Source: Escherichia phage AV126. Taken from it: a stretch of DNA of 64,000 nt. The position numbers and the translations under genes were made by a program. Below are positions 1 to 64,000 of the stretch, piece after piece. Positions within the stretch are counted from its first letter, which is position 1, and each line of letters starts with the position of its first letter. Below the pieces are notes generated by a model that was given only the letters and a program-made list of their open reading frames with translations, made no database searches and had not been told where the DNA came from. The DNA lies in the sequence record OR352956.1. One strand, written 5' to 3'.

Positions 1-414
1 ACTAAGACCTTTATCAATGTGCGCACACGTTTGACCTCCATACTGACTGGAGGCAACAGCTTGAATGATTTGAGTTAGCACTGTAGTAGCTACCCCAATA
101 GATTTTGGTTTTTCTATCTGTGCGGCTCCGATCTTAAAACCATTCTCTAACATATCTTGATAATTAACAAGACAACAGTTTGTAAGAGGAGAGAGCAGAT
201 AATCCAAGTCGTGAATATGCCCAAAACCTTCTGTATGCCATTCTGACAAGTTTTTTGGCAGTATCTGTGTCATTGCCATATGTTTGCTTAAAATCCCCGC
301 CAAGAGATCCCTATGCGTGTTAACGAGGTGGGAAGGTTTGTTTGCATTCTCTCTAGTGTATGTTTCTGAAGTGCGATCTAAAAAAGAAAAAACATCTTGG
401 TACAAATCTTTCAT
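1..414 (-). CDS. nrdD: anaerobic ribonucleoside-triphosphate reductase NrdD, N-terminal fragment (gene continues beyond window start)
   Basis: Minus-strand translation from ATG at 414 gives MKDLYQD..ENANK..RDLLAGILSKH..GHIHDLDY..LTNCCLVN..MLENGFKIGAAQIEKPKSIGVATT..QYGG, colinear with the T4 NrdD N-terminus; AAGGA SD upstream. The ORF-track ORF 284..511(+) is antisense to it. Confidence 0.85.
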   Translation of the reverse strand, partial: MKDLYQDVFSFLDRTSETYTRENANKPSHLVNTHRDLLAGILSKHMAMTQILPKNLSEWHTEGFGHIHDLDYLLSPLTNCCLVNYQDMLENGFKIGAAQIEKPKSIGVATTVLTQIIQAVASSQYGGQTCAHIDKGLS

Positions 415-514
415 TATTAATCCTTATTTTGTGAGTAGAACTATTATTCTACCTCTTCCAACCGAAAAAAGCTTTGAGGAAAATCAAAAAAGGCGCAAAG
501 TGCGCCTTTAAGTT

Positions 515-1864
515 TTATCGTTTGGAGAGGAATTGTCTTCCCATGATCTTACCGTTCTTTACAGCGGTCCCATCATGTCCATTATAATCCCAAGTTCCAT
601 CGATATTACGCAAGAAGCTATCACGAACAGTGTAGGCTTTACCGTTCTCTACTTTACTTTCTTCCACAATGATCGCCATAACAAGCTTATTTTCAATTTC
701 GGTAGTAACCGATTCTTTGATACCTTCTGTAACTTCACGATCATATTGGATATAAACTCGCTCCTCAGTCACTTGCACGTCTACCACATTTTTAAATGTG
801 TAGGTCTGTTGTGTAGTGTAGAGGACACGAACGACACTCTTCTTACCTACTGGCGGCTTCTGACGACGCTTGCGGTAACGTGGAGACGGGTTAAGTTTAA
901 TATAGCCTACAATATCTGATCCATCCCCAGAGTGGCTCCAATAAAGTGTCTCTGCCAACAAACCTTTTCCTTGGTCCCCATTTCGAAAAAGAACATCAAC
1001 AGGACCATCACAAGGGCGTTTACCTCCAATGTGGGCTTGGTATTTTGCTGTTCTTGGGAGAACAAAATATTCTTCAATCTGCCATTCACTATCGTATTTC
1101 TCCCATTCAAAGTGGTTGGCTTTGCATACTTCTAAAACACCATTTTTGTAACGGACTTGAACAAAGTCCTCACAAGGTTGAATACCTGTATTAGGAATAT
1201 AGGTAGGCTCTGTGTCTTCTGGTTCAAAAGTCTCTTTTTGTTGTTCCACATCTTCCACTTTTCTTACATGTTTAGTATAAAACATATCTTTAAACTCCTG
1301 TGCTTCAACCTCGACTGCAAATTCATGTTCTCTGACAGCCGGAGGCACAAGGCTTCCACACTCAAGATGTAGAGCATCCAGACCTGCCATTTTATCGTAA
1401 AAGATAACTTTTCGATACTTCTTACCGTCTTCTGGAATAGCAGGGTCTACTCGTTTAAGACGGGAAGCATCGCTTTTAGTCCAAAAACTCTTCCCTGTTG
1501 TATTATTGAAAGTAGTAATCATTTCTCCAATTTCTTCTTCAGAAAGGTTACTAGTGTCTGTGTAAACATCTTCAATTTTTAGCATTTTAGTTTTCTTAAA
1601 AATTAAATCTAGCATTGCATCTCCTGTAAAACGTAGTTCATTATCTCCTACTGTCGGCTCTCCAGTAAATTCATCGGTCCCGACTGTGTGACAGACGTAT
1701 GGAAAATTTGTGCAACCGTGTAAAAGAGCATATTGTCCTGTAAGTTTAGGATCTGTCTCTTTAGTCCAACCATATGCAATCTCAATAGCTTTGCAAAGCT
1801 TATCGAACAAGCCCCGATTGTTTGCCGCTGTTACCAAATCTTGCTTATGTGCATATACATTCAT
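515..1864 (-). CDS. hypothetical protein (449 aa)
   Basis: Long ORF, GAGGAGG SD, ATGA start/stop overlap with upstream gene; no motif recognised. Confidence 0.6.
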   Translation of the reverse strand: MNVYAHKQDLVTAANNRGLFDKLCKAIEIAYGWTKETDPKLTGQYALLHGCTNFPYVCHTVGTDEFTGEPTVGDNELRFTGDAMLDLIFKKTKMLKIEDVYTDTSNLSEEEIGEMITTFNNTTGKSFWTKSDASRLKRVDPAIPEDGKKYRKVIFYDKMAGLDALHLECGSLVPPAVREHEFAVEVEAQEFKDMFYTKHVRKVEDVEQQKETFEPEDTEPTYIPNTGIQPCEDFVQVRYKNGVLEVCKANHFEWEKYDSEWQIEEYFVLPRTAKYQAHIGGKRPCDGPVDVLFRNGDQGKGLLAETLYWSHSGDGSDIVGYIKLNPSPRYRKRRQKPPVGKKSVVRVLYTTQQTYTFKNVVDVQVTEERVYIQYDREVTEGIKESVTTEIENKLVMAIIVEESKVENGKAYTVRDSFLRNIDGTWDYNGHDGTAVKNGKIMGRQFLSKR

Positions 1865-2415
1865 AATAACCCTCCTCGTTTTATTGCAATAGATGCCCTA
1901 GGCTCTGCGATACCAGTGGCGTATAAATATGGATGACCTTGTGGAGAAGTTCTCATCCCAAACGAACCTAATTCTAACCCATACATATCCTCCACGTCAA
2001 GACCAATATCTGTCTCTATGATTTGAGTTTGAACTTTGTAATACGTCCAAAAGAAATAGCGCATAGTTTCGGCATATTCTTTGACGGACGCTCCTGGATA
2101 AAACTCAATAATTTCCAACTTTAAGAAAATGTTAAAGTGAGCATCATCCAACTCTTCTTCTGTTCGGTAGCAAGGTGTTAGAGCCATATAAGGATGATCT
2201 GTTGAAAATTCAAACCCATCTTTCTCCATCTGGAGGAAAGACTGCTCTGCACTGGCTACGTAGAACTTACCATTAGGATGCCCCAAGGGGCGATCCTCTT
2301 TACCTTCTGGTAATGTATATGCAAGGATATCCGCATCTACAAGATAAGGGACTTCCAACATCTCCGCAAATCGCCCGTAGTAATCAATAGCTTGAGCAAT
2401 AACAGCTACGTTCAT
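1861..2415 (-). CDS. hypothetical protein (184 aa)
   Basis: ORF with AGGAGG SD, translationally coupled to neighbours. Confidence 0.6.
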   Translation of the reverse strand: MNVAVIAQAIDYYGRFAEMLEVPYLVDADILAYTLPEGKEDRPLGHPNGKFYVASAEQSFLQMEKDGFEFSTDHPYMALTPCYRTEEELDDAHFNIFLKLEIIEFYPGASVKEYAETMRYFFWTYYKVQTQIIETDIGLDVEDMYGLELGSFGMRTSPQGHPYLYATGIAEPRASIAIKRGGLL

Positions 2416-2663
2416 GATCTTCCTCCTGTGCGGAAAGCGCGTTTAGTAATGTTGGACATAATGATTAAATCTTGTAAAGTCATATCTGGGAACTGTTGTT
2501 CTAAAACTCCCTCAACAGCCCCTATAATATCTGATAATTCCACAAGTTGCATTATTTTGCAATCCTGTTCAACAGCATCAAAAAGTTCTTCTACTTCCTC
2601 TTTAATCTTTTCTATGCTGCCATAAGGTTGTTTCTTAATGTCTGTTATGTGATACCCCGCCAT
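2412..2663 (-). CDS. hypothetical protein (83 aa)
   Basis: ORF overlapping neighbours by 4 nt (ATGA coupling). Confidence 0.5.
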   Translation of the reverse strand: MAGYHITDIKKQPYGSIEKIKEEVEELFDAVEQDCKIMQLVELSDIIGAVEGVLEQQFPDMTLQDLIIMSNITKRAFRTGGRS

Positions 2664-4256
2664 TTAACGATCCTCTCTGATTTGATTAATCTTACGAGCA
2701 AGGGCAGCTATAAGCTTATCTTCTTCAGATACAGGAGCCGTGCTCTTACCTAAACGATGCATGTCTAAAATCTCTTGAACAGTCCGGTTCCATTGCAGAC
2801 ATTTAATACAACGTGTATGTGCAACATACAGAAGATTTCGTTCTGATTCTTCAAGACCTACCCACTCACCCTTCTTATCATAATTAGAAGGGAAGTCATT
2901 TGCAACAATAACCTGATCCCATTCCAAACCTTTTGATTTGTGGGCTGTAGTTAAAGTAACTTTAGCCGTTGGAGAGTTACGGTGCATACGTAAAGTGTAT
3001 GCAATATTATTAGCTTTACCAGAAACAACGATGTTTAAAAGTCGTTTTGCATCAGGATCTGATTCTGCACACTCTACAAATTCTTCCCAAGAAGTGTAAG
3101 GGAGAACTGTCTCATGCTTAACTTTGTCCAAATCACCTCTACGTAAAGCATTAACACTATCAACCATAGAAATGAAATCTTTGGTATCTACGTTAATAAT
3201 AATCTCTTCTCCGTTAGCGATTCGGTCCATAGCTTCGAGCAACAAAGTCAAATTCTTACGGAAAATAATAGTGTAAGGTTTACTATAATCTACCACATCA
3301 GAATGAAAACTTCCAGTGACAGTATCATAACCTTTGCCTACCAACGGATGCTTCAGAGGTGAGCGATCAGAAAGGATCGCATTAGCAATGTCCGCAACTT
3401 TAGGACCAAAGCGAAAACAAGCTGTCAGAGGCAACTCAACCCCATATGTAGCTGTTTGCTTCATCATGTTCTGGCTTCCACGGAACTGATAAATACTCTG
3501 AAATTCATCACCCACAACAACAATACGTTTAGCCGATTTAGCATTGCGAAGGATAGACAGGAATGCAGGGTTAACATCCTGGAATTCATCTCCAAAAATA
3601 ATATCGTATCCTAAGTCTTCTTTGCTCAATTCAAAGAGTTTCACATAGGTGTCATGAGTCATAATGGTTTCTGATTTAGGATCAATACGCTCACGCCAAA
3701 GTTGCTTCGCATATTTAACAACTTCATTAATAAGTTTTTGTTCGTTGATGTTTTTACGTTTTAAGTCTGACATGTGCACTTTAGGAAAATGTTTATGTCC
3801 GATATGTTCATCGTCAGAAAACTCATATTTAGCTAAAGTTTGTTTTACCATTAACCCGATCATTGCACGAGTCAGTAGCACTTTACCATTCTTATCGATC
3901 AAGTTCTGAATCTTGAATTTCTTGGCAATCTCACTACCAGTGCCAGCTACGTTAACATATTGACCTTCTGGACGAGATAATTTGTGTCGAAGGTTTTGTG
4001 GAAGACGCTGGTAACAGATAGAATGTAGCGTTCGGCACATAACATTGGGCGGCATTTTACGTCGAGCTTCCTCTGCCATACTTTTGTTAAATGCTAAGTA
4101 TAGAATACTATCATTTGTGCCATTAGCCAACATATACAGCGTTGACGTTTTACCTGATCCAGATTTAGCTTGAATTGTAACGAAACGATTTTCTTGATAC
4201 CCACTTTCAATAGCGTATTGTTCATCGGTAGGTGTAAAACTCAATTGTGTAGACAC
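2664..4256 (-). CDS. UvrD/Rep-like superfamily-1 DNA helicase (530 aa)
   Basis: SF1 motifs in order: AKSGSGKT (Walker A), GDEFQD (motif II), VVGDEFQSIYQFRG (III), TAHKSKGLEWD (V), YVAHTR (VI). Confidence 0.75.
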   Translation of the reverse strand: MSTQLSFTPTDEQYAIESGYQENRFVTIQAKSGSGKTSTLYMLANGTNDSILYLAFNKSMAEEARRKMPPNVMCRTLHSICYQRLPQNLRHKLSRPEGQYVNVAGTGSEIAKKFKIQNLIDKNGKVLLTRAMIGLMVKQTLAKYEFSDDEHIGHKHFPKVHMSDLKRKNINEQKLINEVVKYAKQLWRERIDPKSETIMTHDTYVKLFELSKEDLGYDIIFGDEFQDVNPAFLSILRNAKSAKRIVVVGDEFQSIYQFRGSQNMMKQTATYGVELPLTACFRFGPKVADIANAILSDRSPLKHPLVGKGYDTVTGSFHSDVVDYSKPYTIIFRKNLTLLLEAMDRIANGEEIIINVDTKDFISMVDSVNALRRGDLDKVKHETVLPYTSWEEFVECAESDPDAKRLLNIVVSGKANNIAYTLRMHRNSPTAKVTLTTAHKSKGLEWDQVIVANDFPSNYDKKGEWVGLEESERNLLYVAHTRCIKCLQWNRTVQEILDMHRLGKSTAPVSEEDKLIAALARKINQIREDR

Positions 4257-4270
4257 GTATTTCTCCTCTC

Positions 4271-4786
4271 TTAATAAAAACTCTTGACAATCCTCATCAT
4301 TTCCTTAGCTCTGCTGGCGTAAGGTTCTTTTAGATTAGGTGGCAAATGTGCATTAATGTATCCCATTTGTTTTTCCCATGTCCACTTATCTTTAAATCTT
4401 GGCATGGTGTCTCCTGCTAAACTGTTTTCTTTTCGTGTTTGAATAATCCAATTACATGGAAAATGCACACCACCTTTACGGAAGGGAATATAATGTCCCA
4501 ATGTGAATGCCTTATTGTTCTTTAAACGTCCAGCTAAATTAAGATTAACAATAAGACTACGAAACACGTAGTATTGATAAAGATTGTCAACAGTATATAC
4601 AGAGTAGTATGCTCTAAGTGCATTATCTCTACTAAGATTACCAACATCCAAACTGCACCAGTTTAAATTACTTGGATCGTAGTTGTGATTATCAATCCAT
4701 TCTTCTCTTTCCTCAAATTCTGCATTAACAGCAGACTGCCCTGCTGTAGATACAAAAAGAGAATTTGCATCAAAGAACATACTCAC
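4271..4786 (-). CDS. hypothetical protein (171 aa)
   Basis: ORF co-oriented and tightly packed. Confidence 0.55.
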   Translation of the reverse strand: MSMFFDANSLFVSTAGQSAVNAEFEEREEWIDNHNYDPSNLNWCSLDVGNLSRDNALRAYYSVYTVDNLYQYYVFRSLIVNLNLAGRLKNNKAFTLGHYIPFRKGGVHFPCNWIIQTRKENSLAGDTMPRFKDKWTWEKQMGYINAHLPPNLKEPYASRAKEMMRIVKSFY

Positions 4787-4793
4787 TCCCCCT

Positions 4794-5147
4794 TTAGTTT
4801 ACATCGTTTAGAGCATTACCAATCTTTAAGATAATAACATCGTTAAGAGCTTCTTCTCCATTAAGGCCAGAGAAAGCAGGAGTAACGAAAGTTACCATAT
4901 AATAATGGTCTTCTTGTAGGATTGCGATAACGCCGTCTAGTTTAACATCTCCTGTGAAACGAAAAACTTTCAACTTTTGTTCTAAAGGAAGATCTCCTTC
5001 AACATTTAAAACCATATCTCCGACACCAAACTTTTCTGCCCCGATGTAGATGTAAGCTTGGTCCTCTTTTTTATGATAATACAATGTTGCTTGTTTGTCT
5101 TGTAGTGTTGTGATACCAAACACATCTACATCAATAATATTTTTCAA
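4794..5147 (-). CDS. hypothetical protein (117 aa)
   Basis: ORF co-oriented and tightly packed. Confidence 0.55.
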   Translation of the reverse strand: MKNIIDVDVFGITTLQDKQATLYYHKKEDQAYIYIGAEKFGVGDMVLNVEGDLPLEQKLKVFRFTGDVKLDGVIAILQEDHYYMVTFVTPAFSGLNGEEALNDVIILKIGNALNDVN

Positions 5148-5260
5148 AAAATTCTCCTCTTATTTTGTGTTGACCTTATTTCACATTAACCTGTGGGATA
5201 CAGAGTTGCGAGATCTGTTTAGAACCTTACCAATCCCTGCATGACTACACCCTTCACTAT

Positions 5261-5623
5261 TTAACCTAAACACATACGTGCGATCAGACCCTGGATGAGT
5301 TTATCTGCTTCTTCACGATCATAGTCGGTATCTTCTATACCACCATCTTCGTCACGATAAACTTTACCTTCCAGGTACCCAGCATCGATCAAACCAATAA
5401 TCAAATCAAACTGCCAGCAAGAGTTACCGAAAGGGCGTTTTCCACTGAAACTGTCTTCTTCTTCCCAAAGTGTAGAGAGCAGTCGTCTGAAATATTCACG
5501 CACAGTAACAGTTCCAAGATCATCGTCTTCAAAAACAACATCTAAAGCATCTGGTTCAGCTTTCTCTACAACAGGCACATAACGTTGACCATTAATAACA
5601 ACATCTACAATCGTTTCTCTCAT
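5261..5623 (-). CDS. hypothetical protein (120 aa)
   Basis: ORF; 4-nt overlap with downstream gene. Confidence 0.55.
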   Translation of the reverse strand: MRETIVDVVINGQRYVPVVEKAEPDALDVVFEDDDLGTVTVREYFRRLLSTLWEEEDSFSGKRPFGNSCWQFDLIIGLIDAGYLEGKVYRDEDGGIEDTDYDREEADKLIQGLIARMCLG

Positions 5624-5982
5624 TTTTCCTCCTTCTTGTATTCTAAGAACATGTCAACTTCATAAGCTGTCCGTTCATCAAATTTGCTAGGATCTACTAA
5701 AATAAAAAGTTGTTTATTTATATCTTGAAACTCTTTTACTACAATGTAAAGGTGTTTCTTACAAGAGAAGCCTGTTGCTTGATAAGCATCACCCCAATCA
5801 TCCACACCTTTTAATGTTTCTACATACTTACATTTTATTTTATCTTTACCGTCTTGGTAAAGTGCTTCACCTCCGAACCATGTGAAGAATTTAGTGCGAT
5901 CTGCCCCAACCTTAAAGCCGTCACGAGCAAAAACACCAGCAGAGGCTAATAACAGCAAGGCAAACAGCACTTTTCTCATCAC
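5620..5982 (-). CDS. hypothetical secreted protein (120 aa)
   Basis: N-terminal signal-peptide-like MMRKVLFALLLLASAGVFA. Confidence 0.55.
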   Translation of the reverse strand: MMRKVLFALLLLASAGVFARDGFKVGADRTKFFTWFGGEALYQDGKDKIKCKYVETLKGVDDWGDAYQATGFSCKKHLYIVVKEFQDINKQLFILVDPSKFDERTAYEVDMFLEYKKEEK

Positions 5983-6287
5983 ATCTCCTCGTCGGACTTC
6001 AAGGCTTTAGAGAATACTACATTAAACATTTCACCGCAACCATTATTAACATAATACATGATGTAATTATCATCTTCGTCTACAGGCGCACGATACTCCA
6101 GTTCATAACTATACAAATTAGAATTACTTGTGCAACCTTGTGGATACCAAAAGTAAAGTTCACCACAAGATTCTACCCATTTAAGACCAGTCCGATCTTC
6201 AAATACTAATGTAGATGGATTTTCTGAATCTTTTACAGCTTCTTCGTAATACTGGTGCACCGTAACTGCTAATGATAATGTACTCAT
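5979..6287 (-). CDS. hypothetical protein (about 102 aa)
   Basis: ORF; ATG at 6287 preceded by GGAGG (ORF track starts at in-frame GTG 6290). Confidence 0.5.
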   Translation of the reverse strand: MSTLSLAVTVHQYYEEAVKDSENPSTLVFEDRTGLKWVESCGELYFWYPQGCTSNSNLYSYELEYRAPVDEDDNYIMYYVNNGCGEMFNVVFSKALKSDEEM

Positions 6288-6460
6288 CACGCCTCCAAAT
6301 AGTGTTTACAAATGACAAAACGCCATGTTTGTTTGTAGTAGTCTCTTTTTTCAAGAGCCTCTTTGTAAGAGGGTATACGTTGCGACAGAAGCGTCCATTC
6401 ACAATCTGCACCCATTCTTCCATAAAGCGCGTAACGGATGTTACTTTGTTTATCTCCCAT
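6287..6460 (-). CDS. hypothetical small protein (57 aa)
   Basis: ATG at 6460 with AAGGAGG SD 5 nt upstream; TGA overlaps next start; in a gap the ORF track leaves to an overlapping out-of-frame ORF. Confidence 0.35.
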   Translation of the reverse strand: MGDKQSNIRYALYGRMGADCEWTLLSQRIPSYKEALEKRDYYKQTWRFVICKHYLEA

Positions 6461-6503
6461 AAATGCCTCCTTAATCTTGTTTACAAGTATACCCTCTAAT
6501 TAG

Positions 6504-6701
6504 TTACACTTTTTCCCAAGTACCAAAAGCACAGGAAGGGTAGATTCCAACTTGAGGGTTTCCGTTATCATCTTTGAAAGTAAAACTGTTGTTGTCTTTA
6601 TCAAGAACTGTAGAATAAATCTTACCAACAGTAACGCAGTTGGAAGCTTGACCCAGTTCAGTGAGAGTAAGACATTTCATTTTCTGTTTCTTTGTAGCCA
6701 T
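6504..6701 (-). CDS. hypothetical protein (65 aa)
   Basis: ORF in gene-dense minus block. Confidence 0.45.
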   Translation of the reverse strand: MATKKQKMKCLTLTELGQASNCVTVGKIYSTVLDKDNNSFTFKDDNGNPQVGIYPSCAFGTWEKV

Positions 6702-6783
6702 TTATAAAATCTCCTTAGTAAGTGAATCTTTATTCTACACAAAGAGCTTTGCACATGTCAAGTAACTCTTTGTCAGATTAGTC

Positions 6784-7053
6784 TTAATGATTAGTGATGT
6801 TGATGACAATCTTAGTTTCAACCTTAGCCCAACAGTAGTCTGCTTCATTAAAACGACTAGTCACAATGTATTCTCCTGCACGAGAACCTGTTAAGCACAC
6901 TGCACCTGTATCTGTAGCTAAGTAGTAGTCCCGTTCTTGTTCACTTACTTCTGAATCGTAGTAGTAGAAAACAGACATAGGTTCAATTTCATCTAAACGA
7001 TATAATTTTGGAACAGGGGATTTCTCGATAAACTCGATAGAAGTCTTACTCAT
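6784..7053 (-). CDS. hypothetical protein (89 aa)
   Basis: ORF; 4-nt overlap with upstream gene. Confidence 0.5.
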   Translation of the reverse strand: MSKTSIEFIEKSPVPKLYRLDEIEPMSVFYYYDSEVSEQERDYYLATDTGAVCLTGSRAGEYIVTSRFNEADYCWAKVETKIVINITNH

Positions 7054-7286
7054 TTGTTTTCTCCTAGATCTAAACTAATTAAGAAGTCACGAAGGATGAT
7101 CATTTGTTCTGTAGATAATGATAATACACCTTCTCCATAAATATCACCAGACCATTCAGCAGTTAGATCTAGTGTACCAGTACCAGGAAACCAATCAACA
7201 GTGATCTGATTACCATTAGAGTCAGGTAGTATTTCACTGACTAACATAACACACTCTCCTATTATTGTTCTTGATCTTACGATCAT
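7050..7286 (-). CDS. hypothetical protein (78 aa)
   Basis: ORF preceded (minus sense) by repeat element at 7364-7422. Confidence 0.5.
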   Translation of the reverse strand: MIVRSRTIIGECVMLVSEILPDSNGNQITVDWFPGTGTLDLTAEWSGDIYGEGVLSLSTEQMIILRDFLISLDLGENK

Positions 7287-7363
7287 CTACCGATAAGAAC
7301 AAGTACTTAAATCTCTGTTCTTCGAACATCTAACGATAGAGATTAATCTATTACATAATCTAT

Positions 7364-7422
7364 ACTCGCTATCGCTCGACCCTTCGGGGTTAGGGTAGCA
7401 TATTTTTTGAAAAAAAGTCAAC
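7364..7422. repeat. ~58-bp repeated intergenic element, copy 1
   Basis: ACTCGCTATCGCTCG + UUCG-loop hairpin + TTAGGGTAGCATATTTTTTGAAAAAAAGTCAAC; second copy at 41294-41351 in same orientation; minus sense reads TTGACT-N18-TACCCT. Confidence 0.6.
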
Positions 7423-7741
7423 ACTTATTTTTGGTAAGTAGAGAAATCAATTGTTCACCTGCTTCTGGTGCATATAGTGCTTTAGTATCGAAGTCAAAGA
7501 AGTGAGTGACCCCTGTTACTTTGGATGCCTGAATAGATAATCGTGCAAGCTTAAGCAGATTATCCATTTCCGCAATCTTTGCACGAAATACTGCACGTGT
7601 AGCGTCAAAAGCTGCATGTGGCATGTATTTACGATTTAGACTACTACGTTTAAATTTACGATAATCTGCAATGATCTTGTTACGTTCTTTGTTCAAGTGC
7701 TTTACCAGTGCAGTGTATACATGTGGTTCTTTGTTAGCCAT
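7418..7741 (-). CDS. hypothetical protein (107 aa)
   Basis: ATG at 7741 with GAGGAG SD chosen over ORF-track start at 7774. Confidence 0.5.
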   Translation of the reverse strand: MANKEPHVYTALVKHLNKERNKIIADYRKFKRSSLNRKYMPHAAFDATRAVFRAKIAEMDNLLKLARLSIQASKVTGVTHFFDFDTKALYAPEAGEQLISLLTKNKC

Positions 7742-7946
7742 TGTTAATCTCCTCTTCATATGTTGGTAGTGCATGGTATGCGATCACAGGTGCCAAGTCA
7801 AAATAAAAATGACCATTGATAACAGCTATCGTGCCATTGCGTGTTTTGTTAACTTCACAGAATCCTTTCTTGCCGTTTGCCATGATTACAAGCCACTCTC
7901 CGATAGGAACATCCTCGGTACCAGATACTTTAATCCATCCACTCAC
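7734..7946 (-). CDS. hypothetical protein (70 aa)
   Basis: ORF, coupled to neighbours. Confidence 0.5.
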   Translation of the reverse strand: MSGWIKVSGTEDVPIGEWLVIMANGKKGFCEVNKTRNGTIAVINGHFYFDLAPVIAYHALPTYEEEINNG

Positions 7947-8200
7947 TTTACTTCCCCTTTGTAATCGGACACTATACCAGGTCTTACTTTTGCCTTAAGA
8001 TGTTTCAACTCTGCCATAGGAGTTGCCACTTGTATAGGGTTAACTTCAACCTCGTAGATAGTATACTCATAACCCGCATACTTCCCGATGGAATGCAGGT
8101 ATTTGATAGCATGTTCAGGTGAATCTGCTTCAACATACCCCAAATCTTTTGTAGTGCGGCCTTCACAGTCGCCTTCTGTAGTTACGTGATAAAGTGTCAT
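7943..8200 (-). CDS. hypothetical protein (85 aa)
   Basis: ORF, coupled to neighbours. Confidence 0.5.
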   Translation of the reverse strand: MTLYHVTTEGDCEGRTTKDLGYVEADSPEHAIKYLHSIGKYAGYEYTIYEVEVNPIQVATPMAELKHLKAKVRPGIVSDYKGEVK

Positions 8201-8520
8201 AAAACCTCCTTCTTGTTGGCTGCTTCAATCATAGCGTTAAGAGTCTCCATACCGCTTTCAACTGCTTGAGCAATCTCTTGGAACACAGACTTCTTAAAGA
8301 TGTATAAAGACCCTGCCTGTAAGCGTTGCACACAACATAAGATCGCTTGGTGATCCATCAGGAAGTCGCCGTAGGCTGAATCAATCTTACCTGTAATTGG
8401 GTTGTCTCGTGAGCGAGGATCGTATTCTAATGTGATATGCGTTACACCAGGTAAAGTAACAAACTGACAACGGATGTTGACACGTGGTGTAATTGACACG
8501 CTAAACAGGCTGTTTGACAT
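8197..8520 (-). CDS. hypothetical protein (107 aa)
   Basis: ATG at 8520 with GAGGAGG SD. Confidence 0.55.
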   Translation of the reverse strand: MSNSLFSVSITPRVNIRCQFVTLPGVTHITLEYDPRSRDNPITGKIDSAYGDFLMDHQAILCCVQRLQAGSLYIFKKSVFQEIAQAVESGMETLNAMIEAANKKEVL

Positions 8521-8667
8521 TTAAACCTCCTCGTAGTAAGGTAAAGCTTTAATCAATTGTTCTGAAGCGCCATTCTCTATCCATGTAGCCCCGTTGTCAA
8601 GAGAAACATACCCTTTCTTATCGATAAATTTACGGAGACAACCAGTGAACTTGTTTTTGTAGATCAT
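8521..8667 (-). CDS. hypothetical small protein (48 aa)
   Basis: ATG at 8667 overlaps TGA of upstream gene (ATGA); AAGGA SD; fills gap between annotated ORFs. Confidence 0.35.
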   Translation of the reverse strand: MIYKNKFTGCLRKFIDKKGYVSLDNGATWIENGASEQLIKALPYYEEV

Positions 8668-9107
8668 TTCTTCTTTCCTTTCTTTAATTTGTTGTGACCT
8701 TTACCCTTATAAAGCTTGTGATTACGAGCAGACGGGTTATTTTGGTTATCCAGTCGGCTAATAGGTGTCTTCCAAAGATTCCCTGCTACAAAAGAGGCTG
8801 CCACAAGTTCTTCCAGGTATACAAAATCCAAAGCAGGTATCTTTGTTTCCCTTATCTCGCGTTCTACATTAGACAACACGCCTTCTTCCTTACTGTCTTC
8901 TTTTTCAATTACAGACCAACCCTCTTCCTGCCAAGCTTCCCCTCTGAACCAAGTTTCCATGTTATAACCTTGTTCGTCGAGAATAACACCATCTCGCATC
9001 TCAAACCATTCGCCACCACAAAAATGGCGGTGCTCAACACGTCTACCTTCCTTCATTGCTTCTTTAGCTTCGGGCCAAGTCAGTTTGATGTTTTGGATGT
9101 TTTGCAT
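8664..9107 (-). CDS. hypothetical protein (147 aa), lysine-rich C-terminus
   Basis: First gene of leftward block; N-terminus LTWPEAKEAMKEGRRVEHRHF faintly resembles DUF2829-type proteins (see rejected notes). Confidence 0.5.
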   Translation of the reverse strand: MQNIQNIKLTWPEAKEAMKEGRRVEHRHFCGGEWFEMRDGVILDEQGYNMETWFRGEAWQEEGWSVIEKEDSKEEGVLSNVEREIRETKIPALDFVYLEELVAASFVAGNLWKTPISRLDNQNNPSARNHKLYKGKGHNKLKKGKKK

Positions 9108-9221
9108 TTGTTTTCTCCTTTTGTTTGGTAGGAGTTGATCTTAACAAGATTAAAAAGTATGTCAATACTTGATCTGAAATTATTTTCAGGTATCATGTAT
9201 GAACATTAACAAGAGAGGTAG

Positions 9222-9515
9222 ATGATGAACATTACTTTAGCAACTAAGAATATTTCTGAAACAATTAACGGTTTTGGTGTTATTGTAGCCTTGCACGGTA
9301 ACAACGAGAAATGGTTGGCTTCTTTTGAAGAGGATCGTCAACACAACATCATTTTAGACGCTCCTATAAAAGTTATGCATATACTTGGTGAAAACAAAGT
9401 GCTCACTTCCTCCCGTTCAAAGGAACAAATTACAAACGAATTAGTAAAACTGCTTGACAATGTTCTTAACATGTTTGATAATGCACCCATCGATACAAAA
9501 CGTGTCTTAATGTGA
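9222..9515 (+). CDS. hypothetical protein (97 aa)
   Basis: First gene of rightward block after divergent intergenic region. Confidence 0.5.
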   Translation: MMNITLATKNISETINGFGVIVALHGNNEKWLASFEEDRQHNIILDAPIKVMHILGENKVLTSSRSKEQITNELVKLLDNVLNMFDNAPIDTKRVLM

Positions 9516-9527
9516 GAGGAGAACAAA

Positions 9528-9815
9528 ATGTACTATTCACAAGACGAAGCAGCAAACATTAAACTGGCAGTGGGCGATCTTATTGTGTCACCTAACTACC
9601 ATTGGGATAACACAGACTTGGTTGAAGTAGTAACCCATGTTGGAGTTGAAGGTATTGTGCTCTACACACTAGGTGGAGGTGTTGTTGGGGAAATGGAACG
9701 TTATACAACGACCAAGAAACTGGTAAGCTCTTATCGCATGTTTTTACACCAAGGTTCTGAAGAGTATACAGCTTTCTTGTCGAAATTAGATGCAGATCGG
9801 GAGAATGCACGATGA
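9528..9815 (+). CDS. hypothetical protein (95 aa)
   Basis: ATG preceded by GAGAGGA. Confidence 0.5.
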   Translation: MYYSQDEAANIKLAVGDLIVSPNYHWDNTDLVEVVTHVGVEGIVLYTLGGGVVGEMERYTTTKKLVSSYRMFLHQGSEEYTAFLSKLDADRENAR

Positions 9816-10168
9816 AAATTGTACACGATGAAATTCAAATAGAAGAAAGTGACCTGATGGATTTGGATGCAGCTTTGGGGAAGGTAATCTATGCAGGAAT
9901 TAAAGCCTTCCGTGAGAAGGCAAACAATAGCACGTTTGTCATGATCCCCACTAAACTGATGCGTGTTTTGTATCCAAATAGAAGTGCGCCGTATACAGAT
10001 GAAGAAGAGGAGACAGGTAGAAGAGAGTGGTTAAATATTTTAGAAAAGATGGAGAATGCTTTTATTGATAGTGGTAATCCAGAAATCGTGTATGCTGAAG
10101 ATCAAAGGAAGGCACGGTTAGAGGGCCGTCTTTTATTCGCTAGTTATTTTGATAATCTTTGGAGCTAA
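9812..10168 (+). CDS. hypothetical protein (118 aa)
   Basis: ORF, 4-nt overlap with upstream. Confidence 0.5.
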   Translation: MKIVHDEIQIEESDLMDLDAALGKVIYAGIKAFREKANNSTFVMIPTKLMRVLYPNRSAPYTDEEEETGRREWLNILEKMENAFIDSGNPEIVYAEDQRKARLEGRLLFASYFDNLWS

Positions 10169-10170
10169 AT

Positions 10171-10347
10171 ATGTCTGAATTCTTCACAATGGCTTTCTTA
10201 GGGATCTATCTGATTATTAGTGCTGTTGGCTTAATCATGTCTCTAATAGAGGAAATGGGAATTAAGTGGAATTGTGCATTCGGTATAGCTCTTATGCTCA
10301 CTCCAGTTTGGATTTACATTTGCAAATCGGTTGAACTAATTGGTTAA
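10171..10347 (+). CDS. hypothetical small membrane protein (58 aa)
   Basis: ATG at 10171 after GGAGC; hydrophobic stretch FLGIYLIISAVGLIMSLI. Confidence 0.45.
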   Translation: MSEFFTMAFLGIYLIISAVGLIMSLIEEMGIKWNCAFGIALMLTPVWIYICKSVELIG

Positions 10348-10357
10348 TGGAGGTAAT

Positions 10358-10696
10358 ATGTTTAGTAAAGAAATGAGAGAGGTGATCGCTACTCTGGTAG
10401 TTGATCATGGTGTTGAAGTTGAGCGTCACGTTTGGAAAGATGAGCCTCCTTTCTTTGATTTGGCATCACGGGCTAAAAGTCACATGTATCTCCTTGAAGA
10501 TGATAAGGATTTTATTCTGCGTATGCGTTATGATCGAGAGTTTAGAATTCCTCTTGACACAGATCCTGATGATGTAGTATTGTGGTTGGCAGAGCATTTC
10601 GCATTTAACGCTCTACATGGAAGAAGTTTTGGTAATGAACGTTGGGATACCATTTGTCGTAAACATAATATTGAACCAGAATACGGGAGTATGTAA
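10358..10696 (+). CDS. hypothetical protein (112 aa)
   Basis: First ATG at 10358 after GGAGGT (ORF track starts at TTG 10340). Confidence 0.5.
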   Translation: MFSKEMREVIATLVVDHGVEVERHVWKDEPPFFDLASRAKSHMYLLEDDKDFILRMRYDREFRIPLDTDPDDVVLWLAEHFAFNALHGRSFGNERWDTICRKHNIEPEYGSM

Positions 10697-10947
10697 TGTT
10701 AAGCGTTAAGCCTAAGATGATCAGTGAAGACCAGAAAGATTTCATTTACAAGTGTGGACGAATCTGGAGAGAGTATACCAAGGGTAACGAGGTCGTGGTG
10801 GTTACTGAACACCAGATTGAAATCTCTGATCTTTTCGGTGATTATTTGCAAGTGATCAAATTAGGCATTGACAGAGGTTTGGTGCAGGTGTTAACATTAT
10901 CCCAAGTTGAAGCAGAACACTTAGACAAAATCATTGTCGAGTTCTAA
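10696..10947 (+). CDS. hypothetical protein (83 aa)
   Basis: ATG overlaps previous stop. Confidence 0.5.
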   Translation: MLSVKPKMISEDQKDFIYKCGRIWREYTKGNEVVVVTEHQIEISDLFGDYLQVIKLGIDRGLVQVLTLSQVEAEHLDKIIVEF

Positions 10948-10960
10948 GAGGAGAAAGAAT

Positions 10961-11125
10961 ATGATCTCTTTAGAATCAATAGCTTTTAAGAAGGGGTATA
11001 CCGCAGGGTTCAAGTTTGGTATGTTTAATAAAGTAAATCCATATTGTCCAATGACACACAAAAAGGAATTCGAAGAATGGGAAGATGGATTTTCTAAAGG
11101 CTATCAGGCAAAAGGTTGGTTGTAA
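10961..11125 (+). CDS. hypothetical protein (54 aa)
   Basis: ATG at 10961 after GAGGAGAAAG. Confidence 0.45.
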   Translation: MISLESIAFKKGYTAGFKFGMFNKVNPYCPMTHKKEFEEWEDGFSKGYQAKGWL

Positions 11126-11134
11126 GGAGAGAAT

Positions 11135-11299
11135 ATGATTTTAAACTTCATCATCAACTTGTGTTTGACATTGGGATTACTCTGTGCAATAGTATCCCCT
11201 CTGGTTGGTGAATATTGTTCTGAACTGGCGATGTTTATAGTTCTTGGTGCGGCTATTGCTAATATGTTTGTCGCTGCGATTTGTATGTTGTGGGAATAG
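11135..11299 (+). CDS. hypothetical small membrane protein (54 aa)
   Basis: ATG at 11135 after AAGGAGAG; hydrophobic throughout; below ORF-track length cut-off. Confidence 0.4.
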   Translation: MILNFIINLCLTLGLLCAIVSPLVGEYCSELAMFIVLGAAIANMFVAAICMLWE

Positions 11300-11310
11300 G
11301 AGGGAAGTTT

Positions 11311-11667
11311 ATGAAAAAATTAATCTTAGCCACATTGCTGGCTACCGTAAGCTTCACCACTTACGCTCAAAAATTTGTAGCAGTTAAAACGGATATTGGT
11401 AAAGATGTTGTGATCACAGGCAACAAGTTTTACTATACACCTGGGAATGGTGTTCTAGAAGAGTGCAAAGATGTTGAGGCATATACAGGAAAAGAAGATA
11501 ACACGGAACGTCCTTTTTATTCGATTATAGCTACTTGCAAAAATGAAATAGTAGCTATTAAACAATACAAAGATGCCCCTGGAGGAGAATACTTATTAGT
11601 CAAGAATATTAAGAGTGAAAAAACTGCAAAGTTTACAGTAATTATTTTAAAAGGAGAAACGTTCTAA
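11311..11667 (+). CDS. hypothetical secreted protein (118 aa)
   Basis: ATG at 11311 after GGAGGGAAG; signal-peptide-like MKKLILATLLATVSFTTYA. Confidence 0.55.
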   Translation: MKKLILATLLATVSFTTYAQKFVAVKTDIGKDVVITGNKFYYTPGNGVLEECKDVEAYTGKEDNTERPFYSIIATCKNEIVAIKQYKDAPGGEYLLVKNIKSEKTAKFTVIILKGETF

Positions 11668-12806
11668 TGAAATACACTATTTTTGGAGATGTAGCGGTTG
11701 TAAATAAGGAATATGGCGTTGAAGCTAATAAACTTCCTGCTGGAGTTTGGGTTGTCAACTGCGATCCGCACGGTAACTACTCTTTAGTGCGTGGCGAAAG
11801 TTTCTCTCTTCCGAACACTCTTTATGGGGAAACTAAAGACCGCGCCGCACATGTTATTAAAACATTTGCTCGTCGTAGTAAAGAAGGTAAAAATACTGGG
11901 GTGTTACTGACAGGGACAAAAGGCAGTGGTAAGACGATGTTAGCTAAACTGATTAGCATGTCTCTAATGTCCACAGAAGGTTTAGGTATTCCAACCATTT
12001 TGGTTACACAGCCTTACACAGATGCTGGCTTCTTAGAATTTATGAGTAAAATTACAGATCGTGCTGTTGTTTTATTTGACGAATTTGATAAAGTGTACGC
12101 TAAGAAAGAAGATCAGGAAGCACTGTTGACCTTGTTGGATGGAACAGGAAGTGGGAATAAACTTTACATCCTCACTAAAAATAGTGGTTATATCTCGGAA
12201 TATTTTGTAAACCGTCCTAGTCGTATCTACTACAGTTTCAATTACGATAAACTGTCTAGTGAAACTATGTTAGATTACTTGGATAAGAACTTGGTAAATA
12301 AAAAGCACGTAGATAACTTCCAACGTTTATGGGATGTTAGCACAGAGTTGTCTTTCGATGTTATTCAAGGCATTGTAGAAGAATTGAATTTCTATCCAAA
12401 AATGACTTTTAAAGAATGTCTTGAAATGATGGGTATTTCTTTAGGGAACGATGCTAAATGGAATGTGGCTTCTATCGTAGCTAATGGCAAAACCTTGAAG
12501 GTGAATTGGATCAATAACTGGCACGACTTCACCCCTACTAAGTTTTTGTCGGGTGCTTGTTCCCTGAACATCTATCTACAAAGTTTGAAAGATGATGAAG
12601 TGGAAGCAATGGAAACCAACAGTTATGTTATCCTGGATGAAGATGGTGATCCACATATTGATCTATGTGCAACGGCTGATGGTCTAACTTGTGATCTGAT
12701 TGAAGGTGGTAAGATTCTGGTTATGAGCACTACACCAGGAAACACTTTGCGAGTGGTGCTGGAGCCTGTAACACAACGTTCCACTACACTTGGTAGCGTG
12801 TTCTAA
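11667..12806 (+). CDS. P-loop NTPase (AAA-like ATPase, 379 aa)
   Basis: Walker A GTKGSGKTMLAK and Walker B-like VVLFDEFDK. Confidence 0.6.
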   Translation: MKYTIFGDVAVVNKEYGVEANKLPAGVWVVNCDPHGNYSLVRGESFSLPNTLYGETKDRAAHVIKTFARRSKEGKNTGVLLTGTKGSGKTMLAKLISMSLMSTEGLGIPTILVTQPYTDAGFLEFMSKITDRAVVLFDEFDKVYAKKEDQEALLTLLDGTGSGNKLYILTKNSGYISEYFVNRPSRIYYSFNYDKLSSETMLDYLDKNLVNKKHVDNFQRLWDVSTELSFDVIQGIVEELNFYPKMTFKECLEMMGISLGNDAKWNVASIVANGKTLKVNWINNWHDFTPTKFLSGACSLNIYLQSLKDDEVEAMETNSYVILDEDGDPHIDLCATADGLTCDLIEGGKILVMSTTPGNTLRVVLEPVTQRSTTLGSVF

Positions 12807-12812
12807 TAAAGA

Positions 12813-12835
12813 TGCCCCGCAAGGGGCATTTGTTA
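12813..12835 (+). terminator. terminator-like hairpin
   Basis: GATGCCCCGCAAGGGGCATTTGTT after stop of ATPase gene; weak T-tract. Confidence 0.45.
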
Positions 12836-12894
12836 TGGAGGGATTTTAGTTATTCTTTTGTTGTAGGCTCGCACTAATAGCTAAAGGGGGAGGT

Positions 12895-14355
12895 GTGCCA
12901 AAAATAGTCACTTGGGAACAATATAAAACAGATATAAAACAAGCTTATCAAGGTAAGTCTTGGACTGTTGTAGATTATATTGAGCCGTGGAACGGCAATA
13001 AAACTAAACTTAGATGCATCTGTGCTCTGCATGGAGAATGGAAAACAACAAGCATAAATACCGCTAAACTAGGGAGGGGTTGTCCAGAATGCGGTAGGGA
13101 GATTATAAGTAAAGCAGTATCTATAAACAAATCAAAAACCTGGGAGCAATATAAAGAAGAAGTGCAAACCGCTTACAATCAGGCAGGTAAGTTTTGGACT
13201 GTTACAGGATGGCACGGAGAATGGAAAGGATGGAATACTAAACTGGTTTGTTGTTGTGCTTTACATGGGGAGTGGAGGTCTACTTCTATATCTTCTGCGA
13301 AAAACGGGAGTGGATGCAGGAAGTGTATGGGAGAAGCAAACAGAGAAAGAACATCGATTGCATGGGAGAAACATAAAGAAGAAGTAGAAGAAGCTTATAA
13401 AGAAAAACCCTGGATTGTTAGAGGCTATGTGGAACCGTGGAACGGTTCCCGCACTAAGTTGATTTGTGAGTGTAAGGTTCATGGTCAATGGTGCACTACC
13501 ACTGTAAACAGTGCTAAACAAGGGACTGGATGCTACAGTTGTCAAAGAGAAATGACGAAACAAAGGAATACAATGGAGGATAAACAACATGTTGAAGATT
13601 TTATAAAAGCTTGTCCTGATAATGTAGAGCGTAAATATTATCGTAGCGATAGAGTAGATAGATTAGGTCGTCAGGTTTACTGGATTGTAGAATGTCCTAT
13701 ATGTGCAGAGGATGATTATTGTAAAGAAGGCTTATGCGATAATAAATTTGAGATGAAGATGAGTCATTTGAAAAGGGGTGGCCTTCCTTGCCGTTGTTCT
13801 AAATATTATCATTACACTCCTGAACAATGGGCCTACCGTATGACCAAAGCTTGCCAGGAACGAGGGGATCAATTTATAGGATTCATTGATAAGGTAAGCA
13901 ATAACAGCAAGTTTAAATATCTATGTAGGGAGCATGGAGAGCAAACGATCACACCTACCGATTATCTCAATGGGAAAGGTTGTCCAGGCTGTAAGAACAG
14001 AAATATGCAAGAATTTTACATCAATATTATTCTTGATGAGTACGGAGAAGACACGGGAGCTTACAAGTTGGGGATTGCAAAGGACAGTGATATCAGGATC
14101 AAAGGGCAGAATGCAAACAACAATTACTTTATGCGCCGTATAGCATTGTTCGATCTGCCGTCCTACCAAGCTTGCAGGGCGTTAGAGAGTAAGCTAAAGT
14201 CTAAGACTGATCAGATTCTACCGTCTATTGGCTGTGTAGAACGCTTGCACATGAAAGATGGTCATAGTGAAACCTTCCTGCGCGAGGATTTGGCTATCGT
14301 CTTAAGTGCTATCAACCAAGCAGGTGGAATAATGAGAGAGGAGGAAACATGTTAG
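12895..14355 (+). CDS. protein with tandem Cys/His zinc-ribbon-like repeats (486 aa)
   Basis: GTG start after AAAGGGGGAGG; three or more repeats of a ~70-aa module W..YK..AY....W.V..Y.EPWNG..TKL.C.C..HGEW.TTS.N.AK.G.GC..C. Confidence 0.55.
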   Translation: MPKIVTWEQYKTDIKQAYQGKSWTVVDYIEPWNGNKTKLRCICALHGEWKTTSINTAKLGRGCPECGREIISKAVSINKSKTWEQYKEEVQTAYNQAGKFWTVTGWHGEWKGWNTKLVCCCALHGEWRSTSISSAKNGSGCRKCMGEANRERTSIAWEKHKEEVEEAYKEKPWIVRGYVEPWNGSRTKLICECKVHGQWCTTTVNSAKQGTGCYSCQREMTKQRNTMEDKQHVEDFIKACPDNVERKYYRSDRVDRLGRQVYWIVECPICAEDDYCKEGLCDNKFEMKMSHLKRGGLPCRCSKYYHYTPEQWAYRMTKACQERGDQFIGFIDKVSNNSKFKYLCREHGEQTITPTDYLNGKGCPGCKNRNMQEFYINIILDEYGEDTGAYKLGIAKDSDIRIKGQNANNNYFMRRIALFDLPSYQACRALESKLKSKTDQILPSIGCVERLHMKDGHSETFLREDLAIVLSAINQAGGIMREEETC

Positions 14356-14714
14356 TTGACGTTCAAATTATGCGCAACGAAAGAATGGACTTCTTTGAAG
14401 CAGTAGAGAAACATCTGATCCGATGGGACTATGAATTTGTTCCTGCTGGATGTGGACCAGTAGAGCATTTAGCGGAAGACGACGATGTATACATGATCAT
14501 TCGTCAAGTGTACCAGACAGACCAGTGTGAAGAAACTCCCGAACTGATTTTGTTTGAGTGTAAAGATCTTGCAAAATATTTTGACTATGGCGGAAAAGAG
14601 GGTCATAATCTCTCCAGATACAATAAACGTCTACTTATCTTAGACTACATGCGGAACAACAAACACAAACTCATCGACGCAGACGCAGTTTATGGCTACT
14701 GGTGGATGGACTAA
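14349..14714 (+). CDS. hypothetical protein (121 aa)
   Basis: ORF with GAGGAGG SD. Confidence 0.5.
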   Translation: MLVDVQIMRNERMDFFEAVEKHLIRWDYEFVPAGCGPVEHLAEDDDVYMIIRQVYQTDQCEETPELILFECKDLAKYFDYGGKEGHNLSRYNKRLLILDYMRNNKHKLIDADAVYGYWWMD

Positions 14715-14727
14715 CAAAGGAGAAACT

Positions 14728-14907
14728 ATGGCACGTTTAGCAGATCATGAAATCTTTAAACCTATTCTGAACCACTATGATGAACTTAAAGCAGTGTTGG
14801 ATTGTTATAGAGAGGATGAAGAACGTTTGGAAGTCAATCTTAAGATAGTTCTGATGAAAGCTTTTCAAGACGGGCAAGCTAAAGTTTTAGAAGGCATGAA
14901 AAAATGA
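14728..14907 (+). CDS. hypothetical protein (59 aa)
   Basis: ATG at 14728 after AAGGAGAAA. Confidence 0.45.
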   Translation: MARLADHEIFKPILNHYDELKAVLDCYREDEERLEVNLKIVLMKAFQDGQAKVLEGMKK

Positions 14908-15446
14908 GAATAACTGATGAATATGTATTCTTCTTTTCACATAAAGATGTGTTTAGTAATTGGTATATTGCACCCTTTACAGAAACTGAACTAGGTTACA
15001 ATGAGACTTTCTGTTGTGTTGAGCAATATATGATGTGGCGTAAGGCTTTGCTGTTCAAGGATCATGCGATTGCAGCAGCTATCCTTGATCACTCAACTAT
15101 ACGTGACAACGAGAGGAAACAAGCATACTACAAACGTATGGGTCGAGCGGTATCTGGTTTTAATAATGATATGTGGGAAGAGAACCGTGAGCGTATTGTT
15201 ATGCGAGGCTTATGCTTGAAATATGTACAGAATCCAGATTTGTATGCAGACTTACACCTTTACCAATACAAAACGTTTGTTGAAGCAAGCCCCTACGATA
15301 AGGTTTACGGAATTGGAATGGGGATGTATGAACCAGGGGTGCTAAACCCTGCTACCTGGAAAGGGCAGAATCTTTTAGGCAAATATCATAATAAACTGAT
15401 CGAAATACTTTTCCCAGACAAAATACCGCAAAGACGATATTTGTGA
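14904..15446 (+). CDS. NADAR-domain protein (YbiA/DUF1768-like, 180 aa)
   Basis: FFFSHKDVFSNWY..., CVEQYMMWRKALLF, RMGRAV and C-terminal EASPYDKVYGIGMG match the NADAR pattern. Confidence 0.7.
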   Translation: MRITDEYVFFFSHKDVFSNWYIAPFTETELGYNETFCCVEQYMMWRKALLFKDHAIAAAILDHSTIRDNERKQAYYKRMGRAVSGFNNDMWEENRERIVMRGLCLKYVQNPDLYADLHLYQYKTFVEASPYDKVYGIGMGMYEPGVLNPATWKGQNLLGKYHNKLIEILFPDKIPQRRYL

Positions 15447-15501
15447 TATTTTAACTTTTTTCATTTTTAGAACAAAGGTGTCACTTTGTAGCACAGAAAT
15501 A

Positions 15502-15537
15502 AGGCTCCTACAGCACCGTAGAGAGCCTGTTATTTTG
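15502..15537 (+). terminator. rho-independent terminator candidate
   Basis: AGGCTCCTACAGCACCGTAGAGAGCCT hairpin followed by GTTATTTTG, downstream of NADAR gene. Confidence 0.55.
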
Positions 15538-15670
15538 TCCTATACAAACCCTTGTCTTTTTCAGTTTGCATCACTAGGATTCGATCTGAGTGGGTTCCTG
15601 AAGGTCTGCCAATAAGATTAAAGGTTATCTCAAATTCCCACTACCTATTATCTCAAAAATCCCTCAAATT

Positions 15671-15737
15671 ATTTAAACTTTTTAAGAATTTACAAAAGTG
15701 AAAGTTGAAAACCAAAATTTAAAGTTTAGGAAAAATT
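15671..15737. repeat. ~67-bp AT-rich direct repeat, copy 1
   Basis: ATTTAAACTTTTTAAGAATTTACAAAAGTGAAAGTTGAAAACCAAAATTTAAAGTTTAGGAAAAATT; about 80% identical to copy at 15809-15875. Confidence 0.7.
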
Positions 15738-15808
15738 ATCTTAGAATGTTAGATACAAACAAAACTCAAAAGTCAAGGAAAATTTTAAAAATTTTGCGCG
15801 CCCACAGT

Positions 15809-15875
15809 ATTTAAAGTTTTTTTGCTTTTACAAAAATGAAAGTACAAAAGCAAAATTTAAAGTTTACAAAAATTT
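15809..15875. repeat. ~67-bp AT-rich direct repeat, copy 2
   Basis: ATTTAAAGTTTTTTTGCTTTTACAAAAATGAAAGTACAAAAGCAAAATTTAAAGTTTACAAAAATTT. Confidence 0.7.
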
Positions 15876-15908
15876 ATGCAGGTGGGAATGAGAAGAGTTC
15901 TCATGTGG

Positions 15909-15935
15909 AAATGCAAATGATAATGATTCGCATTT
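15909..15935. promoter_or_regulatory. Fur-box-like palindromic operator
   Basis: AAATGCAAATGATAATGATTCGCATTT; core TGATAATgATTcgCA matches the 7-1-7 Fur consensus TGATAATnATTATCA at 12/14. Confidence 0.45.
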
Positions 15936-15951
15936 AAGTTTATAAACGAGA

Positions 15952-15993
15952 TTGATTCTTATTCAATAAGGTAAATGATAATCATTCTCATTT
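15952..15993 (+). promoter_or_regulatory. sigma70-like promoter overlapped by Fur-box-like operator
   Basis: TTGATT -35, 17-nt spacer, ATGATA/GATAAT -10 region; operator AAATGATAATCATTCTCATTT (13/14 to 7-1-7 Fur consensus) overlaps the -10. Confidence 0.5.
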
Positions 15994-16221
15994 AGAGAAT
16001 GACGCGCAGGGGCGGTGTTTGTCTCGCGCTCCCGTGTCCCCTCGCCATGTAATAAGAATAACAGATCCAACCAGGAAAGCAAGCGATTATTTTATCTTTA
16101 CATTTCTTTACAAATATATAGCGCCCAGCCTACCGGCGATCAACCTTCCAACCAGCGCCCCTGGTATGTTAGCCCCGCCTTTACGCCGTGGGGTGGCGCT
16201 TCCTCTTCTGTATGTAAAACA

Positions 16222-16262
16222 GTATAAGCCCGATCCCTGGGCTTGTCAAGATTATTTTTTGT
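16222..16262. terminator. hairpin plus T-run (possible bidirectional terminator)
   Basis: AAGCCCGATCCCTGGGCTT then GTCAAGATTATTTTTTGTTTTC; just beyond stop of minus ORF 16252..16518; minus sense also reads TTGACA-17-TATACT. Confidence 0.4.
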
Positions 16263-16518
16263 TTTCTTGCCAGGATAGGACACCTAACCAAAAATGCATA
16301 TCGCCCCGCGCCGCTGGCGGGATCTTGCTTTCCCCGCCGCCACTGCAAGCCCATAAATAACCATCAGCAAACGGATCAAAATGTTCTATCTCTTCCACTT
16401 TATGATCGCCCAGGTTGAGAACGGTTTCAACCTTTAAGCCCGTTGCGCTTGCTACCTGGTGCACCGTGCCGCCTTGCCAGCCCAATGAGTGCATAAGGTG
16501 TAATGTAGTATTTGTCAT
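16252..16518 (-). CDS. hypothetical protein (88 aa) in GC-rich island
   Basis: Only minus-strand ORF in the plus-oriented region; GC-rich codon usage unlike flanks; GGCGATACC upstream of ATG. Confidence 0.45.
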   Translation of the reverse strand: MTNTTLHLMHSLGWQGGTVHQVASATGLKVETVLNLGDHKVEEIEHFDPFADGYLWACSGGGESKIPPAARGDMHFWLGVLSWQENKK

Positions 16519-16626
16519 GGTATCGCCCTTTCTTTGATGTGCGCCCTGGTTGGCGCGGTAGAAAGATAATAGCCCTTTTCTTTATATATAGCAAGCAAAA
16601 AGAAAATAAAAAAGATTGAAAAATGG

Positions 16627-16686
16627 TTGACGTTAACCAGGCGGCGGCGTAGTATTCATCTTATAGGGCGGCAATGGTGCCGCTCA
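16627..16686 (+). promoter_or_regulatory. PeSL-like cassette 1
   Basis: TTGACG / TAGTAT / hairpin GGGCGGCAATGGTGCCGCTC; ORF at 16705. Confidence 0.55.
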
Positions 16687-16704
16687 CTATTTGGAGTTAA
16701 GATC

Positions 16705-16902
16705 ATGGCAACATTGCACATTGTGGCGAAAGCTGGACAAATCAACGTAGTGGTAAACGGTTTTACTGAGTTCAGTCACCCCCAGGATGATCATGAAACG
16801 GTTTTATCTTTCATTGATTCCCTGTTAGAAATGGGAGTCATTACAGAAGACCAGCACGCTACAAAATGCAAGCGCGTTAATCAAATTGCAGGAATAGAAT
16901 AA
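16705..16902 (+). CDS. hypothetical small protein (65 aa)
   Basis: ATG at 16705 after GGAG, directly downstream of PeSL-like cassette. Confidence 0.5.
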   Translation: MATLHIVAKAGQINVVVNGFTEFSHPQDDHETVLSFIDSLLEMGVITEDQHATKCKRVNQIAGIE

Positions 16903-16908
16903 AAACTA

Positions 16909-16968
16909 TTGACAACAAACAACAACCTGATAAGATGTATCACATAGGGCGGGAAGTGGTTTCCCGCT
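16909..16968 (+). promoter_or_regulatory. PeSL-like cassette 2
   Basis: TTGACA / TGaTAAGAT / hairpin GGGCGGGAAGTGGTTTCCCGC; ORF at 16993. Confidence 0.65.
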
Positions 16969-16992
16969 CGTAACAGAAGAGAGATTATCATC

Positions 16993-17265
16993 ATGGCATC
17001 ATATAGCGCAACAATGATCGTAGCTGGCACAACTGGTAAACCTATGAGCGGTGGCGGATCTTTCGCTAATATCAATATTGACGGGCGTTTATCCCTGGAC
17101 GCAGCGATCGCTATTGCACGGGAAACATTTAAGAAAGAATGTAATTTCAACAAGCAAGATTATCTCGGTTTCGCTATTGAAAAAACCGCGCGCTTTGTTG
17201 ATTATAAAAGCCCGAAAATGGTTGATACTACACTAAAAGCGCAAGATGTAGCGTTTTTGCTTTAA
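16993..17265 (+). CDS. hypothetical protein (90 aa)
   Basis: Downstream of PeSL-like cassette. Confidence 0.55.
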   Translation: MASYSATMIVAGTTGKPMSGGGSFANINIDGRLSLDAAIAIARETFKKECNFNKQDYLGFAIEKTARFVDYKSPKMVDTTLKAQDVAFLL

Positions 17266-17268
17266 GGC

Positions 17269-17325
17269 TTGACATTAACGAATAATTTGTTAATATGTTA
17301 CATAAAGCGGGAATAGTTCCCGCTA
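17269..17325 (+). promoter_or_regulatory. PeSL-like cassette 3
   Basis: TTGACA / TAATAT / hairpin AGCGGGAATAGTTCCCGCT; ORF at 17342. Confidence 0.65.
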
Positions 17326-17341
17326 TTTGTAAGGTGGTAGA

Positions 17342-17599
17342 ATGTTTTACATCAAATTAAAAGGTCACGTGATCGCGTTCAAAGATAACGCTTTTTACAG
17401 ATTAGCAAAATATGCGTTAATACATCCCCACTATGTTTATATAAGGGGGCGTGATGAAATAAATATCTTTGATCAAACAACATGCGAGAACATCGAGATC
17501 CGCAAGGTTGGCGTACGTGATTATCGTACATCTTTCTACCCTTGCAAGGATTCAGCAAGTCTTTTTAAAGTATGCCAATTGTTGAAAAAAGGTGGTTAA
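17342..17599 (+). CDS. hypothetical protein (85 aa)
   Basis: Downstream of PeSL-like cassette. Confidence 0.55.
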   Translation: MFYIKLKGHVIAFKDNAFYRLAKYALIHPHYVYIRGRDEINIFDQTTCENIEIRKVGVRDYRTSFYPCKDSASLFKVCQLLKKGG

Positions 17600-17600
17600 T

Positions 17601-18158
17601 ATGGGCCGCGAATATGTGATCCAGTCTTGGGTAAAACATGAAGCAGATGATCCGCGCATCATTCCCGATCATCTTATCGATGAATCCACGGGATATAGCG
17701 GTGAGCAAATAGGTAACAGATTAGCACGTAGTAACGGCAACGTAAAAGCGCGTTATGTGCGCCCTGGCTGGCTGGCAAATGGTAACGCTGATTTATCCAG
17801 TGCGGAAGATGCAAGCGACGGCGCGAAAGATAATCCTTTGTACAAAATTGATCCGGCTTTTCGTGTCCTGGATGAATACCCCAGCAAGATAGCGGCGCTT
17901 GATGAAGCATTGGAAAGTAAGCGCATCACCTGGACCGCTTACAACATGGCAAAAAACGTACTTGATGGTAAATTGATTCAAGCTGAAAGAAAATTAGCCA
18001 AAATTGCAGCCATAGCCCAGGAGGAAGACGAGGAGACAACGGAAGAGGAAGAGTACGAAGAGATCCCGCCGTTGTTGTGTATTGATGCTTTTCCTGATTA
18101 TCAGCCGACAGAGGAAGAAAAAAGGATCGCACTAGAAAACTTTGAAAATAGTCTTTGA
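17601..18158 (+). CDS. hypothetical acidic protein (185 aa)
   Basis: ATG at 17601 after AAGGTGG; its TGA stop lies inside the next TTGACA -35. Confidence 0.55.
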   Translation: MGREYVIQSWVKHEADDPRIIPDHLIDESTGYSGEQIGNRLARSNGNVKARYVRPGWLANGNADLSSAEDASDGAKDNPLYKIDPAFRVLDEYPSKIAALDEALESKRITWTAYNMAKNVLDGKLIQAERKLAKIAAIAQEEDEETTEEEEYEEIPPLLCIDAFPDYQPTEEEKRIALENFENSL

Positions 18159-18212
18159 CATATCGCCGCCACTGGCATAATATTTACCACGTAGGGCGGC
18201 AATGGTGCCGCT
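18155..18212 (+). promoter_or_regulatory. PeSL-like cassette 4
   Basis: TTGACA (contains TGA stop of upstream ORF) / TAATAT / GGGCGGCAATGGTGCCGCTC; peptide ORF at 18241. Confidence 0.65.
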
Positions 18213-18240
18213 CATAGTGAAATTATACAGGAGGTTTACA

Positions 18241-18336
18241 ATGATTAATAAAGAAAATAGCTTGACGGTTGGAACGATTAACGCTATCATTTTCGCCGTT
18301 CCATTTTGGGTTGTAGTAGCGGCTATTATTTTCTAA
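18241..18336 (+). CDS. hypothetical hydrophobic peptide (31 aa)
   Basis: ATG after AGGAGG, downstream of PeSL-like cassette; predicted single transmembrane segment. Confidence 0.35.
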   Translation: MINKENSLTVGTINAIIFAVPFWVVVAAIIF

Positions 18337-18344
18337 AAAATATT

Positions 18345-18406
18345 CTTGACAACGTTTTTTAATCTGATAAGATGTATCACATAGGGCGGCGGAATACTTC
18401 CCCGCC
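18345..18406 (+). promoter_or_regulatory. PeSL-like cassette 5
   Basis: TTGACA / TGaTAAGAT / hairpin; ORF at 18428. Confidence 0.65.
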
Positions 18407-18427
18407 AAAACAAAAAAGGGTAACACA

Positions 18428-18790
18428 ATGAGCAAGCAAATCAATACTATCATGTTTAATCTGGTATCTTTCCGCGATGATATGAAAAATTTACCACGTG
18501 AAACGGTTGATATTCATGTTTCAGCTTATCGCGCCCTTATTGATATGTTACCGCTAAAACGTGATCAACATGCCGCTAATATGATGCTTAATGCTATGCT
18601 TAAAAAGATGATTCAAACGGATCTTACTCTGGCATATGAGTATCAAGGGCGCTTATATGCTACTTACAACAAAGCGGTACCTGGTCTGGGAAGTACCGAA
18701 GAGTTGCACGGCTTAAACCTGGATCAGAACACTTGGGATAGTATGCGCCGCGTTATGGTATGGGCCGAAAGCGGTAAAATTTACGAATAA
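18428..18790 (+). CDS. hypothetical protein (120 aa)
   Basis: Downstream of PeSL-like cassette. Confidence 0.55.
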   Translation: MSKQINTIMFNLVSFRDDMKNLPRETVDIHVSAYRALIDMLPLKRDQHAANMMLNAMLKKMIQTDLTLAYEYQGRLYATYNKAVPGLGSTEELHGLNLDQNTWDSMRRVMVWAESGKIYE

Positions 18791-18796
18791 AAACGG

Positions 18797-18856
18797 TTGA
18801 CACTGTTTAAAATGCTGGTATAGTTTATCACATAGGGCGGGAAGTGGTTTCCCGCC
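18797..18856 (+). promoter_or_regulatory. PeSL-like cassette 6
   Basis: TTGACA / TATAGT / GGGCGGGAAGTGGTTTCCCGCC; ORF at 18879. Confidence 0.65.
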
Positions 18857-18878
18857 AACAATGAAAAAGGTTATCATC

Positions 18879-19244
18879 ATGGCTATTAATATTAATGTTT
18901 CCGCTTATGCTACCCTGGCTAACACGGCTAAAATTGAATTATCCAGCATTGAGGCGGTGCATATTAGCGCCCGTCGCTGGTTTCAACAGTCCTACGGTAA
19001 CACGTATTTTTCTTTAATGGTTGACGTTGAGATCGGCGGTAAACTGATCGAGGTGGTTAACGTTCCGTTTCAATATGGCTATGGTGATCATTTTGATACC
19101 GTCGCCCTGGAAGAATTTAGCAAGGTTATCAACCTTGAGGGCAAGGAATTTTCACGCGGCGCGTATCTTTCCCGTTTTTGCCGTGACAATGGGATCACTG
19201 TATACAGTCATGCAAGCGATGTTAAACGTAAAAAAGATCTATAA
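18879..19244 (+). CDS. hypothetical protein (about 121 aa)
   Basis: Downstream of PeSL-like cassette; ATG 18879 preferred over 18861. Confidence 0.5.
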   Translation: MAININVSAYATLANTAKIELSSIEAVHISARRWFQQSYGNTYFSLMVDVEIGGKLIEVVNVPFQYGYGDHFDTVALEEFSKVINLEGKEFSRGAYLSRFCRDNGITVYSHASDVKRKKDL

Positions 19245-19250
19245 AAAGCA

Positions 19251-19310
19251 TTGACAGCACGAATAAAAAGAGTAAACTGTATTACATAGAGAGCGGGAAC
19301 ACTTCCCGCC
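19251..19310 (+). promoter_or_regulatory. PeSL-like cassette 7
   Basis: TTGACA / TAAACT / GAGCGGGAACACTTCCCGCC; ORF at 19334. Confidence 0.65.
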
Positions 19311-19333
19311 TCACTGAAAAAGAGAGAAAAATC

Positions 19334-19573
19334 ATGGCTAAATCTAAAATGTACAACGGTCACAAAAACAAAACTCATTGGAATGTAAGCCTGTGGATTA
19401 ATAACGATGAGGGATTGTATCGGTTTGCATTGGGATTGATCAATGAGTGCGGTAATAAAGATCAGGCGGCTGATTTAATGTGCTACCGTTTGAAACAGGA
19501 TGGAATCACTACAACGCCAGACGGCTTTAAGTATAGTAAAACTGCAATCCGCGCCGCTATGGTTGGAATGTAA
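19334..19573 (+). CDS. hypothetical protein (79 aa)
   Basis: Downstream of PeSL-like cassette. Confidence 0.55.
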   Translation: MAKSKMYNGHKNKTHWNVSLWINNDEGLYRFALGLINECGNKDQAADLMCYRLKQDGITTTPDGFKYSKTAIRAAMVGM

Positions 19574-19582
19574 TAAAAACAG

Positions 19583-19642
19583 TTGACAACGTTTAAAATT
19601 AGTGTAAGATGTATCACATAGGGCGGGAAGTGGTTTCCCGCC
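19583..19642 (+). promoter_or_regulatory. PeSL-like cassette 8
   Basis: TTGACA / TGTAAGAT / GGGCGGGAAGTGGTTTCCCGCC; ORF at 19665. Confidence 0.65.
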
Positions 19643-19664
19643 AACAACAGAGAGATTAAAGATT

Positions 19665-19892
19665 ATGGCTATCAATATTGTTCGTGTATCCGGCACCGTT
19701 GGCAGTTCCCAGGTTGTAGCAGTTGTAACAAACAAAAAGATTAATGATGTATGTGAGATCTTGAATAAGTGGGCTATTGCTAATTTTGGGGAATATGCAA
19801 GCGTTGAGTACATCGAATCCTACCAGGTGCCGACCATCAGCCTAACCGATCTCAACGTTGATCGCCTGTTATGCCTGGATGAATTAATCTGA
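19665..19892 (+). CDS. hypothetical protein (75 aa)
   Basis: Downstream of PeSL-like cassette. Confidence 0.55.
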   Translation: MAINIVRVSGTVGSSQVVAVVTNKKINDVCEILNKWAIANFGEYASVEYIESYQVPTISLTDLNVDRLLCLDELI

Positions 19893-19901
19893 AAAAGATT
19901 G

Positions 19902-19959
19902 TTGACACGGGAAAGAAAAAGAGTAAACTGTATTACGTAGGGCGGCAATAGTGCCGCTC
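19902..19959 (+). promoter_or_regulatory. PeSL-like cassette 9
   Basis: TTGACA / TAAACT / GGGCGGCAATAGTGCCGCTC; ORF at 19983. Confidence 0.65.
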
Positions 19960-19982
19960 ACAACAGAAGAGAGATTATCACG

Positions 19983-20198
19983 ATGGCTAATATCCGTACA
20001 CTGTTAAAAAATGCAAGTCAAGTTTTATTTTCAGATGACGAGTATTTCAACAAAGACATTACAGGCGTGAAAAATTTAAAAGACGTGAAGGATGTTATCG
20101 GTATCCGTGGATCTTTACGTAAAGGTGATATATACGGTAACAAGGTGCAATATAAACTGTCAAAAGATTATGATTTTACTTTGACAATTATTTCATAA
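19983..20198 (+). CDS. hypothetical protein (71 aa)
   Basis: Downstream of PeSL-like cassette. Confidence 0.55.
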   Translation: MANIRTLLKNASQVLFSDDEYFNKDITGVKNLKDVKDVIGIRGSLRKGDIYGNKVQYKLSKDYDFTLTIIS

Positions 20199-20204
20199 AA
20201 CCGC

Positions 20205-20266
20205 TTGCAATCTTAATAAAATAAAGTAAACTGTATTACATCAAGGCGGCGGAATGGTCCACCGCC
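20205..20266 (+). promoter_or_regulatory. PeSL-like cassette 10
   Basis: TTGCAA / TAAACT / AGGCGGCGGAATGGTCCACCGCCT; ORF at 20291. Confidence 0.55.
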
Positions 20267-20290
20267 TAACAAAGAGAAGAGGAAAATATT

Positions 20291-20458
20291 ATGATCACTT
20301 TCGCTACCCGTGAAGCCGCTCGCAACGTTGCCCGTAAAGTTAACGCCGCCAACCTGGGCGCTACACTTAAAGCCCCGGTAAAAGATGCATCAGGCGCGTG
20401 GATCTTCCCTGGTCTGCGTCACGCTGATAAGCTAGGCACTTTAAGCCTTAAAAAATAA
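20291..20458 (+). CDS. hypothetical small basic protein (55 aa)
   Basis: ATG after GAGGAAAA downstream of PeSL-like cassette; shares MITFA start with next ORF. Confidence 0.4.
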   Translation: MITFATREAARNVARKVNAANLGATLKAPVKDASGAWIFPGLRHADKLGTLSLKK

Positions 20459-20461
20459 TCG

Positions 20462-20500
20462 TTGACTTTTCGTTATAGCGCCTTATAATGGGCGCTATAG
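20462..20500 (+). promoter_or_regulatory. promoter cassette 11 (variant; hairpin overlaps -10)
   Basis: TTGACT / TATAAT flanked by inverted repeat ATAGCGCC...GGCGCTAT; ORF at 20533. Confidence 0.55.
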
Positions 20501-20532
20501 AGAAGAGAAACCACTACTAACAAGGAAACATC

Positions 20533-20754
20533 ATGATCACTTTCGCTATTGTCGCCGTTGTCGCTGGTCAGGTTTACGTAAACGAGACATTTACTACAGA
20601 AGACAAGGCCGCAGGAGATATAACCGCCGTTTACAACGAGTGCAAGGCAGTAGAAAGGATGTTAGCGCCTTGTATGCTAATGAGTGAACGCCAGGACGGG
20701 ATAACAGTATTTACTAACATTGAAACAGGGTACCAAATGGTAGTAACAAAATAA
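20533..20754 (+). CDS. hypothetical protein (73 aa)
   Basis: Downstream of variant promoter cassette. Confidence 0.5.
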   Translation: MITFAIVAVVAGQVYVNETFTTEDKAAGDITAVYNECKAVERMLAPCMLMSERQDGITVFTNIETGYQMVVTK

Positions 20755-20757
20755 AGC

Positions 20758-20814
20758 TTGACACGGATTTAATTTTCAGTAAACTGTTACACGTAGGGCG
20801 GGAATAGTTCCCGC
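20758..20814 (+). promoter_or_regulatory. PeSL-like cassette 12
   Basis: TTGACA / TAAACT / GGGCGGGAATAGTTCCCGCTC; ORF at 20834. Confidence 0.65.
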
Positions 20815-20833
20815 TCAAAAAGAGAGAAAGACT

Positions 20834-21187
20834 ATGAAAGCACAAAATGCAATTAAAGAGTACATCCTTGCCGCTATCGATTTTAATGATTACGGTATTA
20901 CAACCGAAAAAGAGAAGATCGCGGAATTGATGCGCCGTTTTAATTCCGAGTACTGGTACCCTGATAACCAATCACGTTTTAATTATAGTATTGTTAAAGC
21001 ACTTGCATCATGGTTACAAGGTTTGCCATCAGATATCAATATCGCTTTCGAATATTGGGAAATTGATCGCCTGTTAACATCCTGGGGATACATTAAAGAG
21101 AATAGCCGCGATGATAAAATCCAACGAGAAAGGGAAAATTATTGGCTTTATATTGCAGGCGTGATCCTTGCTTGCTCTTATGAATGA
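20834..21187 (+). CDS. hypothetical protein (117 aa)
   Basis: Downstream of PeSL-like cassette. Confidence 0.55.
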   Translation: MKAQNAIKEYILAAIDFNDYGITTEKEKIAELMRRFNSEYWYPDNQSRFNYSIVKALASWLQGLPSDINIAFEYWEIDRLLTSWGYIKENSRDDKIQRERENYWLYIAGVILACSYE

Positions 21188-21193
21188 TAAACC

Positions 21194-21249
21194 TTGACAA
21201 TTTTACAAAACAGTTTAAATTAACAATATAGCGGCAATGGTGCCGCTCA
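21194..21249 (+). promoter_or_regulatory. PeSL-like cassette 13
   Basis: TTGACA / TTTAAAT / AGCGGCAATGGTGCCGCTC; ORF at 21267. Confidence 0.55.
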
Positions 21250-21266
21250 TATGAAGAGGAAACAAA

Positions 21267-21413
21267 ATGAATACATCTAATCGCGCAGAAAAAATTCAAT
21301 CTTCCAAGATCCGCAAGGCCTGGAACGAGGAAGTGATCCGCAAAGGCGACAAGCGTAATAAAACAAAGCGCGGGAAGAGTGACAAATATAATTGGATGGA
21401 TTTAGAGGATTAA
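21267..21413 (+). CDS. hypothetical small basic protein (48 aa)
   Basis: ATG after GAGGAAAC downstream of PeSL-like cassette; followed by terminator at 21421. Confidence 0.4.
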   Translation: MNTSNRAEKIQSSKIRKAWNEEVIRKGDKRNKTKRGKSDKYNWMDLED

Positions 21414-21420
21414 CATAACA

Positions 21421-21448
21421 AGGGCGCACCAAGCGCCCTTTCTTTTTA
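21421..21448 (+). terminator. rho-independent terminator
   Basis: AGGGCGCACCAAGCGCCCT + TTCTTTTT. Confidence 0.8.
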
Positions 21449-21468
21449 CATGTAGAGGATAAACAAAA

Positions 21469-21654
21469 ATGACTTTAAACGAGCTTAAAACAGCGTACAG
21501 CGCAACATTAAAAATAGCCGTGCGTTACCGTGACGAATACGGTTTTATTGCGCAGGGCGTGATCCTGGGCTTTTCTGACGATGGTTTGATCTATGTTGAT
21601 GCACATTATAACAAGGTTAAACCGGAAAACGTTATTAGCATAAAATATCTTTAA
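21469..21654 (+). CDS. hypothetical protein (61 aa)
   Basis: ORF after terminator; GAGGATAAACA upstream. Confidence 0.45.
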   Translation: MTLNELKTAYSATLKIAVRYRDEYGFIAQGVILGFSDDGLIYVDAHYNKVKPENVISIKYL

Positions 21655-21660
21655 AAACGG

Positions 21661-21720
21661 TTGACACCATAACCGGACCTGTTAAACTGTATTACATCAG
21701 GCGGGGAATAGTTCCCCACC
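21661..21720 (+). promoter_or_regulatory. PeSL-like cassette 14
   Basis: TTGACA / TAAACT / GGCGGGGAATAGTTCCCCACC; ORF at 21740. Confidence 0.65.
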
Positions 21721-21739
21721 ATACAAAAAGGTAAATATT

Positions 21740-21946
21740 ATGATCACCGCAAAACAAGAAAAAATCATTATCGACGTTGCAGCCGTTGCCGCTATCGCTA
21801 TTATTGGATCTTATTATGATACCCGTTTCCCGTCGGCTATGCATGAGGTCGCCGCCGTTGCATCAGTTGGCGTACTGTTTTACGTTGGTAAACGCTATTT
21901 ATCACCAATGATTAACAAGCTGACACCGTGGAAAAATAAAGGTTGA
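21740..21946 (+). CDS. hypothetical membrane protein (68 aa)
   Basis: Downstream of PeSL-like cassette; hydrophobic AAVAAIAIIGSYY. Confidence 0.5.
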   Translation: MITAKQEKIIIDVAAVAAIAIIGSYYDTRFPSAMHEVAAVASVGVLFYVGKRYLSPMINKLTPWKNKG

Positions 21947-21998
21947 TCCTGTTTTACATTGTGTTATAGTTATCGTGTAGGGCGGCAATGGTGCCGCG
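21943..21998 (+). promoter_or_regulatory. PeSL-like cassette 15
   Basis: TTGATC / TGtTATAGT / GGGCGGCAATGGTGCCGC; ORF at 22018. Confidence 0.55.
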
Positions 21999-22017
21999 CC
22001 CCTTTGAGGATGCAATC

Positions 22018-22302
22018 ATGAGTAAAGCTAACACCGTGCTAATGTTTTCCCTGATTAATGATCTCGCTTACTTGTCCAACATGACGCAGGAGGGTAACAC
22101 ATTAACGGCAACATTCACCAATAAGCTTGACCGAGTGATCATCGTCTCACTGAAAACAGTTAGTAAAGGCTTTTACTCGTTAGCTTATCATTGTATCACT
22201 GACACCGACGAGACAAGCCAGGACTATAGCGCCCCTTTCCCTGAATCAATGGCACGGGAGATCATCGCCGCCGTTGTAAATGATGGTTTGTTTACTGCAT
22301 AA
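22018..22302 (+). CDS. hypothetical protein (94 aa)
   Basis: ATG at 22018 after GAGGATG; ORF-track start at 21988 lies inside the cassette hairpin. Confidence 0.5.
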   Translation: MSKANTVLMFSLINDLAYLSNMTQEGNTLTATFTNKLDRVIIVSLKTVSKGFYSLAYHCITDTDETSQDYSAPFPESMAREIIAAVVNDGLFTA

Positions 22303-22319
22303 ATAATTTAGAAAAAGGC

Positions 22320-22376
22320 TTGCAATCATTTTGAGATAGTGTATATTTAATTCATAGGGCGGCGGGAATAGTTCCC
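22320..22376 (+). promoter_or_regulatory. PeSL-like cassette 16
   Basis: TTGCAA / TATATT / GGGCGGCGGGAATAGTTCCC; peptide ORF at 22400. Confidence 0.5.
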
Positions 22377-22399
22377 AAAGCAAACGAGAGGATTACACG

Positions 22400-22519
22400 A
22401 TGAGCAAGTACACAGTAGAATACACGGTAGAGAATCCGGCAGTATCCGAAGGTAAAAAGATGACATTTGCCATCAGTATAATCGCTTTCGTTGTCACTAT
22501 CTTATCAATCATCTTATAA
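22400..22519 (+). CDS. hypothetical hydrophobic peptide (39 aa)
   Basis: Downstream of PeSL-like cassette; C-terminal TM-like segment. Confidence 0.35.
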   Translation: MSKYTVEYTVENPAVSEGKKMTFAISIIAFVVTILSIIL

Positions 22520-22529
22520 GGTACACACC

Positions 22530-22691
22530 ATGAAAATAGCAGACATTATCAAAGAGATCGCCCTTGCCACTGGTATCGAGATCGAGGAAGTGATCGCGCT
22601 CAATCTTACAGAAAACGATTTGCGCAACTATGAAGCGGAAAGCGTGAAAGCAAGTGGCGCGGTCCTGGCATATAATCCGGCTAACAAATAG
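22530..22691 (+). CDS. hypothetical small protein (53 aa)
   Basis: First ATG of ORF-track ORF 22491..22691. Confidence 0.4.
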   Translation: MKIADIIKEIALATGIEIEEVIALNLTENDLRNYEAESVKASGAVLAYNPANK

Positions 22692-22692
22692 T

Positions 22693-22750
22693 TTGACAAG
22701 CTGAATCAACCTGATAAGATGTATGACATAGGGGCGACAAGCGCCCCGCC
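22693..22750 (+). promoter_or_regulatory. PeSL-like cassette 17
   Basis: TTGACA / TGaTAAGAT / GGGGCGACAAGCGCCCCGCC; ORF at 22772. Confidence 0.65.
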
Positions 22751-22771
22751 TAACAGAAGAGAGAAAAAATC

Positions 22772-23050
22772 ATGACCATCACCAAATTATCTACCGAAGA
22801 GATCACCAACATTCTGACTACTAATCTGCAAGATTGGAAGCGTGAAGCCGATTTGCAAGCGGTTTGCAAGCTGAATGTAGAGTTAACAGAAAGCGACATT
22901 GACGCCATTATTAACCCTGATTTCTATGATGCTATTCATGATGATTCTATTATCCTTGAAACACTATTAGATAATACTTGGATCAATCCCGATTTGGCAG
23001 CTTATGACCGTAGCGCCTTTATCACTATCCACAATATCTATAACCGTTAA
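22772..23050 (+). CDS. hypothetical protein (92 aa)
   Basis: Downstream of PeSL-like cassette. Confidence 0.55.
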   Translation: MTITKLSTEEITNILTTNLQDWKREADLQAVCKLNVELTESDIDAIINPDFYDAIHDDSIILETLLDNTWINPDLAAYDRSAFITIHNIYNR

Positions 23051-23172
23051 GGGGCGTAGCATGAATCCGAGAGATATGCAATCATGGAAAGGGTGCGACG
23101 ATCTAAGCGCCTTGCGCAATAAGTCAAGCCGTAACCTTAGACGGTTGGAAGCAAAGAAAAAGAAAAAATAGT

Positions 23173-23230
23173 TTGACAAGTCGGCTTAGTCTGGTAATAT
23201 GTATCTTGTAGGGCGGCAATGGTGCCGCTC
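23173..23230 (+). promoter_or_regulatory. PeSL-like cassette 18
   Basis: TTGACA / TGgTAATAT / GGGCGGCAATGGTGCCGCTC; ORF at 23250. Confidence 0.65.
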
Positions 23231-23249
23231 ACAAGAAGAGAGAAAAATC

Positions 23250-23534
23250 ATGGAAATCACAAAAAGCCTAACTAATTATGCAGCACGTCGCGGATTATGT
23301 TTAACCGTTGAAAACTTAGGGAAAGAAGACTTTTTGTGTTTTTGGGAGCTTGAAAATGATTGCGAGTGGATGTTTTCCTATTCTATCTGCGAAGATCAAA
23401 ACGGTTGTTTGTTAACCTGGCGCGGTAATATCTATTTACCGGAAGAAATTAAAGAAGAGTTACCAGGTACAATCATGACAGAGAGACAGCTTAAGGAAGT
23501 GATCAATTTTGTAGGGCAAAACATTAAAAAATAA
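23250..23534 (+). CDS. hypothetical protein (94 aa)
   Basis: ATG at 23250 after GAGAGAAAAA downstream of cassette. Confidence 0.5.
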   Translation: MEITKSLTNYAARRGLCLTVENLGKEDFLCFWELENDCEWMFSYSICEDQNGCLLTWRGNIYLPEEIKEELPGTIMTERQLKEVINFVGQNIKK

Positions 23535-23535
23535 T

Positions 23536-23597
23536 TTGACAGCACGCAAACAACGTAGTAAAGTTTACCACATAGGGCGGCGGAATGGTCCACCGCT
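23536..23597 (+). promoter_or_regulatory. PeSL-like cassette 19
   Basis: TTGACA / TAAAGT / GGGCGGCGGAATGGTCCACCGCTC; ORF at 23620. Confidence 0.65.
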
Positions 23598-23619
23598 CAC
23601 AACAGAAGAGAAACAAATC

Positions 23620-23790
23620 ATGATCCCGACTATGTTTTATGTATCGCGCAAAGGTCACAATATTTTTTGGTCTGAAGATTTAAATGAAGCCATGACGTTT
23701 GCCCGTGATCGTGTTGCTATCGGTGGCGTTAACATCACCGTAACCGATGAAAATGGCATTGAATACTATAACGGCGACGATGAAGAGTAA
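23620..23790 (+). CDS. hypothetical small protein (56 aa)
   Basis: ATG at 23620 downstream of cassette. Confidence 0.45.
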   Translation: MIPTMFYVSRKGHNIFWSEDLNEAMTFARDRVAIGGVNITVTDENGIEYYNGDDEE

Positions 23791-23856
23791 TTAATAAGGC
23801 GGGGAATACTTCCCGCCACGCAGTGAATTTTCCGTTTGGGAAGTAAAAAATAAATC

Positions 23857-23917
23857 TTGACGATAATTTGTTATCTGATAGAATGTATTTCGTAGGGCGG
23901 GGCAATAAGGCAACGCC
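23857..23917 (+). promoter_or_regulatory. PeSL-like cassette 20
   Basis: TTGACG / TGaTAGAAT / GGGCGGGGCAATAAGGCAACGCCC; peptide ORF at 23937. Confidence 0.55.
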
Positions 23918-23936
23918 CATTAATGAGGGTAGAATC

Positions 23937-24041
23937 ATGTTAGAGAAAATTTTCACGGTTGCAGTAGTTGGCCTGGCGTTATCGGTTGGAGTGGTTGCAA
24001 CTATGGCTAATATGATCCTATCTTCCCACGGTATCGGCTAA
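23937..24041 (+). CDS. hypothetical hydrophobic peptide (34 aa)
   Basis: Downstream of PeSL-like cassette; TM-like AVVGLALSVGVVATMANMIL. Confidence 0.35.
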   Translation: MLEKIFTVAVVGLALSVGVVATMANMILSSHGIG

Positions 24042-24051
24042 GGTGAAACAA

Positions 24052-24267
24052 ATGATCACGAATAAGACAGGTAAAACGGAATTTTTACGCGGCTTGCAAG
24101 TTGGTAAACCTGAGATCTGGCATTGTACTAAATCCGCGCATAATGAAATGAAAGATTTTACCGCTACTTTACAACGTGTTAAAATATCTATCACACAGAA
24201 AAAAGCCTTGTTAGTAGTAGAAAACGAGATCCCGCAAACTATTATTATTGTCGAGCGTACAGCATGA
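24052..24267 (+). CDS. hypothetical protein (71 aa)
   Basis: ATG 24052 after AAGGTG (ORF track starts at GTG 24043). Confidence 0.5.
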   Translation: MITNKTGKTEFLRGLQVGKPEIWHCTKSAHNEMKDFTATLQRVKISITQKKALLVVENEIPQTIIIVERTA

Positions 24268-24650
24268 AAACAGAAATCATTATTGAAATCATCAACGGTT
24301 ATAAAGAAGCCTTTATTTTTGCTGAATCAGCAAGGGATCATGAAGGTAATTTTATTGAAAACTTAGACGATTATGATTTTTCTCCTAGCGCGGACGAACG
24401 GATCGCCCAGGATGTAACAGCCTTTATTAATGCTAATCTTGCCGCTATCTCTGAGGCAATGAGCGACGGCGCAACAGCCAACCAGATCGGGAATGATTTA
24501 CATTTTACCCGTAACGGTCACGGCGTAGGCTTTTGGGATCGCCCTGAAATATACACCACTAACACGGCGAACCGCCTAACCAATGCAGCTAAGTTTATGC
24601 CGAACGTGTCGGCTTACATTGGTGAAGATAATTTGATTTATATTGAATAA
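24264..24650 (+). CDS. hypothetical protein (128 aa)
   Basis: ORF overlapping previous stop by 4 nt. Confidence 0.55.
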   Translation: MKTEIIIEIINGYKEAFIFAESARDHEGNFIENLDDYDFSPSADERIAQDVTAFINANLAAISEAMSDGATANQIGNDLHFTRNGHGVGFWDRPEIYTTNTANRLTNAAKFMPNVSAYIGEDNLIYIE

Positions 24651-24656
24651 AAAGTA

Positions 24657-24712
24657 TTGACACAGATCGCCAGTGTGCTAATATTTACCACGTAGGGCGG
24701 CAATGGTGCCGC
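24657..24712 (+). promoter_or_regulatory. PeSL-like cassette 21
   Basis: TTGACA / TGcTAATAT / GGGCGGCAATGGTGCCGCC; ORF at 24732. Confidence 0.65.
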
Positions 24713-24731
24713 CGATAATGAGGAAAGTAAA

Positions 24732-25031
24732 ATGGAAACTATCGCTATTGTTACCGTAGAAAAACTGGTTGTTGGTGATGTATTCGCGTTAATGGTGCCT
24801 AACAGCAGCAAGCTGGGCGCTTATGAAGTAATGGATCATAAAAATGAATCATTTGGCGACGGTTGCACAATGGCGGTAAAATCTTTAAAGGATGGAATCA
24901 TCCGCCAGGCTAACTGGCACAAAGGGAATCAAGTCGGTTTAATATCAGCTAATTTCTTGCCAGAAGAGCAAACGTTAGACCAACTATCAGGCGGTAAGAC
25001 GTTAGCCGAACTACTGGAAACAGCGATCTAA
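24732..25031 (+). CDS. hypothetical protein (99 aa)
   Basis: Downstream of PeSL-like cassette. Confidence 0.55.
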   Translation: METIAIVTVEKLVVGDVFALMVPNSSKLGAYEVMDHKNESFGDGCTMAVKSLKDGIIRQANWHKGNQVGLISANFLPEEQTLDQLSGGKTLAELLETAI

Positions 25032-25075
25032 TCAACAAAGGGGCGGCAACGCCCCACATCAGAAAGGAAAAGATT

Positions 25076-25312
25076 ATGAGTATTGCAACAGTATTAAACG
25101 CCGTTAAAACCGCTGAATCATCCGGCTTGCATGTTGAGCTTATAGATCAACCAGGTGGCGATCTCCTTGTCCAGGTTTACCCGCCGAAAGTAGGGGATGA
25201 TTATTATTGGGCTTATTCTGATACGTTCGAACAAGTAGACACGAAAGCGATCACGGCTTTTATTTTAAAAGCTATTGAAGAAAATAACTTTCATCATAAC
25301 ATCAATCAATAA
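25076..25312 (+). CDS. hypothetical protein (78 aa)
   Basis: ORF preceded by GC hairpin and AGGAAAAG. Confidence 0.5.
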   Translation: MSIATVLNAVKTAESSGLHVELIDQPGGDLLVQVYPPKVGDDYYWAYSDTFEQVDTKAITAFILKAIEENNFHHNINQ

Positions 25313-25366
25313 ACCATAAGCGGGGCGGTAACGCCCCATTAAACGCAATAGGAAGAGGATAGACGC

Positions 25367-25657
25367 ATGAAAAAGATGATCGCAGTAGTTGCCCTGGTTG
25401 TTGGTATTAACGCGCCTGTACTGGCTAATGAGTTGCCAGAATCCATCACGCTAACCGATATCAACGCAATAAACCGGATCGGCGTTAATTATCGCCTATG
25501 CCTTGCCGCTAAAACTTTCCAGGACGGCACGACAGAATACCACGGATTCGAGGGTATCCGCTGCGGTGAGCTTGCACGCGACCTTAAGGAAGATCCAGAC
25601 CTTGAGGCCATACCGATGACCGTAAACGGTAAAGCTTACGTAAACCGCCAACAATGA
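25367..25657 (+). CDS. hypothetical secreted protein (96 aa)
   Basis: Signal-peptide-like MKKMIAVVALVVGINAPVLA. Confidence 0.5.
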   Translation: MKKMIAVVALVVGINAPVLANELPESITLTDINAINRIGVNYRLCLAAKTFQDGTTEYHGFEGIRCGELARDLKEDPDLEAIPMTVNGKAYVNRQQ

Positions 25658-25788
25658 GAAAGATAATCATCACAATGGGGATCGTAGTAGCAACGCTGGC
25701 GCTTATCCCCTTCATGGTTGAACATGTGCTGATCAGTGTTGTCCTTGTAGTCAGTGACCTATTGGAAACGGTTGGCAACTGGTTTTAA
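25654..25788 (+). CDS. hypothetical hydrophobic peptide (44 aa)
   Basis: ATG overlapping previous stop; two TM-like segments. Confidence 0.35.
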   Translation: MRKIIITMGIVVATLALIPFMVEHVLISVVLVVSDLLETVGNWF

Positions 25789-25963
25789 GATAAATAAACA
25801 GGGCTTGTTTTTGTCCTGTTTTTTGTTATACTTATTGAACGGGCGGCACTTGGGAGCAGGTGAAGATAATCACCGGAAGATCCCGCTATATATCGATAGC
25901 TAATACCTATCAAACAACAAAACATCAAAGAGATAAACTATCAAATCTTTACAATCCTACCTA

Positions 25964-26020
25964 TTGACACCGGATCACGCTTACATTATTATTTATCACG
26001 TAGGGCGAGCAATACAGCAA
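25964..26020 (+). promoter_or_regulatory. promoter cassette 22 (degenerate hairpin)
   Basis: TTGACA / TACATT-TATTAT / GGGCGAGCAATACAGCAAGCCC; ORF at 26042. Confidence 0.5.
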
Positions 26021-26041
26021 GCCCACAAAGAGGAAAAGAAG

Positions 26042-26410
26042 ATGAGCAAATCAGCAATTAAAGCAGTTGAAAAAGCGCAAGAAGTGATCGCAACGTCAAC
26101 CACTGGCGCAAAGGTTAATCTCGTTGGTTATCTGACAGATGAAGCTATCCGTAAAAATTGGCGTAATGCTGATTTACTGGCTTGCTTATTGATTAATAGT
26201 GTCGCTAATGCTTTCCAGTGTGAAACAGCCGAGAGCCTGGAGGAAAACTTGTTTGATAATATGGATCAAGCCATTGAAACCTATATACAATCAAACCTGG
26301 ATAGCTGGAACAGTAAGACATGGCCTGACAGCTTACGCGATACAACTGATCAACTGATCCGCCTTGCCCTGATGGTTGAACGCGATAACGTTCACAACCG
26401 CACAAAGTAA
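26042..26410 (+). CDS. hypothetical protein (about 123 aa)
   Basis: First ATG after AGAGGAAAAGAAG; ORF-track TTG start at 25964 is the -35 hexamer. Confidence 0.5.
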   Translation: MSKSAIKAVEKAQEVIATSTTGAKVNLVGYLTDEAIRKNWRNADLLACLLINSVANAFQCETAESLEENLFDNMDQAIETYIQSNLDSWNSKTWPDSLRDTTDQLIRLALMVERDNVHNRTK

Positions 26411-26476
26411 GATTATACAAGGGGCGCACTAAGCGCCCTTTAACGTAAAGAAATGTAAATAATGCGCTATCCCCTA

Positions 26477-26510
26477 TTGACAGGGGATCGGCGTTATATT
26501 ATATTTAACT
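26477..26510 (+). promoter_or_regulatory. sigma70-like promoter
   Basis: TTGACA (inside palindrome CCCCTATTGACAGGGG) / TATATT; ORF at 26551. Confidence 0.5.
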
Positions 26511-26550
26511 CACTGGCAGCAAACAACGAAACGAAACAAAGGACAACACC

Positions 26551-26970
26551 ATGAACATTAAATCAAATAATCCAGCTTACTCCTTCGATAACGCTTTTTG
26601 TCACGGTAGCGCCGCCAAAGGCTTCGAAATCGATGGTAAATTGGTTATCGTGAACGTTGACGGGGAAGAGGTTGCAGTGTATCCGGTAAACGATGTTAAA
26701 AGCCGTTTACAATGCCGCATGGATGTTACCGCATATCAGCTTGATCCGGTCCGTGTAGTTGCCCTGGTATTAGAGGAAGAGATCAAAGCAATGCATCACA
26801 GTAATAAGTTTATTGGTGACGCGCAGGATAATATGAACGTTTGCCGCCATAAAGTTAATGAAGCATTGAAAGAATATGGTTTTAAGGATCTGATGATCAA
26901 ACGTGATGAAAAATTCCGCTTTCGTAATGACCTGGCAAACCGGATCTACTCAATCTATGAAGCGTTATAA
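26551..26970 (+). CDS. hypothetical protein (139 aa)
   Basis: ORF with own TTGACA promoter, followed by strong terminator. Confidence 0.55.
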   Translation: MNIKSNNPAYSFDNAFCHGSAAKGFEIDGKLVIVNVDGEEVAVYPVNDVKSRLQCRMDVTAYQLDPVRVVALVLEEEIKAMHHSNKFIGDAQDNMNVCRHKVNEALKEYGFKDLMIKRDEKFRFRNDLANRIYSIYEAL

Positions 26971-26983
26971 TCGACAACAAAAC

Positions 26984-27012
26984 AAGGGGCGCACCAAGCG
27001 CCCTTTCTTTTT
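26984..27012 (+). terminator. rho-independent terminator
   Basis: AAGGGGCGCACCAAGCGCCCTTT + CTTTTTG; ends the PeSL island. Confidence 0.8.
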
Positions 27013-27218
27013 GCCTGAACAATGTTGATAGCTTTCGCCTATGAAAAACCGACACAGAACAAAACTGAATAAATCGCGGTATCGAGCTAATCAACCATCA
27101 AACGAATAACCATACATCCCAGGGCAACAGGCTGTTAGAGAGCTATTTAGAGCGGTTAAAATCGATCTACAACCAACAACAAACCATCAAAAACACCCTT
27201 TTACCTCCTTTCTAGTGC

Positions 27219-27237
27219 AATGATAACCATTATCATC
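27219..27237. promoter_or_regulatory. Fur-box-like palindrome
   Basis: AATGATAACCATTATCATC; 13/14 match to TGATAATnATTATCA. Confidence 0.5.
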
Positions 27238-27580
27238 TACCCATGATTATCTATGCAATATAAGCGCATAATTATAATGTTGATAATAGTTCGCAACAAC
27301 TAACCAACAAACAACATAAAACAATAAGCAAACTAATCATAATCAAAGGAATAATAGCAAGATGATTGATAACGACAAACAATCAAACCATGATGAATAC
27401 TAAGCAAGATAACGATAACACGACAAAACAACCAACTAACGAACAATAACAAACGAAACCATTAAAAGATCAACTATTAGCAAAATAGTGTCTATTGCCA
27501 TAATAGTGACTGAATGAAATCATTACAAAACGAATCATTCCAAGGATCATCATTAGCACGCTACGCCGGACACGTAGCGA

Positions 27581-27708
27581 GCTAATAATAAGCCAACTAC
27601 ACCCCAACAATCATAACCATCGGTGACGGTTATTTCTTGTTACTGCGTAGCTTGCAATAATTGCAAGCGTAATGACGCTTACACTTATTGCGCTGGCTTA
27701 TTATTAGC
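27581..27708. repeat. 14-bp perfect inverted repeat pair flanking ~100 bp rich in palindromes
   Basis: GCTAATAATAAGCC at 27581-27594 and its reverse complement GGCTTATTATTAGC at 27695-27708; internal palindrome CTTGCAATAATTGCAAG (27651-27668); adjacent hairpin GCTACGCCGGACACGTAGC. Confidence 0.55.
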
Positions 27709-27990
27709 ATTATATGTAATTACCAAGATCATAACATTAGCGCAATAACAATAATCATTACAATAATTACATAAGGAAACAATTAGCATAGCAATAATTA
27801 TGGGGGCAATGGGAGGATGATTATCATCATTCCGATACATTGCACACTATGCACATAATAAGATAAAAAGCAATAATCTTGGGGGCGAAATGTTACCGCC
27901 ACAGGCGGGAATGTTGAGCATCTTCTCTTAAACGTAAATAAAATCAGAAAATTCTTGATTTATTTTAGTTTTTATGTTAATAAACGTTTA

Positions 27991-28008
27991 AATAATAATC
28001 ATTCTCAT
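27991..28008. promoter_or_regulatory. Fur-box-like site
   Basis: AATAATAATCATTCTCAT; shares the 14-mer ATAATCATTCTCAT with the site at 15973-15993. Confidence 0.45.
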
Positions 28009-28148
28009 ATAAATAATAGTCTGCTTGTCATGAGCGGGATTAGTTGACATTGTTCCGTCATATGATGAAGTTGCCAAGCCATTGATAAATAAGTGTTTGT
28101 GTGATTTATAATCAAGTGGCCCACCTTGTCGCTACGTTGGCATGAGCC

Positions 28149-28190
28149 TTGCATAAGTCATTGAATACGAATGATAATTATTCTCATTCG
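28149..28190 (+). promoter_or_regulatory. sigma70-like promoter overlapped by Fur-box-like palindrome
   Basis: TTGCAT -35, ~18-nt spacer, GATAAT -10; 21-bp near-palindrome GAATGATAATTATTCTCATTC (13/14 to 7-1-7 Fur consensus) over the -10. Confidence 0.5.
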
Positions 28191-28529
28191 CATGATATTT
28201 GGGAATTGTCGCTGCGTGGACCTGACGGCCCGAAAATTCGCGTTAAGCACTTCTTACGTATGCGCCATGATTTTTGCCATATCATATTGATTCTATTAGA
28301 TATTCTTGCCATGATTGCCATGAAACAGGGTGTCCCGAAATAATCTCTCCCCGTAGATATTTTGGGTTACTTTTTATACAAGAGTGGGGTGTCAAAAATA
28401 ATCGGTATATATGGGATAATTGATAGGAATCCCCTATGATAATTCGATTGTAATTCCCTAAGATTGATCGTATGATGTTGGTGATTGATGATTGCCATGA
28501 AAGATGGCTAACGATGAGAGGAGATTATC

Positions 28530-28898
28530 ATGCAAGAGAGTAAAAATATTCCGTTGAGCAGTGCAGCATTGATTCAATTCTACAAAGCATGGATGGCTGA
28601 TCACTACAGCATGGATCGCACGGAGAATGGACTGTGTTTATGTATTCATCATTTTGTGCGATCTCATCTTATGAAAGATGTGGAGAATCCCCGATGGTAT
28701 GCCGACATAATAGATAGCTTGTTGTTTGAGATGCGTGCTCAGTTCAAAGACGCTGGCATTGATACGTGCGCACCCTTCAACACTGGATATGCGGATTACT
28801 TGATTGAAGTGGAAGATAAAATGTGTCACCTGAATCCACTTCGCATTCAGTGGGTGAAAGATCGCATTGAAGATGCAAATAATGCTTGCATTGAATAA
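28530..28898 (+). CDS. paralogous family A protein, copy 1 (122 aa)
   Basis: GAGAGGAG SD; shares FY..W..GLC..PF..H.N..R..WVKDR pattern with ORFs at 31968, 35294, 38592, 39897. Confidence 0.6.
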   Translation: MQESKNIPLSSAALIQFYKAWMADHYSMDRTENGLCLCIHHFVRSHLMKDVENPRWYADIIDSLLFEMRAQFKDAGIDTCAPFNTGYADYLIEVEDKMCHLNPLRIQWVKDRIEDANNACIE

Positions 28899-28968
28899 AA
28901 ATGTCTGTATGATGTTTGTATAAGATATGCAATACCGCGCATAACAAACAGCTAATGAGGAGATTGGA

Positions 28969-29199
28969 ATGCATAGCATGAAACGCATGAAAATTCGTAT
29001 TGAGAATGATGGTGGTTATAAAGGATTGGCACATGCAAAATTTCCACTTGTGCTGGAAGCTACGGTGGAATACAGTGGGCTTGCTCATGTGCGATTCTCG
29101 AAGATGATGGAAGTGCAGGAATGGTTTTGGGACGAGATAGATGCACGAGAAGGAGAAGATTATGTTTTCTTTCCTCACGAATATGAAATTATCTATTAA
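28969..29199 (+). CDS. paralogous family B protein, copy 1 (76 aa)
   Basis: Shares E.W.W.E....EG.DYVFF motif with ORF 32678..32899. Confidence 0.5.
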   Translation: MHSMKRMKIRIENDGGYKGLAHAKFPLVLEATVEYSGLAHVRFSKMMEVQEWFWDEIDAREGEDYVFFPHEYEIIY

Positions 29200-29211
29200 G
29201 GGTTGTGTGCA

Positions 29212-29451
29212 ATGATCACACCACAACAGAATGAAGCAGCAATGGATCTTCTTGATAGTTTGTATTTCGATAATTGGTACTCTGAATGTGAATGGATGAA
29301 TGTGCAAACTCTGAAAGAGAAGACAAAAGCGTTGATTACAGTAGATCAATTTCTTGCAGAGACGGAAAGAATGAATTATGATATGGCATCTCGCGCACGA
29401 CGCGTTTCCATTTTCAATAAAATGTTAGCATTATGGGGAGGTAGAAAATGA
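29212..29451 (+). CDS. hypothetical protein (79 aa)
   Basis: First ATG of ORF-track ORF 29203 (TTG). Confidence 0.45.
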   Translation: MITPQQNEAAMDLLDSLYFDNWYSECEWMNVQTLKEKTKALITVDQFLAETERMNYDMASRARRVSIFNKMLALWGGRK

Positions 29452-29909
29452 GACAACCATCTATACTGGAAGCGCATGTGCAGTGTGTTGTAGATTATGT
29501 CAAAGAACACTCAAGTTTATTAAATGTAACCTGTGCAGTGCAAAATGATGTAGGTATTGTCTGTGTGCAACATATCTTATCTGAAACTCGTTATGAAGTG
29601 TTTCGTGCCACGTTGTTTGGATGTGATCGGGTGCATGTAAACTTCCTGGACTCCAATTATCGTTATGCTTTAGAAAATATTGATGACTATCTTCCTTGCT
29701 CTCCGACAGGATATGTAATGGTAACAGCAAACGAAGTAACACCGAGCAACAGTGAACGGGAAGCTTTGTTACGGAAGAAAATACGCCAACTGCAAGTGTT
29801 GAATGAAATGCAAGAAGAGATTGAAAAAGAACTAAAAGAAGATTTTGGTATACTTCCAAAAGACGCTTTGAAATGGTATGATGAACTAGGAGGAGAAAGT
29901 TATGAATAA
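29448..29909 (+). CDS. hypothetical protein (153 aa)
   Basis: GGGAGG SD. Confidence 0.55.
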   Translation: MRQPSILEAHVQCVVDYVKEHSSLLNVTCAVQNDVGIVCVQHILSETRYEVFRATLFGCDRVHVNFLDSNYRYALENIDDYLPCSPTGYVMVTANEVTPSNSEREALLRKKIRQLQVLNEMQEEIEKELKEDFGILPKDALKWYDELGGESYE

Positions 29910-30096
29910 AGGAACCACTGTATATTTAGTGACTAAGAACACCCCATGTTGGAATCAGTGCACAACGACTCCATATAAAATCTGTGCAACACTGGAACTA
30001 GCACAACGTGCAGAAGCAGAAGTTGACGCTATGCATTACAGTTATGGGGAGATCATTCCTTTCACTCTGGAACAAGAAGGAGCATACAATGTTTAA
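29902..30096 (+). CDS. hypothetical protein (64 aa)
   Basis: AGGAGGAGAAAG SD. Confidence 0.5.
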   Translation: MNKGTTVYLVTKNTPCWNQCTTTPYKICATLELAQRAEAEVDAMHYSYGEIIPFTLEQEGAYNV

Positions 30097-30547
30097 AGAA
30101 GGCCATGTCTACCGTTTCCAGGATGAGGATTATATGCGACTGTATTCTACCTTTGATAAAGGTATTGCGACTATCATTGGAGAGAATTTTTTCGAGGTGT
30201 TGAGCACTGATACGAATGGTAATATCTTGTCAATGGTTGTAATAGGTATGAGAGATGGTATTATCACTGCTGGTGATGGGGATCGTTACATAATCAATTC
30301 TGCTCATATAGATTATTTTGTTGACGGTGGTGTTCGTGGTGGTCGTGGAAAACCCCAAGAAGAACCTGTTGATACAACAAAAGAAGAGTGGTATGTTGTA
30401 ATGACTGATGACACATGTATTTCTGGATTTGAAAGTTATGAAGAAGCTTTGAAAGAAGCAGCAGAGCATAAAATGGCTAATCCTACAGAAGAGGTTGAAG
30501 TTTATAAACGTTTGGTTGTTGCTACCATCGGCGTATCTTTTGTTTAA
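30089..30547 (+). CDS. hypothetical protein (152 aa)
   Basis: ATG 30089 after GAAGGAG, overlapping previous stop. Confidence 0.5.
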   Translation: MFKEGHVYRFQDEDYMRLYSTFDKGIATIIGENFFEVLSTDTNGNILSMVVIGMRDGIITAGDGDRYIINSAHIDYFVDGGVRGGRGKPQEEPVDTTKEEWYVVMTDDTCISGFESYEEALKEAAEHKMANPTEEVEVYKRLVVATIGVSFV

Positions 30548-30559
30548 AAGGAGAATGTT

Positions 30560-30997
30560 ATGTTTAAAGTTAATGCTGTTTACTGTTTCAAAAGTAAAGC
30601 TGCATGTGAAGCTTTCTCTATGATCTCTGATGAAAATTTCAAAATGGCAGCTTTGATTGAAGGGTCTTGTTTCCGCGTCGAAGATGTTAGTGAATCAGGG
30701 TCTGTTTGCTCATTGACTTTATTGGACAGCGGGGATATTATTGAAGCTGGACAGTATCCGTTCAGAAGTTGGGAGATATTGTTAGCTCGCGGAGAGCGTA
30801 ACTTTTTTATGTGCGTGTCTGCGGGGGAAGTTGTGAAAGAAACTAAGGATGTTTCTGTTTACAATTCTGAATTTATAAGTTATAGTGAGTATCAACATCT
30901 GGAAGGCATTGTTGGTCACTTGTTATCTCTGATTGACATTGAATGTGACTTGCCTGAATCATTGAAAGAAGAGTTGAAAGCATTAGATCTGTTATAA
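30560..30997 (+). CDS. hypothetical protein (145 aa)
   Basis: AAAGGAGAA SD. Confidence 0.55.
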   Translation: MFKVNAVYCFKSKAACEAFSMISDENFKMAALIEGSCFRVEDVSESGSVCSLTLLDSGDIIEAGQYPFRSWEILLARGERNFFMCVSAGEVVKETKDVSVYNSEFISYSEYQHLEGIVGHLLSLIDIECDLPESLKEELKALDLL

Positions 30998-31024
30998 TGT
31001 TTCGCACAACGAAAGGAGAATAAG

Positions 31025-31324
31025 ATGAATCTGACCGAACAGTTACGCCGTATTGCAAAAGAAGCTTCCTTCAACTTCCCTGTTGAAGAAGTGATCGAGA
31101 CATGTTTTGCTGAAGCACGAGCGGGAAACTCTTCAAGAAATTTCACGCCATCTGATTTTGGTCTGGATAACTCCCCTACCCACCCAGGGGAGATCTACAA
31201 TCAGGTGAAGTGGATGGATGAAGCAGTAGCAATTCTTCGTGAGCGTGGGCTTATTGTTTATAAAGAAATGGATCTGAACGGGGCATACGAGTGGATCACT
31301 ATTGATTGGTCGGAGGTGAAATAA
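31025..31324 (+). CDS. hypothetical protein (99 aa)
   Basis: AAAGGAGAA SD. Confidence 0.55.
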   Translation: MNLTEQLRRIAKEASFNFPVEEVIETCFAEARAGNSSRNFTPSDFGLDNSPTHPGEIYNQVKWMDEAVAILRERGLIVYKEMDLNGAYEWITIDWSEVK

Positions 31325-31533
31325 TGGTTACTATCACATTGACAGTTACACAAGAGCAAGCAGAAGAATTACGTGATGCACTGGCATATATGGGACGCGC
31401 TTATTATATGCCTCATAAATCTCAAGATGTTTTTGCTACAGCCGTTGAGAAAGCTTTAAACAAATACCGAGAAACTCATGCCGTTCCTAAAGTATCAGCA
31501 GAAGAGTTTGGCACTTGGCACGAAGTTCACTGA
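31324..31533 (+). CDS. hypothetical protein (69 aa)
   Basis: ATG 31324 after GGAGGTG. Confidence 0.45.
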   Translation: MVTITLTVTQEQAEELRDALAYMGRAYYMPHKSQDVFATAVEKALNKYRETHAVPKVSAEEFGTWHEVH

Positions 31534-31543
31534 GGAGGTTTCG

Positions 31544-31777
31544 ATGAAAGGTAACAAGATGAAAGTTAGTCAAGTGCCGAGCGCATACACTTTGTGGCTT
31601 GCGCGAGCGTTACACCAGACGATCAAAAACCCTAAGAAGCCAATGAAGAGCGGGAAGAAGTTTATGTCTAAGGGCAAAACAACCTTTGGCTTCACTCGTA
31701 TGTCTGTTAAGATGAAAAGACTGGGATACAAGCCAAACTACGCTCGTTACCCTTCCGAATACAACTGGTTTGACTAA
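31544..31777 (+). CDS. hypothetical basic protein (77 aa)
   Basis: ATG 31544 after GAGGAGG; Lys/Arg-rich. Confidence 0.45.
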   Translation: MKGNKMKVSQVPSAYTLWLARALHQTIKNPKKPMKSGKKFMSKGKTTFGFTRMSVKMKRLGYKPNYARYPSEYNWFD

Positions 31778-31790
31778 AAGGAGAAAGATT

Positions 31791-31967
31791 ATGGCTACTT
31801 TTCAACAATTGAAAGATGTTTCACGTTTAGTAAGAAAAATCCGAGAAGCAGACGCTGCTGTGCGGAATGCACTAACACCAGCAGAGCGTGAAGATCTTGA
31901 AGAGGAGGTGAAAACAGCCGAGAATGCTTTTGCTGCGTATCTTTCAACACTGTACACAGGAGGTTAA
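31791..31967 (+). CDS. hypothetical protein (58 aa)
   Basis: ATG after AAAGGAGAAAG. Confidence 0.45.
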   Translation: MATFQQLKDVSRLVRKIREADAAVRNALTPAEREDLEEEVKTAENAFAAYLSTLYTGG

Positions 31968-32282
31968 ATGTCAGAAGAACTTAAAGAATTTTATCAGGCA
32001 TATCATAACTGGCTGTTAGCTGGTGCTCCAGATAATAATCCTTTCTGGCATGATAAAGGGTTATGTAGTTGCCTCTATCTTTGGTCTGGTGGTTATGATG
32101 ACCTAAATTATGAAATGCAAATGCAATTCCGCGAAGCAGGTTTGTCTGAAGAATACCCGTTTGATGATGGGGATTGGTTTAAATATGATTTTGCACAAAG
32201 AAACGGGCTGCTACATTTAAATGCTGCCCGTATAAAATGGGTAAAAGATCATGCTACACAGGAGGATGTGCAATGCCTATAG
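31968..32282 (+). CDS. paralogous family A protein, copy 2 (104 aa)
   Basis: AGGAGG SD; family A motif. Confidence 0.6.
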   Translation: MSEELKEFYQAYHNWLLAGAPDNNPFWHDKGLCSCLYLWSGGYDDLNYEMQMQFREAGLSEEYPFDDGDWFKYDFAQRNGLLHLNAARIKWVKDHATQEDVQCL

Positions 32283-32473
32283 TGTTTGTTTTCTTGGCAA
32301 TTGTTATGGTTGTTCTTTTCGCCGCATGGCTTTGGGATTTTGACCCAGGAGCCGCGCAGCAAAGAGCTACAGACTTGAAAGAACAATGTATTGTGCTCAA
32401 ACATGAACGAAATGCGGAGAAATTTCTTGACCTGGAGTGTGATCGCCTTGTAAGATACAAGCAAGATAAATAA
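32273..32473 (+). CDS. hypothetical membrane-anchored protein (66 aa)
   Basis: ATG 32273 after AGGAGG; N-terminal TM-like IVFVFLAIVMVVLFAAWLW. Confidence 0.45.
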   Translation: MPIVFVFLAIVMVVLFAAWLWDFDPGAAQQRATDLKEQCIVLKHERNAEKFLDLECDRLVRYKQDK

Positions 32474-32487
32474 CTTTTAGGTGCAAA

Positions 32488-32676
32488 ATGGTAATTGAGA
32501 TTAAACTTGAATATGCTGGGGCTGTTGCCTTGATCGCACAAATGCTTGGAGCAAAGATTGAAGAAGTGTATATCAACGCCTGGAGCGTAGAGATTGATGT
32601 TCCTATGGACAACATTGCTAATCGCTTGCTGGTGGCAGAGTGTGAACGCACCAACATAATCTACAAAGGAGCATAA
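32488..32676 (+). CDS. hypothetical protein (62 aa)
   Basis: ORF in co-oriented block. Confidence 0.45.
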   Translation: MVIEIKLEYAGAVALIAQMLGAKIEEVYINAWSVEIDVPMDNIANRLLVAECERTNIIYKGA

Positions 32677-32677
32677 T

Positions 32678-32899
32678 ATGAAAATTAGAGTTTGTGATGT
32701 ATTGGGTTATGTTGGTTTTGAGAATGTTCAGATTCCTTTTGTTGTTGAAGCACATCTTGTTAGTGAGGATATGACAACATTCTTTGTTACGATAGAAGAA
32801 ATGTCCAAAGTTGAGGGATGGGAGTGGTTTGAAGAAGATGTTTGGGAAGGTTGTGATTACGTATTCTTCTCTGACGAAGTGAATGTTCTTGCGGAGTAG
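32678..32899 (+). CDS. paralogous family B protein, copy 2 (73 aa)
   Basis: Family B motif. Confidence 0.5.
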   Translation: MKIRVCDVLGYVGFENVQIPFVVEAHLVSEDMTTFFVTIEEMSKVEGWEWFEEDVWEGCDYVFFSDEVNVLAE

Positions 32900-32901
32900 G
32901 T

Positions 32902-33108
32902 ATGTCTTGTTTTACAAAAGCAGTGTCCATATGTAAGAAACAGTATGAAAGTGATTACGGAATATTTAATATTCCAGTAGATCATACAGTGTATTGTTCA
33001 TGTGGTGGCAGAATGAAGAAAACAGTGATTTATGCGGATAATGGAGATGAACTTGTTCCAGTTATGGTTTGCAAAGCTTGTCATTCTGTTAAAACATTAA
33101 AAGCGTAA
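32902..33108 (+). CDS. hypothetical Cys-rich protein (68 aa)
   Basis: CxC...CxxC arrangement (CSCGG...CKAC). Confidence 0.45.
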   Translation: MSCFTKAVSICKKQYESDYGIFNIPVDHTVYCSCGGRMKKTVIYADNGDELVPVMVCKACHSVKTLKA

Positions 33109-33204
33109 GGAGTCGGGACACCCGACGATTGGAGCTAAAAATTTTGCGTACAACCCTTTCCGCCCAACAGGGGGCGCATCGGGTAAACAAAGAGGAGAGT
33201 TTAT

Positions 33205-33603
33205 ATGAAAAAGATTATCGTAGGTTTATTGTTACTCATTGCATCTCTTGGAACAGCAAATGCATCTCAAGTTTATGAGTGTGTATCAGACGTAGTTGTT
33301 AAAAATCTGAAAGGTGAAGTGATTTCTGGCCCTAAGAAAATGGCTTCTGTTGTCATTAATAAAGACAACTCCTTTATCCTTAAAAATTCGGGTGGTGCTT
33401 TGATGAGCGGTATTCTTCAAAACACAGGAGGAAAGAGTAAAGATGGAAGTTCTATGTACGGTTCACAGCAGTTTATTGGCACTACCGAAGTTGTGATGAT
33501 GCGCACAGAGTATCGAGATACTTTAGCTTGGTTTGCATTTCTAAAAAATGATAAAACAATAACGAATGTTCTTACTCTAGAAGCTGATTGTACGCAACGA
33601 TAA
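33205..33603 (+). CDS. hypothetical secreted protein (132 aa)
   Basis: Signal-peptide-like MKKIIVGLLLLIASLGTANA; GAGGAGAG SD. Confidence 0.55.
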   Translation: MKKIIVGLLLLIASLGTANASQVYECVSDVVVKNLKGEVISGPKKMASVVINKDNSFILKNSGGALMSGILQNTGGKSKDGSSMYGSQQFIGTTEVVMMRTEYRDTLAWFAFLKNDKTITNVLTLEADCTQR

Positions 33604-33612
33604 GGGGGATTT

Positions 33613-34059
33613 ATGACTAAAGTGAGGCATTACGCTGTAAACTGCAACGATGCTTGGCGTTTGTGTCCTGATGATCCTACAGAAGGGACATTTGTAAGAT
33701 ATGAGGATTATAAAGAGTTATCGGATGCTGTGATCGCATTGTTAACTGATATCCGTTCACGTTATCCAGGACAAGATTTCACTTGCCCTCACATCAAACT
33801 TCTTGCTTGTCTGGTAGAAGGTGAGAAAGAAGTGGAAGATGGCTTCAAGCGTGTAGAGTATCAAGGTGAAACTTTAGATGTTCCTGAGTTTGTTAATTAT
33901 ATTGCAACAGATTCGAGTGGCGAGCGTTATGGCTACAGCCATAAGCCAGAGATTCCTGATTGGATTCCCGCTTGGAGATATTCCGTTAGTACCGGAGACT
34001 ATATCTTCCTTGGTGTAGGTAGTAGTAAGGATTGGCGTTTCTCTTTGACAGAGGTTTAA
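33613..34059 (+). CDS. hypothetical protein (148 aa)
   Basis: AAGGGGG SD. Confidence 0.55.
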   Translation: MTKVRHYAVNCNDAWRLCPDDPTEGTFVRYEDYKELSDAVIALLTDIRSRYPGQDFTCPHIKLLACLVEGEKEVEDGFKRVEYQGETLDVPEFVNYIATDSSGERYGYSHKPEIPDWIPAWRYSVSTGDYIFLGVGSSKDWRFSLTEV

Positions 34060-34063
34060 TAAT

Positions 34064-34327
34064 ATGGAAGAAACATTACCAGCAGCATATCGTTTGAATG
34101 ATGAGCGTATTTGGGAGTGGACCGACGTTTCTTGTTTTTACCCTGAAATAGTTCAGTATTGGCGAGCGAAAGGGTGTATTGTGGTTATCAACCCTTGTGG
34201 ACCAGTGGATGAAGATTGCTTGTATCTCGATGGAAAGTGGCACAGTTATTGTCGCTGGCCTTTTGAGTGGATGTGTAAAGAAGATCTCCCAGAGGGTTGG
34301 GAGTATCCAAAAGCAAATAGGAGATAA
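34064..34327 (+). CDS. hypothetical protein (87 aa)
   Basis: ORF in co-oriented block. Confidence 0.5.
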   Translation: MEETLPAAYRLNDERIWEWTDVSCFYPEIVQYWRAKGCIVVINPCGPVDEDCLYLDGKWHSYCRWPFEWMCKEDLPEGWEYPKANRR

Positions 34328-34328
34328 T

Positions 34329-34691
34329 ATGTCTAAAGATTTTGTTGAAGTGTTTGTCAAAGATGAAGAAACTGGTTTAGGCACGGGTTTCATTTGTGAA
34401 GAAACTTTTAAACGTGAACAAGAAAAAGCTATCCTTATGCGAAACTATGATCATGCATTAGAACAATGGAAAAATGCAGAACAAAAATGCAAAAACCTTT
34501 ATGCAGAAAATAGAAAACTACAAGATCAAATGGAGTTGTTAGCTATCAGTTTACGATCTCTCATTTTGGCTGTAGAAGACGGTTTTAAAAATCCAGATGG
34601 TTTTCCTGTGAGCGATATTGAACATGATTTGTATCTTGCTCGTGGTGCTTACTTTTATGTTAAACAGAAGTCTGTAGAAGGAGAGAAGTGA
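34329..34691 (+). CDS. hypothetical protein (120 aa), coiled-coil-like
   Basis: ATG 34329 after AGGAGA (ORF-track start 34179 overlaps previous gene). Confidence 0.5.
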   Translation: MSKDFVEVFVKDEETGLGTGFICEETFKREQEKAILMRNYDHALEQWKNAEQKCKNLYAENRKLQDQMELLAISLRSLILAVEDGFKNPDGFPVSDIEHDLYLARGAYFYVKQKSVEGEK

Positions 34692-34888
34692 TGGAAGAAA
34701 AACTGGAACGTATTATCGAGTTAGCCATGTCTATTGGCTACGACGATTGTTTTCTCCAAACTATTGGAGAAACACAGAACGATTACGACTCTTGGGTGAA
34801 AGAGTTGGAAGAACTCAAAACTTCCTTGATTGCTGACTTTGCTGAAGCAGAGGATAGAGCGGATCGTTACAACTATCTGTGTCGATAA
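34691..34888 (+). CDS. hypothetical protein (65 aa)
   Basis: ATG 34691 after GGAGAGAAG. Confidence 0.45.
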   Translation: MEEKLERIIELAMSIGYDDCFLQTIGETQNDYDSWVKELEELKTSLIADFAEAEDRADRYNYLCR

Positions 34889-34949
34889 ACCTTGACATTT
34901 CTTTTATGTATGGTATACATACATTATCAACACAGATAAGGAGAGAAAA

Positions 34950-35294
34950 ATGATTAAACTTTTATGTGCAGAGTCTTCTGTCGAGTTCCTTAAAGAGGGT
35001 AAGCAGTATCTAGCTTCCCAAGTTATAGATAATCCAGGTTTGTTTTATATTACAGACGAAGAAGGGGATACCCTGTGTATCTCTTTGATTATGGATTGTG
35101 GTCGGTTTCATGTAATTGAGGATGACACTATTCGTCTCTTTGAGGTTTCCTACACAAAAGACAATGGTCCTGTCCGTAAATATCAAATTCCCGCAAAATC
35201 CGCCTTTAACGCATGTGTACGATTAGGTCAAATCTACGGGGACGATAAAGATTGTCGTGAAGACGTGTTTATCAATGTGATCGAGGTAAAATAA
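34950..35294 (+). CDS. hypothetical protein (114 aa)
   Basis: AAGGAGAGAAAA SD. Confidence 0.55.
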   Translation: MIKLLCAESSVEFLKEGKQYLASQVIDNPGLFYITDEEGDTLCISLIMDCGRFHVIEDDTIRLFEVSYTKDNGPVRKYQIPAKSAFNACVRLGQIYGDDKDCREDVFINVIEVK

Positions 35295-35620
35295 TGAAAA
35301 CAAGTAAAGATTTGATGGAGTTTTATAAAATTTATCTAGCATGGATTGATGTTGGTGCTCCTGATGGTAAACCTTTTCGGCGGGATTGTGGTTTGTGTGC
35401 CAACTTGTTCGATTATGTGCACAGAGGTAATTACAACCCCATTATAACAACCTTATCAGATGAAATGCACGCACAGTTTTACCATAAAAGGTTGAATCAA
35501 GGACTCCCTTTCAATGAGAACTACGATGCATATGTCTTAGAGTCAGATGCAGATGCCTGTCACCTGAACGTGGACAGAATTAATTGGGTAAGAGATCGTA
35601 TTGCAGAGGAGGATGAATAA
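35294..35620 (+). CDS. paralogous family A protein, copy 3 (108 aa)
   Basis: Family A motif. Confidence 0.6.
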   Translation: MKTSKDLMEFYKIYLAWIDVGAPDGKPFRRDCGLCANLFDYVHRGNYNPIITTLSDEMHAQFYHKRLNQGLPFNENYDAYVLESDADACHLNVDRINWVRDRIAEEDE

Positions 35621-35847
35621 TGTCGGATTATAACTGGTATGAACTTGAAGCTGTTTGTCAGTTTTATGATTCAATAGTTCTGCGTGATCCAATCTGTCAA
35701 GAATTGAGTCGCCGTGCAAGTGCATTGGCAATCCGTGTTAAAATAAATGGTTGGAACCCAGACTTGGAAAAAGAGTTGGAATTTCTCTTAGAAACAACAC
35801 GTGTCTTCCACAAAGTGTTCCCTGAATGGTTCGAGATGGAAGAATGA
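35620..35847 (+). CDS. hypothetical protein (75 aa)
   Basis: GAGGAGG SD. Confidence 0.5.
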   Translation: MSDYNWYELEAVCQFYDSIVLRDPICQELSRRASALAIRVKINGWNPDLEKELEFLLETTRVFHKVFPEWFEMEE

Positions 35848-36065
35848 TCATGTGGATTGTACGTCTTAAATATGATGGCCCTGATCCTTGGGTGCATAAC
35901 GTTTGCGGTTGTGATTCCGAACAAGCAGCACATAAAGCAGGAAGAGCAGTAAGTGCCTTCTATAATGACAAACCTCTTTGTTTAGAAATGGCAGGTGTGG
36001 TTTGTATGAGTATGTTCGAATACTACTCTTATGAAATCAAAGAACACCAAGGGGAATGGAAATAA
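35844..36065 (+). CDS. hypothetical protein (about 73 aa)
   Basis: ORF; start 35826/35844/35850 ambiguous. Confidence 0.45.
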   Translation: MIMWIVRLKYDGPDPWVHNVCGCDSEQAAHKAGRAVSAFYNDKPLCLEMAGVVCMSMFEYYSYEIKEHQGEWK

Positions 36066-36127
36066 ATCGTTGACAGAAGGATCTGTCTTTGTCATAATCA
36101 TCTCATCGAAACAAAGAGGAGAAAATC

Positions 36128-36541
36128 ATGAAAAAGTTTATTTGCACCCGTTCCACTAACAGTGATATCCTTGTAGGTAAGGTTATCAAAGGAGAACTCT
36201 TCCATGCAAATGGTAAGAAATATATCCTGCTGAAAGATTCTTTCAACGGGGAATATCCGCGCTGCACTTTCTTCAATTACAACACTCCATTTGCTTTAGA
36301 AGGAGATGCTTGGGAATGGGCTGAACTCAATCCTTGTTGTGAGGAAGAAGAATCTATGTTCTTAGGTTTAAACGTTTACCGTGTAGATTACACCATGTGC
36401 GGAGCGGAACATTCTGTTCGCGTAGAAGCCGAATCCAAACTACAAGCACCTTTCAAGGCGGGGTTGACTTTGGGTCATTGTTTGGCAAACATTGAAGATG
36501 TTGTGATCCAAAGAGTTGTTTTAGAGAAAGAGGCTATTTGA
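36128..36541 (+). CDS. hypothetical protein (137 aa)
   Basis: AGAGGAGAAAA SD. Confidence 0.55.
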   Translation: MKKFICTRSTNSDILVGKVIKGELFHANGKKYILLKDSFNGEYPRCTFFNYNTPFALEGDAWEWAELNPCCEEEESMFLGLNVYRVDYTMCGAEHSVRVEAESKLQAPFKAGLTLGHCLANIEDVVIQRVVLEKEAI

Positions 36542-36594
36542 TAGAAGACGGTGCAATATTTAAAATATAAAAATTAACCACAAAGGAGATAGAT

Positions 36595-36894
36595 ATGCAA
36601 GTTGAAGACCTGATCAACATTCTGAATAAAGCCAAAGAGAAAGGGGCTATTAAGGACTGGAAACGTGAAACAAGTGAAGACCTATCTCACTGTTGCCGAG
36701 AATTTTACATCGAAGGTATTGCTGACGATCATTATATTATCGAATGGTATATCAACTTAATGACTCTTAAGCACGGTTCGTTTGAGGTTTGGTTTGATGA
36801 CATTGATGTAAATGGTTTTCATCCTGGCTATAAAATTGCTATGCAGTTATCTTATCGTAGAGAAGTTGTAGCACATTTGGGTTTACATAACTAA
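36595..36894 (+). CDS. hypothetical protein (99 aa)
   Basis: AAAGGAGATAG SD. Confidence 0.55.
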   Translation: MQVEDLINILNKAKEKGAIKDWKRETSEDLSHCCREFYIEGIADDHYIIEWYINLMTLKHGSFEVWFDDIDVNGFHPGYKIAMQLSYRREVVAHLGLHN

Positions 36895-36904
36895 GGAGAA
36901 AAGA

Positions 36905-37228
36905 ATGCAAGCAGTTGTTAACGAAGCTATTATGAACTTATCCTTCTTGTTAGCTGGTTTAGGAGGTGTTCTCATAGGTTTGGCTCTTATCTGGTGTATT
37001 CGTCGATTAATCGGGTACCGACAAAAAGGTGTTTCATGTTTTGTATCTTACAATTTTACAACTGCTTACAGCAATGAGGTTGGATCTGGTAATGCTCAAG
37101 CATTTTTACCAACATATCCTCCTACAGTAGAAGATATTCGAAACTTGGAAGTAGAACTTATGGGACTAGGTGATAACTATACATCTCTAGTTATTCAAAA
37201 TATTTTTCGACTAAAACAGGAGGCGTGA
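36905..37228 (+). CDS. hypothetical membrane protein (107 aa)
   Basis: TM-like LSFLLAGLGGVLIGLALIWCI. Confidence 0.5.
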   Translation: MQAVVNEAIMNLSFLLAGLGGVLIGLALIWCIRRLIGYRQKGVSCFVSYNFTTAYSNEVGSGNAQAFLPTYPPTVEDIRNLEVELMGLGDNYTSLVIQNIFRLKQEA

Positions 37229-37441
37229 ATGAAGGTACATTACCCTCATCCCTTTGATCCTAAAAACAAAGCCGTAATTCTTCGTCAGTGGCAACGGGTT
37301 TGCCGTACTAAATGTCCAATCAATAGCCCACACAATGTAGACAAGGACTATCTTGGGACATTTATTGAATACACTTACATAGACAAAAACAAGCGTAAAC
37401 AACATGTCGAGGAATACTGCTTAAGAGTAGAATGGCTGTAA
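37229..37441 (+). CDS. hypothetical protein (70 aa)
   Basis: AGGAGG SD. Confidence 0.5.
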   Translation: MKVHYPHPFDPKNKAVILRQWQRVCRTKCPINSPHNVDKDYLGTFIEYTYIDKNKRKQHVEEYCLRVEWL

Positions 37442-37454
37442 ATAATAAATACCT

Positions 37455-37482
37455 TGACAAGTGTTTATTCGTTTTGTAAAGT
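37455..37482 (+). promoter_or_regulatory. sigma70-like promoter for serine recombinase
   Basis: TTGACA - 16 nt - TAAAGT, ~30 nt upstream of ATG 37512. Confidence 0.55.
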
Positions 37483-37511
37483 GAGAATACAGCAATGGTT
37501 TAGGAGTGGTT

Positions 37512-38183
37512 ATGAAAAAGTTTGTTGTTTACAGTCGTCTTTCTAAACAGAAAAAAGGTGAGGCACAATATGGTATGGAGAGCCAAGAGAATGATATCCG
37601 TTACTTCTTAGACTCTGTGCCTGATGCGGAAGTTATTGGTCAATTTTCTGAATACTATTCGGGTAAGGGTGATTGGAAGCAACGTAAGGAACTGGTTAAA
37701 GCGGTTGAAATGTGTAAAGCTACCGGAGCAACTTTATTGGTAGCTAAAGTTGACCGCTTGGGTCGTAACAACGCCTCCGTAGCAACTCTTCTAGAAATGA
37801 TCGATGTTAAGATAGCCATCATGCCAGACGCAGATAAAATGGTTATACAGCTTCTGTCTGTTCTGGCTGAACAAGAAGTTAGAGGTATTGCTGATCGTAT
37901 TAAAAAGGGTCTTGCTGTAGCAAAAAGCAAAGGTGTTTTATTAGGCAGTGCTAATCCTAAAACTGCCGCTGCACGTAGAAAAGGAAAAATGGAATACAAC
38001 TCTGTTAAAGCAGACGCTTTTGCAGAGACATTCCGTGAACGCTTGGAGATCCTTAGAGATTTAAATACACCTTACAAAACTATTGCTGAAAAATTCAATA
38101 GTAAGAAAATAGCAACAGCACGTGGTGGTAAATGGGATGCTAAAACTGTTTCTCGTTTGTGTGCCAGACTGAACATTAAATAG
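37512..38183 (+). CDS. serine recombinase (resolvase/invertase family, 223 aa)
   Basis: N-terminal VYSRLSKQ (YxRVS catalytic-Ser motif), VAKVDRLGRN (DRLGR motif), C-terminal HTH-like; own promoter at 37455-37482. Confidence 0.7.
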   Translation: MKKFVVYSRLSKQKKGEAQYGMESQENDIRYFLDSVPDAEVIGQFSEYYSGKGDWKQRKELVKAVEMCKATGATLLVAKVDRLGRNNASVATLLEMIDVKIAIMPDADKMVIQLLSVLAEQEVRGIADRIKKGLAVAKSKGVLLGSANPKTAAARRKGKMEYNSVKADAFAETFRERLEILRDLNTPYKTIAEKFNSKKIATARGGKWDAKTVSRLCARLNIK

Positions 38184-38191
38184 GAGAGGAT

Positions 38192-38614
38192 ATGAAACAA
38201 GAAAATGAATCTGTAGATCACTTAATCATGCTGTCAGCCCTTTTTGCCGGATGGAACGTATTTTTTGAAAATTTGTTCAATTCTGCTACAGATGGTTCCG
38301 ATTTTATGCGCCAGTTTAAACGACGAACTGTTGAGGACTATGCTTTCTATTCAGGTCGGATTGAAAAAGGTTACGAAGATACAAATACAACACTCACCAT
38401 TAAAGTTTTAGATGTGATGTTTAGTGTTATAGATGCTATCGACGAAAGTCTTCCGATCCTAGACAATTGTAATACGAAAGCCTATGTTTACAAAATAGCT
38501 CGTGCTTATGTGTCTGCAAACAGTTGTCTTCTTTCCGCCCAGATTGCCGTGAACAATCTTGCCAACTTGTTCGATGAAGGAGAAACTTTTTATGACAATC
38601 GATTTGAAGTGTAA
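38192..38614 (+). CDS. hypothetical protein (140 aa)
   Basis: AGGAGAGGA SD. Confidence 0.5.
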   Translation: MKQENESVDHLIMLSALFAGWNVFFENLFNSATDGSDFMRQFKRRTVEDYAFYSGRIEKGYEDTNTTLTIKVLDVMFSVIDAIDESLPILDNCNTKAYVYKIARAYVSANSCLLSAQIAVNNLANLFDEGETFYDNRFEV

Positions 38615-38957
38615 GAGGATTCTTTTAGATTTCTATAATAATTGGTTAGAACACCTCCGTCTCTTTCCAAGAGAAAGTGGTTACGCTGATGTTGGCTTAT
38701 GCCGAGGTCTACGTATGTATATAAGTGATGAATTTCGGGCCGAGCATTCTTTAGCATATTCTGTTTATGGTATGCAATTAGCCAGTTTTGAAAACGCTGG
38801 CTTAGATACAACTTTCCCATTTAACACAGCAAAATCTTTTGAGCAAGAGTGTAAGGAAAAACGTTGCATGTTTAATGAAAAACGTGTACAGTGGGTTAAG
38901 GATCGAGTTAAACAACTGGAACAAGAGTTGGATTTCTTCTATGATGAGGCAGAATAA
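38592..38957 (+). CDS. paralogous family A protein, copy 4 (121 aa)
   Basis: ATG 38592 after GAAGGAG; family A motif. Confidence 0.55.
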   Translation: MTIDLKCKRILLDFYNNWLEHLRLFPRESGYADVGLCRGLRMYISDEFRAEHSLAYSVYGMQLASFENAGLDTTFPFNTAKSFEQECKEKRCMFNEKRVQWVKDRVKQLEQELDFFYDEAE

Positions 38958-39229
38958 TGGATAGACAAACCTTAAAAACAATGGCAGATGCCACTAATTC
39001 CCCGTACTTTGAAAAAGTAAGTAAATTGGTAGCTCAAGCCGCAGAGGAAGGATATTATAACATAAACATCCACAACCCAAGTCTTATACTAGAAATGCCA
39101 AGTGATAAGAAGATACAAGAGAGTATCTGTGAAGGTATTGTTAGTTACTGGCGCGAGCGTGGGTGTGGTGCAAACATGGCTTTAGACAGTGCAAACATTG
39201 TAAGATATATAAATATTTCTTGGGGGTGA
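38957..39229 (+). CDS. hypothetical protein (90 aa)
   Basis: ORF, overlapping start/stop. Confidence 0.5.
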   Translation: MDRQTLKTMADATNSPYFEKVSKLVAQAAEEGYYNINIHNPSLILEMPSDKKIQESICEGIVSYWRERGCGANMALDSANIVRYINISWG

Positions 39230-39233
39230 TTTT

Positions 39234-39845
39234 ATGATTCAATGCACTCATATCCAAATTACTTGGAGAGATGAACTTTACCATTTGGGACAATTTACTG
39301 TAGGGGAAACATACCCTATCATTAAACATAATCCTAACATCGCAAACTTTGACAGGATGGTTCTTGTTGAGGACGATCTAGGTCAAACTTATTCTTTAGA
39401 TCTAAAATATCCGTTTTCTTACGGCTACGATTGGATCGTTACTTTTGAAGACGTGGAGGAAAATAAAACAATGAACGAAAAAAATTCTTGGTATTATCGT
39501 TGTGAACTGCCACCAGTAGGTGAAAAGGTTATCTTTGTCCCTGATTTGGAAAGATATTCTTGGGACAGTTCTTATTCTGTTCCTAAAGAAGGCACCGAAG
39601 TTGAAGTTATTGCACATCGCACAACTTCGCATGGTAACGATGTAGCAGTTGTTTTCTGGGATGATGAAGGCGCTGCTTGTGCAGGTGGCTTTGTTGCAGG
39701 TAATTTTGAACCCCTGCCAGATCCTTTGAAGGAGGCAATTTTAGGCGTAGCTTCTTTTGGACTCTCTTACACATCTGCACAAGAGATCGTAGAAGGTATT
39801 TTAAACGGTACCGTTCCAAACGAAATTTTTAAACAGATTAAATAA
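39234..39845 (+). CDS. hypothetical protein (203 aa)
   Basis: ORF followed by terminator-like hairpin at 39851. Confidence 0.55.
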   Translation: MIQCTHIQITWRDELYHLGQFTVGETYPIIKHNPNIANFDRMVLVEDDLGQTYSLDLKYPFSYGYDWIVTFEDVEENKTMNEKNSWYYRCELPPVGEKVIFVPDLERYSWDSSYSVPKEGTEVEVIAHRTTSHGNDVAVVFWDDEGAACAGGFVAGNFEPLPDPLKEAILGVASFGLSYTSAQEIVEGILNGTVPNEIFKQIK

Positions 39846-39850
39846 TAGTT

Positions 39851-39880
39851 GCACCCCGTTCTGCGGGGTGTTATTGTATA
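39851..39880 (+). terminator. terminator-like hairpin
   Basis: CACCCCGTTCTGCGGGGTG + TTATTGTAT. Confidence 0.55.
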
Positions 39881-39896
39881 TGTAAAGGAGGCGCTA

Positions 39897-40235
39897 ATGT
39901 ATTACACTGAAGACTACATATTGTATAACTTTTTTAAAGGTTGGTTGAAATGGGCGGAACAAGCTCCTGTCGGAGATTGTGTTTTTCCTTGGGATTCTCG
40001 TCAAGGCTTGTGTCGTTGTTTGGAAGATTGGCTTATAACCACAAACTACAATTCAGAAACTAAGAAATCTACATCAAACAGATTAAAAATGTTATTTGAA
40101 GAAGATGGTTTAGATCCAATTTATCCTTTCGGTGCTGAAAGCTTCCACAATGGTCTTTTTCTTGGCACTCAACATTATGACAAAGATCGCGTAGATTGGG
40201 TAAAAGAAAAGGTAGCACAGTATGAATGGGGCTAA
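39897..40235 (+). CDS. paralogous family A protein, copy 5 (112 aa)
   Basis: ATG 39897 after AAGGAGG; family A motif. Confidence 0.55.
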   Translation: MYYTEDYILYNFFKGWLKWAEQAPVGDCVFPWDSRQGLCRCLEDWLITTNYNSETKKSTSNRLKMLFEEDGLDPIYPFGAESFHNGLFLGTQHYDKDRVDWVKEKVAQYEWG

Positions 40236-40425
40236 GACTTATCATCGTTGGTTAGAAAGTTATATTAAGAAATGTGAACTTGGTGTTCCAGGTTATACTT
40301 ACGACACGGACGAGATTCTTGATGAGATGGAAGTTTGGTTTAAAGAGCCTCGTGAACTATTGTCAAATATTCTAATGGCTTGGGATGGTACAGCACAAAG
40401 CATCGGAGGAGGTAGAAATGAGTAA
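40222..40425 (+). CDS. hypothetical protein (67 aa)
   Basis: ORF in co-oriented block. Confidence 0.45.
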   Translation: MNGAKTYHRWLESYIKKCELGVPGYTYDTDEILDEMEVWFKEPRELLSNILMAWDGTAQSIGGGRNE

Positions 40426-40569
40426 GAAATTGTTTAATATTCGTGAGAACCGTGATGGATCGTTCTCTGTAGTTAATGAGTTTAACGTTTCGGTTGGGAC
40501 TTTTATTACTAAACGTCAAGCAGAACAAGTAAGAGATACTTTAAACAAGTAAGTTTTTAAGGGGGACTT

Positions 40570-40989
40570 ATGTTAGGTAAGATCAAAGCTTTTTTCAAAC
40601 GTATTATTGAAGGAAGTCCAACAGAAGGTGCATTAGGAAGATCTCTAACAGGAGAACCACTTTCCATAATTTCTATCAGTCGGTATGGTGGATATTCAAT
40701 TCGACAAACACCTTTAGGTATAGAAGGTAGTATGCTTTCTTGGACAATATCTCAAGTTGGTGATAACAGACTTGCAGCTATAGCGTTACTTCGTGGGGAG
40801 TATGACCACTGTTTATCAGCATCTTGTAAAAAGCACCTCATAGAGCACATTAGAGACAGAGTAGAAAGAGAAGGCGGATACTTCTTCGAAACTAAGAGAA
40901 ACGAACAAGGAACTCTTGACTTCACTAAGGTTTACTGGGACAATCATACTCGTCAAACTGTTGAACAACTTCTGGAGGAAAGATGTTAA
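40570..40989 (+). CDS. hypothetical protein (139 aa)
   Basis: AAGGGGGA SD. Confidence 0.5.
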   Translation: MLGKIKAFFKRIIEGSPTEGALGRSLTGEPLSIISISRYGGYSIRQTPLGIEGSMLSWTISQVGDNRLAAIALLRGEYDHCLSASCKKHLIEHIRDRVEREGGYFFETKRNEQGTLDFTKVYWDNHTRQTVEQLLEERC

Positions 40990-41192
40990 AAGCTTTTGCT
41001 ATATACTCTACTGTAGGATTCTTTTATTGGATTATAGTTATTGTCGGATGTTGGTTAGGTTCTTGTGTTGTGATGGGAGAATGGTTAACATACAATGTAT
41101 TCGAATGGGATGTAGTTTGTAGATCATTACTTGTTATATGGACTGCTATTGTTTGTTGGATAACTGTTAGTCTAACATTAGATCTATATTGA
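40983..41192 (+). CDS. hypothetical membrane protein (69 aa)
   Basis: Two TM-like segments. Confidence 0.45.
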   Translation: MLKAFAIYSTVGFFYWIIVIVGCWLGSCVVMGEWLTYNVFEWDVVCRSLLVIWTAIVCWITVSLTLDLY

Positions 41193-41293
41193 TTAATAGA
41201 TGGTAGATAGATGATCATAGTTTATCTACCTTCACTTACGTTTCATACCTCACTATCGTGAGTAACATGAAACATTATTATATAGAAATCTAC

Positions 41294-41351
41294 TACTCGC
41301 TATCGCTCGTAAACATATGTTTAGGGTACCATACTTTTTTGAAAAAGTCAA
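41294..41351. repeat. ~58-bp repeated intergenic element, copy 2
   Basis: ACTCGCTATCGCTCG + palindrome TAAACATATGTTTA + TTAGGGTACCATACTTTTTTGAAAAAGTCAA. Confidence 0.6.
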
Positions 41352-41485
41352 TGGTGACTCACCTATCAATTATCTGTTTAAGATAAGTCTTACCTATCAA
41401 TCTAACTCTTAACTAGTATTGCACCTATAGTAAGACTATTCCTATAGTTATTAACCCTCTTCTTCTGTAGAATGTAATTAGATCC

Positions 41486-41514
41486 TTGACAAACTCACAA
41501 AACTTGTGTTACAT
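41486..41514 (+). promoter_or_regulatory. sigma70-like promoter
   Basis: TTGACA - 17 nt - TTACAT, upstream of ORF 41553. Confidence 0.55.
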
Positions 41515-41552
41515 TGTGTCTCACAGGTGAATAATACCGAACAGGAGGAAGA

Positions 41553-41768
41553 ATGAGTTCCAATTTTCTATACAAAGCAAAAGATTCACGAGATGGAGAG
41601 AACCATTGGTGGTTGATCACAGAAGATGGTGTTATCATCCTACCGTGGGACGGAGAGACGAAAGTTCAAATATTAGAGAAAGTAAAAGGTGTTAGTTTTA
41701 ATGTTAGTCATGATATAACAACTTTCAAAGCTTTTGCTATGAATCCTAATCTTGTTGCTGAATGGTAA
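41553..41768 (+). CDS. hypothetical protein (71 aa)
   Basis: AGGAGGAAG SD; promoter at 41486-41514. Confidence 0.55.
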   Translation: MSSNFLYKAKDSRDGENHWWLITEDGVIILPWDGETKVQILEKVKGVSFNVSHDITTFKAFAMNPNLVAEW

Positions 41769-41781
41769 TCCAGGAGAAAAT

Positions 41782-42000
41782 ATGACTAAAATGTATGCAG
41801 CCGTTGATAAGCTGGATGGGTCTGATTCTGTTTTTATTTTGAATAAAATGGGTGTCTTAGTTTATGCCCGAACTTCTCAAAACATAGAACACCAAGTGGA
41901 AGCAGCACAAATTTTAGAGCAAATAACCCCTCCATACCTATACTCAAATGTTGAGCGTTTTAACGATGCACTTGGTTTGACGTTAATAGCGGAATGGTAG
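41782..42000 (+). CDS. hypothetical protein (72 aa)
   Basis: ATG 41782 after AGGAGAAAA. Confidence 0.5.
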   Translation: MTKMYAAVDKLDGSDSVFILNKMGVLVYARTSQNIEHQVEAAQILEQITPPYLYSNVERFNDALGLTLIAEW

Positions 42001-42002
42001 TA

Positions 42003-42200
42003 ATGGCGAAAATGTTGGAAATTGATAATGTCGTAACAATCACTACGTCCATACCTTGTCCTCCTATGCCTTGCCCCTATTGTGGTGGTGCAGGATATGT
42101 TATGGCGGACGTAGGTCAAATTTACGAGTGCAACCCGTGCAAAACCACAGGTTATATCCAAATAGAATCAGAGGAGAAACACTATGAGCCAAAACGCTAA
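42003..42200 (+). CDS. hypothetical Cys-rich protein (about 65 aa)
   Basis: CPPMPCPYCGG...CNPC zinc-ribbon-like. Confidence 0.45.
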   Translation: MAKMLEIDNVVTITTSIPCPPMPCPYCGGAGYVMADVGQIYECNPCKTTGYIQIESEEKHYEPKR

Positions 42201-42633
42201 AGAAAAAGAAGTAATCACGGTAATCCGTCAGATGGAAGGTGCCGAAAACAATGCTTTTGTTACTAAGATTCTTCTTAATATCTTTGAAGATGTTATTTTA
42301 AACAACCCTGGTCATAAAGATTATCAGTATGATGTTATGATGGGTGCTTTGCTTGAGATTAACAAAAACACTTTTGCTGAATATGAGCAACACATGCTTT
42401 TACCAGAGGAAGATCAGGATTATTTGTTATCTGGTGCTTTAAGTGCACAAGAAAATTTCTACCACGTTCTTAATATGGCTTATGCAGATGAACTTGCTGT
42501 TTCCCTTGAAGAGCGTATTCAAATGGTTCGTGATGTGATGAATGAACAAATCCAAGAAGTTGAAGACTTGGTAGCAGAACCTTTAGCAGAAATTCGTGCA
42601 GCTATTGAAAAACAAAAAGGAACTCAATCATGA
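42184..42633 (+). CDS. hypothetical protein (149 aa)
   Basis: ORF in co-oriented block. Confidence 0.5.
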   Translation: MSQNAKEKEVITVIRQMEGAENNAFVTKILLNIFEDVILNNPGHKDYQYDVMMGALLEINKNTFAEYEQHMLLPEEDQDYLLSGALSAQENFYHVLNMAYADELAVSLEERIQMVRDVMNEQIQEVEDLVAEPLAEIRAAIEKQKGTQS

Positions 42634-42797
42634 TGCAAGTAGGTGATGTGGTTTGCCTTAAAGGTGCAAACAAACAAATGACAGTAATAGAAAGTTATGG
42701 TGAATCTTGTAAAGTAACTTGGTTCGATGAAAACGGGGAATTGCAACACGCCATATTCGATCAAAAAGCTTTGAGGAAGGTTGAAGAAAAAGAATGA
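42630..42797 (+). CDS. hypothetical small protein (55 aa)
   Basis: ATGA overlap with both neighbours; below ORF-track cut-off. Confidence 0.4.
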   Translation: MMQVGDVVCLKGANKQMTVIESYGESCKVTWFDENGELQHAIFDQKALRKVEEKE

Positions 42798-43057
42798 GCC
42801 ATCCGTCAATATTTTTCTGTTTTGTAGATCTTGAAAACGAGTCTTTAATCGTTGATAGTGAGGGTTACTTCACTTATTGGGAATCCGAGCACGAAACTAT
42901 AAGTGTAGTGAAAGAAATTATGCAAACCAATCCAAGCCTACCAGCGCATAAGTACGGTATTGCAAAAGTGTTTGTTACTAAAACAGAGTACACAAAAGAG
43001 CGAAGCACTTTGTACCATAATATTGAAGTGATTCACTATTTCAAAGATGTTATTTAG
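42794..43057 (+). CDS. hypothetical protein (87 aa)
   Basis: ORF in co-oriented block. Confidence 0.5.
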   Translation: MSHPSIFFCFVDLENESLIVDSEGYFTYWESEHETISVVKEIMQTNPSLPAHKYGIAKVFVTKTEYTKERSTLYHNIEVIHYFKDVI

Positions 43058-43065
43058 GAGGTTAT

Positions 43066-43674
43066 ATGGAAGAGAAGATTTGGGATGGTAAAGATCCTTT
43101 AGAAGTTGGACACGTAGCGCGTGTCAAAAAATCTACTACAGGTCCTGGTTTTTCTGGTTTGTATCATATACCAGAAGAAGGTCAGCACGTTACAATTTTG
43201 GCTCGTGACAAACAAAACGGAGCAACGCCTGTGTGGATTGTTCGTTGGTATGACAAAGATCTTAACATTTGCTTGTCACCTATTATGGCTCATTTGCTGG
43301 AAGCCCCTTGCTCTGAAGAAGCTCTAATTTTTGTTTCGGCTTTTCAGAAAGCCACAGGTTTAACATTAGATGCAAAAGATGTGCAAAAAGCATTTGACAT
43401 TATTCAGGAAGACAACGATACTACATCTAACGACGAACTGGTTGAAGTTACAATCTTATCTTCAGCAGATATCCGAGAGATTGATAATTGTGATTTTCCA
43501 ATCACATTTAAAATGTCGCAGAAAGACATGCAGTCATCTGGAAGTTGTTTTGGTATACCTCGTTGGTTTTTTGATTCTATCAAAAATTCTACTACAGAGG
43601 GATCAGACTATGATCAAGATGACGTGCTTTGGTTCTTAAAAAACCGAGAGATTGTTCTCTCACCACTTAAATAA
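43066..43674 (+). CDS. hypothetical protein (202 aa)
   Basis: AGGAGG SD. Confidence 0.55.
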   Translation: MEEKIWDGKDPLEVGHVARVKKSTTGPGFSGLYHIPEEGQHVTILARDKQNGATPVWIVRWYDKDLNICLSPIMAHLLEAPCSEEALIFVSAFQKATGLTLDAKDVQKAFDIIQEDNDTTSNDELVEVTILSSADIREIDNCDFPITFKMSQKDMQSSGSCFGIPRWFFDSIKNSTTEGSDYDQDDVLWFLKNREIVLSPLK

Positions 43675-43837
43675 GGAGAAATAATGGTTTCATTTATCGT
43701 AGGTGTAGTTGTAGGCTATCTTATTAACAAATATCAAGACGTTATCACGGCAAAAGTAAAAGACATTTTAGACTCATCTAAATAATCTATCAAAGCTGCA
43801 TCTTCAATAGGTGCAGCCTTTTAAAAGGAGATATGGC

Positions 43838-44011
43838 ATGACTAAACGCACTGATTTTAAATGTATGCATTGTGGGAAATCTTTTGGGGATCATCAAGCT
43901 CGCACATTCAACTGTCCACGTAAAGGTCGCGGAAATTTTAAAGGTTTTAATCCCGCACATGTTTATTCTCCAGATTACGATAAGCCAGAAGAAGAAAAAT
44001 TTGTTATTTAA
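43838..44011 (+). CDS. hypothetical basic Cys-containing protein (57 aa)
   Basis: ATG 43838 after AAAGGAG; CMHCG....CPRKG. Confidence 0.4.
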   Translation: MTKRTDFKCMHCGKSFGDHQARTFNCPRKGRGNFKGFNPAHVYSPDYDKPEEEKFVI

Positions 44012-44023
44012 TAAGGAGGTCAT

Positions 44024-44305
44024 ATGGAACTCGTTCAAGAATTGTATAATGCTTTAGGAGCAAAAGGAAAGGATTGGCCCGAACATGCGCTTATCGCTAT
44101 AAGAGACTCCGATGGTGAGATTAAGTTCTCTAGTGTAAGTAAAGAACACATCGTAGAAAATGAGTTTGGTATTTACATGCGTGGAACTTATTGCTTATTC
44201 AACACCAGAATGGTAGAAGCCCCTGTTATTGAGTGTGGAACAAAAGATTGCCCCACAATCGTAACAAAATCTGAATATGAGAAGTTTTTCTACGCTAAAG
44301 CTTGA
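44024..44305 (+). CDS. hypothetical protein (93 aa)
   Basis: AAGGAGG SD; followed by terminator at 44350. Confidence 0.55.
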   Translation: MELVQELYNALGAKGKDWPEHALIAIRDSDGEIKFSSVSKEHIVENEFGIYMRGTYCLFNTRMVEAPVIECGTKDCPTIVTKSEYEKFFYAKA

Positions 44306-44349
44306 CACAGAAACAATACTATAGGATAGTGATTCTATCGTAGCAATAG

Positions 44350-44372
44350 AACCCGCTTCGGCGGGTTTTTTC
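44350..44372 (+). terminator. rho-independent terminator
   Basis: AACCCGCTTCGGCGGGTT + TTTTT. Confidence 0.85.
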
Positions 44373-44396
44373 ATATCTGTAGCAATAGGAGGTCGT

Positions 44397-44627
44397 GTGT
44401 TAAATAAAATCGAAGAAGGTTGTATGGCATTTTTGGTAGATAACCCGTTTCCGTTTATGGTTAAGATCCATGTAGGAGAGTATTTAGGTAATGACGAATG
44501 GGATTGTAGTATCAATAGCGAAATGCACTACTACCAACCAACAATACTTAAGACGGATCAAATGGCGCGTATCACAGTAGAGGATGAATTGATCATTGAG
44601 TTATACGAGAGAGCACTGCACAAGTAA
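44397..44627 (+). CDS. hypothetical protein (76 aa)
   Basis: GTG start after AGGAGG (or ATG 44424); last plus-strand gene before convergent terminator. Confidence 0.45.
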   Translation: MLNKIEEGCMAFLVDNPFPFMVKIHVGEYLGNDEWDCSINSEMHYYQPTILKTDQMARITVEDELIIELYERALHK

Positions 44628-44670
44628 GCTAGAACCCACCTAAATCGAACAGAGACGCTCTAAAATAGAA

Positions 44671-44698
44671 AAGGCACCCACTTGGGTGCCTTTGTTTT
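44671..44698. terminator. bidirectional rho-independent terminator at convergence point
   Basis: AAGGCACCCACTTGGGTGCCTT flanked by A-run upstream and T-run downstream; between last plus gene and last minus gene. Confidence 0.75.
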
Positions 44699-44969
44699 AT
44701 TCTTCGTTAGATTGCGTTTCAGATGCGTTAAATTCGGTTTCAGTACAACTTGCTAGGTAACTTATATTTTGCATCACTACAACTACAGGTGTTTGAAGTT
44801 TATCTTCTAGCCCCGCAGCCACTTGAGCCAAGGCATTATCAATATTTGATTTCCTAACACCTGTTCCATGTCCTGTTGCCAAGTAAAGATTACCTTCCCC
44901 TTTTTGTGTAGCATTAGCAAAGTAGTAAACGTAATGTGCAAGGTAGTAATCACGGATTTCTTCAGTCAT
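44697..44969 (-). CDS. hypothetical protein (90 aa)
   Basis: Last gene of leftward block; AGGAGAA SD. Confidence 0.5.
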   Translation of the reverse strand: MTEEIRDYYLAHYVYYFANATQKGEGNLYLATGHGTGVRKSNIDNALAQVAAGLEDKLQTPVVVVMQNISYLASCTETEFNASETQSNEE

Positions 44970-44986
44970 TTTATTCTCCTGATAAG

Positions 44987-45006
44987 AAAGGGGCCGAAGC
45001 CCCTTG
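44987..45006 (-). terminator. intercistronic GC hairpin with UUCG loop (minus strand)
   Basis: Minus sense AAGGGGCUUCGGCCCCUUU after Sir2 stop, then SD and ATG of next gene. Confidence 0.45.
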
Positions 45007-45012
45007 AGTGGT

Positions 45013-45813
45013 TTATTTGTTTAAATGGTCTTCAACCATTTTGATAAAGCCTTCATCACTGAAGACTGTTCCTGCTTTCTCTCGGTAGACAAGCACTCCA
45101 CGTTCTTCGTAGAGAGTTTGTTCTACAAAATTCAAACCTGGGTTAACTACTACCATCTTAACCCCAATATTCAGGGCAGGGAAGAGTTCCCAGTTGAAGT
45201 TGATTACTTGGTTAGAGCAGCCTACAACGATAACCATATCTTGTGATGTTAGTTGATCCAGTTTGTGATACATGTCTGTGTAGAGTGGTGCATTCTCACC
45301 AAAAAACACCACATTAGGCTTCACATATTTGTAATCGTCTACATCAATAGCTGCGTAACCCACATCTTTGATAATTTTGTTATCAACAACAACTTCTGGC
45401 AAGAAGCCATGAACGTGCAATATTTCTTCTCTATCGATTCCAGCGCGTTCTAATAGATCGTCAACGTTAGTAGTAATGTTAATAATCCTTTCTGCACCGT
45501 ATTTTTCGAACCATTCTCCAATCTGAAGATGTGCTGGATTCGGGTCAACTTTCTCTAATTCCACGCGACGTTTATTGTAGAAGTCGTGAGTTTTACGGTA
45601 GAGGTTATATCCTTCCACATCTAAGCCACCCATAGCATCAGGAATACCCTGTTCTTGCTGATAACCGTCACGGAAGTTGAAAATGTCACAGACTTCTGTT
45701 AAATCGTATTCATCCCATAATGCCTTTCCAGAATCTGTTTCTGTGCGAAATGTTTGGATTCCGCTGTCAGCACTTAGTCCCGCACCACTAATAAAATATA
45801 CACGTCTTGGCAT
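45013..45813 (-). CDS. Sir2-family NAD-dependent protein (sirtuin-like, 266 aa)
   Basis: GAGLSADSGIQTFR (Rossmann NAD motif), TTNVDDLLERAG...HVHG (catalytic His), PNVVFFGE, IVVGCSNQV; no CxxC zinc-ribbon pairs. Confidence 0.75.
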   Translation of the reverse strand: MPRRVYFISGAGLSADSGIQTFRTETDSGKALWDEYDLTEVCDIFNFRDGYQQEQGIPDAMGGLDVEGYNLYRKTHDFYNKRRVELEKVDPNPAHLQIGEWFEKYGAERIINITTNVDDLLERAGIDREEILHVHGFLPEVVVDNKIIKDVGYAAIDVDDYKYVKPNVVFFGENAPLYTDMYHKLDQLTSQDMVIVVGCSNQVINFNWELFPALNIGVKMVVVNPGLNFVEQTLYEERGVLVYREKAGTVFSDEGFIKMVEDHLNK

Positions 45814-46286
45814 TATTCGTCCTCCTCAAATGGATCATAAGAATCATATTCGTAAGTATCATCTTCTGAAAATTCTACTTCGAAATAAATATCAAACTCT
45901 GCAAACAGACGTAGGATGTTAGACATGCTATAATAATTATCGTAGGCAGATTCAGCTTCATAGTAAACATAAAGCAAATGGTTAGCCTTATCATCTTCCA
46001 AATATTTCCCGTCTGCATACGCATAGTCTGCATATGCTTTACCTGCATCTTCTACAAGAGAACGATCAAGCAGAGTAGGAAATGGTTTCTCTTTTTCTTT
46101 TAGTTTGCTCACCAACCAATGTGCAATATCATTCCATTCTGCATCCATACCACTAAAGCAACTTGCTTCTTCTCCAAAAGAAGCTTCTCCTAAATCGCCA
46201 CTAATACGAACAACATTAGATGAATTATAGCCACACGTTTCACAATCAGAGTAACTATTATGCACATTGACATTTACTTGAAACAT
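45813..46286 (-). CDS. hypothetical acidic protein (157 aa)
   Basis: ORF; start overlaps Sir2 stop. Confidence 0.5.
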   Translation of the reverse strand: MFQVNVNVHNSYSDCETCGYNSSNVVRISGDLGEASFGEEASCFSGMDAEWNDIAHWLVSKLKEKEKPFPTLLDRSLVEDAGKAYADYAYADGKYLEDDKANHLLYVYYEAESAYDNYYSMSNILRLFAEFDIYFEVEFSEDDTYEYDSYDPFEEDE

Positions 46287-46344
46287 ATTCCCTCCTATAA
46301 AAGAAAAGCCCCCTGAAACAGGAGGCTTTGTTCAGATGTTGGCA

Positions 46345-46998
46345 CTATACCAGACTTTGTAGGTATTTGTCAAGGGCTTCTTGATCACCTTGGCAAACAT
46401 AGCAACGGAAGTCTTGAGCCGAAGGTTGTTTATTTTCATCCCAATCCCAATAAACGTTACCTTTATAACGTGAACCAGGGAACTCAAAAGAGGCTGTATG
46501 TGTAATGTACCCTGGGCCACCAGTGAAATCACAGAATGAAAATTGAGGGTATGCCGCCTTTACTGCCTCAATAAACCAAGCTTTACGATCTAAGGCTTCA
46601 TTGATGCTATATGCATGTCTCTCCATTTCTTCCCAAGTTTTCCAGACGCTTCTCTCATCAGGAGAGAAGACAAGCCATTCTGGAAGGTAGAGAGTGTCAT
46701 AGTAATCATCATATTCGATCTCGGATGCGCACGAAGCTGACTCCTCCAACTTTGAGTAGTCAAAAGCGGAATATACCCACCAACCATCTTCCAGCAAGGC
46801 TTTGATAGGGACAAAACCTTTATCTGCATATTGATCAAATTGTTTGACACGGTGGCTTGTGCAGTCTTCAAACTCACATTCTAAACGATATGCACCTTTT
46901 CGACGAGCCTCAAGACCGTGTGTACTGAAAATAACAACACTTCCTTCACCATCATTACGATCTACTTGATAAGCAACTACTGGTTTTGAATTTGACAT
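46345..46998 (-). CDS. hypothetical protein (217 aa)
   Basis: ORF in co-oriented block. Confidence 0.5.
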   Translation of the reverse strand: MSNSKPVVAYQVDRNDGEGSVVIFSTHGLEARRKGAYRLECEFEDCTSHRVKQFDQYADKGFVPIKALLEDGWWVYSAFDYSKLEESASCASEIEYDDYYDTLYLPEWLVFSPDERSVWKTWEEMERHAYSINEALDRKAWFIEAVKAAYPQFSFCDFTGGPGYITHTASFEFPGSRYKGNVYWDWDENKQPSAQDFRCYVCQGDQEALDKYLQSLV

Positions 46999-47681
46999 TA
47001 TTTCTCCTTATCTAGAAGATTGTTAGACAAAAACACTGCACGAGCAAAACCACGTGCGGTTAGTGATCTAAGTTGTTTTGTTTTTGCACTGGCTCCGCCT
47101 AAGCTTTTCCAACCCCAGAAGCAGCCTATATGATCTACTGGTTTCTTCACTGGTTGAACAAAACCATTGCCGTGCCAAATACAAGTTTTCTTTGTATACC
47201 CATCACGGGTAGGCATTTTAGGATGAAAGCTTCCTTCCTCTTCAAACAAATACCCACCATACTCATAAGGATCAAAGTAAAAATCGGGTTTACGCCATAA
47301 GGTTGAAAGTTTACCTACTGGGTTTTCAATCATCCAAGGAACATTATATTTGTTACCCAAAGCTTCCACTACACGAATATTAGCTAAAGCTTCGTCTAAT
47401 TCCTCTGTGCTGCGTTCGTGTTTGCTACCACTACCTGCTAACATAGTGCAAGGTGGAAATCCAAAAATAATATCGGGTTTAGGTATTCCATGATCTTCAG
47501 GGTTGAATGTAGAATCTATCCAAGCATTCACATAGGTTATGTTTGGGTGTTCCATCCTAACCTCGTATTTACCGTGGTCCCCTTCATCAGCGTTTACACA
47601 AAAACACTTGTGACCTGCTTCGGCATAACGTAACACCATGATCCCAGATCCGTCAAACATAGACAAAACTGTTTTACTCAT
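46998..47681 (-). CDS. C5-methyltransferase-fold protein (about 227 aa)
   Basis: ATG 47681 after GGAGGGG; FDGSG (motif I-like), GFPPCT (motif IV-like Pro-Cys), ENPVGK (ENV-like); no obvious target-recognition domain. Confidence 0.45.
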   Translation of the reverse strand: MSKTVLSMFDGSGIMVLRYAEAGHKCFCVNADEGDHGKYEVRMEHPNITYVNAWIDSTFNPEDHGIPKPDIIFGFPPCTMLAGSGSKHERSTEELDEALANIRVVEALGNKYNVPWMIENPVGKLSTLWRKPDFYFDPYEYGGYLFEEEGSFHPKMPTRDGYTKKTCIWHGNGFVQPVKKPVDHIGCFWGWKSLGGASAKTKQLRSLTARGFARAVFLSNNLLDKEK

Positions 47682-48087
47682 TACCCCTCCATTCAAGACA
47701 AGCCATAACTTTACGCCAATCACTTTCTGTAAGAAAAATCTCGTTTGCTTTCTTCCACAAATCTAGATCGTGAAGGGTTGGAATACGATATGTTAGTTCA
47801 CAGAATCTATGTTCTTCTTCTGTAATATAACCAAAATGCAAAGCCACATCGTGAAACCAACACCAACCATGCATCTCTCGAACAACATGATCATGTTGAG
47901 ACATTGTTTTATGACGTAAACCTAACCAACAAGGAACAGATACTTTAGTAGTCTTTAATCTGTGATCAACAGTATTAGAGTATTCAATAATAGCTATCAA
48001 TTTCAATCGTGCTTTTTCTAAATCCTCATGCGGCACTTTGAAATAACTTTCTGAAAGATATCCACACATATTAATAACCTCCTTCAA
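47674..48087 (-). CDS. hypothetical protein (137 aa)
   Basis: ORF overlapping neighbours. Confidence 0.5.
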   Translation of the reverse strand: MKEVINMCGYLSESYFKVPHEDLEKARLKLIAIIEYSNTVDHRLKTTKVSVPCWLGLRHKTMSQHDHVVREMHGWCWFHDVALHFGYITEEEHRFCELTYRIPTLHDLDLWKKANEIFLTESDWRKVMACLEWRGNE

Positions 48088-49012
48088 AAGGCTTAACTAC
48101 ATGTTGATTAGCTTTAAAACGTTCAACATAGTCGTTTTCACCCATGTTTTCATATAGCTTAGTAACAACATAAAAGTTCTCCCAAGCATATTCCCTAAAC
48201 CAACCACTAGTGATAGATGTGCAAACTTTAGATAAAGCCATCATAAAACTTTGCTTAGGGGTTGGACCTCCGATCTCTTCACCGAAAGGAATTTGTGAAC
48301 GTTCCAAAGCCAAAACACACGCTTCTTCATAAACACCTAACAGGCGCACATGTTTTGGTTGAGCAAAAAACTTTTCTTTGCTGGTCATAACTTCACTTCC
48401 ATCTTTCATATAAGATTTATATGCTGGAGCATCCATTACTGCGATTGCTTCATGAATAGAGTCATGATCATAAACATACGGAACCTCATCACCTTTAAAG
48501 AAGTCTTTACTTCTCACGTTTAAGTTTGGATGAGAGTAAGTATATGTTTCTTTCTCACGCAACTCATAAATACTCTTAAGATTTTCTGGGATCTTTGCGC
48601 CTAGTGATCGCATGAAATGAATATCTTTCATAGTTTTAAAGAAGTAAGGACTATCCTTTTTAAAACGATGACTCATTTTAAGAAGGTAGAGCACATCTAA
48701 AGGAGCAACAACGTGTCCAGCGTAAGTTCGACGAATATCATCACAGTCTTCACAATAACTAATCAAAGCTTCTGTGCTATTTCCTTGAGAAGCAATATCG
48801 TATTCCAAATGTGCACCCGCTATCATTTTGACATGGCCCTTGTTCCCTTTACGCTCTACAAGTTCAACAAACTCATCTTGAGAGAACATTTTTGATAATT
48901 CTTCCCACTCTTGTTCTGTACAGAGATAATCTAAATCTACACAAGGGCGATACAAGTCTTTTCCCATGTCCATAGCATGAATTTGTAATGCACGGCTACC
49001 AATTAACACCAT
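48071..49012 (-). CDS. hypothetical protein (313 aa)
   Basis: ORF with upstream promoter (TTGACA-17-TAAACT) at 49043-49071; weak nucleotidyltransferase-like GS...DLD pattern. Confidence 0.5.
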   Translation of the reverse strand: MVLIGSRALQIHAMDMGKDLYRPCVDLDYLCTEQEWEELSKMFSQDEFVELVERKGNKGHVKMIAGAHLEYDIASQGNSTEALISYCEDCDDIRRTYAGHVVAPLDVLYLLKMSHRFKKDSPYFFKTMKDIHFMRSLGAKIPENLKSIYELREKETYTYSHPNLNVRSKDFFKGDEVPYVYDHDSIHEAIAVMDAPAYKSYMKDGSEVMTSKEKFFAQPKHVRLLGVYEEACVLALERSQIPFGEEIGGPTPKQSFMMALSKVCTSITSGWFREYAWENFYVVTKLYENMGENDYVERFKANQHVVKPFEGGY

Positions 49013-49042
49013 AATATTTCTCCTCTATTGGTTGATAGGTTA

Positions 49043-49071
49043 AGTTTATCAAGCTTCCAGATTTCTGTCAA
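49043..49071 (-). promoter_or_regulatory. sigma70-like promoter (minus strand)
   Basis: Minus sense TTGACA - 17 nt - TAAACT, directly after terminator 49072-49095 and upstream of ORF 48071..49012. Confidence 0.55.
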
Positions 49072-49095
49072 TAAAAAACCCGCCGAAGCGGGTTA
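49072..49095 (-). terminator. rho-independent terminator (minus strand)
   Basis: Minus sense AACCCGCTTCGGCGGGTT + TTTTTT immediately after stop of ORF 49103..49375. Confidence 0.85.
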
Positions 49096-49102
49096 TTATT
49101 TA

Positions 49103-49375
49103 CTAACACATTGAGGAAGAAGAGATCCAAACACCTCTTGTGGTTAAACCATTTTCATCCAACTCTACACCATAATCTTCACAAATGAAATCAATATAGT
49201 GATCTGCGGCTGGCGTTCCTGTAGGGTAATAAGTTTCTCCGTTGCCGTAGTCACCTATCCAAGCTTGTTCCTGAAACTGTTCACAAAGTTCTTCGATTTC
49301 CTTACGAAACTTTCTTTGTGCTTGTTCCATCTCTTTAACTTTCTTTTTTATCAGCAGTTCGCCTTCAGACTCCAC
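49103..49375 (-). CDS. small acidic protein, W-x-SSS-C family copy 1 (90 aa)
   Basis: C-terminal ...GVWISSSSMC; followed by strong terminator. Confidence 0.5.
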   Translation of the reverse strand: MESEGELLIKKKVKEMEQAQRKFRKEIEELCEQFQEQAWIGDYGNGETYYPTGTPAADHYIDFICEDYGVELDENGLTTRGVWISSSSMC

Positions 49376-49384
49376 AATCTCTCC

Positions 49385-49603
49385 TTAACAGCTACTACTG
49401 TGCCAAACGCCTTGAGAATTAACGACGAAACCATCATCACCTTCACCATAACAAGAAGAGGATTGCCAATCTTCAAAACAGATTGCGTTATCTTCTAAAC
49501 TAAGACCAAAACCAGCATCTTCAGCTTCTTTTGTAAGTTCGTCCACTAAAGCCATAATAGCTTGGGCTTTTTCAGTTAATTCTTCAACATTACGATCACT
49601 CAT
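49385..49603 (-). CDS. small acidic protein, W-x-SSS-C family copy 2 (about 72 aa)
   Basis: ATG 49603 after GGAGG; internal EDWQSSSC and C-terminal GVWHSSSC. Confidence 0.5.
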   Translation of the reverse strand: MSDRNVEELTEKAQAIMALVDELTKEAEDAGFGLSLEDNAICFEDWQSSSCYGEGDDGFVVNSQGVWHSSSC

Positions 49604-49917
49604 TAGTATTTCTCCTCCGGTTGGAAAACTGAACGACAAGCCCACATACTAGCTTCTTTTAAATGTTTAATAGCACAACGGATTTGATCAATACGCTCGT
49701 ATGCAACATCTAATTCTTTTTCTGTGCCGTCAAAAGACCCATGATATGCTTCACAATACTCTTCCTCTAAAGCTTTGAAGATTAAACCTAAACGCTCTTC
49801 TGCATCTTTAATAGCGTTAACCTTGCCAATCTTATCGTCGGTATGCGCCTTATAACCTTTGATATCTTCGATTCCCACTTTACCTCCTATTAACAACTTA
49901 AAGAAGATGGATGCCAA
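49603..49917 (-). CDS. hypothetical protein (104 aa)
   Basis: ORF; TAATG overlap with downstream. Confidence 0.5.
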   Translation of the reverse strand: MASIFFKLLIGGKVGIEDIKGYKAHTDDKIGKVNAIKDAEERLGLIFKALEEEYCEAYHGSFDGTEKELDVAYERIDQIRCAIKHLKEASMWACRSVFQPEEKY

Positions 49918-50087
49918 TTTGTCCCAGTATTCTCATTTTCATCTTCTGGATCATAATAACCACCCATCCCATATTCAGGGGAGAAATGGAAACCTTCTCC
50001 AGTCTCGTCTGCTAACTGCTCTGCTTCCGCTAAAGCATCATAAGCTGCTTTTACGGCTTCTTCTACTGTTTTAAACTTGGTCGTCAT
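49890..50087 (-). CDS. small acidic protein, W-x-SS-C family copy 3 (65 aa)
   Basis: C-terminal ...TNWHPSSLSC. Confidence 0.45.
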   Translation of the reverse strand: MTTKFKTVEEAVKAAYDALAEAEQLADETGEGFHFSPEYGMGGYYDPEDENENTGTNWHPSSLSC

Positions 50088-50361
50088 AAAATTTCTCCTC
50101 TCCTAAAGACATGGTGACATGAAATGCACGATATGTAAATTCGTTGTCCGTTGTATTTGAATAAAACTCAAATTGAACAACACCGTCTTGAGAAGACAAA
50201 TACATGCCAATTTGAACTGTACCTTCTGGTACTAGGTAAGCATACTCTGGGCGTAGTGTTACATTGTAAAAATAAAGTTCACCAACACCCATTTCATCCC
50301 AAGCTTCCCAAGCGGTAACGAAGTTACTTTCAAAACTTGTTACTGATCCGAACTCTGCCAT
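50071..50361 (-). CDS. hypothetical protein (96 aa)
   Basis: ORF in co-oriented block. Confidence 0.5.
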   Translation of the reverse strand: MAEFGSVTSFESNFVTAWEAWDEMGVGELYFYNVTLRPEYAYLVPEGTVQIGMYLSSQDGVVQFEFYSNTTDNEFTYRAFHVTMSLGEEKFYDDQV

Positions 50362-50852
50362 AAAACCTCCTCAATTTTGTAGTTTGACTCCATCTCCAAC
50401 ACATTTCCACGAACGTCTCTCCGAAGAAAGGCATAAGCTTTATTAGGTATTGTAGACTCATATTTAACCATATCTGGCACAGCAAAAGATACTACTACTC
50501 CTTCTGGGCTTCTGTCAAGAGCCTTATTAATATTTCTAAGGATATCGTTAGCCAAGATTTCTGCCAATTCTCCAAGAACAGTTTCGGTTATATCTTTATA
50601 CCCCATTAAATATTTGTTAATATCTTTCATCTCTGCATTGTTCAGAGTATAGTCTAAAGGATAGAAATTCAAAGCGGAGTCACTTTTATGTGTCCACATG
50701 AAATGTACCCGATCCGAGCAGAATCGTAACCCTCTACGAAGAATGTCTTCTACAACAGGGAGAATTTCTTTTGTCACATCATTAACCATGTTGTAATCTA
50801 AGATTTCTGCCAAGTTTGTTCTTTGTTCACCACGTTTACGTTTAGGAATCAC
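50340..50852 (-). CDS. hypothetical protein (170 aa)
   Basis: ORF in co-oriented block. Confidence 0.5.
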   Translation of the reverse strand: MIPKRKRGEQRTNLAEILDYNMVNDVTKEILPVVEDILRRGLRFCSDRVHFMWTHKSDSALNFYPLDYTLNNAEMKDINKYLMGYKDITETVLGELAEILANDILRNINKALDRSPEGVVVSFAVPDMVKYESTIPNKAYAFLRRDVRGNVLEMESNYKIEEVLWQSSDQ

Positions 50853-51423
50853 TTGTTATTGCCCTCATTACCAAAGGTCGTAGAAAATCATAAATCTCTT
50901 GTTTTGTTTTCCCACGAATGTTTAAACAAGGAACATTATTTGCTTTAGCTATCTTCCAAGCCGTAGCTGTTCCGCCTTTTGCATCTCCGTGTTTATCAGT
51001 ATCGGCACAAGCCAACAAGAAACATGATGGAGCAGGATTCTCCAAATCTTTACCTAACACCTGATGCACATTACGTTGGTGCAATTTTCTAGCGCCCTGC
51101 TTAAGCTTTTCATAAGCTGGGTGAACATCTTTGATCCATTGCACAGAGATAGCATAGTTCATTGTATCTGGTTTTGCAAGAACAATAACATCACCTGGAA
51201 TCTGATTACCTTTGAAATTTTCCCAAGGTACATAAATCTCCTTGTTAGTAGGATTTTCAGACTCTTGGACACCTGTTTCAAAAGCAGAATCACTACCCTC
51301 TGCCTTCCCAGACCTTAATTTAAACCCAAGGTTTGAAAGCCATTTCCCTATGCCTACCATCAAAGCCCACTCTTCTTCAGATATGTCTCTACTTCCAACT
51401 CCCGTATAGAACAGTTCTGCCAT
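50842..51423 (-). CDS. SLOG/DprA-like Rossmann-fold protein (about 193 aa)
   Basis: ATG 51423 after GAGGTGAT; TGVGSRDIS...RSGKAEGSDSAFETG resembles GxGSR / SGGAxGxD motifs of DprA/LOG-like folds. Confidence 0.45.
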   Translation of the reverse strand: MAELFYTGVGSRDISEEEWALMVGIGKWLSNLGFKLRSGKAEGSDSAFETGVQESENPTNKEIYVPWENFKGNQIPGDVIVLAKPDTMNYAISVQWIKDVHPAYEKLKQGARKLHQRNVHQVLGKDLENPAPSCFLLACADTDKHGDAKGGTATAWKIAKANNVPCLNIRGKTKQEIYDFLRPLVMRAITSDS

Positions 51424-51430
51424 AATCACC

Positions 51431-51739
51431 TCAACAAGTAATTTCAAAAGGTGTATAGGGTTCCGTATTTCTCATGATCCAAGGACTGCTAGGATTGCTC
51501 GGATCATAAGGACCAAAAGGTTTTATGGTAGGTTGTGTCTCTTTCTTCTGAATCTCTTCAAAAATACGACGAAGTTCAGAATATTCTTGATCCACCATAA
51601 GATTCGGTGCATCTGATTCTACAGCTTGCAGGTTATCTTCCTTAAAAATAATCTCTCGAACAAGATTAACATCTTCTGTTTCTAAGATAACTTCTTTACG
51701 GATATTACCTACACTTTGAATAATTGTAATCTTATACAT
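51431..51739 (-). CDS. hypothetical protein (102 aa)
   Basis: ORF; ATGA-type coupling. Confidence 0.5.
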   Translation of the reverse strand: MYKITIIQSVGNIRKEVILETEDVNLVREIIFKEDNLQAVESDAPNLMVDQEYSELRRIFEEIQKKETQPTIKPFGPYDPSNPSSPWIMRNTEPYTPFEITC

Positions 51740-52482
51740 TAATCCTCCTCAAGAGTTGAATAAAATTGAAGACCACCGTCCATATCGAAATAAGCAAATG
51801 TTAAGTTATTATTGAACACAGATCCAGTATCCATATAAACACGATTCGCATTGATAATAGGTGTTTTTACATAAGAGTGTCCATGAAACACATAGTCCAC
51901 ACCCATCACAACAGGAAGTTTCATTCCCTCTTTAGCACAGTCCACCATATCTCTGTCCCACATAAGTGCTTCAGCAAAACGGTTTTCCTGTGTTTTTGTC
52001 ATCTTCAAAGTGTATTCTGGAATATCTGTTACAGGGAGATATTCCAAAGAAGATGGATACCCACCATGAATAAACGCAAGTTTCATGCCTCTGTAGTTAA
52101 CAATGAGAACAACAGGTAAATCTTCTGTCATCATTGCTAAGGCTGTAGCTCCTTCTTCACCACATTCTTCAAGGACTGTATATCCTCCATTTTGATACCA
52201 ACACTCGAAGTAGCTACGATCTCCTTCCAGCATACCTTTAATCATCATGTCTTCATGATTTCCACGAATAGCATAGCGGTTGTGTTTACGAGTAAATTCT
52301 AAAACACAACGAAAGTTTTGCTTTCCACGGTCAGTAAGATCTCCTAAAGATACAACTACATCTGTATCTCGGATACCTAACTTTGCCTTTCCTTTTTCAT
52401 ACAAATTATAACAACCGTGTAGATCTCCAATTATAAAAAGATCTTGATCGCTTTTAACAGTAATTTCTCTATGTATGATCAC
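51739..52482 (-). CDS. Ser/Thr protein phosphatase (calcineurin-like metallophosphoesterase, 247 aa)
   Basis: IIGDLHGC, GDLTDRG, RGNHE metallophosphatase motifs. Confidence 0.8.
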   Translation of the reverse strand: MIIHREITVKSDQDLFIIGDLHGCYNLYEKGKAKLGIRDTDVVVSLGDLTDRGKQNFRCVLEFTRKHNRYAIRGNHEDMMIKGMLEGDRSYFECWYQNGGYTVLEECGEEGATALAMMTEDLPVVLIVNYRGMKLAFIHGGYPSSLEYLPVTDIPEYTLKMTKTQENRFAEALMWDRDMVDCAKEGMKLPVVMGVDYVFHGHSYVKTPIINANRVYMDTGSVFNNNLTFAYFDMDGGLQFYSTLEED

Positions 52483-52808
52483 TTATCCTCCTCAAAATCT
52501 AAGAAAATAAAAATATTCACCTTTCCTTCAATCTCTTGTTCTAAAACAAGATCGGCAAATTCTGCATAAGCTTTCTCTTCAACTTTTTCAATATGCTCTG
52601 CGGCATCTTTAAAAGGTGTATCCCCATCCACCTTTACTAATAAGAAAAGAGATCGCATTTCGACGCTTTTACTGTTACGAGGAAGGAAATCTACAGCTTC
52701 AACAATTCTCCAACCCAAATAGCCAGGAGTTTTATGAATCTCCCCTAAATGCTTTTCTAAGATTTTACGACCCTCGTCGATAAGGGCTTGTTCTGTAGTA
52801 ATTTCCAT
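52479..52808 (-). CDS. hypothetical protein (109 aa)
   Basis: ORF; GAGGAGG SD. Confidence 0.5.
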   Translation of the reverse strand: MEITTEQALIDEGRKILEKHLGEIHKTPGYLGWRIVEAVDFLPRNSKSVEMRSLFLLVKVDGDTPFKDAAEHIEKVEEKAYAEFADLVLEQEIEGKVNIFIFLDFEEDK

Positions 52809-52818
52809 TCCTTCCTCC

Positions 52819-53409
52819 TCAAATTATTAACGAAACCGCATGACTAAATTTTGGTTCAGATATAACCTCTGCTACAGTCACATATGTATCGTGCAGCCAA
52901 AAAGATTCTACTCTACAAACACAAATACCGTTGATAATGAAATCTACACAGGCTTTATTATTTTCGCACACTTGTTGACTATAAACAACCCCTAAAGAGT
53001 CATAAAGTGATCTAACTGTTGCTACCATTTCATCTGTTTCATCTTCGTGCGAAACAAAGAAAACGAATACAGACAAGTTGTTAGCGAAAGTACTGCTATT
53101 CTCTACTTCAACCGACTTACAAGGTAAAAAGGAGTAATATTTACCGTTAGGTATCAATTTCGCCTCAACCTGGTTAAGTATGCTTTGAGATGGTTTTGTT
53201 ACATAAAAAAGATTTTCTGTTGGGTTTTCAACATTACTCCTTACTATGCAACGAGTGGGGTTCGAAGGATCAAAAACATGATCAAAATCGACACACACAG
53301 GTAGGTTAACAACTTTAAACTTTTTGCTAAGAATGCTTACTGCTGTAAAAATCAAACCAGCATTTATTTTGCCAGTGAAAGTTGAACGCATAACTACTCC
53401 TCGGATCAT
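52819..53409 (-). CDS. hypothetical protein (196 aa)
   Basis: ORF in co-oriented block. Confidence 0.5.
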   Translation of the reverse strand: MIRGVVMRSTFTGKINAGLIFTAVSILSKKFKVVNLPVCVDFDHVFDPSNPTRCIVRSNVENPTENLFYVTKPSQSILNQVEAKLIPNGKYYSFLPCKSVEVENSSTFANNLSVFVFFVSHEDETDEMVATVRSLYDSLGVVYSQQVCENNKACVDFIINGICVCRVESFWLHDTYVTVAEVISEPKFSHAVSLII

Positions 53410-53600
53410 TCTACCAAAGAGAATTCCGCCTCTTCCAGGTAGATTACAGACCTTGTTGCATGATATTTAACGCTCCAGAAATTACCTTCGCGCCGTAAAA
53501 GTATCTCATTCACATCAAGATTGCTTAGAAAAACCATATAACTTAAAGCTTGTTGACGCGTTGAGAATTGTTTCTCTAAAAGTTCTTCTCCGCTCTGCAT
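53406..53600 (-). CDS. hypothetical protein (64 aa)
   Basis: ORF; AGGAGGGA SD. Confidence 0.45.
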   Translation of the reverse strand: MQSGEELLEKQFSTRQQALSYMVFLSNLDVNEILLRREGNFWSVKYHATRSVIYLEEAEFSLVE

Positions 53601-53646
53601 AATCCCTCCTTAAAAATACTCCCTCCGAGAAGGGAGTATAAGTATA

Positions 53647-53850
53647 TCACGTAGTTGTTATGTTGCCTTCTTGGATACTAGAATCCACTTCTGCAAACAT
53701 ATCTTCTGCACTGTAATTATTTCCAGTCCAGCGTGATAAAAGGATAGCACCAATCTCTTTTGCATGAGATTCAGACTCCGCATAAACGTTAGTCCCAGTG
53801 TCACCTTTCTTCTTTTCATGTGCATAAATGCAGTAATAATTGTAAGCCAT
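53647..53850 (-). CDS. hypothetical protein (67 aa)
   Basis: ORF in co-oriented block. Confidence 0.45.
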   Translation of the reverse strand: MAYNYYCIYAHEKKKGDTGTNVYAESESHAKEIGAILLSRWTGNNYSAEDMFAEVDSSIQEGNITTT

Positions 53851-54086
53851 TAGTCTTCCCAGTCATTGTCCTCGGTAGAGTGAACCAAAGCTCGCACGAT
53901 ACCACCGTAATCTACTGCCTGATTTGCAGCATGTTCGGCATAAACTTCAATGGCTTTTTTGAAGAAAAGAGCAGTAGCTGCTTCAATATTATCCATTTCG
54001 CCGTCTACATCAGTAGAAAGTGAAAGGTTGAGGCTTTCATCTACTTCATCAAAATCAATAGCCACTGTCATAATTAGTTTACCCAT
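53850..54086 (-). CDS. hypothetical acidic protein (78 aa)
   Basis: ORF; AAGGAGTG SD. Confidence 0.5.
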   Translation of the reverse strand: MGKLIMTVAIDFDEVDESLNLSLSTDVDGEMDNIEAATALFFKKAIEVYAEHAANQAVDYGGIVRALVHSTEDNDWED

Positions 54087-54098
54087 AGTTCACACTCC

Positions 54099-54608
54099 TT
54101 AAACAAAATAAAATGGTTGAGAGAGGCCCAAACGATTCTTTGGGTCGTATACATACCAAGCGTATGCTGTCTTATCTGTTCCACCTGCAACAAACGAAGG
54201 CCGTTCTGAAAGAACTATAAGGTTTGTCGGTGGATTCTTTTGATGGAACTCTCGTCGTTTCTTTGACTCCAAGAAGCCCAACCGAAGAAGATAAATACAA
54301 ACATCCGCCTCTTTTAAGCTCTTTTCCAAGAACTCCATTGCTAACTTAAATGGAGGGTTTGTGATTATAATGTCGGGACGATTTTCCCACTCGTGACTAA
54401 AATAATCCTTACCTTCTTCAAGTTCACAATATTCTGAACCTTCAGGAAAATGGCGATAAATCGCTTCAGCTTCACCTCTGCAAGGTTCTGCAAAAACCCA
54501 ACCTTCTTCCTTTAGATTTTTGAAATCTATAACACTAAACAAACTGTTGATTGCTTTTTGCGGTGTCGGATAATAATCGCTCGTTGGGCGATCATAATCT
54601 AATGCCAT
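54099..54608 (-). CDS. small methyltransferase-like protein with NPPF motif (169 aa)
   Basis: DIIITNPPF matches motif IV (N/D-PP-F/Y) of amino-methyltransferases; short. Confidence 0.45.
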   Translation of the reverse strand: MALDYDRPTSDYYPTPQKAINSLFSVIDFKNLKEEGWVFAEPCRGEAEAIYRHFPEGSEYCELEEGKDYFSHEWENRPDIIITNPPFKLAMEFLEKSLKEADVCIYLLRLGFLESKKRREFHQKNPPTNLIVLSERPSFVAGGTDKTAYAWYVYDPKNRLGLSQPFYFV

Positions 54609-55026
54609 CTAAAATCTCCTCTTTTGTAATATTATCCAACTCTTTAAAGGATGAAATCTCGTTTAATAATCCTATTTGATCAGCCTCTAGAGGATAAGTG
54701 TTTTTATCTGTTTTTCTAGACAGAATATCTTCAACAAACTTATCAATAGCCAAAGAAGAATCATAAAATTTTAAAAGTTGGTAATCCATAGGAGATATTT
54801 TGTCATCTCTTAGAAATATTTCTAACATGTTTTCAGGAGTATCGTGGTTTAGTTTATGTTCACCAAAAATATTAACTTCGTAAACATCTTTGCCAAACCA
54901 ACGTTTTTTCTTTTCAACAGTATAGGTTTTTGCCACCAGACCATCTAAACAGTTTCTTGCCCTCTTACATGTTTGACGGTAAGAGTGGATAGCGCCTTCA
55001 ACAAACTTAGCAGGAACTTGTAACAT
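54592..55026 (-). CDS. hypothetical protein (144 aa)
   Basis: ORF preceded by hairpin and AGGAGA SD. Confidence 0.5.
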   Translation of the reverse strand: MLQVPAKFVEGAIHSYRQTCKRARNCLDGLVAKTYTVEKKKRWFGKDVYEVNIFGEHKLNHDTPENMLEIFLRDDKISPMDYQLLKFYDSSLAIDKFVEDILSRKTDKNTYPLEADQIGLLNEISSFKELDNITKEEILDGIRL

Positions 55027-55046
55027 TATTAATCTCCTATGTTTAA

Positions 55047-55068
55047 GAAATGCCCCCGAAGGGGCAGT
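55047..55068 (-). terminator. intercistronic GC hairpin with UUCG loop (minus strand)
   Basis: Minus sense CUGCCCCUUCGGGGGCAUUUCUU between HslV-like gene and next ORF. Confidence 0.4.
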
Positions 55069-55071
55069 TTG

Positions 55072-55764
55072 TTAAATAGCGGTTCCTTCGAAATCCGCCA
55101 CATTTACGAGATTAATATTTTCAGATTTAGAAGTCAAGTTGTTTTCTGCAACAGATTTTTCTTCAGTATCCGCCTCGTTACCTGCCACGTTACGAGGTTC
55201 TTCTTCACCGTAGGGATTACCGAATTTCAAAAGATTGATCAATTCTTCTTTGGAGAAGTTTTCTAAATCATCGTCTGTTAATTCAATAATCTCATCTTGT
55301 TCTTCAACAAATGTTTCACCACCAGAAAAAGCATCTCGCTTTTTAGCTACTTCCATAGCCTGTTCTGGTGTTGCCCCTGCATCAAGAGCAGCTAAAGCAA
55401 AGTCTGACCCGCTTCCTACCGCATAATATTCTTCATCAATCGGATATGCACGTGTTGGGTTGTTACCTTCGTGCAGGAAAATACGTCCGTCAGGATGAAC
55501 AACAAGTGCAATAAACTCTTCATCTTCTTTATCTGGATCAGAGTGAATCATCAAACCAGGGACAGCATCACGTGCTGCTTCGCACTGTAGGTTTTGTTCA
55601 AACCATTGAAAGAAAGAAAGCACGGAGGTCAGACGACCAGCACCACCTACAAGGTAATCTCCAATTTTTCGGACCTTTTTGAAATTAATAGAATCTACAC
55701 GTCCGCCAAAAGTTACCTTACCATCACTCAAAATCTTATTCTTGGTTGCAATAATTGTCGTCAC
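55072..55764 (-). CDS. HslV-like Ntn-hydrolase peptidase with acidic C-terminal extension (230 aa)
   Basis: MTTIIATKN (Thr after Met as in HslV TTIVSV), KKVRKIGDYLVGGAG, YYAVGSGSDFALAAL align with E. coli HslV blocks; ~60-aa Glu/Asp-rich tail. Confidence 0.65.
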   Translation of the reverse strand: MTTIIATKNKILSDGKVTFGGRVDSINFKKVRKIGDYLVGGAGRLTSVLSFFQWFEQNLQCEAARDAVPGLMIHSDPDKEDEEFIALVVHPDGRIFLHEGNNPTRAYPIDEEYYAVGSGSDFALAALDAGATPEQAMEVAKKRDAFSGGETFVEEQDEIIELTDDDLENFSKEELINLLKFGNPYGEEEPRNVAGNEADTEEKSVAENNLTSKSENINLVNVADFEGTAI

Positions 55765-56267
55765 TATTCTTCCTCCTCTGTTAATGTTTTAAGAACCGCT
55801 TTCCCGCCATTCACATATTTGCAGATGTATTCTATCGCACGTAGTGTCTCTTTGTCAACAAAAATTTGATCAGACGTTGCGAGCGGGTTATTAAGAAGAT
55901 CACTGCAATCACGAACAAGCAGTGCTTTCTTATTAAACAAATTACTTAAGAACAGTAACTTCGCCTCTTCTTCTGTTATGTGCAGAAGGCTAGGATCGGA
56001 GCCAGCTATTCCTATTATACAATCAAACAAGCTTTCTTTACTATCAGAAAGTTCTTGAAAATGGTTTAAAAGCCAATCTTCTCCTAGACACCAACATTTA
56101 AACATTTCCAGTTTATCTCGGAGGGTCATATTCTCTAAAGTAAGAGCAATCTCTTTTTCAATATGGTTTACACAAATTTGACGAAATTCGTTAGGTTTTA
56201 CGAGTCCCGTTTGATAGCACTCATCTATACCGCTTCTTCCGATAGCTATTGTTGCTACACCCATCAA
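55764..56267 (-). CDS. hypothetical protein (167 aa)
   Basis: ORF; AGGAGGATTG SD. Confidence 0.5.
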   Translation of the reverse strand: MMGVATIAIGRSGIDECYQTGLVKPNEFRQICVNHIEKEIALTLENMTLRDKLEMFKCWCLGEDWLLNHFQELSDSKESLFDCIIGIAGSDPSLLHITEEEAKLLFLSNLFNKKALLVRDCSDLLNNPLATSDQIFVDKETLRAIEYICKYVNGGKAVLKTLTEEEE

Positions 56268-56299
56268 TCCTCCTTATAAATGGCTTCCCTGCCACGTTA

Positions 56300-57058
56300 T
56301 TAAATAAACACTTCAGTAATCAGTTTAGACAAACGTCCACGTTTATTATCGTCCGTTGTCAGTTCAACATATCCAATAAAATCTACAATTGGCTCACGAA
56401 CACCTTCTTCATTTTCTGGATATAAAAGTTCCAAAATTTGATGCAGACCATTGCTACGTTTTTTAATTGCATATGTCTGGCGAACATCACCTAATACAAT
56501 AACATGCGTATTAATACCTGCACGTTCAATAAGAAGTTTAAGTGTTTCTGTTGACATAAGTTGTGCTTCGTCAATAATGACAATTGTATTATCCAGGGTA
56601 GCTCCCAACAAATAGTTAGGAATATTCAATTCGATCTTACCTGATCCAATATCGTTTTCCAATTTGTTGGCTGTCATGAATTGCTGGAAAATACGTTTTG
56701 TAGATTCATAGTGTGCTGCTAGTTTATCTGTTTTATCCCCAGACAAGAAACCAATCTGGTCATCTCCGACTTCAGTAGGGTTTTTGATAAAAAGTAGTTT
56801 ACGGAAGTCTCCTGAACGAAGCATCTGCAAAGCTTTCCATAAAGCAACAGAGGTTTTACCAGTCCCTGCCGGAGCATTTACAACAGTCAGATCATTCCAA
56901 ATCATGCTTTGAACAATCTTATTTTGGTCCCCTTCAGGCATAAATTCATCTAAACGGTAATCGTCATTACCTACCGCTTTTGCTGCATAACGGCTTTCAA
57001 TCTTTGCTGAATTAGCCAGTTTCTGCCGTTGTGTTTTAGCTGCGGTTTTATTTCCCAT
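56300..57058 (-). CDS. phoH: PhoH-like ATPase (about 252 aa)
   Basis: ATG 57058 after AAGGAG; VNAPAGTGKTSVAL (Walker A), VIIDEAQLMS (Walker B). Confidence 0.8.
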   Translation of the reverse strand: MGNKTAAKTQRQKLANSAKIESRYAAKAVGNDDYRLDEFMPEGDQNKIVQSMIWNDLTVVNAPAGTGKTSVALWKALQMLRSGDFRKLLFIKNPTEVGDDQIGFLSGDKTDKLAAHYESTKRIFQQFMTANKLENDIGSGKIELNIPNYLLGATLDNTIVIIDEAQLMSTETLKLLIERAGINTHVIVLGDVRQTYAIKKRSNGLHQILELLYPENEEGVREPIVDFIGYVELTTDDNKRGRLSKLITEVFI

Positions 57059-57065
57059 AGTAGCA

Positions 57066-57090
57066 CTCCTTTTAGAAGGGGCCGAAGCCC
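57066..57090 (-). terminator. intercistronic GC hairpin with UUCG loop (minus strand)
   Basis: Minus sense AAAGGGGCUUCGGCCCCUUCU between lysozyme stop and phoH SD. Confidence 0.4.
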
Positions 57091-57095
57091 CTTTA

Positions 57096-57596
57096 TTAGT
57101 TGTAAGCATCTAAAGTTCCAGAAGTCAGAACTTTAATTACTCGTTCAGCACGGTTTGGCGTCTGGCTATACCATCGGCTTTTACGCATGTTTTTACCTGC
57201 TTGAGTATAATATGCATTGCTGATTAAAGTCAAGCTATTTTGAAACCCTTCAGCACCTTTTAACCCCAACTGGAAAACCATGTTGATTATTCCCAATTTA
57301 CGAGTATCACTCACCTTATCATAGATTGGTGATAAGATAGCACTGTTTTTTATGTCTCTCTTCACTTTTGCAACATCGTCAGCAAAGATTTGACGGGCTT
57401 CTTTTTCTGTGATAACTCCATTGGTCTTACGACCAAGGAGATTATCTAAGATTTGAATAGCCTTTGCTTTATCTTTTATTTTAGTCAGAAGGTGTCCTAT
57501 GCCGACTGTCCAATAACCAAGATGGTCTTGATAAACAGTAAGCTTCAGTCCTTCATCGACTCGTAGCATATCAAACTCATCTACTACTTTAGCCAT
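57096..57596 (-). CDS. e: T4-type lysozyme (endolysin, 166 aa)
   Basis: Colinear with T4 lysozyme: ...RVDEGLKLTVYQDHLGYWTVGIGHLLTK...GVITEKEA...INMVFQLG...SRWYSQTPNRAERVIKVL..GTLDAYN. Confidence 0.9.
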   Translation of the reverse strand: MAKVVDEFDMLRVDEGLKLTVYQDHLGYWTVGIGHLLTKIKDKAKAIQILDNLLGRKTNGVITEKEARQIFADDVAKVKRDIKNSAILSPIYDKVSDTRKLGIINMVFQLGLKGAEGFQNSLTLISNAYYTQAGKNMRKSRWYSQTPNRAERVIKVLTSGTLDAYN

Positions 57597-57603
57597 TTAC
57601 TTC

Positions 57604-57753
57604 CTATTCGTCGTCTCCTACTCCGTGATCCAACTCGTTAAACAATAGATGTTCTGGAGAAGTTTCACGTTTTGGTTTCGTTTTCTTTATGTTGGACTTC
57701 AGCTCATTTGCCAAAGCACGAGAAAAGATCTTACGTTTCTGTTTACTTTTCAT
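57604..57753 (-). CDS. hypothetical small basic protein (49 aa)
   Basis: ATG 57753 after GGAG; fills gap between glutaredoxin and lysozyme; below ORF-track cut-off. Confidence 0.35.
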   Translation of the reverse strand: MKSKQKRKIFSRALANELKSNIKKTKPKRETSPEHLLFNELDHGVGDDE

Positions 57754-57758
57754 AATTG

Positions 57759-58019
57759 TTACTCCGCAATTTGAGCCATGAGATCACGCAGTTCGGTAAA
57801 ACCGCCTACGTATGTTACCTCCCCGTTCACTTCAGACAGAATTTGTGGAAATGTGCGTGGAGGAACTCCGGTAAGATCAACAACTGTTTTAGTCATTGAT
57901 TCTAAATCGTAGTCTTGGTCAAGACTTAAATATTCAAACTGTTTATTGCGCATGGTTAATAGTTGTTTTGACATTTCACAAAATTGACAGTTAGGTTTAC
58001 CAAAAATTACAAATTCCAT
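57759..58019 (-). CDS. glutaredoxin-like thioredoxin (NrdC/NrdH-like, 86 aa)
   Basis: N-terminal active site GKPNCQFC (CxxC) in glutaredoxin-fold-sized protein; GGAG SD. Confidence 0.7.
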   Translation of the reverse strand: MEFVIFGKPNCQFCEMSKQLLTMRNKQFEYLSLDQDYDLESMTKTVVDLTGVPPRTFPQILSEVNGEVTYVGGFTELRDLMAQIAE

Positions 58020-58861
58020 TACCTCTCCTTATTAAGTAATACTGCTAAAGACTGTTCAATACCTTTATTTAAATCTGATTTTGTAAGATAGTGACTGGTT
58101 ACTAGTTGTGACTTCACCGGACGTGCTGCTGGAGCATTATAGGTTGAAGCTGATACCGCCGATATCTTAACAGGTTCTGGCATCTGTGTCAAGATCTTTT
58201 CCGCAAACTCCGCCCAAGAAATAAGATGGCTTCCTGCAAAATGGTAAGTCTTAACAGATCTTGACCAACCTGTTTTTAATACTTCAAAAATAGCTTCTGC
58301 TAAATCTGGGGCATATGTTGGACAAGAGAACTGATCAGCAACAATAATAAAATCACGTTGTCCATCATTATAGCGAGACAACATGGTTTTTAGAAAGTTA
58401 TTTCCAAATTCGCTATATACCGAGGCTGTTCGAATAATATATGCATTTGGGTTAACTCCTCGCACCATTTTTTCACCAAGTTCTTTCGTATACCCATAAT
58501 TGTTTATTGGGTTAGGTGTAGTATCTTCAAAAATAGGATGAGAATAATTAAAAATATAGTCTGTAGAAATATGCACAAAATCAATTTTAAGTTTGCTGCA
58601 CACTGCCGCAATATTTGCAGGTCCATACGCATTAACAGCCAAAGCAGTAGCAAATTCATGTTCTGCTTTATCTACCGCCGTATAAGCGGCGCAATTAATA
58701 ACACCATCTACATAATCTTCAACAATAGCGTTTCGCACAGCTTCAAAATTTGTAATATCTACACGTTCTTTAGGATAAATTAAAGATACATTTGCAGGGG
58801 CAACTTTACGTAAAGCTTGTCCCAGTTGTCCATTACCACCCAATACCAAATATGTTAGCAT
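58019..58861 (-). CDS. rmlD: dTDP-4-dehydrorhamnose reductase (RmlD, 280 aa)
   Basis: N-terminal Rossmann LVLGGNGQLGQAL; size and operon position after rmlC. Confidence 0.75.
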   Translation of the reverse strand: MLTYLVLGGNGQLGQALRKVAPANVSLIYPKERVDITNFEAVRNAIVEDYVDGVINCAAYTAVDKAEHEFATALAVNAYGPANIAAVCSKLKIDFVHISTDYIFNYSHPIFEDTTPNPINNYGYTKELGEKMVRGVNPNAYIIRTASVYSEFGNNFLKTMLSRYNDGQRDFIIVADQFSCPTYAPDLAEAIFEVLKTGWSRSVKTYHFAGSHLISWAEFAEKILTQMPEPVKISAVSASTYNAPAARPVKSQLVTSHYLTKSDLNKGIEQSLAVLLNKER

Positions 58862-59421
58862 ACACCCTCGCTACGTAACTGTTGAAAAGATTTAGCCATT
58901 GCATCTTTTGTTGATAGGATAGGTTTAAAACCTTCATCAAAAATCATATCGAAGCCCCAATCGATCCCTATATCAGGATCATCCCAACGTAAACTTTGTT
59001 CACTAGAAGAGTCGTATGGAGTTGTGCATTTGTATTCAAAGATAGCATCCATACTCAAAACTATAAAACCATGTGCCAAACCAGGTGGAAGCCAAAACTG
59101 CGTATGGTGTCGTGCACGAAGAACAACACCGTCCCAAGCACCGTAAGTAGGACTATCTTTACGTAAGTCTACAGCGAAATCCAATACTTCACCACTTACA
59201 CAACGAACAAGCTTACCTTGCGGATTATTTGTTTGAAAGTGCATTCCTCGCAAAACACCGAAGTTTGATTTAGACATGTTATCTTGAACGAAAGTTTGTC
59301 TACCAATAATATCTTCGTATTTTTGTTCATTATATGTTTCTAAAAAGAAACCACGGTCATCTTTATAAACGTCTGGTTTGATAATTACCGCACCTTCAAT
59401 TTTTGTCTTTTCTACTTTCAT
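58855..59421 (-). CDS. rmlC: dTDP-4-dehydrorhamnose 3,5-epimerase (RmlC, about 188 aa)
   Basis: ATG 59421 after GGAGAGAAA; cupin-type RmlC sequence (GVLRGMHFQ...); ORF-track 5' extension overlaps rmlA. Confidence 0.75.
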
Positions 59422-60296
59422 TTTCTCTCCGCTAATTTGAGTAGGTATTGCCCGTACTCTGTTTTCTTCAGTGAGTTTCCATGATATACCAAAGTCTCTA
59501 AAGAAATCCACCCTTTTTTGAAAGCAATTTCTTCCAGGCACGCAATCTTCAACCCTTGACGGTTCTCAATAGTCTGCACGAATTGACCAGCTTCCATCAG
59601 ACTGGCGTGTGTTCCTGTGTCAAGCCAAGTAAATCCTCGTCCGAGAACTTCCACTTGTAACTTCCTGTCTTCGAGGTAGCTGCGATTGATATCTGTGATC
59701 TCCAGTTCTCCCCGCGCGGAAGGGGTTACTTCTAATGCACGTTCAACAACAGAGTTATCATAGAAATACAAACCTGTGACAGCATAATCTGATTTAGGAT
59801 TTTCAGGTTTCTCTTCAATAGAAATAGCTTGACGATTACTCCCAAATTCAACCACACCGAATCGTTCAGGATCTTTCACCAAATACCCGAAGATACAAGC
59901 TCCGCCACAAACATCTACCATCTCACTGGCGTTAATCAGTAGTTTACCAAAGCTTTGTCCGAAGAATAGGTTGTCACCTAAAATAAGAGCAACAGAGTCT
60001 TCTCCGATAAAATCTTTACCGATGATGAAAGCGTCCGCAAGACCTCGTGGCTCGGATTGGATTGCGTAAGTGAGTTTTATCCCAAACATAGACCCATCTC
60101 CGAGAAGATACTCAAAGTCTTCCTGATCGCCTGGTGTGGTGATGATTAAGATATCCTTAATGTCAGCCAACATCAATACCGATAAAGGGTAGTAGATCAT
60201 GGGTTTGTCATACACAGGGAGCAATTGCTTGCTCACACTGCGTGTTACCGGATGAAGGCGGGTTCCACTTCCTCCCGCCAAAATAATACCTTTCAT
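59418..60296 (-). CDS. rmlA: glucose-1-phosphate thymidylyltransferase (RmlA, about 292 aa)
   Basis: ATG 60296 after GGAG; [18 protein letters not shown]...VEFGSN...VTGLYFYD typical of RmlA. Confidence 0.85.
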
Positions 60297-60304
60297 AGCC
60301 CTCC

Positions 60305-61297
60305 TTAAATCTTCCCACTCCACCATTGAGGGTTGTTTAAGTACCATTCAATCGTTGAGTAGAGATCTTGTTCAAATGTAGAGTTTGCACTCCAACCCAG
60401 TTCAGACTCTATTTTAGAAGGATTGATTTCATAACGCAAGTCATGTCCTTTACGATCTTCAACAAAAGTTATCAAGTTGGAAGAAGGGTAGGTTCCTGCT
60501 TCTGGATGTACAGCATCCATGTAGTCACAAACCATATAGATGATCTCCATATTGGTTTTGGGATTACGTGTTCCAACATTATACGTTTGACCTGGTTCTC
60601 CACCTGTTGCCACTTGAAGAATAGCTCGCGCATGATCCTCAACAAAAAGCCAGTCTCGCACCTGATCGCCTTTACCATACACCGGAATCTCTTTATTCGT
60701 CAAGATACTTGTGATGATTTTTGGGATCAGCTTTTCTGGATGTTGATAAGGTCCAAAGTTATTGGAGCAGTTGGTTATCACAACAGGTAAACCGTAGGTA
60801 CGGTACCAAGCTTTCACAAGATGGTCAGATGCTGCCTTAGACGCACTGTACGGGCTTGAAGGGGCATAAGCTGTCTCTTCGGTAAAGGGAACGCCAGAGT
60901 CTGCCATATCGCCGTACACTTCGTCTGTGGAGACGTGTACGAACATCTTCAGTTTATTTTTTGGGAGGAGCCTTGCAGCTTCCAATAAATTGTATGTGCC
61001 AATAATATTGGAGTCGATGAAAACTCGTGGATTCTTGATAGAATTATCCACATGACTCTCTGCCGCTAAGTGAATGATGAAATCGGGATTGCACTCTACT
61101 ACTAAACTTTTGACCTGGGTTTCGTTTGCCAAATCTGTTATGCTTAGTTTAACGTGAGTGATATCGCCTACATTCTCAATATCTGCTGCATAGCCCATCT
61201 TATCAACGACAAAAACTTCGTTATTGGGATCTTGACAAAGAGAGCGCACCACGGCACTCCCAATAAAACCAAGACCACCTGTTACCAGATAGCGCAT
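60305..61297 (-). CDS. rmlB: dTDP-glucose 4,6-dehydratase (RmlB, 330 aa)
   Basis: [16 protein letters not shown], ...HLAAESHVD..., YSASKAA (YxxxK) SDR motifs. Confidence 0.85.
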
Positions 61298-61306
61298 CAG
61301 TTCTCC

Positions 61307-61633
61307 TTACCAGACATGTTGAGAAATAATAGTTTCCGTTTTAATGTTATATTTTTCAAGTAGCTTTGCATAGGCTTCTTTTGCATTCTCATTCAATTGC
61401 TCAAGATCTACAGCTATGCTTCCTTCTCCGCCTTCTAAATCAAGGCCATATATGCAATAAGACTCATCCGCATCGTAGAAAGGAGAGATGCGGCTTAAGT
61501 CAAGACCTTCTTGTAAGAACCAGTTAAAATCTCCGTCAAATTCTTCTTCAATTCTAGGATCTTCTCCTACAGCCTCTTCCCACTTATTAAAAGGTGCACC
61601 CTGTAACATACGCCATTCGATATCAATACCCAT
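61307..61633 (-). CDS. hypothetical acidic protein (108 aa)
   Basis: ORF in co-oriented block. Confidence 0.5.
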   Translation of the reverse strand: MGIDIEWRMLQGAPFNKWEEAVGEDPRIEEEFDGDFNWFLQEGLDLSRISPFYDADESYCIYGLDLEGGEGSIAVDLEQLNENAKEAYAKLLEKYNIKTETIISQHVW

Positions 61634-61928
61634 TTTTCATCTCCTCCTCTTCTTGAGCAGCTTTAATAATTGCTTCATAAATATCGTAAGCAATGCCTCC
61701 ACAACATCTAGCTTCGAAAGCTATTGCTTCTGCAATGTGATCTGTTAATTCTCGTGGAATGCGAACATACTCTTTTTCACTCTCCATCTTCTACCTCCAA
61801 CCCTTCTTTTTCAAAGACTACTACTCGTCCCTCACCATGACAATTCAGGCAAGGAAATGTTACCATAATTTCCACTTCCATCTGTCCCGTCCCACCGCAC
61901 ACAGGACAAAAAATAAGTTTTTCAGCCA

Positions 61929-62138
61929 CTATTCCTCCTTAATTATTTCAAATTTGGCAACACCATTTACAATAATATGACCACAAGACATAACTCCTAG
62001 CCAAGGATCGCCGTTTTTCTTCAGGCGTTTACCGAATACATCACAAAAACCATTCTTCATTTCAGAGGCTTCATAAGAAGCCCCTTTATCAAAAACGTCT
62101 TTGAATGTGTCGATTATACCAACACATTTCAAAATCAT
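61929..62138 (-). CDS. hypothetical protein (69 aa)
   Basis: ORF; start overlaps nrdB stop. Confidence 0.45.
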   Translation of the reverse strand: MILKCVGIIDTFKDVFDKGASYEASEMKNGFCDVFGKRLKKNGDPWLGVMSCGHIIVNGVAKFEIIKEE

Positions 62139-63223
62139 TCGAAGTCAAGCTCCTCATCATCAGAGAGATCTTTGTTAGCTGAATTCAATTTGTAATTAGT
62201 TAACTGAATCTCTTGGGCTGCTGACTGAATCAAATCAGGATTCAACCATTTTTCCATCCAAGCTAAAGGACTGTGTTTAGGTGCTTTAAACTTGGCTTTC
62301 ATTTTCAATCGACGATAAATAGGAGCAGCATTGAAATAAACCCACTGTTTAGACAATTCGGCGTTAAGACCTACAATAAAACGACCTTCACTAAACAGGT
62401 AGTCACACCACTGTTCCTCTTGTTCAACAACAGTGTCGAGGATCAAAGTCAACTCTTCAATATTGTCTTCGTAAATTTTACGCCAAATTGGGTCATGCAT
62501 CAATGCATCAATTACAGCATAATCCATCTTAACATGCAAGATTTCATCTAGCATAATTTTCTGGATCAGTTTACAAGCTCCAACAAACAGTTGTTGTTCT
62601 GCCATAGCAAAAGTAGCAGAGAAGGAAGATATAAACTGGATACCTTCTAACCCAATCAGGGCTACCATCCCTTTAAGAATCAGCAATCGAAGTTCATCGT
62701 TAGCTTCAATCAATCCTAGAGCATACTTATGACCAGCTTCTTCCAACTGACCCATGATATCAGCAATGATACCCATACGATTGAAAATTTTATCATTAAC
62801 CATAATCTGATTGATGACTTCAATTGGATCTGGAGTACATTGACGGATTATTTCAGAATACGTTAACGCATGGAGAACTTCCATTTCACTCTGCTTCATC
62901 ATCATAGCACAGGCTTCATTGTTACTCAAGAATGGAGAGAACAAAGTGATGATTGATTTTGCAAGAGAATCATTTTCCCATTGGAACGATAAGTTTTTAA
63001 TCATAACATCATAGTTGTTTTTAGAACAAGCTACGAAATCTTTACGTGTCTGATCTAGATTAACTTCGTTTTCATCCCAATCTTGTGCTTTTTGAAGTTT
63101 GTAGAGTTTGTGCATTTCTGGATAAGTTACGTTAACAGAATCAAAGATCCCTAATTGCTCCCCCAAAAATACTGGATATTTTCCTGTTTTGTAAACTTCA
63201 TTGTGTAAATTAATTGCTGCCAT
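62135..63223 (-). CDS. nrdB: ribonucleotide reductase small subunit (NrdB, 362 aa)
   Basis: Ferritin-like diiron protein; C-terminal ...WMEKWLNPDLIQSAAQEIQLTNY resembles T4 NrdB C-terminus; adjacent to nrdA. Confidence 0.85.
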   Translation of the reverse strand: MAAINLHNEVYKTGKYPVFLGEQLGIFDSVNVTYPEMHKLYKLQKAQDWDENEVNLDQTRKDFVACSKNNYDVMIKNLSFQWENDSLAKSIITLFSPFLSNNEACAMMMKQSEMEVLHALTYSEIIRQCTPDPIEVINQIMVNDKIFNRMGIIADIMGQLEEAGHKYALGLIEANDELRLLILKGMVALIGLEGIQFISSFSATFAMAEQQLFVGACKLIQKIMLDEILHVKMDYAVIDALMHDPIWRKIYEDNIEELTLILDTVVEQEEQWCDYLFSEGRFIVGLNAELSKQWVYFNAAPIYRRLKMKAKFKAPKHSPLAWMEKWLNPDLIQSAAQEIQLTNYKLNSANKDLSDDEELDFE

Positions 63224-63240
63224 TTAAAATTCTCCTCAAT

Positions 63241-63262
63241 AAAAGGGGGCCGAAGCCCCTTT
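63241..63262 (-). terminator. intercistronic GC hairpin with UUCG loop (minus strand)
   Basis: Minus sense AAAGGGGCUUCGGCCCCCUUUUAUU between homing-endonuclease-like ORF and nrdB SD. Confidence 0.45.
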
Positions 63263-63266
63263 ATAT

Positions 63267-63923
63267 TTAGCCTCGAAATACTGTTTTTGTTTCCGCCAGG
63301 TGCCAATAGAAATCAGCTTTGTTTACAAGAGTGTTGTACACCTCTGGATAAAAATGTTCTTCCTCTTTGTAACGATCTGCTGTTTCCCTGATTGACTTAG
63401 CTTTATCCTTTAGCCAAGCGAAGTGTGCCTCTTCCTCTGTAGAGAAGTAGCCTAAATGCTTTCCTTTACTCCCAGAAGCTTTGGCATAAATCTTACCATC
63501 TTTCCTAACATGTGCTCCTAGTAAGTATTTTCTTTCATACCTCTTAGCATAACTTAAGAGTGTATTTATATAAGGAGGAACAAACCTACAATATTCAGGA
63601 CAATAAACAGTATTTCCTTCAAGAACAAGATCTTTATCTAAAACAAAGCCTTCCACATTGTGTTCTTGATACTAGTTATCAAAGTTTGAAAAGGTGAACC
63701 AAGCATCACACACAGTAACATCTTTATAACCTGGTCTAATGTTTTCCATACGATATGCACGATTAAACATGCCTTTCCAAGCTGCATAGGAAGGGTCTAT
63801 GAATGTATTAACCCTTTTCCCATTGATAACACCACCTTCCCACAATCTACGTTCAACATCCACAATCAAGGGGATTTCTCCCCTCTCTGTGAGAACGGTA
63901 ACTTTACGTTTACCCTTCTTCAT
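63267..63923 (-). mobile_element. homing-endonuclease-like ORF (AP2-domain family) interrupted by an in-frame TAG at 63672-63674; possible pseudogene
   Basis: ORF-track ORFs 63672..63923 and 63267..63656 are in the same frame 5 codons apart; upstream part W.GMFNRAY...YKDVTVCDAWFTFSNF and downstream GKIYAKASGSKGKHLGYFSTEEEAHFAW (AP2-like); sits between nrdA and nrdB as T4 mobE does. Confidence 0.5.
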
Positions 63924-63934
63924 CTGTTCTCCTA

Positions 63935-64000
63935 CTACATTTTACAGGCACTACACCCTTCGTCTTCAGAATCTTCTTGTGCTAAAGAATCTGCTGATTT
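63935..64000 (-). CDS. nrdA: ribonucleotide reductase large subunit NrdA, C-terminal fragment (gene starts beyond window end)
   Basis: Minus-strand translation of the last ~65 nt ends ...EDSEDEGCSACKM-stop, the conserved Cys-pair tail of class Ia NrdA; coordinates uncertain by 1 nt. Confidence 0.7.
   Translation of the reverse strand, partial: KSADSLAQEDSEDEGCSACKM

Follow-up and report, generated by a model that had tools for sequence, protein, structure and literature searches.

Genomic Context of the Locus

Over positions 15600-16400, the window, by which the whole analyzed stretch of 64,000 nucleotides is meant, shares 98% identity with Escherichia phage phAPEC8, and 146 related records were matched. 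The phage is a Phapecoctavirus (Stephanstirmvirinae), a virulent myovirus with a genome of roughly 150 kb; phAPEC8 coordinates are converted to window positions by subtracting 127,048. On the left, a plus-strand operon with a gene for a NADAR protein in last place ends at approximately 15540, convergent with the predicted transcription of a GC-rich island on the right. The terminator of this operon lies to the left of the array described below, and no minus-strand open reading frames (ORFs) are found on that side. An AT-rich spacer with two direct repeats follows, and the GC content of the stretch 15600-16000 is 27%. Between this spacer and the island lies an array of four units with a period of 29 bp, which extends over roughly 110 bp and adjoins a conserved GC-rich non-coding element (Table 1). 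The ORF in the right half of the island is annotated on the minus strand in the phages anhysbys, tuntematon, PaulScherrer, and KP13-26.

Two other views of the region were considered and rejected. The “repeat_region” features annotated in anhysbys and tuntematon are local repeats only and do not represent terminal repeats. Captured host DNA can also be dismissed, as a comparison with complete E. coli genomes revealed nothing similar to the region.

Table 1. Features of the array, the adjoining island and the genome ends (window positions; scores in bits refer to the Fur matrix).
Feature	Position	Strand	Remarks
AT-rich spacer	15665..15877		Two 75-nt direct repeats, 138 bp apart, 81% identical; left of array
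Array unit 1, weak Fur-like box GGGAATGAGAAGAGTTCTC	15884..15902		11.0 bits
Array unit 2 (box A) AAATGCAAATGATAATGATTCGCATTTAA	15909..15937		Two overlapping Fur-like sites, 6-bp offset
Array unit 3, degenerate box	15945..15966		8.7 bits (15948-15966); includes TTGATT
Array unit 4 (box C), proximal box GTAAATGATAATCATTCTCATTTAG	15971..15995		18.6 bits; 10.7 bits at +6
Inverted repeat TCATTCTC-ATTTA-GAGAATGA	15983..16003		Overlaps box C; terminator-like flag on minus strand
Conserved GC-rich non-coding element	~15996-16213	-	Left half of island; predicted product of minus-strand promoter
Sigma-70 promoter TTGACA-17-TATACT	16249..16221	-	11/12 match; GC hairpin in spacer; fires leftwards to array
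88-aa ORF	16252..16518	-	Right half of island; phrog_19316 (function not assigned), E 1.8e-58
Fur-like boxes before right end	27216-27234, 27696-27714		15.2, 14.0 bits; conserved in Schickermooser
Counterpart of 329-bp direct terminal repeat (physical genome ends)	27917..28245		Schickermooser prefix = suffix, 97.9% identical to window
Fur-like boxes in terminal repeat	27988-28006, 28167-28191		13.0, 15.4, 17.8 bits

Similarity of the Palindromes to Fur Boxes

The original prediction had described two palindromes, at 15909-15935 and 15973-15993, as E. coli-type Fur boxes at the left edge of a GC-rich island. Both strings were found exactly as quoted and their placement at the edge of the island is borne out. 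The match to the 7-1-7 Fur core TGATAATnATTATCA was likewise reproduced, with 12 of 14 positions for the first palindrome and 13 of 14 for the second. When compared with the 19-bp consensus GATAATGATAATCATTATC, the site at 15971-15989 agrees at 16 of 19 positions, a level at which a shuffled window would yield only 0.02 matches, and the site at 15913-15931 agrees at 14 of 19 (counted by hand). Validated sites of E. coli MG1655 show 11-17 matches to the same consensus.

A palindromic, 19-bp Fur matrix was derived from 14 Fur-regulated MG1655 promoters (fhuA, fepA-fes, fepD-entS, fepB-entC, fur, gpmA, fiu, fhuE, tonB, cirA, exbB, ryhB, fecI, and fhuF) and scores were computed against the phage's own base composition. 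The sites picked by the matrix agree with the published fhuA, ryhB, tonB, and cirA boxes. With this matrix, which is consensus-seeded and therefore mildly biased to consensus-like sites, the sites at 15971-15989 (18.6 bits) and 15913-15931 (15.9 bits) rank first and third in the 64-kb window, and both lie above the median of 13.8 bits obtained for the 14 genuine sites in leave-one-out scoring (range 4.4 to 20.0 bits). Six sites of at least 14 bits are present in the window, compared to 0.33 expected from dinucleotide shuffles. Two of these fall into 15600-16000, where local shuffles predict 0.005, and the observed local maximum was reached in none of 2000 shuffles. Thus, both palindromes score far above shuffled AT-rich sequence, including that of the local 27%-GC stretch, and chance or AT-richness was rejected as the source of the boxes. 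A separate group of matrix hits at 45.8-46.0 kb is located inside coding sequence and probably reflects chance. The box cores agree with Fur at 12-13 of 14 positions, against 10-11 for the PerR and 7-9 for the Zur consensus. Judged by sequence, the palindromes are Fur boxes.

Within the array, box A is composed of direct hexamer repeats (AATGAT AATGAT), and its two sites, at 15913-15931 and 15919-15937, reach 15.9 and 13.8 bits, respectively. The degenerate third unit reads GAGAATGATTCTTATTTA in anhysbys and scores 11.5 bits there. Partner sites with a 6-bp offset are found as the pairs 15913/15919 and 15971/15977 and, outside of the array, as 28167/28173. Overlapping sites that are offset by 3 or 6 bp are a signature of Fur clusters in E. 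coli (Chen et al., 2007, PMC2189734).

Conservation in rV5-Like Relatives

The region was aligned for 21 loci, comprising GenBank relatives and twelve IMG/VR contigs that were found by a conserved 31-mer. Six genera are represented in this set (Phapecoctavirus, Justusliebigvirus, Mydovirus, Seunavirus, Certrevirus, and Vequintavirus). A box of at least 11.7 bits, and usually of 14-21 bits, occupies the same junction in 19 of the 21 loci (p<0.001 each). There, the proximal box abuts a GAAT at the edge of the GC-rich element, which is part of the inverted repeat overlapping box C and is invariant in the alignment. One of the two exceptions is a recombinant that lost its left flank; the other one is tuntematon, in which the proximal box is decayed and four strong boxes are found upstream. 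In the distant genera, homology starts exactly at the proximal box.

The number of boxes per locus ranges from one in Seunavirus to five in Justusliebigvirus PaulScherrer (19.0, 18.5, 15.1, 20.9, and 11.6 bits), and FFH2 exhibits two tandem units that each consist of a box and a GC hairpin. Box number therefore turns over while the array is retained, which is typical of protein-binding sites.

Promoters and Transcription at the Array

According to the original prediction, the second palindrome overlaps the -10 element of a TTGATT-N17 promoter in the classic layout of a Fur-repressed gene. This part of the prediction did not survive the analysis, the promoter being weak and lacking conservation. 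A 17-nt spacer downstream of TTGATT (15952-15957) leads to ATGATA, which is not a -10 element, and the use of GATAAT would require a spacer of 19 nt. In addition, TTGATT lies in the degenerate third box and is replaced by ATGATT in anhysbys and tuntematon. A consensus scan detected no plus-strand promoter at the boxes in the window, and none is kept in position over the boxes across the 21 aligned relatives.

A classical Fur operator over a rightward sigma-70 promoter driving the GC-rich island could still be sought in the proximal box itself. In Vequintavirinae, this box starts with TTGAAT, a departure from the palindrome towards the -35 consensus, and the invariant GAAT follows 18-20 nt downstream. 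However, the candidate -10 element (nnGAAT) varies at its essential second position, which can be A, T or G, and the window reads GTAAAT where Vequintavirinae read TTGAAT. At this column, the scan accepted a plus-strand promoter in none of the loci, and the TTGATT hexamer is not conserved either. The TTGAAT-18-nnGAAT promoter was consequently rejected on the basis of -10 quality and conservation, and we consider a promoter operator at this site to be very unlikely.

All conserved promoters of the region belong to the minus strand and are directed at the array. At the column of the promoter listed in Table 1, all 21 loci have a minus-strand promoter, which is situated 225 bp to the right of the boxes and aimed at them. 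Its hexamers occur as variants (TTGACG and TTGCAA; TATATT, TATAGT, and CATAAT), and the sequence of the spacer varies freely while its length stays at 17-18 nt. Hexamers that change within promoter rules, together with a free spacer sequence and a fixed spacer length, are the signature of a real promoter. Subsets of the 21 loci contain additional minus-strand promoters closer to the boxes. This arrangement places the array downstream of the predicted transcription, in a convergent and apparently untranslated zone.

The GC-Rich Element and Its Possible RNA Structure

The GC-rich element shows 70-76% identity across Stephanstirmvirinae and Vequintavirinae, its indels are not multiples of three, and ORF calls over it differ in strand between records. 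The annotated plus-strand “gp009” yielded no match to a Pfam or PHROG family. It is probably not a gene, in which case the annotation is to be corrected. Searches against Rfam 15 returned nothing relevant to the element in the window (E up to 10) and no match in six diverse loci (E up to 1), and homology to E. coli was looked for without result. Folding of the alignment with alifold gave z scores of about -4.1 for the minus and -3.5 for the plus strand relative to column shuffles, whereas single-sequence folding reached only -1.3 and -0.8, which is not significant. One clear compensatory pair (16150:16167) was identified. An assignment of the strand from G·U versus A·C counts was discarded as circular and uninformative, as the shared pairs are almost all Watson-Crick. 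These folding predictions make a structured RNA plausible at most.

The boxes might also act without any protein, as RNA hairpins that terminate or stabilize the predicted leftward transcript. The hairpin flagged as terminator-like on the minus strand (16003..15981) has an AU-rich stem of 9 pairs and is followed by a U-rich, broken tail. GC hairpins, which lack a following U run, precede the boxes in rV5-like as well as T5-like phages. However, the stems are AU-rich and the palindromes of the array carry mismatches without compensation, box A is a direct repeat, and it is the specific Fur core sequence that is conserved and not just pairing. Arrays are also present where no transcript is predicted, and a purely RNA-based function is hardly credible.

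Related Boxes in T5-Like Phages

Matches to the array extend to many T5-like siphoviruses, where they are short but strong and located at about 9.5 kb in the left terminal repeat; box A is 100% identical over 31 nt. In T5, matrix sites are found at 9470, at 9574/9580 (15.3 and 17.2 bits), and at 9615/9621 (19.4 and 11.2 bits). In Repeat Region 3, they coincide with annotated DRC copies and with the palindromes E, G, H, and I. They are found on both sides of the shear point calculated at 7.9% and next to major nick 1. In the T5-like phage VAH1, the boxes form an array beside DnaA boxes and DRD-type repeats. The Vibrio T5-like phage River4 lacks an array and instead carries a 19.7-bit box in a non-coding stretch just after dmp, the 19-mer of which is identical to the second box of FFH2.

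Previous work on the T5 injection-stop region invoked DnaA boxes and left the palindromes unexplained (Davison, bioRxiv 10.1101/866236), and a more recent preprint describes the injection-stop signal only as “rich in repeats and palindromes” (2026 T5 bioRxiv preprint). Fur is not mentioned in the T5 bioRxiv preprints of 2020 and 2026. Searches of the literature collection examined yielded nothing on Fur boxes in lytic phages, full-text searches nothing on such boxes in the injection-stop region of T5, and the one genome-wide host-factor screen examined contained nothing on fur.

Boxes at the Genome Ends and a Possible Role in DNA Entry

Fur-like boxes are also present near the physical ends of the genome. 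The window contains the counterpart of the terminal repeat of Schickermooser, for which we obtained a length of 329 bp while 328 bp were given previously (Korf et al., PMC6563267). The strongest pair of boxes in this repeat is situated 54-78 bp from the right physical end. All boxes between 27216 and 28191 are part of a 1.5-kb non-coding region in which several GenBank records end. The distance between the array and the right physical end amounts to 12.3 kb (8.2%) for the window and to 14.0 kb (9.3%) for Schickermooser, and the genes in between are small ORFs transcribed towards the end.

The array of the window and Repeat Region 3 of T5 have the same palindromes in common, with up to 100% identity over 31 nt. 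Both occupy a large, untranslated, repeat-rich region at approximately 8% from a genome end and have a GC palindrome beside the boxes. In orientation, the small ORFs that separate the array from the right end resemble the leftward genes of the first T5 transfer step (dmp, A1, and A2). In T5, by contrast, the boxes are located in a terminal repeat of 10 kb with DRD repeats and paired DnaA boxes nearby, and the process depends on A1 and A2; none of these features is found in the window. No DnaA-box pairs (IRD'-spacer-IRC') were detected in the window, and TTWTNCACA occurs five times compared to about ten expected, with no match near 15.9 or 27-28 kb.

The array might thus be a DNA-entry or genome-end signal, the myovirus counterpart of the T5 injection stop, that operates with or without Fur. 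It would mark the boundary of a terminal segment that is the first to enter or to act, or would protect the ends or assist packaging, and its reader could be Fur or another host or virion protein. T5 host DNA is degraded within minutes (2026 T5 bioRxiv preprint), and the arrays of T5 are located at the transfer pause, which hints at a role in DNA entry and not in transcription. The coincidence of the T5 boxes with DRC copies and palindromes around the shear point and nick, the position of the River4 box, the placement of the array and of the terminal boxes relative to the right end, and the direction of the intervening ORFs are all in agreement with such a signal. On the other hand, the window has neither DnaA-box pairs nor homologues of A1 or A2, its terminal repeat is far shorter than 10 kb, and no two-step entry is on record for these myoviruses. 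The agreement at 8% could be a coincidence, and we regard an entry or end signal as unlikely.

Candidate Binding Proteins

No Fur homologue is encoded in either the T5-like or the rV5-like group, and a phage-encoded Fur was rejected as the binder since it is absent from both families. The 17 annotated T5 pre-early proteins gave no tblastn hit in the window or in the right-hand 14 kb of Schickermooser. Among the matches listed, all homologues of T5 A2 belong to records of T5-like genome size. A2 or another T5 pre-early protein as a shared binder was therefore rejected as well, given its absence from the window. Unrelated lineages that share the boxes, but neither a Fur homologue nor a T5 pre-early protein, point to a host factor as the likeliest binder. 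Most simply, this factor would be Fur, which is the parsimonious reader of the boxes on sequence grounds. The DNA-binding specificity of Fur is conserved in Enterobacterales, to which all hosts belong. Fur would probably bind these sites in vitro, and the chance that Fur binding is the function for which the boxes were selected appears somewhat better than even.

Regular dyad repeats beside AT-rich DNA resemble the lambda origin, and the array has this appearance, with four dyad repeats spaced at 29 bp next to repeats of 27% GC content and transcription directed at them. The boxes could accordingly belong to another protein, for example a phage initiator acting on lambda-ori-like iterons, and resemble Fur boxes only incidentally. 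However, a coincidental identity of 13 of 14 positions in the Fur core is improbable (0.02 expected). Identical boxes occur in unrelated T5-like phages, the pre-early proteins of which have no counterpart here, and boxes are also found singly and in the terminal repeat. No cognate initiator for an iteron-type origin was identified, and the origins of T5 were mapped near the genome center (Davison, bioRxiv 10.1101/866236). Taken together, binding sites for an unrelated protein seem improbable.

Comparison With Known Fur-Regulated Systems

The array and the Fur sites or clusters of E. coli (fhuA, ryhB, and fhuF) share the 19-bp consensus, the 7-1-7 core, and overlapping sites with a 6-bp offset. 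Its scores fall within or above the range of validated E. coli sites, and its hexamer variants ATTCTC and GCAAAT are also found in the sites of fhuA, ryhB, tonB, and cirA. In E. coli, however, clusters of Fur sites are mostly located over promoters (Chen et al., 2007, PMC2189734). The array differs in that it does not cover a -35 or -10 element, lies in convergent non-coding DNA of a virulent phage, and has a 29-bp period. No iron-related gene is found near the array, and boxes of the same type recur in the terminal repeat, which is unlike E. coli Fur operators.

A Fur box is present in the promoter of stx1, which is carried by a temperate phage. Further examples of host Fur sites on phage DNA are the prophage genes nohA, ynaE, and ydfK (PMC2189734) and sitABCD in lambdoid phages, again a box on temperate phage DNA (PMC6969025). 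These boxes are single promoter operators of moron genes and place a cargo gene under iron control, whereas the boxes described here form arrays without a cargo gene in obligately lytic phages. Another comparison is offered by ftnA, where several Fur sites are likewise located in AT-rich DNA at a distance from the promoter and form a barrier against a second protein, as would be the case here. At ftnA, Fe-Fur reportedly acts from non-promoter sites by displacing H-NS (Nandal et al., 2010). While ftnA involves H-NS, a role of H-NS at the array would be pure analogy.

A Barrier Model for the Array

The reading that we tentatively prefer, at a confidence slightly short of even, is that the array binds host Fur and serves as a barrier that stops leftward transcription, rather than as a promoter operator. 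The host contains Fur dimers loaded with iron in abundance, and these would coat the array once the DNA enters the cell. The resulting Fur-DNA complex would represent a protein barrier or boundary and might stop RNA polymerase arriving from the right. As no clear canonical terminator is seen at the array, bound Fur could thereby set the 3' end of the predicted non-coding transcript. The barrier may also limit the spread of silencing proteins from the AT-rich DNA and insulate neighboring units. Under iron starvation, metal-free Fur would leave the DNA and the barrier would open, allowing leftward transcription into the spacer, antisense to the upstream genes. In this model, the target of control would be read-through and not initiation.

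The barrier is favored by the convergent untranslated zone, a conserved promoter aimed at the array, the apparent lack of a canonical terminator and the AT-rich, bent DNA. Against it stands the lack of an obvious benefit that could be named for an iron-dependent read-through. Fur classically acts by promoter occlusion, and we know of no well-known precedent for termination by a Fur roadblock.

Alternatively, the arrays may be decoys without any regulation in cis. Once replication has raised the genome to hundreds of copies, the arrays would titrate Fur, and the derepression of host iron uptake, RyhB, and nrdHIEF would feed phage nucleotide synthesis. Multicopy Fur boxes reportedly do titrate Fur, as in the FURTA assay attributed to Stojiljkovic (1994). 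The genomes carry multiple strong sites in untranslated stretches away from mapped promoters, and box number turns over in arrays that are nevertheless kept. However, a sponge does not need a precise positional conservation beside the GC-rich element, Fur is very abundant, and derepression of the host cannot be the purpose in T5, where host DNA is gone within minutes. For these arrays, titration of Fur is therefore a doubtful explanation, and we give it a low probability.

Implications for Virulent Phages

So far, the Fur boxes known from phage DNA have all been promoter operators that control cargo genes of temperate phages. What is new is the occurrence of near-consensus Fur sites as conserved, non-promoter arrays in the untranslated DNA of obligately lytic phages. 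The most far-reaching reading is that host Fur, and not DnaA or DNA structure alone, reads the T5 injection stop and that rV5/phAPEC8-like myoviruses carry a homologous Fur-array boundary at about 8-9% from one genome end, with further boxes in the terminal repeat. This might be the case, although we consider it a long shot. If true, two unrelated lineages of large virulent phages of enterobacteria would use an abundant metalloregulator of the host to control the stages of genome entry or to set apart a terminal segment that acts first, and the timing of infection could depend on the iron state of the host.

The nature of the T5 injection-stop signal has been a standing question for decades. 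If Fur binds, the boxes would provide the first concrete and cheaply testable host-factor hypothesis for this region, and a virulent phage would have built a global metal sensor of its host into the architecture of its genome. Should Fur fail to bind, the arrays would still constitute a conserved cis element common to two unrelated phage families, the reader of which would be worth finding.

A Conserved GC-Rich Element and Its Surroundings

The array of Fur-like boxes is adjoined by a GC-rich non-coding element (see table), which, together with its promoter, is found across the Stephanstirmvirinae and Vequintavirinae; the 15850-16300 stretch that includes it is matched by 354 records. No family is listed for the element in Rfam. 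It can be considered a candidate for a phage non-coding RNA, or else for a leftward promoter cluster without a gene to serve. The ORF annotated at this locus as gp009 in phAPEC8, a close relative, showed no match in Pfam or PHROG, and in other records it is the opposite strand that carries the annotation; gp009 is probably a spurious gene call.

Features around the Fur-like array and inside the right genome end (window positions)
Feature	Position	Strand	Remarks
Last gene of upstream operon	14904-15446	+	NADAR/YbiA-like product (PF08719, E 3.9e-35)
Two AT-rich direct repeats	15665-15877		75 nt each, 138 bp apart, 81% identical
Conserved GC-rich non-coding element	15996-16213	minus	Behind near-consensus sigma-70 promoter 16249..16221
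ORF annotated as phAPEC8 gp009	16019-16360	+	Overlaps non-coding element and minus-strand ORF
Motif ATAGGGCGG, two copies	16658-16674 and 16939-16955		
ORF-free DNA	27020-27900		~0.9 kb; just inside right genome end, after clean terminator at ~26985-27010

Each copy of the motif ATAGGGCGG is located just 3' of a strong rightward promoter-like site (16627-16655 and 16909-16936, respectively), and the phAPEC8 annotation places a PHIRE-predicted promoter at the first copy. The motif TATAGGGAGGGCGG, which is similar, is present in an untranslated region of a T5-like sequence (L017, 1761-1795). To the left of the array, the AT-rich direct repeats carry A-tracts and motifs of the AAAGTGAAA type. Other genera have analogous A/T-tract repeats at this position, although their sequence differs, and T5-like phages exhibit AAAAAGTGAAATG repeats between their Fur-like boxes. 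The NADAR/YbiA-like protein encoded at the end of the upstream operon is possibly relevant to ADP-ribosylation-based defence; its gene has no connection to the Fur-box finding.

Genome Ends and the Terminal Repeat

The physical genome ends are placed at 27917-28245, as this stretch is the counterpart of the 329-bp direct terminal repeat of the Phapecoctavirus Schickermooser, and the window consequently spans the junction where the right end meets the left. In GenBank, several Phapecoctavirus records start or stop at ~28245. The plus strand of the ORF-free stretch inside the right end is A- and C-rich with a strong strand asymmetry (AT skew +0.22, GC skew -0.16) and contains motifs such as caaccaacaacaaacc; it may be the counterpart of the "non-coding" box drawn for rV5. 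Among the database records, several entries labelled "Campylobacter phage" (e.g., MG065650 B15; A145) share 91-97% identity with the genomes of E. coli phages of the phAPEC8-like group or of Justusliebigvirus, and are probably mislabelled or contaminants.

Similar Boxes in T5-Like and rV5-Like Phages

In T5, a pair of Fur-like sites scoring 15.8 and 14.6 bits is located ~230 bp from the left end (228-252), inside the 3' part of dmp, and may reflect chance or a terminus-proximal box like that in the Phapecoctavirus terminal repeat. Elsewhere in T5, GC palindrome J, inside which the major 7.9% nick is annotated (AY587007, 9645-9668), directly follows the last Fur-like box. In the window, GCGC likewise occurs twice (16003-16030) in the bases after box C, the last unit of the array. 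Moreover, an identical 19-mer, GATAATGATAACCGTTCTC, is shared by the E. coli rV5-like myovirus FFH2 (1334-1352) and the Vibrio T5-like siphovirus River4 (8038-8056), and in both phages a GC-rich stretch lies within ~20 nt after it. This shared arrangement suggests that the GATAATGATAACCGTTCTC box and the GC-rich stretch constitute a small unit that is either mobile or convergently kept.

Follow-up and report, generated by a model that had tools for sequence, protein, structure and literature searches.

A predicted structured small RNA gene on the minus strand of coliphage AV126, faced by an array of Fur-box-like sequences

Here, we propose that the GC-rich segment at 15990-16600 of the phage AV126 stretch is a leftward (minus-strand) transcription unit set within a rightward early-gene block. 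The sequence belongs to a phAPEC8-like coliphage (Phapecoctavirus), and the 64,000 nucleotides analysed (sequence record OR352956.1) are called the window below. We regard this as the best explanation of the segment overall and give it a probability of roughly 0.55. That the unit includes a previously unannotated small RNA gene, structured, non-coding and read from the minus strand, is a prediction that we consider highly probable.

The segment has a GC content of 48.9%, compared with 39.2% for the whole window, and no other 611-nt window equals it (the standard deviation of 611-nt windows is 2.5%). Hence the compositional switch that the initial annotation placed after a Fur-overlapped promoter is a real rise and the highest in the window, although its magnitude, put at 55-60%, had been overestimated. 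The left flank (15530-15989) has 28.7% GC and the RNA core at 16120-16214 has 63%. We attribute the elevated GC of the segment to the RNA helices and hairpins described here.

A conserved RNA on the minus strand

The conserved core of the predicted RNA spans 16085..16214 on the minus strand, with its start predicted at about 16214. A covariance model of this core (R1) matches there with 130.7 bits (E 1e-26), its sole match in the window, and a search of related phages with R1 recovered 46 loci, one copy per genome. The block is common to Stephanstirmvirinae, Vequintavirinae and the Aeromonas Plateaulakevirus phages, it is syntenic across phage subfamilies, and the RNA was found in about 240 sequenced genomes of large virulent phages. 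Distant genera retain the block at 70-84% nucleotide identity, mostly without annotation; in the GenBank records examined, the locus is blank or mis-annotated as a hypothetical protein. In phage Ro1, a homing-endonuclease-like gene is inserted into the RNA gene and a second, variant copy is retained alongside. The alignment of homologues contains no conserved ORF within the block on either strand. A scan of both strands against Rfam 15 gave no match at E up to 10 in 15960-16270 or at E up to 1 in 14500-18000, and the literature, searched for reports of small RNAs or Fur boxes from these phages and for the conserved sequence strings, yielded nothing relevant. To our knowledge, virulent phages have few known small RNAs, hardly any of which is conserved across subfamilies.

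Covariation supports a folded structure for the RNA. A purine-rich 5' leader precedes hairpin H1 (16184..16198, minus strand), a 4-bp stem of CGCC (16198..16195) and GGCG (16187..16184) around the loop ACCCCAC (16194..16188). H1 is paired in 97.6% of cells, and in the Aeromonas phages it reads GGAC/GUCU, with both sides changed at two pairs. Bases 16192..16190 of the H1 loop pair with 16173..16175, so that loop and downstream bases form an H-type pseudoknot (16173..16192, minus strand) with compensatory changes: the helix is CCC/GGG here and CCAA/UUGG, CCAG/CUGG or CCAU/AUGG elsewhere, and two lineages have U.G. At pair 26:57, 32 sequences have C-G and 8 have A-U; in divergent lineages, pair 27:56 is A-U, G-C, U-A or U.G, and a fourth position, an A.G mismatch in this phage, is a standard pair. 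The pseudoknot helix was absent from the model that built the alignment, yet its pairs covary.

Hairpin P2 (16149..16168, minus strand) has a 7-8-bp stem with a single bulged base in a conserved UA step. Its loop varies, and in two divergent lineages is a GNRA tetraloop (GAAA, GCAA); both sides change at six of the eight P2 pairs across lineages. Adjoining it is the single-stranded stretch AAGGUUGAUCGCCGGUAG (16130..16147, minus strand; family consensus AAGGUnRAUCGCCGGUAG), an 18-mer whose columns are invariant or nearly so in alignments A4 and A5, even as far as the Aeromonas phages. Over all helices, 88.3% of cells are paired and both sides change at 10 of 16 pairs, values that none of 500 shuffles reached, while slid controls were 21-46% paired. 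The wobble cells in the helices, five in total, favour the minus strand by 4 to 1 (G.U versus A.C). These figures come from sequences re-aligned to the covariance model, as a plain MAFFT alignment misaligned the loops and RNAalifold was unsuccessful. A basal GGCG/CGCC stem enclosing P2, suggested by single-sequence folding, was rejected: it contains 13 A.C cells, and divergent lineages have lost its 5' partner but keep the 3' strand invariant.

Promoter and ends of the RNA

Nearly all lineages have a near-consensus sigma-70 promoter immediately ahead of the RNA on the minus strand. In AV126 it is predicted at 16221..16249, with TTGACA (16249..16244), a 17-nt spacer and TATACT (16226..16221), an 11/12 match to consensus. 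A minus-strand promoter matching at least 9 of 12 consensus positions, with a spacer of 17-18 nt, is present in 34 of 37 distinct upstream sequences, and in 34/37 its -10 element ends 2-6 nt ahead of the conserved block; the onset of that block coincides with the predicted transcription start. The 22 nt upstream of the promoter include 13-19 A/T in all lineages. Here, this A/T-rich tract (16250..16271) encodes the last residues of an 88-aa protein (ENKK, stop) and lies where an UP element of the promoter would be expected.

The initial annotation noted a hairpin plus this T-run (16222-16262) about 230-270 nt downstream of the Fur-overlapped promoter. Both elements are present, but they do not form a conserved plus-strand terminator, in which a GC stem would be followed by a U tract within 0-2 nt: the T-run (16253-16262) begins about 7 nt past the stem on the plus strand, and about 12 nt past it in Mydovirus. 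The GC hairpin itself (16226-16244) sits inside the spacer of the RNA promoter and also serves the 88-aa gene as its terminator. A consensus scan finds the site terminator-like on the minus strand only, and the hairpin is more stable on that strand in 16 of 23 lineages, the phAPEC8 lineage being an exception (-11.7 kcal/mol on the plus strand versus -8.8 kcal/mol on the minus). Hairpin and T-run together mainly fit a terminator of the 88-aa gene placed within the RNA promoter spacer.

At the other end, the Aeromonas phages have an intrinsic terminator right after the core, on the same strand as the RNA; in the enterobacterial lineages, a terminator scan and the alignment revealed no canonical terminator after the core. 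The alignment also shows a candidate second minus-strand promoter at 16055..16082, with TTGCTT (16082..16077), a 16-nt spacer and TATTCT (16060..16055). It is weak in this window and stronger in relatives (TTGCAA/TTGATC, 16-17 nt, TATATT/TATTAT), and the sequence CGCTTG is kept there on the minus strand. Two CTTTAC repeats 10 nt apart (16096..16111), which read UGUAAAG twice on the RNA strand and are nearly invariant in alignments A4 and A5, could either form the tail of the RNA or serve this second promoter as an upstream element. A 15-mer from the repeat region recurs at 26445-26459.

The neighbouring 88-aa gene

The lone reverse ORF that the initial annotation had picked out (16252..16518, minus strand, 88 aa) is truly coding. 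It is a full-length match to phrog_19316 (E 1.8e-58) with 21 homologue clusters down to 47% identity, its substitutions fall by codon position as 59:38:165, a third-position excess, and its gaps come only in multiples of three. AlphaFold2 models the protein as all-helical with a mean pLDDT of 94.4. Searches returned no relative in Pfam, NCBIfam or the PDB and no match to a known fold, and phrog_19316 carries no assigned function. A helix-turn-helix DNA-binding role was considered and dropped, as no fold or profile match to a known family of that type was significant. A candidate promoter of the gene lies at 16566..16594 on the minus strand (TTGCTA-17-TATTAT, 9/12); in the phiTE homologue, TTGACT-17-CATAAT occupies the corresponding position. 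The ORF slot beside the RNA is variable between lineages, with an unrelated 61-aa ORF in Mydo and none in CR8.

Fur-box-like sequences facing the RNA

On the other side of the RNA gene, four Fur-box-like palindromes with 29-bp spacing (direct-repeat family D1) occupy 15887..15994. The best of these, GTAAATGATAATCATTCTC at 15971-15989, matches GATAATGATAATCATTATC at 16 of 19 positions, and another at 15913-15931 matches it at 14 of 19. Related phages, as well as Shewanella phage 1/4, keep between one and three boxes of this kind here. A 19-bp palindrome near GATAATGATAATCATTATC overlapping a candidate promoter, as expected of a Fur box by sequence, is present, and the box at the promoter described earlier belongs to an array of four putative operators.

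The candidate promoter itself, drawn from alignments, spans 15972..16000 on the plus strand, with a -35 of GTAAAT, an 18-nt spacer and a -10 of GAGAAT (15995-16000); relatives mostly have TTGAAT-18-CAGAAT/CTGAAT/CGGAAT. A consensus promoter scan did not call it. As this promoter is convergent with the RNA gene, its transcript would be antisense to the RNA, and because its -35 is degenerate here, this antisense transcription may be weak. A GC-rich stem-loop, SL1 (16003..16048), with the nearly invariant loop GGTG(T/A)TTGTCTC in the alignment, lies where the Fur-promoter transcript should have its 5' end, and is at the same time the nearest strong hairpin downstream of the RNA on the minus strand; its summed folding energies are equal between strands (-329.6 versus -326.7 kcal/mol). 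Phage HMD-6 likewise has SL1 together with Fur boxes, and phage BIS47 has the two at a second site. In the flanks read of the Aeromonas phages that carry the RNA, no Fur box is recognisable, and Fur coupling is therefore no inherent property of the RNA. The earlier suggestion that the Fur promoter may drive a structured non-coding RNA thus needs to be turned around: such an RNA gene is present, but on the minus strand and behind its own sigma-70 promoter.

A proposed mechanism

What might such an RNA do? The 88-aa gene (16518..16252) ends at the hairpin 16244..16226, within the spacer of the minus-strand promoter (16249..16221), and this promoter should start the conserved non-coding RNA near 16214. 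Host RNA polymerase would probably make the RNA early and abundantly. We tentatively suggest that the RNA acts in trans through its invariant 18-mer, whose partner would then be conserved either across gamma-proteobacterial hosts or across these phages. No complement of at least 11 nt to the 18-mer is present elsewhere in the 64-kb window. Predicted pairing of the conserved segments with E. coli 16S and 23S rRNA was no better than that of shuffled sequences (z -1.8 to +1.5), and on this ground a likeness of the plus strand to the 3' end of 16S rRNA was also dropped. RyhB was dropped as a pairing partner because its complementarity, judged by eye, is only about 6 nt.

It is also conceivable, if somewhat speculative, that Fur-controlled antisense transcription is coupled to the RNA. 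In the enterobacterial lineages, including AV126, the Fur-box array and its promoter would point into the RNA gene from the opposite side. When iron is present, Fur would shut the plus-strand promoter and may in addition prevent read-through of the RNA; when iron is scarce, antisense transcription from the convergent promoter would reduce the RNA, either through interference or by duplex formation. If we had to guess, this would be a small RNA made early and acting in trans, with a level that follows iron via Fur-controlled antisense transcription. We think it rather unlikely, at the widest, that this is an undescribed class of pseudoknotted RNA in large virulent gamma-proteobacterial phages, acting on a universal host machine and wired to Fur in the enterobacterial lineages. 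If true, a strictly lytic phage would read the iron status of its host via an RNA switch, be it a Fur antisense or a Fur roadblock. The predicted arrangement of a Fur-box array facing the RNA would tie an early phage transcript to the iron status of the host in a way that can be tested directly, and the carriers of the RNA include phages of therapeutic interest, in the phAPEC8, phi92 and PVP-SE1 groups.

Alternative explanations

A quite improbable alternative is that the functional RNA is instead the plus-strand transcript of the Fur promoter, an iron-starvation sRNA of about 250 nt that would start with SL1 and end in 16226-16262. The Fur boxes do overlap a promoter-like geometry conserved in relatives, SL1 sits where this transcript would begin, and other early plus-strand promoters of the phage are also followed by 5' stem-loops. 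In addition, the 16226-16244 hairpin is stabler on the plus strand in the phAPEC8 lineage with a T-run after it, and one pseudoknot cell (phage Hena1) is G.U on the plus strand only. Against this, the T-run lies too far past the stem both here and in Mydovirus, the hairpin prefers the minus strand in most lineages, the wobble cells favour that strand as well, and the conserved block begins where the minus-strand promoter predicts. Moreover, the Aeromonas core has its promoter and terminator on the opposite strand, with no recognisable Fur box in the flanks read.

We judge similarly poor the odds that the conservation reflects a DNA-level element, such as a replication origin or a similar cis site. 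In this proposal, a structured transcript that serves as primer or activator would run from one or two minus-strand promoters into 15530-15990, with the Fur boxes gating it. This 460-bp AT-rich stretch, with its 28.7% GC, lies directly downstream of the minus-strand transcript and contains 75-nt direct repeats; a repeat search of 15450-16020 found no family beyond these 75-mers and the Fur boxes. In relatives, the corresponding stretch has iteron-like GGTCTCGATCG repeats as well as A/T tracts. The primary origin of phage T7 has tandem promoters facing an AT-rich region, which the layout here resembles. But the Aeromonas RNA ends at a terminator inside a 310-bp intergenic gap with no AT-rich repeat region, and the pairing-preserving covariation, G.U pairs and GNRA loops argue for a folded RNA rather than a duplex DNA site.

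The segment had also been read as a horizontally acquired, possibly host-derived, insertion, and we consider a recent event of this kind very improbable. It is the GC-richest 611 nt of the window, and the ORF slot adjoining the RNA varies among lineages; yet the RNA part is common to, and syntenic across, phage subfamilies, and blastn, run for distant matches in 5,426 complete E. coli genomes, found none. All 120 bacterial-genome loci with the 18-position IUPAC motif were rejected by the covariance model; as the pattern was loose (15 fixed bases), these were chance matches in unrelated GC-rich genomes, and the scan says little about bacteria beyond E. coli.

Finally, that the segment codes for a plus-strand protein has next to nothing in its favour: open frames exist at 16019-16360 (113 aa) and 16015-16227 (70 aa) and are annotated in some GenBank records (phAPEC8_00257 and Ro121lw_00257, respectively), but they have no Pfam or PHROG match, many homologues, including the close relatives Ro121lw and phi92, have stops in all three plus frames, neither homologue length differences nor indels keep to multiples of three, the stretch carries no gene in other annotations, and related phages conserve no plus-strand ORF over a block that is non-coding. 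We suggest that ORFs of the phAPEC8_00257 type be dropped from annotations and a non-coding RNA feature entered.

Comparison with known systems

The RNA is distinct from type III antitoxin-like RNAs (ToxI/pseudo-ToxI), as its core is single-copy, whereas those are made of tandem 36-nt repeats processed into pseudoknots. The pseudo-ToxI of Pectobacterium phage phiTE consists of such repeats, and the phiTE escape locus is described several kb from position 99,267-99,536 (PMC3475682). The RNA element of phiTE lies at 39.6-39.8 kb and is unrelated to pseudo-ToxI in sequence, and these published coordinates rule out that the two loci are the same (PMC3475682).

With RyhB (RF00057), the locus shares a Fur box overlapping a promoter beside a non-coding transcript in an enterobacterial setting. 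Unlike RyhB, the conserved RNA is opposite in strand to the Fur promoter, and it matches no Rfam family in sequence or structure even at E up to 10. The terminator scan and the alignment revealed no canonical U-tail terminator after its core in this lineage; the Aeromonas phages do have one. A RyhB-type Fur-repressed sRNA was rejected, the RNA having its own promoter on the opposite strand in all lineages and not being read from the Fur-box promoter.

The Fur promoter with SL1, and neighbouring promoters, recall the PeSL promoter-stem-loop cassettes that Arbiol et al. reportedly described in T4-type phages in 2010: an early sigma-70 promoter is followed by a GC stem-loop beside small early genes, and the cassette recurs elsewhere in genomes. 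This likeness does not extend to the pseudoknotted RNA; the phage family is another one, and Fur boxes are not a PeSL feature.

Cis-antisense pairs made from convergent promoters are known from bacteria and phages, those of the lambda oop/cII and P22 sar type among them. Unlike in these, the structured partner here is free-standing and is found also without a facing promoter, the regulated partner has host Fur boxes, the phage is virulent, and the arrangement is predicted from sequence. As in oop/cII and sar, two promoters face each other, here about 215 bp apart, with repressor operator sites at one of them, such that the two transcripts would be fully complementary.

A conserved RNA gene and its fold

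The GC-rich segment at 15990-16600 of AV126 holds the gene of a conserved non-coding RNA, which is a new family of a known general kind; the observation holds up and is of greater interest than a mere oddity of composition. The GC jump reported in the initial annotation exists (48.9%, unmatched by any other 611-nt window, against 39.2% window-wide; the left flank has 28.7%) but is smaller than claimed. Positions 15500-17000 are 96-98% identical to phAPEC8-like coliphages (Phapecoctavirus, Stephanstirmvirinae), whose GenBank records conflict over 15990-16600: phAPEC8 carries a 113-aa plus-strand ORF, Ro121lw a 70-aa plus-strand and an 88-aa minus-strand ORF, and ASO2A the minus-strand ORF only, and several records leave the segment empty.

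Sensitive blastn matched 16095-16218 at 78-84% identity in very distant phages of Klebsiella, Proteus, Cronobacter, Pectobacterium, Salmonella, Serratia, and Erwinia, where the annotated features under the matches were mostly "none". Alignments of 25-30 distinct loci contain a syntenic module comprising, in plus orientation, one to four palindromes resembling boxes of the iron regulator Fur, a GC stem-loop (SL1, 16003-16048) with the invariant loop GGTG(T/A)TTGTCTC, a short AT-rich stretch, two CTTTAC repeats, a highly conserved core, a pyrimidine tract, and a GC hairpin between TATA-like and TTGACA-like hexamers of the minus strand. With a covariance model derived from 23 sequences, the window yielded a single copy of the RNA (minus strand, 16085-16214; 130.7 bits) and related loci yielded 46, some of them divergent copies in uncultured viral contigs and others in the Aeromonas phages 2L372X, 2L372D, and 4L372D (Plateaulakevirus). 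In Escherichia coli phage HMD-6 and Shewanella phage 1/4 the core is missing and only the Fur-box/SL1 part is present. Rfam gave no family match to the RNA at any threshold tried, and our literature search found no description of it.

The predicted fold is established by covariation. In an alignment fitted to the model for two helices only, H1 and P2, 88.3% of the cells pair and both sides vary in 10 of the 16 pairs, values attained by none of 500 shuffles; structures slid by 1-3 columns are at most 21-46% paired. H1 (16198..16184, minus strand) is CGCC/GGCG with a 7-nt loop, and GGAC/GUCU in the Aeromonas phages. A strand 7 nt downstream pairs with the H1 loop to form a pseudoknot, CCC/GGG in AV126 and, in other phages, CCAA/UUGG, CCAG/CUGG, or CCAU/AUGG; two lineages have U.G. 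Because this helix is absent from the model, the alignment method cannot account for its covariation. P2 (16168..16149, minus strand) is a hairpin of 7-8 bp, bulged by a single base within a conserved UA step, whose loop has 4 to 12 nt except in two divergent lineages, where it is a GNRA tetraloop (GAAA, GCAA). The single-stranded stretch that follows (16147..16130, minus strand), AAGGUnRAUCGCCGGUAG, is invariant as far as the Aeromonas phages. A basal stem proposed by single-sequence folding was rejected, as it has 13 A.C cells and loses its 5' partner in divergent lineages.

Strand of transcription

The initial annotation suggested that the Fur promoter may drive a plus-strand, iron-responsive small RNA, a reading we consider unlikely. 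SL1 does begin at the expected start of a plus-strand transcript from that promoter, but the conserved promoter, the terminator, and the wobble cells of the RNA all point to the minus strand. A sigma-70 promoter (9-12 of 12 consensus positions, 17-18-nt spacer, A/T-rich tract upstream) occurs in 34 of 37 distinct upstream sequences, ending 2-6 nt ahead of model position 1 on the strand equivalent to window minus; the two clear exceptions have an additional 5' hairpin and a promoter farther upstream. The AV126 version (TTGACA, 16249..16244, 17 nt, TATACT, 16226..16221, minus strand; 11/12 match) predicts an RNA start at ~16214, precisely the point at which conservation sets in. The Aeromonas phages have the RNA by itself in a 310-bp gap, opposite in orientation to its neighbours and directly followed by an intrinsic terminator, which gives a length of ~150-170 nt. 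Wobble cells in the helices favour the strand equivalent to window minus by 4 to 1. From this promoter and terminator logic, we conclude that the conserved RNA is probably transcribed from the minus strand.

The hairpin at 16226-16244 and the T-run at 16253-16262 both exist, though their proposed role as a plus-strand terminator does not hold up. The hairpin lies inside the spacer of the RNA promoter, immediately past the stop codon of the 88-aa gene; in 16 of 23 distinct versions the minus strand gives the more stable fold (mean -10.6 vs -8.8 kcal/mol), and several are fully paired on that strand only, via G.U pairs. The T-run encodes the last residues (ENKK) of the 88-aa protein, at the site expected for an UP element. 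In the phAPEC8 lineage the hairpin favours the plus strand (-11.7 vs -8.8 kcal/mol), so a weak bidirectional role might be possible there. A 15-mer of the RNA locus, TTTACATTTCTTTAC, recurs at 26445-26459 on the minus strand, where it adjoins an extended -10 (TGTATAAT) and a GC hairpin; it may represent an element, for protein binding or promoter function, that both sites share.

A putative Fur promoter facing the RNA gene

Four Fur-box-like palindromes at an exact 29-bp spacing fill 15887-15994; the best agrees with 16 of the 19 positions of the Fur consensus. Phages of Erwinia and Shewanella carry the box TTGAATGAGAATCATTCTCATTT unchanged, and several other enterobacterial phages carry it with no more than one base altered. 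In a virulent phage such boxes may serve repression, a roadblock, or Fur titration. In most relatives the last box occupies the spacer of TTGAAT-18-CAGAAT; AV126 has a degenerate -35 (GTAAAT) and GAGAAT as its -10 (15995-16000). Three further Fur-like boxes (27216, 27988, 28167) lie in an ORF-poor stretch of ~1.4 kb at 27100-28500.

Early plus-strand promoters at 16627-16690 (TTGACG-17-TAGTAT) and 16909-16975 (TTGACA-16-TAAGAT) are each separated from the ribosome-binding site by a GC stem-loop, labelled a terminator by some annotators, and form what we read as a repeated cassette of promoter plus 5' stem-loop. A second Fur-half-box/SL1 cassette lies 7 kb from the main module in Klebsiella phage BIS47 (4954-5104 of extracted locus L017), and HMD-6 (1180-1480 of locus L035) has the Fur box and SL1 twice in tandem without the core, from which we take the unit to be a mobile cassette. 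Given these stem-loops and the BIS47 copy, the unit of Fur promoter and SL1 resembles a regulated form of the phage's standard early promoter cassette.

The RNA gene and the Fur boxes are arranged convergently; since the Fur promoter is directed into the RNA gene, its transcript would be antisense to the RNA. One uncultured lineage (loci L171 and L173) has other palindromes, e.g. TGATAACGTGCGGTATCA, in place of the Fur boxes downstream of the RNA core, and the regulator of the facing promoter seems exchangeable. With that replacement, and no recognisable Fur box seen in the RNA flanks of the Aeromonas copies, the coupling appears modular.

What might the RNA do? Host polymerase would make it early, and it would act in trans via the invariant 18-mer. 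Conservation between phages of Aeromonas and of Escherichia hints that these hosts, or the phages themselves, share the partner. Fur-dependent antisense transcription or, alternatively, a Fur roadblock just past SL1 would tune its level with iron. It is improbable that the RNA is instead a replication-origin primer or activator transcript running into the adjoining AT-rich repeat region. There, a 75-nt direct repeat (15665-15739 and 15803-15877, 81% identical) lies in a 26-29% GC stretch with promoter-like hexamers, and iteron-like GGTCTCGATCG repeats and A6T6 tracts occupy this site in relatives; the stretch could be an origin or another cis site.

Origin and neighbouring genes

A host-derived insertion, as initially suggested by the composition, is very hard to sustain: the 5,426 E. 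coli genomes searched contain nothing similar to the segment, the covariance model rejected all 120 bacterial loci sharing a short motif (a chance resemblance), and the RNA part is ancestral to several phage groups. The sole variable part is an ORF slot that separates the RNA promoter from the following plus-strand gene, occupied by the 88-aa family in Phapecoctavirus, phi92, Av-05, A73, and phiTE, by unrelated small ORFs in Mydovirus and Seunavirus, and empty in CR8. In Raoultella phage Ro1 (6257-7129 of locus L019) a homing-endonuclease-like ORF (MKKVYGVGVNDS...YATWRNMLQRCY) interrupts the RNA gene after GGATCGCTGG, and a second, divergent copy with its own promoter adjoins the interrupted one, which fits a conserved, important target. 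Upstream of the non-coding region, 14904-15446 encodes a NADAR-domain protein (Pfam PF08719, E 3.9e-35), annotated in related records only as hypothetical or as GTP cyclohydrolase II.

The reverse ORF noted initially (16252-16518) exists and encodes the 88-aa protein. Its substitutions fall 59:38:165 over codon positions 1:2:3, its gaps are multiples of three only, and the protein matches phrog_19316 over its full length (E 1.8e-58), with 21 homologue clusters of similar length and identity down to 47%. The homologue phiTE_079 (1362-1793 of locus L007), 143 aa as annotated, belongs to this family once its over-long start is trimmed to MKTNTELL, leaving ~93 aa. Plus-strand coding, despite the ORFs in some records, is barely credible: the plus frames over 16015-16227 lack conservation among homologous stretches, whose lengths differ by non-multiples of three, stops interrupt each of the three plus frames in many homologues (Ro121lw and phi92, both close relatives, among them), and no Pfam or PHROG family matches the plus ORFs. 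All minus frames across 16015-16227 are likewise stopped in every homologue.

Comparison with known systems

The RNA is not a member of the RyhB family, and it is different from pseudo-ToxI, whose phiTE locus lies ~60 kb away (PMC3475682). In its working the proposed arrangement is like convergent cis-antisense pairs, with the difference that the partner here would be gated by a host repressor.

Follow-up and report, generated by a model that had tools for sequence, protein, structure and literature searches.

Repeated promoter and stem-loop cassettes heading the small genes of a hyperplastic island in Escherichia phage AV126

Why should a phage place the same promoter and the same kind of stem-loop in front of so many small genes, and what would the stem-loop do there? 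This question is raised by an island of approximately 10 kb (positions 16627–26510, + strand) within the 64-kb window analyzed here from Escherichia phage AV126 (OR352956.1), a phAPEC8-like Phapecoctavirus (Stephanstirmvirinae) with E. coli as host and 94–96% identity to tuntematon, Mt1B1_P17, and vB_EcoM-P3322. The island is hyperplastic and of early type, with about 31 small genes (31–185 aa) and 22 promoter cassettes. Its genes are ORFans of unknown function, among them, as an earlier note on this DNA had observed, single-TM peptides (starting at 18241, 22400, 23937, and 25654); the gene at ATG 19334, behind cassette 7, encodes a DUF7249 protein, and that at ATG 21267, behind cassette 13, a T7 gp1.1-like protein of 48 aa. 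The description of the island as much more GC-rich was overstated, as its GC content of 41.8% (CDS 41.7%, intergenic 41.8%) exceeds the 38.8% used for comparison by only about 3 points.

Architecture and distribution of the cassettes

Direct reading and a regex scan identified 23 sigma-70-like promoters on the + strand between 16627 and 26505, 21 of which (in 16627–26026) are followed by a GC-rich hairpin. The exceptions are the promoter at 20462, whose −10 hexamer TATAAT sits in the hairpin loop, and TTGACA-17-TATATT at 26477–26505 (+ strand), which has no hairpin and precedes a gene at 26551–26970. The repeated module of the earlier note was recovered at the same positions. Each module runs from TTGACA over 16–17 nt to TAnnnT and, after about 10 nt, through a GC hairpin and an A-rich leader to the ATG. 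A consensus scan returned 64 promoter-like sites compared to 35.5 ± 7.3 in shuffled sequences, roughly 22 of the sites that scored 10–11 of 12 being the + strand cassette promoters, and an independent promoter-plus-hairpin detector found no cassette outside the island on either strand of the 64 kb. This confirms that the module is repeated far above chance level.

Alignment of the copies revealed an A-rich tract upstream, an invariant TTG, invariant T and A in the −10 hexamer, and conservation of both (C/T)AC(A/G)TAGGGCGG and the ATG. TTGACA is perfect in 17 of 22 copies and the spacer measures 16–17 nt; the extended −10 element attributed to the module, however, is present, with its TG, in 10 copies only. 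The leaders are indeed purine-rich (74% purine, 53% A), and the −35 hexamer at 18155–18160 does include the TGA stop (18156–18158) of the ORF ending at 18158. The analysis supports the view that the copies are homologous promoter and stem-loop cassettes heading small ORFan genes, and not chance motifs.

All cassettes lie on the + strand. Cassette 1 (16627–16685, TTGACG-17-TAGTAT) forms its hairpin at 16666–16685 from the arms GGGCGGCA/TGCCGCTC and leads to ATG 16705; it is followed by cassettes 2 (16909–16969, TTGACA-16-TAAGAT; hairpin 16947–16969, ATG 16993) and 3 (17269–17324, TTGACA-16-TAATAT; hairpin 17306–17324, ATG 17342). Cassette 4 (18155–18219), whose −35 overlaps the TGA of the upstream gene, has its hairpin core at 18194–18213 and heads a 31-aa TM peptide (ATG 18241). 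Cassettes 5 (18346–18406; hairpin 18385–18406, ATG 18428), 6 (18797–18856; 18836–18856, ATG 18879), 7 (19251–19312; 19289–19312, ATG 19334), 8 (19583–19642; 19622–19642, ATG 19665), and 9 (19902–19961; 19937–19961, ATG 19983) precede cassette 10 (20205–20267, TTGCAA-16-TAAACT; hairpin 20244–20267, ATG 20291) and the variant cassette 11 (20462–20503, TTGACT-16-TATAAT; ATG 20533), which carries its −10 in the loop of hairpin 20470–20503. Cassettes 12 (20758–20816; hairpin 20796–20816, ATG 20834), 13 (21194–21252; 21226–21252, ATG 21267), and 14 (21661–21720; 21700–21720, ATG 21740) are succeeded by cassette 15 (21943–22001, TTGATC-16-TATAGT; 21980–22001), with an SD-supported ATG at 22018, and by cassette 16 (22320–22381, TTGCAA-16-TATATT; ATG 22400), the hairpin of which is degenerate (−7.8 kcal/mol). 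Toward the end of the island lie cassettes 17 (22693–22747; hairpin 22731–22747 with GGGGCG/CGCCCC, ATG 22772), 18 (23173–23235; 23205–23235, ATG 23250), 19 (23536–23598; 23575–23598, ATG 23620), 20 (23857–23918, TTGACG-16-TAGAAT; 23895–23918, ATG 23937 of a 34-aa TM peptide), 21 (24657–24713; 24696–24713, ATG 24732), and 22 (25964–26026; 26000–26026, ATG 26042).

Three further + strand hairpins are accompanied by a purine-rich leader without a promoter: an intercistronic one at 23798–23817 (GGCGGGGAATACTTCCCGCC), where the small ORF that follows in relatives is mostly missing from the window, and those at 25040–25055 (GGGGCGGCAACGCCCC) and 25322–25337 (GGGGCGGTAACGCCCC), which precede genes at 25076–25312 and 25367–25657, respectively.

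Recombination at the cassettes

Coverage of the island reaches 80% or more in just 14 of the 231 records that match it, split into 4–9 pieces, whereas for a 10-kb control region 61 of 90 records reach this coverage, as a single piece in every match listed. The island is therefore supported as hyperplastic and far more fragmented among relatives than the control. Comparison with nine relatives yielded 20 indel events. The cassette cores, which occupy 16% of the island, contain 12 of the 31 junctions (binomial p = 0.0024), although part of this enrichment is due to selection, because viable phages are expected to have intergenic junctions anyway. The junctions at cassettes carry junction homology. 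In cassette 6 relatives join an extra gene of 240–270 bp (homology 18849–18886), in cassette 11 an insertion of approximately 300 bp in relatives joins at 20503–20526, and in cassette 22 a 290-bp extra gene of five relatives joins at 25986–26007; cassette 17 and its ORF (22688–23047) are missing in five relatives. In phage nieznany, two deletions (cassette 9 × cassette 10, and the 1.4-kb deletion cassette 18 × cassette 21) left chimeric cassettes, with crossovers inside sequence common to both cassettes, one in a shared 21-bp GTAGGGCGGCAATGGTGCCGC and the other in a shared AGTAAACTGTATTAC. In phage ukendt, the promoter-less hairpins 25040 and 25322 recombined with deletion of the sequence between them. 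Events away from cassettes occurred at 18303/18328, 24041/24259, and 25398/26755. Genome comparison thus shows a turnover of genes among related phages, with gains, losses, and exchanges through recombination at the cassette repeats, and the modular gene shuffling suggested earlier is borne out by these junctions.

The same architecture exists in other phages. Phi92 has about 15 near-identical cassettes, and rV5-like FV3 keeps the promoter-to-hairpin spacing with different hairpin sequences; FV3 and phi92 have only single-gene patches in common, at 90–94% identity and in shuffled order. The element is conserved in two genera of the Stephanstirmvirinae and, as an architecture, in the Vequintavirinae, and by these comparisons the cassette family is shown to have spread to other genera.

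Given that recombination exchanges and homogenizes cassettes, the hairpin might lack a function of its own and simply travel as a passenger of the repeat spread with the promoter, all the more as it has decayed in one copy (22320). We consider this very unlikely, since a stable fold is kept in 20 of 21 copies by several different stem sequences, FV3 has unrelated hairpin sequences at an equal distance, and hairpins occur without a promoter too.

Position and possible roles of the hairpin

The stem base follows the −10 hexamer after 9–11 nt in 16 of 21 copies; in the remaining five the MFE helix is extended by flanking pairs. Several stem classes share one constant base, GCGG...CCGC, whose GCGG, in 13 of 17 copies, begins 12 nt beyond the −10 hexamer. 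Relative to dinucleotide shuffles, the folds of 19 of 20 hairpins score z = −2.6 to −5.1. In 21 of 22 copies the hairpin lies downstream of the predicted start site, at about +3 to +5 of its own transcript.

For the promoter-early stem-loops (PeSLs) of T4-type phages a role as terminator or attenuator has been proposed, by which upstream read-through would be stopped and each gene expressed only from its own promoter. PeSL stem-loops lowered lacZ expression as a strong terminator would (PMC2839356), all AV126 hairpins lie in intergenic gaps downstream of a stop codon, and in cassette 20462 the hairpin covers the −10, as is typical of PeSLs. However, an efficient terminator downstream of its own predicted start would abort its own transcript. 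Moreover, the 8 nt after the stem contain only 0–2 T in 17 of 21 copies, so that these hairpins are not classed as intrinsic terminators, and canonical terminators with hairpin and T-run exist separately on the + strand at 21420–21447 (within the island, with TCTTTTT), 25796–25828 (an indel junction in three relatives), and 26984–27013 (the closing end of the island). Termination by the cassette hairpins is thus unlikely.

Alternatively, the inverted repeats could be operators in duplex DNA, at which a phage repressor bound just past the start shuts off the strong early promoters, much as Aca proteins repress at anti-CRISPR promoters. The palindromes are centered at about +15, where a bound protein could well act as a roadblock, the stem classes conserve the outer half-sites GGCGG/CCGCC, and very strong early promoters usually require shut-off. 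But the half-sites are 8–13 bp apart and their center shifts between classes, which is ill-suited to a dimer on duplex DNA; this variable gap between the arms is itself self-complementary, which fits a hairpin and not a duplex site of fixed spacing. Furthermore, several stems depend on G-T pairs (GGGCGG.../...CCGCTC), FV3 retains the position without the sequence, and promoter-less copies exist, making an operator highly improbable. Comparison of the strands gives weak evidence for a hairpin at the RNA level, the stability of the sense fold exceeding that of the antisense fold only slightly (−13.8 versus −12.8 kcal/mol, p = 0.025); the hairpins of cassettes 20205, 21661, and 23536 contain a C/A mismatch where the opposite strand would give a G-U pair.

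The 5′ arm TAGGGCGG is conserved beyond the need of structure alone, which could reflect either recombinational homogenization or a sequence-specific factor. In the latter case an RNA-binding factor of phage or host, acting in trans, would recognize the stem-loop, constant base and 5′ AUAG included, and co-regulate about 22 early transcripts, for instance by timed translational shut-off or by reading the element as a "self" mark that exempts phage mRNAs when the phage stimulates decay of host mRNA, and the AUAGGGCGG sequence itself would matter apart from the fold. In favor of this, (C/T)AC(A/G)TAGGGCGG, which spans 5′ flank and stem base, is more strongly conserved than folding requires, whereas the stem top varies in sequence and length; the fixed position fits as well, and so does the conservation in two genera of Stephanstirmvirinae and, as an architecture, in Vequintavirinae. 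However, gene conversion among repeats can explain the conservation, and no candidate binding protein was found: the island proteins contain no known RNA-binding domains, and the neighboring genes (8664–14714) have no match to an Srd-like protein or regulator. Such a factor has a small but real chance of existing.

Proposed function and known counterparts

The PeSL label given to the cassettes holds as an analogy only, because AV126 is a Phapecoctavirus and not a T4-type phage. PeSLs, at which indels and recombination occur, were described in RB49/phi1, T4/PST, and KVP40/nt-1 (Arbiol et al. 2010, PMC2839356; Comeau et al. 2014, PMC4122927). Both kinds combine a sigma-70-type early promoter, an AT-rich upstream tract, and an adjoining GC stem-loop with SD and start codon, are massed in many copies before ORFans of a hyperplastic region, and bound indels between close relatives, implying inter-cassette recombination. 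This much of the label stands. The AV126 lineage (Stephanstirmvirinae/Vequintavirinae) is unrelated, though, and no sequence relationship between its cassettes and PeSLs was detectable. In RB49/phi1 the stem-loop, which acts as a terminator, mostly occupies the −35/−10 spacer or covers the −10 (PMC2839356); the AV126 hairpin, by contrast, keeps one position past the start site in 21 of the 22 copies, and the missing U-tract makes a terminator role unlikely for it.

We regard it as probable that the modules serve for immediate-early expression from sigma-70 promoters and that the stem-loop at the 5′ end stabilizes the mRNA, in addition to the part in recombination that genome comparison shows. 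The use of the promoters, its timing, and the start sites are predicted here, since no transcriptome for this phage group was found in the literature. The near-consensus E. coli promoter with its A-tract should be usable by unmodified host RNA polymerase on DNA entry. With the start predicted at an A 6–8 nt after the −10, the RNA would begin with 2–4 free nt and a GC stem-loop of 8–10 bp, followed by an A-rich unstructured leader of 15–25 nt with a Shine-Dalgarno sequence and the ATG. Such a 5′-terminal stem-loop most likely blocks RppH and the 5′ sensor of RNase E, so that the short mRNAs would be stabilized. Both enzymes require single-stranded 5′ ends, which accounts for stabilization by 5′ structures, as in the ompA and papA leaders and a hairpin appended to bla of E. 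coli (PMC3997798). These likewise have a stable hairpin a few nt from the 5′ end before an unstructured leader and RBS, with position outweighing sequence, but they are single cellular genes, whereas AV126 repeats one putatively stabilizing module 22 times. Counting against this reading, 5′ hairpins do not stabilize E. coli mRNAs that decay via direct RNase E entry (PMC3997798). The three promoter-less hairpins could likewise protect downstream cistrons once read-through transcripts are processed.

In its presumed role as the immediate-early gene block, of host-takeover type, in a phAPEC8-like myovirus, the island resembles the host-takeover module of Bacillus phage SPO1 (Stewart et al. 1998). 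That module reportedly comprises about two dozen very small genes, mostly of unknown function, in many short operons, each said to have its own strong host-type early promoter, and is in this respect the same in kind. Unlike the AV126 island, it lies within the terminal redundancy and serves in a Gram-positive host, and we know of no conserved 5′ stem-loop module in it. Mycobacteriophage stoperators and start-associated sequences also place a short conserved regulatory motif before many genes of one genome, but are protein-binding or translation-associated motifs, unlike the promoter and hairpin modules of AV126, and to our knowledge no comparable recombination joints have been described for them. 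As 22 direct repeats of 60–90 bp, the cassettes also lend themselves to homologous recombination. By crossing over between them, phages of one genus and of different subfamilies alike delete, insert, and reorder single-gene modules, in each of which promoter and leader should stay functional.

The promoter and hairpin module

Direct reading of 15500-27400, combined with a scan for TTGAC/-10 pairs, identified 23 predicted sigma-70-like promoters, all on the plus strand between 16627 and 26505. A GC-rich hairpin lies downstream of 21 of these 23. The exceptions are 20462 (cassettes are named here by the coordinate of their -35 element), the sole copy with a hairpin over the -10, where TATAAT is located inside the hairpin loop, and 26477, which has no hairpin. 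In a consensus scan, 22 of the 23 predicted promoters scored 9-11 of 12, with a perfect TTGACA in 17 of 22, and 64 promoter-like sites were observed versus 35.5 +/- 7.3 in shuffled sequences, about 22 of those at 10-11 of 12 being plus-strand cassette promoters. According to an alignment of the copies (A1), the module starts with a conserved A-rich tract ahead of the -35, in which the TAA stop codon of the preceding gene is often found, and proceeds through TTGACA, 16-17 nt, TAnnnT and (G/T)TA(T/C)CAC(A/G)TA to a GGGCGG...CCGC(T/C)C hairpin, an A-rich leader (53% A, 74% purine), a Shine-Dalgarno sequence and the ATG. The stem base begins 9-11 nt past the -10 in 16 copies, the GCGG onset falls exactly 12 nt past it in 13 of 17, and the distance from -10 to ATG is 45-58 nt. 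A detector for promoter plus hairpin found no further copies outside the island (16627-26510) when both strands of the 64-kb window were scanned.

Reading, scan and alignment thus confirm the repeated promoter and stem-loop module ahead of small ORFs that the earlier note had described from the sequence, and the TTGACA at 18155-18160 does contain the stop of the upstream gene. That the island is much more GC-rich was overstated, as its GC content is 41.8% compared to 38.8% elsewhere.

In the commonest hairpin class the loop, AATGG, includes an ATG. For the gene following cassette 21943, relatives annotate the start at this loop ATG (21988), which gives a gene of 315 nt. A GAGGA Shine-Dalgarno sequence supports a start at 22018, which yields a protein of 94 aa with a full-length PHROG match.

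Structure and putative role of the hairpin

The predicted stability of the hairpins ranges from -11 to -20 kcal/mol in 21 copies, to which one degenerate copy is added, and 19 of 20 have fold z-scores of -2.6 to -5.1. Their stems belong to the classes GGGCGGCA/TGCCGC(T/C)C, GGGCGGGAA/TTCCCGC(T/C)C, GGCGGcGGA/TCCaCCGCC, GGGGCG/CGCCCC and GGGCG...CGCCC. The base of the stem is constant across classes, its top differs in sequence and length, and the GCGG and CCGC arms are separated by 8-13 nt. Such variation fits a folded single strand and counts against a duplex operator with fixed spacing. Aligning only the hairpins with MAFFT (A2) gave a structurally inconsistent result because the stem lengths differ; the support for the structure therefore comes from the per-sequence fold z-scores and the listing of stem classes. 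The evidence for the strand is weak: the stability of the sense fold exceeds that of the antisense fold only slightly (p=0.025), and three stems carry a C/A mismatch whose complement on the opposite strand could pair. No Rfam 15 covariance model matched either strand of 15000-28000 at E <= 1.

The cassette hairpins lack the U-rich tract that characterizes intrinsic (rho-independent) terminators: 17 of 21 copies have 0-2 T in the 8 nt past the stem, where the sequence is CA/A-rich. Separate terminators consisting of a hairpin and a T-run are located at 21420, 25796 and 26984. Since few T follow the stems and ordinary terminators occur elsewhere, the cassette hairpins are, judged by their sequence, not intrinsic terminators but predicted to sit within their own transcription unit. 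Three hairpins of the same kind have no promoter (23798, 25040 and 25322) and are found directly ahead of a leader and Shine-Dalgarno sequence, which suggests that the hairpin also works within read-through or processed transcripts.

If transcription starts at the A located 6-8 nt past the -10, the RNA would carry 2-4 free nucleotides followed by the stem. With this predicted start site, the geometry fits that of a 5'-terminal stabilizer, and we infer that the hairpin stabilizes the mRNA. The accepted explanation for stabilization by 5' structures is that both RppH and the 5' sensor of RNase E require single-stranded 5' ends (PMC3997798). Two other candidates were rejected. An N4-type hairpin promoter was ruled out, as the hairpins come after ordinary sigma-70 promoters. 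Likewise, the hairpins are not considered RNase III sites, because stems of 8-10 bp are too short for this enzyme.

In an alternative reading, which we regard as rather unlikely, the constant stem base and the 5' AUAG of the hairpin would be a tag that is recognized by a factor acting specifically on it in trans, and about 22 early transcripts would thereby form one post-transcriptional regulon. Such a factor might mediate a timed shut-off, or the tag might be a "self" mark that exempts early phage mRNAs from phage-accelerated decay of host mRNA; the tag would be conserved across the Stephanstirmvirinae and, in its architecture, in the rV5-like Vequintavirinae. No Srd-like or other regulator was recognized among the neighboring genes at 8664-14714.

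Plasticity and gene content of the island

A blastn comparison of 15-28.5 kb to nine Phapecoctavirus relatives revealed 20 distinct indel or replacement events. The strict cassette core, from the -35 to the hairpin, makes up 16% of the island but contains 12 of 31 junctions (binomial p=0.0024), although the share of intergenic junctions is inflated because selection favors intact genes. Several further junctions coincide with terminators or with hairpins that have no promoter, or are no more than about 12 bp away from a cassette, and many have junction homologies of 8-67 bp. The phage nieznany, for instance, lacks 19947-20214 and 23229-24644, and its joints are chimeric cassettes that combine the left part of one copy with the right part of another; the crossovers lie within the shared AGTAAACTGTATTAC and within the shared 21-bp hairpin sequence GTAGGGCGGCAATGGTGCCGC. 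In ukendt, the gene at 25076-25312 is absent from between two GGGGCGG(C/T)AACGCCCC hairpins. The window itself contains an extra cassette and ORF at 22688-23047 that are absent from five relatives, and lacks single genes that relatives have at 18849-18886, 20503-20526 and 25986-26007 as well as most of a small ORF that relatives have after 23817. For the event at 18797, the homology extends across the leader into the first codons (ATGGCTAT). That this event was simply a deletion starting from an arrangement like that of tuntematon was dismissed, as it leaves the hairpin class found in the window unexplained. Other events occurred away from cassettes (18303/18328, 24041/24259 and 25398/26755). 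Taken together, these comparisons provide good evidence for the cassettes as recombination joints.

Of 231 records that match the island, only 14 span 80% or more of it, in 4-9 pieces, whereas 61 of 90 records reach this coverage in the control region at 46-56 kb, with approximately 98% identity and in a single piece in every record listed. By this genome comparison, the island is hyperplastic.

The island encodes approximately 31 proteins of 31-185 aa. All but one have PHROG family matches, almost exclusively to families of unknown function, and a Pfam search with about 30 of them retrieved only DUF7249 (19334-19573) and a homolog of T7 gp1.1 (21267-21413). The set includes four single-TM peptides and one protein with a signal peptide. 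The gp1.1 homolog is a basic protein of 48 aa (Pfam Phage_1_1, E=5e-13), whose counterpart in the SKA64 record is labeled "TDP-4-keto-6-deoxy-D-glucose transaminase", an obvious mis-annotation. Homologs of the protein encoded at 19983-20198 are annotated as "phosphoribosylpyrophosphate synthetase" in tuntematon, REC and ukendt, which is implausible because it comprises just 71 aa; no Pfam family matched this protein. The window contains no tRNAs.

Non-coding DNA brackets the island on both sides (15450-16250 and 26970 to ~28530). The left stretch, 0.8 kb long, carries three repeats (AATGAnAAnnnTTCnCATTTA) with 29-nt spacing at 15887-15994, of which the one at 15971-15989 resembles the E. coli Fur-box consensus with three mismatches (chance expectation, 0.02). 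The right stretch has a similar AATGATAACCATTATCAT at ~27218-27240; these repeats could be origin iterons or iron-responsive sites. AT-rich non-coding DNA at 15665-15877 holds a pair of 75-nt direct repeats that are 81% identical and separated by 138 nt, and a repeat_region is annotated in the corresponding stretch of tuntematon. The right stretch spans about 1.5 kb without a convincing ORF, has no CDS annotated in relatives, and contains abundant CAACAA tracts as well as several short repeats, both direct and inverted. Next to the island, 14904-15446 encodes a protein of 180 aa in which Pfam detects a NADAR domain (E=4e-35); this protein is annotated as "GTP cyclohydrolase II" in several relatives and may function in ADP-ribose processing or anti-defense. 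Just upstream of the island region, a 486-aa ORF (12895-14355) has PHROG endonuclease and HNH endonuclease matches. A conserved 88-aa gene without Pfam match (16252-16518, minus strand) diverges from the first cassette across a promoter region of about 100 bp; its surroundings (16000-16600) belong to the kilobase with the highest GC content in the window (46%).

Distribution among phages and relation to PeSL cassettes

The phage is not of the T4 type: the island is 94-96% identical to genomes of the genus Phapecoctavirus (tuntematon, Mt1B1_P17, vB_EcoM-P3322 and ESCO13), which are phAPEC8-like E. coli myoviruses of ~150 kb in the Stephanstirmvirinae. The complete tuntematon genome has approximately 24 cassettes in the orthologous island and one elsewhere. 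This lone copy (39267-39342; TTGACA-16-TAAGAT, GCGGGGAATAGTTCCCCGC) precedes the gene of a TerC-like integral membrane protein. Nineteen records named Campylobacter phage also match the island (e.g., MG065650, "Campylobacter phage B15", with 95.6% identity over 78% of the island, and MG065656, "C3"); their host labels look doubtful.

A 90-nt cassette query matched 139 phage records, including Justusliebigvirus (phi92 and alia), the Vequintavirus FV3 and a Serratia phage. Phi92 contains about 15 near-identical cassettes. In FV3, an rV5-like phage of another subfamily, the spacing from promoter to hairpin is identical and the stems differ (e.g., GGCGGGAAnnnTTCCCGCC and GGGGCAAACGTCTTGCCCC). FV3 has only short patches in common with either phi92 or the window. 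Those shared with phi92 are single-gene patches of 90-94% identity in a different order, which indicates that cassette-bounded modules were exchanged between subfamilies. Among the matches listed, viral contigs scanned with the loose pattern TTGACA-N16/17-TANNNT-N9-11-GGGCGG gave only single, chance-like ones.

PeSL (promoter-early stem-loop) cassettes, which the earlier note had found the architecture to match, were described in T4-like phages (Arbiol 2010, PMC2839356; Comeau 2014, PMC4122927). Their stem-loop mostly lies within or over the promoter and acts as terminator or attenuator of upstream transcription, and a minor subclass has it downstream (PMC2839356). Recombination between neighboring PeSLs gives rise to encapsidated mini-circles (Arbiol 2010; Comeau 2014). 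The match holds in part: the AV126 cassettes share with PeSLs a strong sigma-70-like early promoter (predicted here), an AT-rich upstream tract, a stable stem-loop in a conserved motif, a position directly upstream of ORFans in a hyperplastic region, and indels and replacements between close relatives that are bounded by the repeats. They differ, however, in phage lineage (Phapecoctavirus instead of T4-like myoviruses), in a hairpin fixed downstream of the predicted start site in all copies but 20462, and in the missing U-tract. The most fitting description is an array of promoter/5'-hairpin expression cassettes that resemble PeSLs but are distinct from them, in the early ORFan island of a Phapecoctavirus.

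In the searchable literature, recombining single-gene cassettes of promoter and stem-loop are described for T4-like phages only. We found no description of the cassettes for phAPEC8-, phi92- or rV5-like phages, although an earlier mention in the phAPEC8 or phi92 genome papers is possible, and no transcriptome for these groups; the rV5 paper lists 33 promoters and does not mention hairpins.

For practical purposes, the array offers a defined set of 22 natural, predicted strong promoter/5'-UTR modules, and an explanation of differences in gene content among near-identical therapy phages. It also provides a clean test system for the control of mRNA fate by 5' hairpins, with variants that comprise the different classes of hairpin, copies lacking a promoter and the single copy whose hairpin covers the -10. 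The occurrence of PeSL-like logic in an unrelated group of therapeutically popular coliphages (phAPEC8, phi92 and rV5 relatives) suggests convergence, and such cassettes may be a general route by which large lytic phages maintain a repertoire of early genes that can change rapidly.
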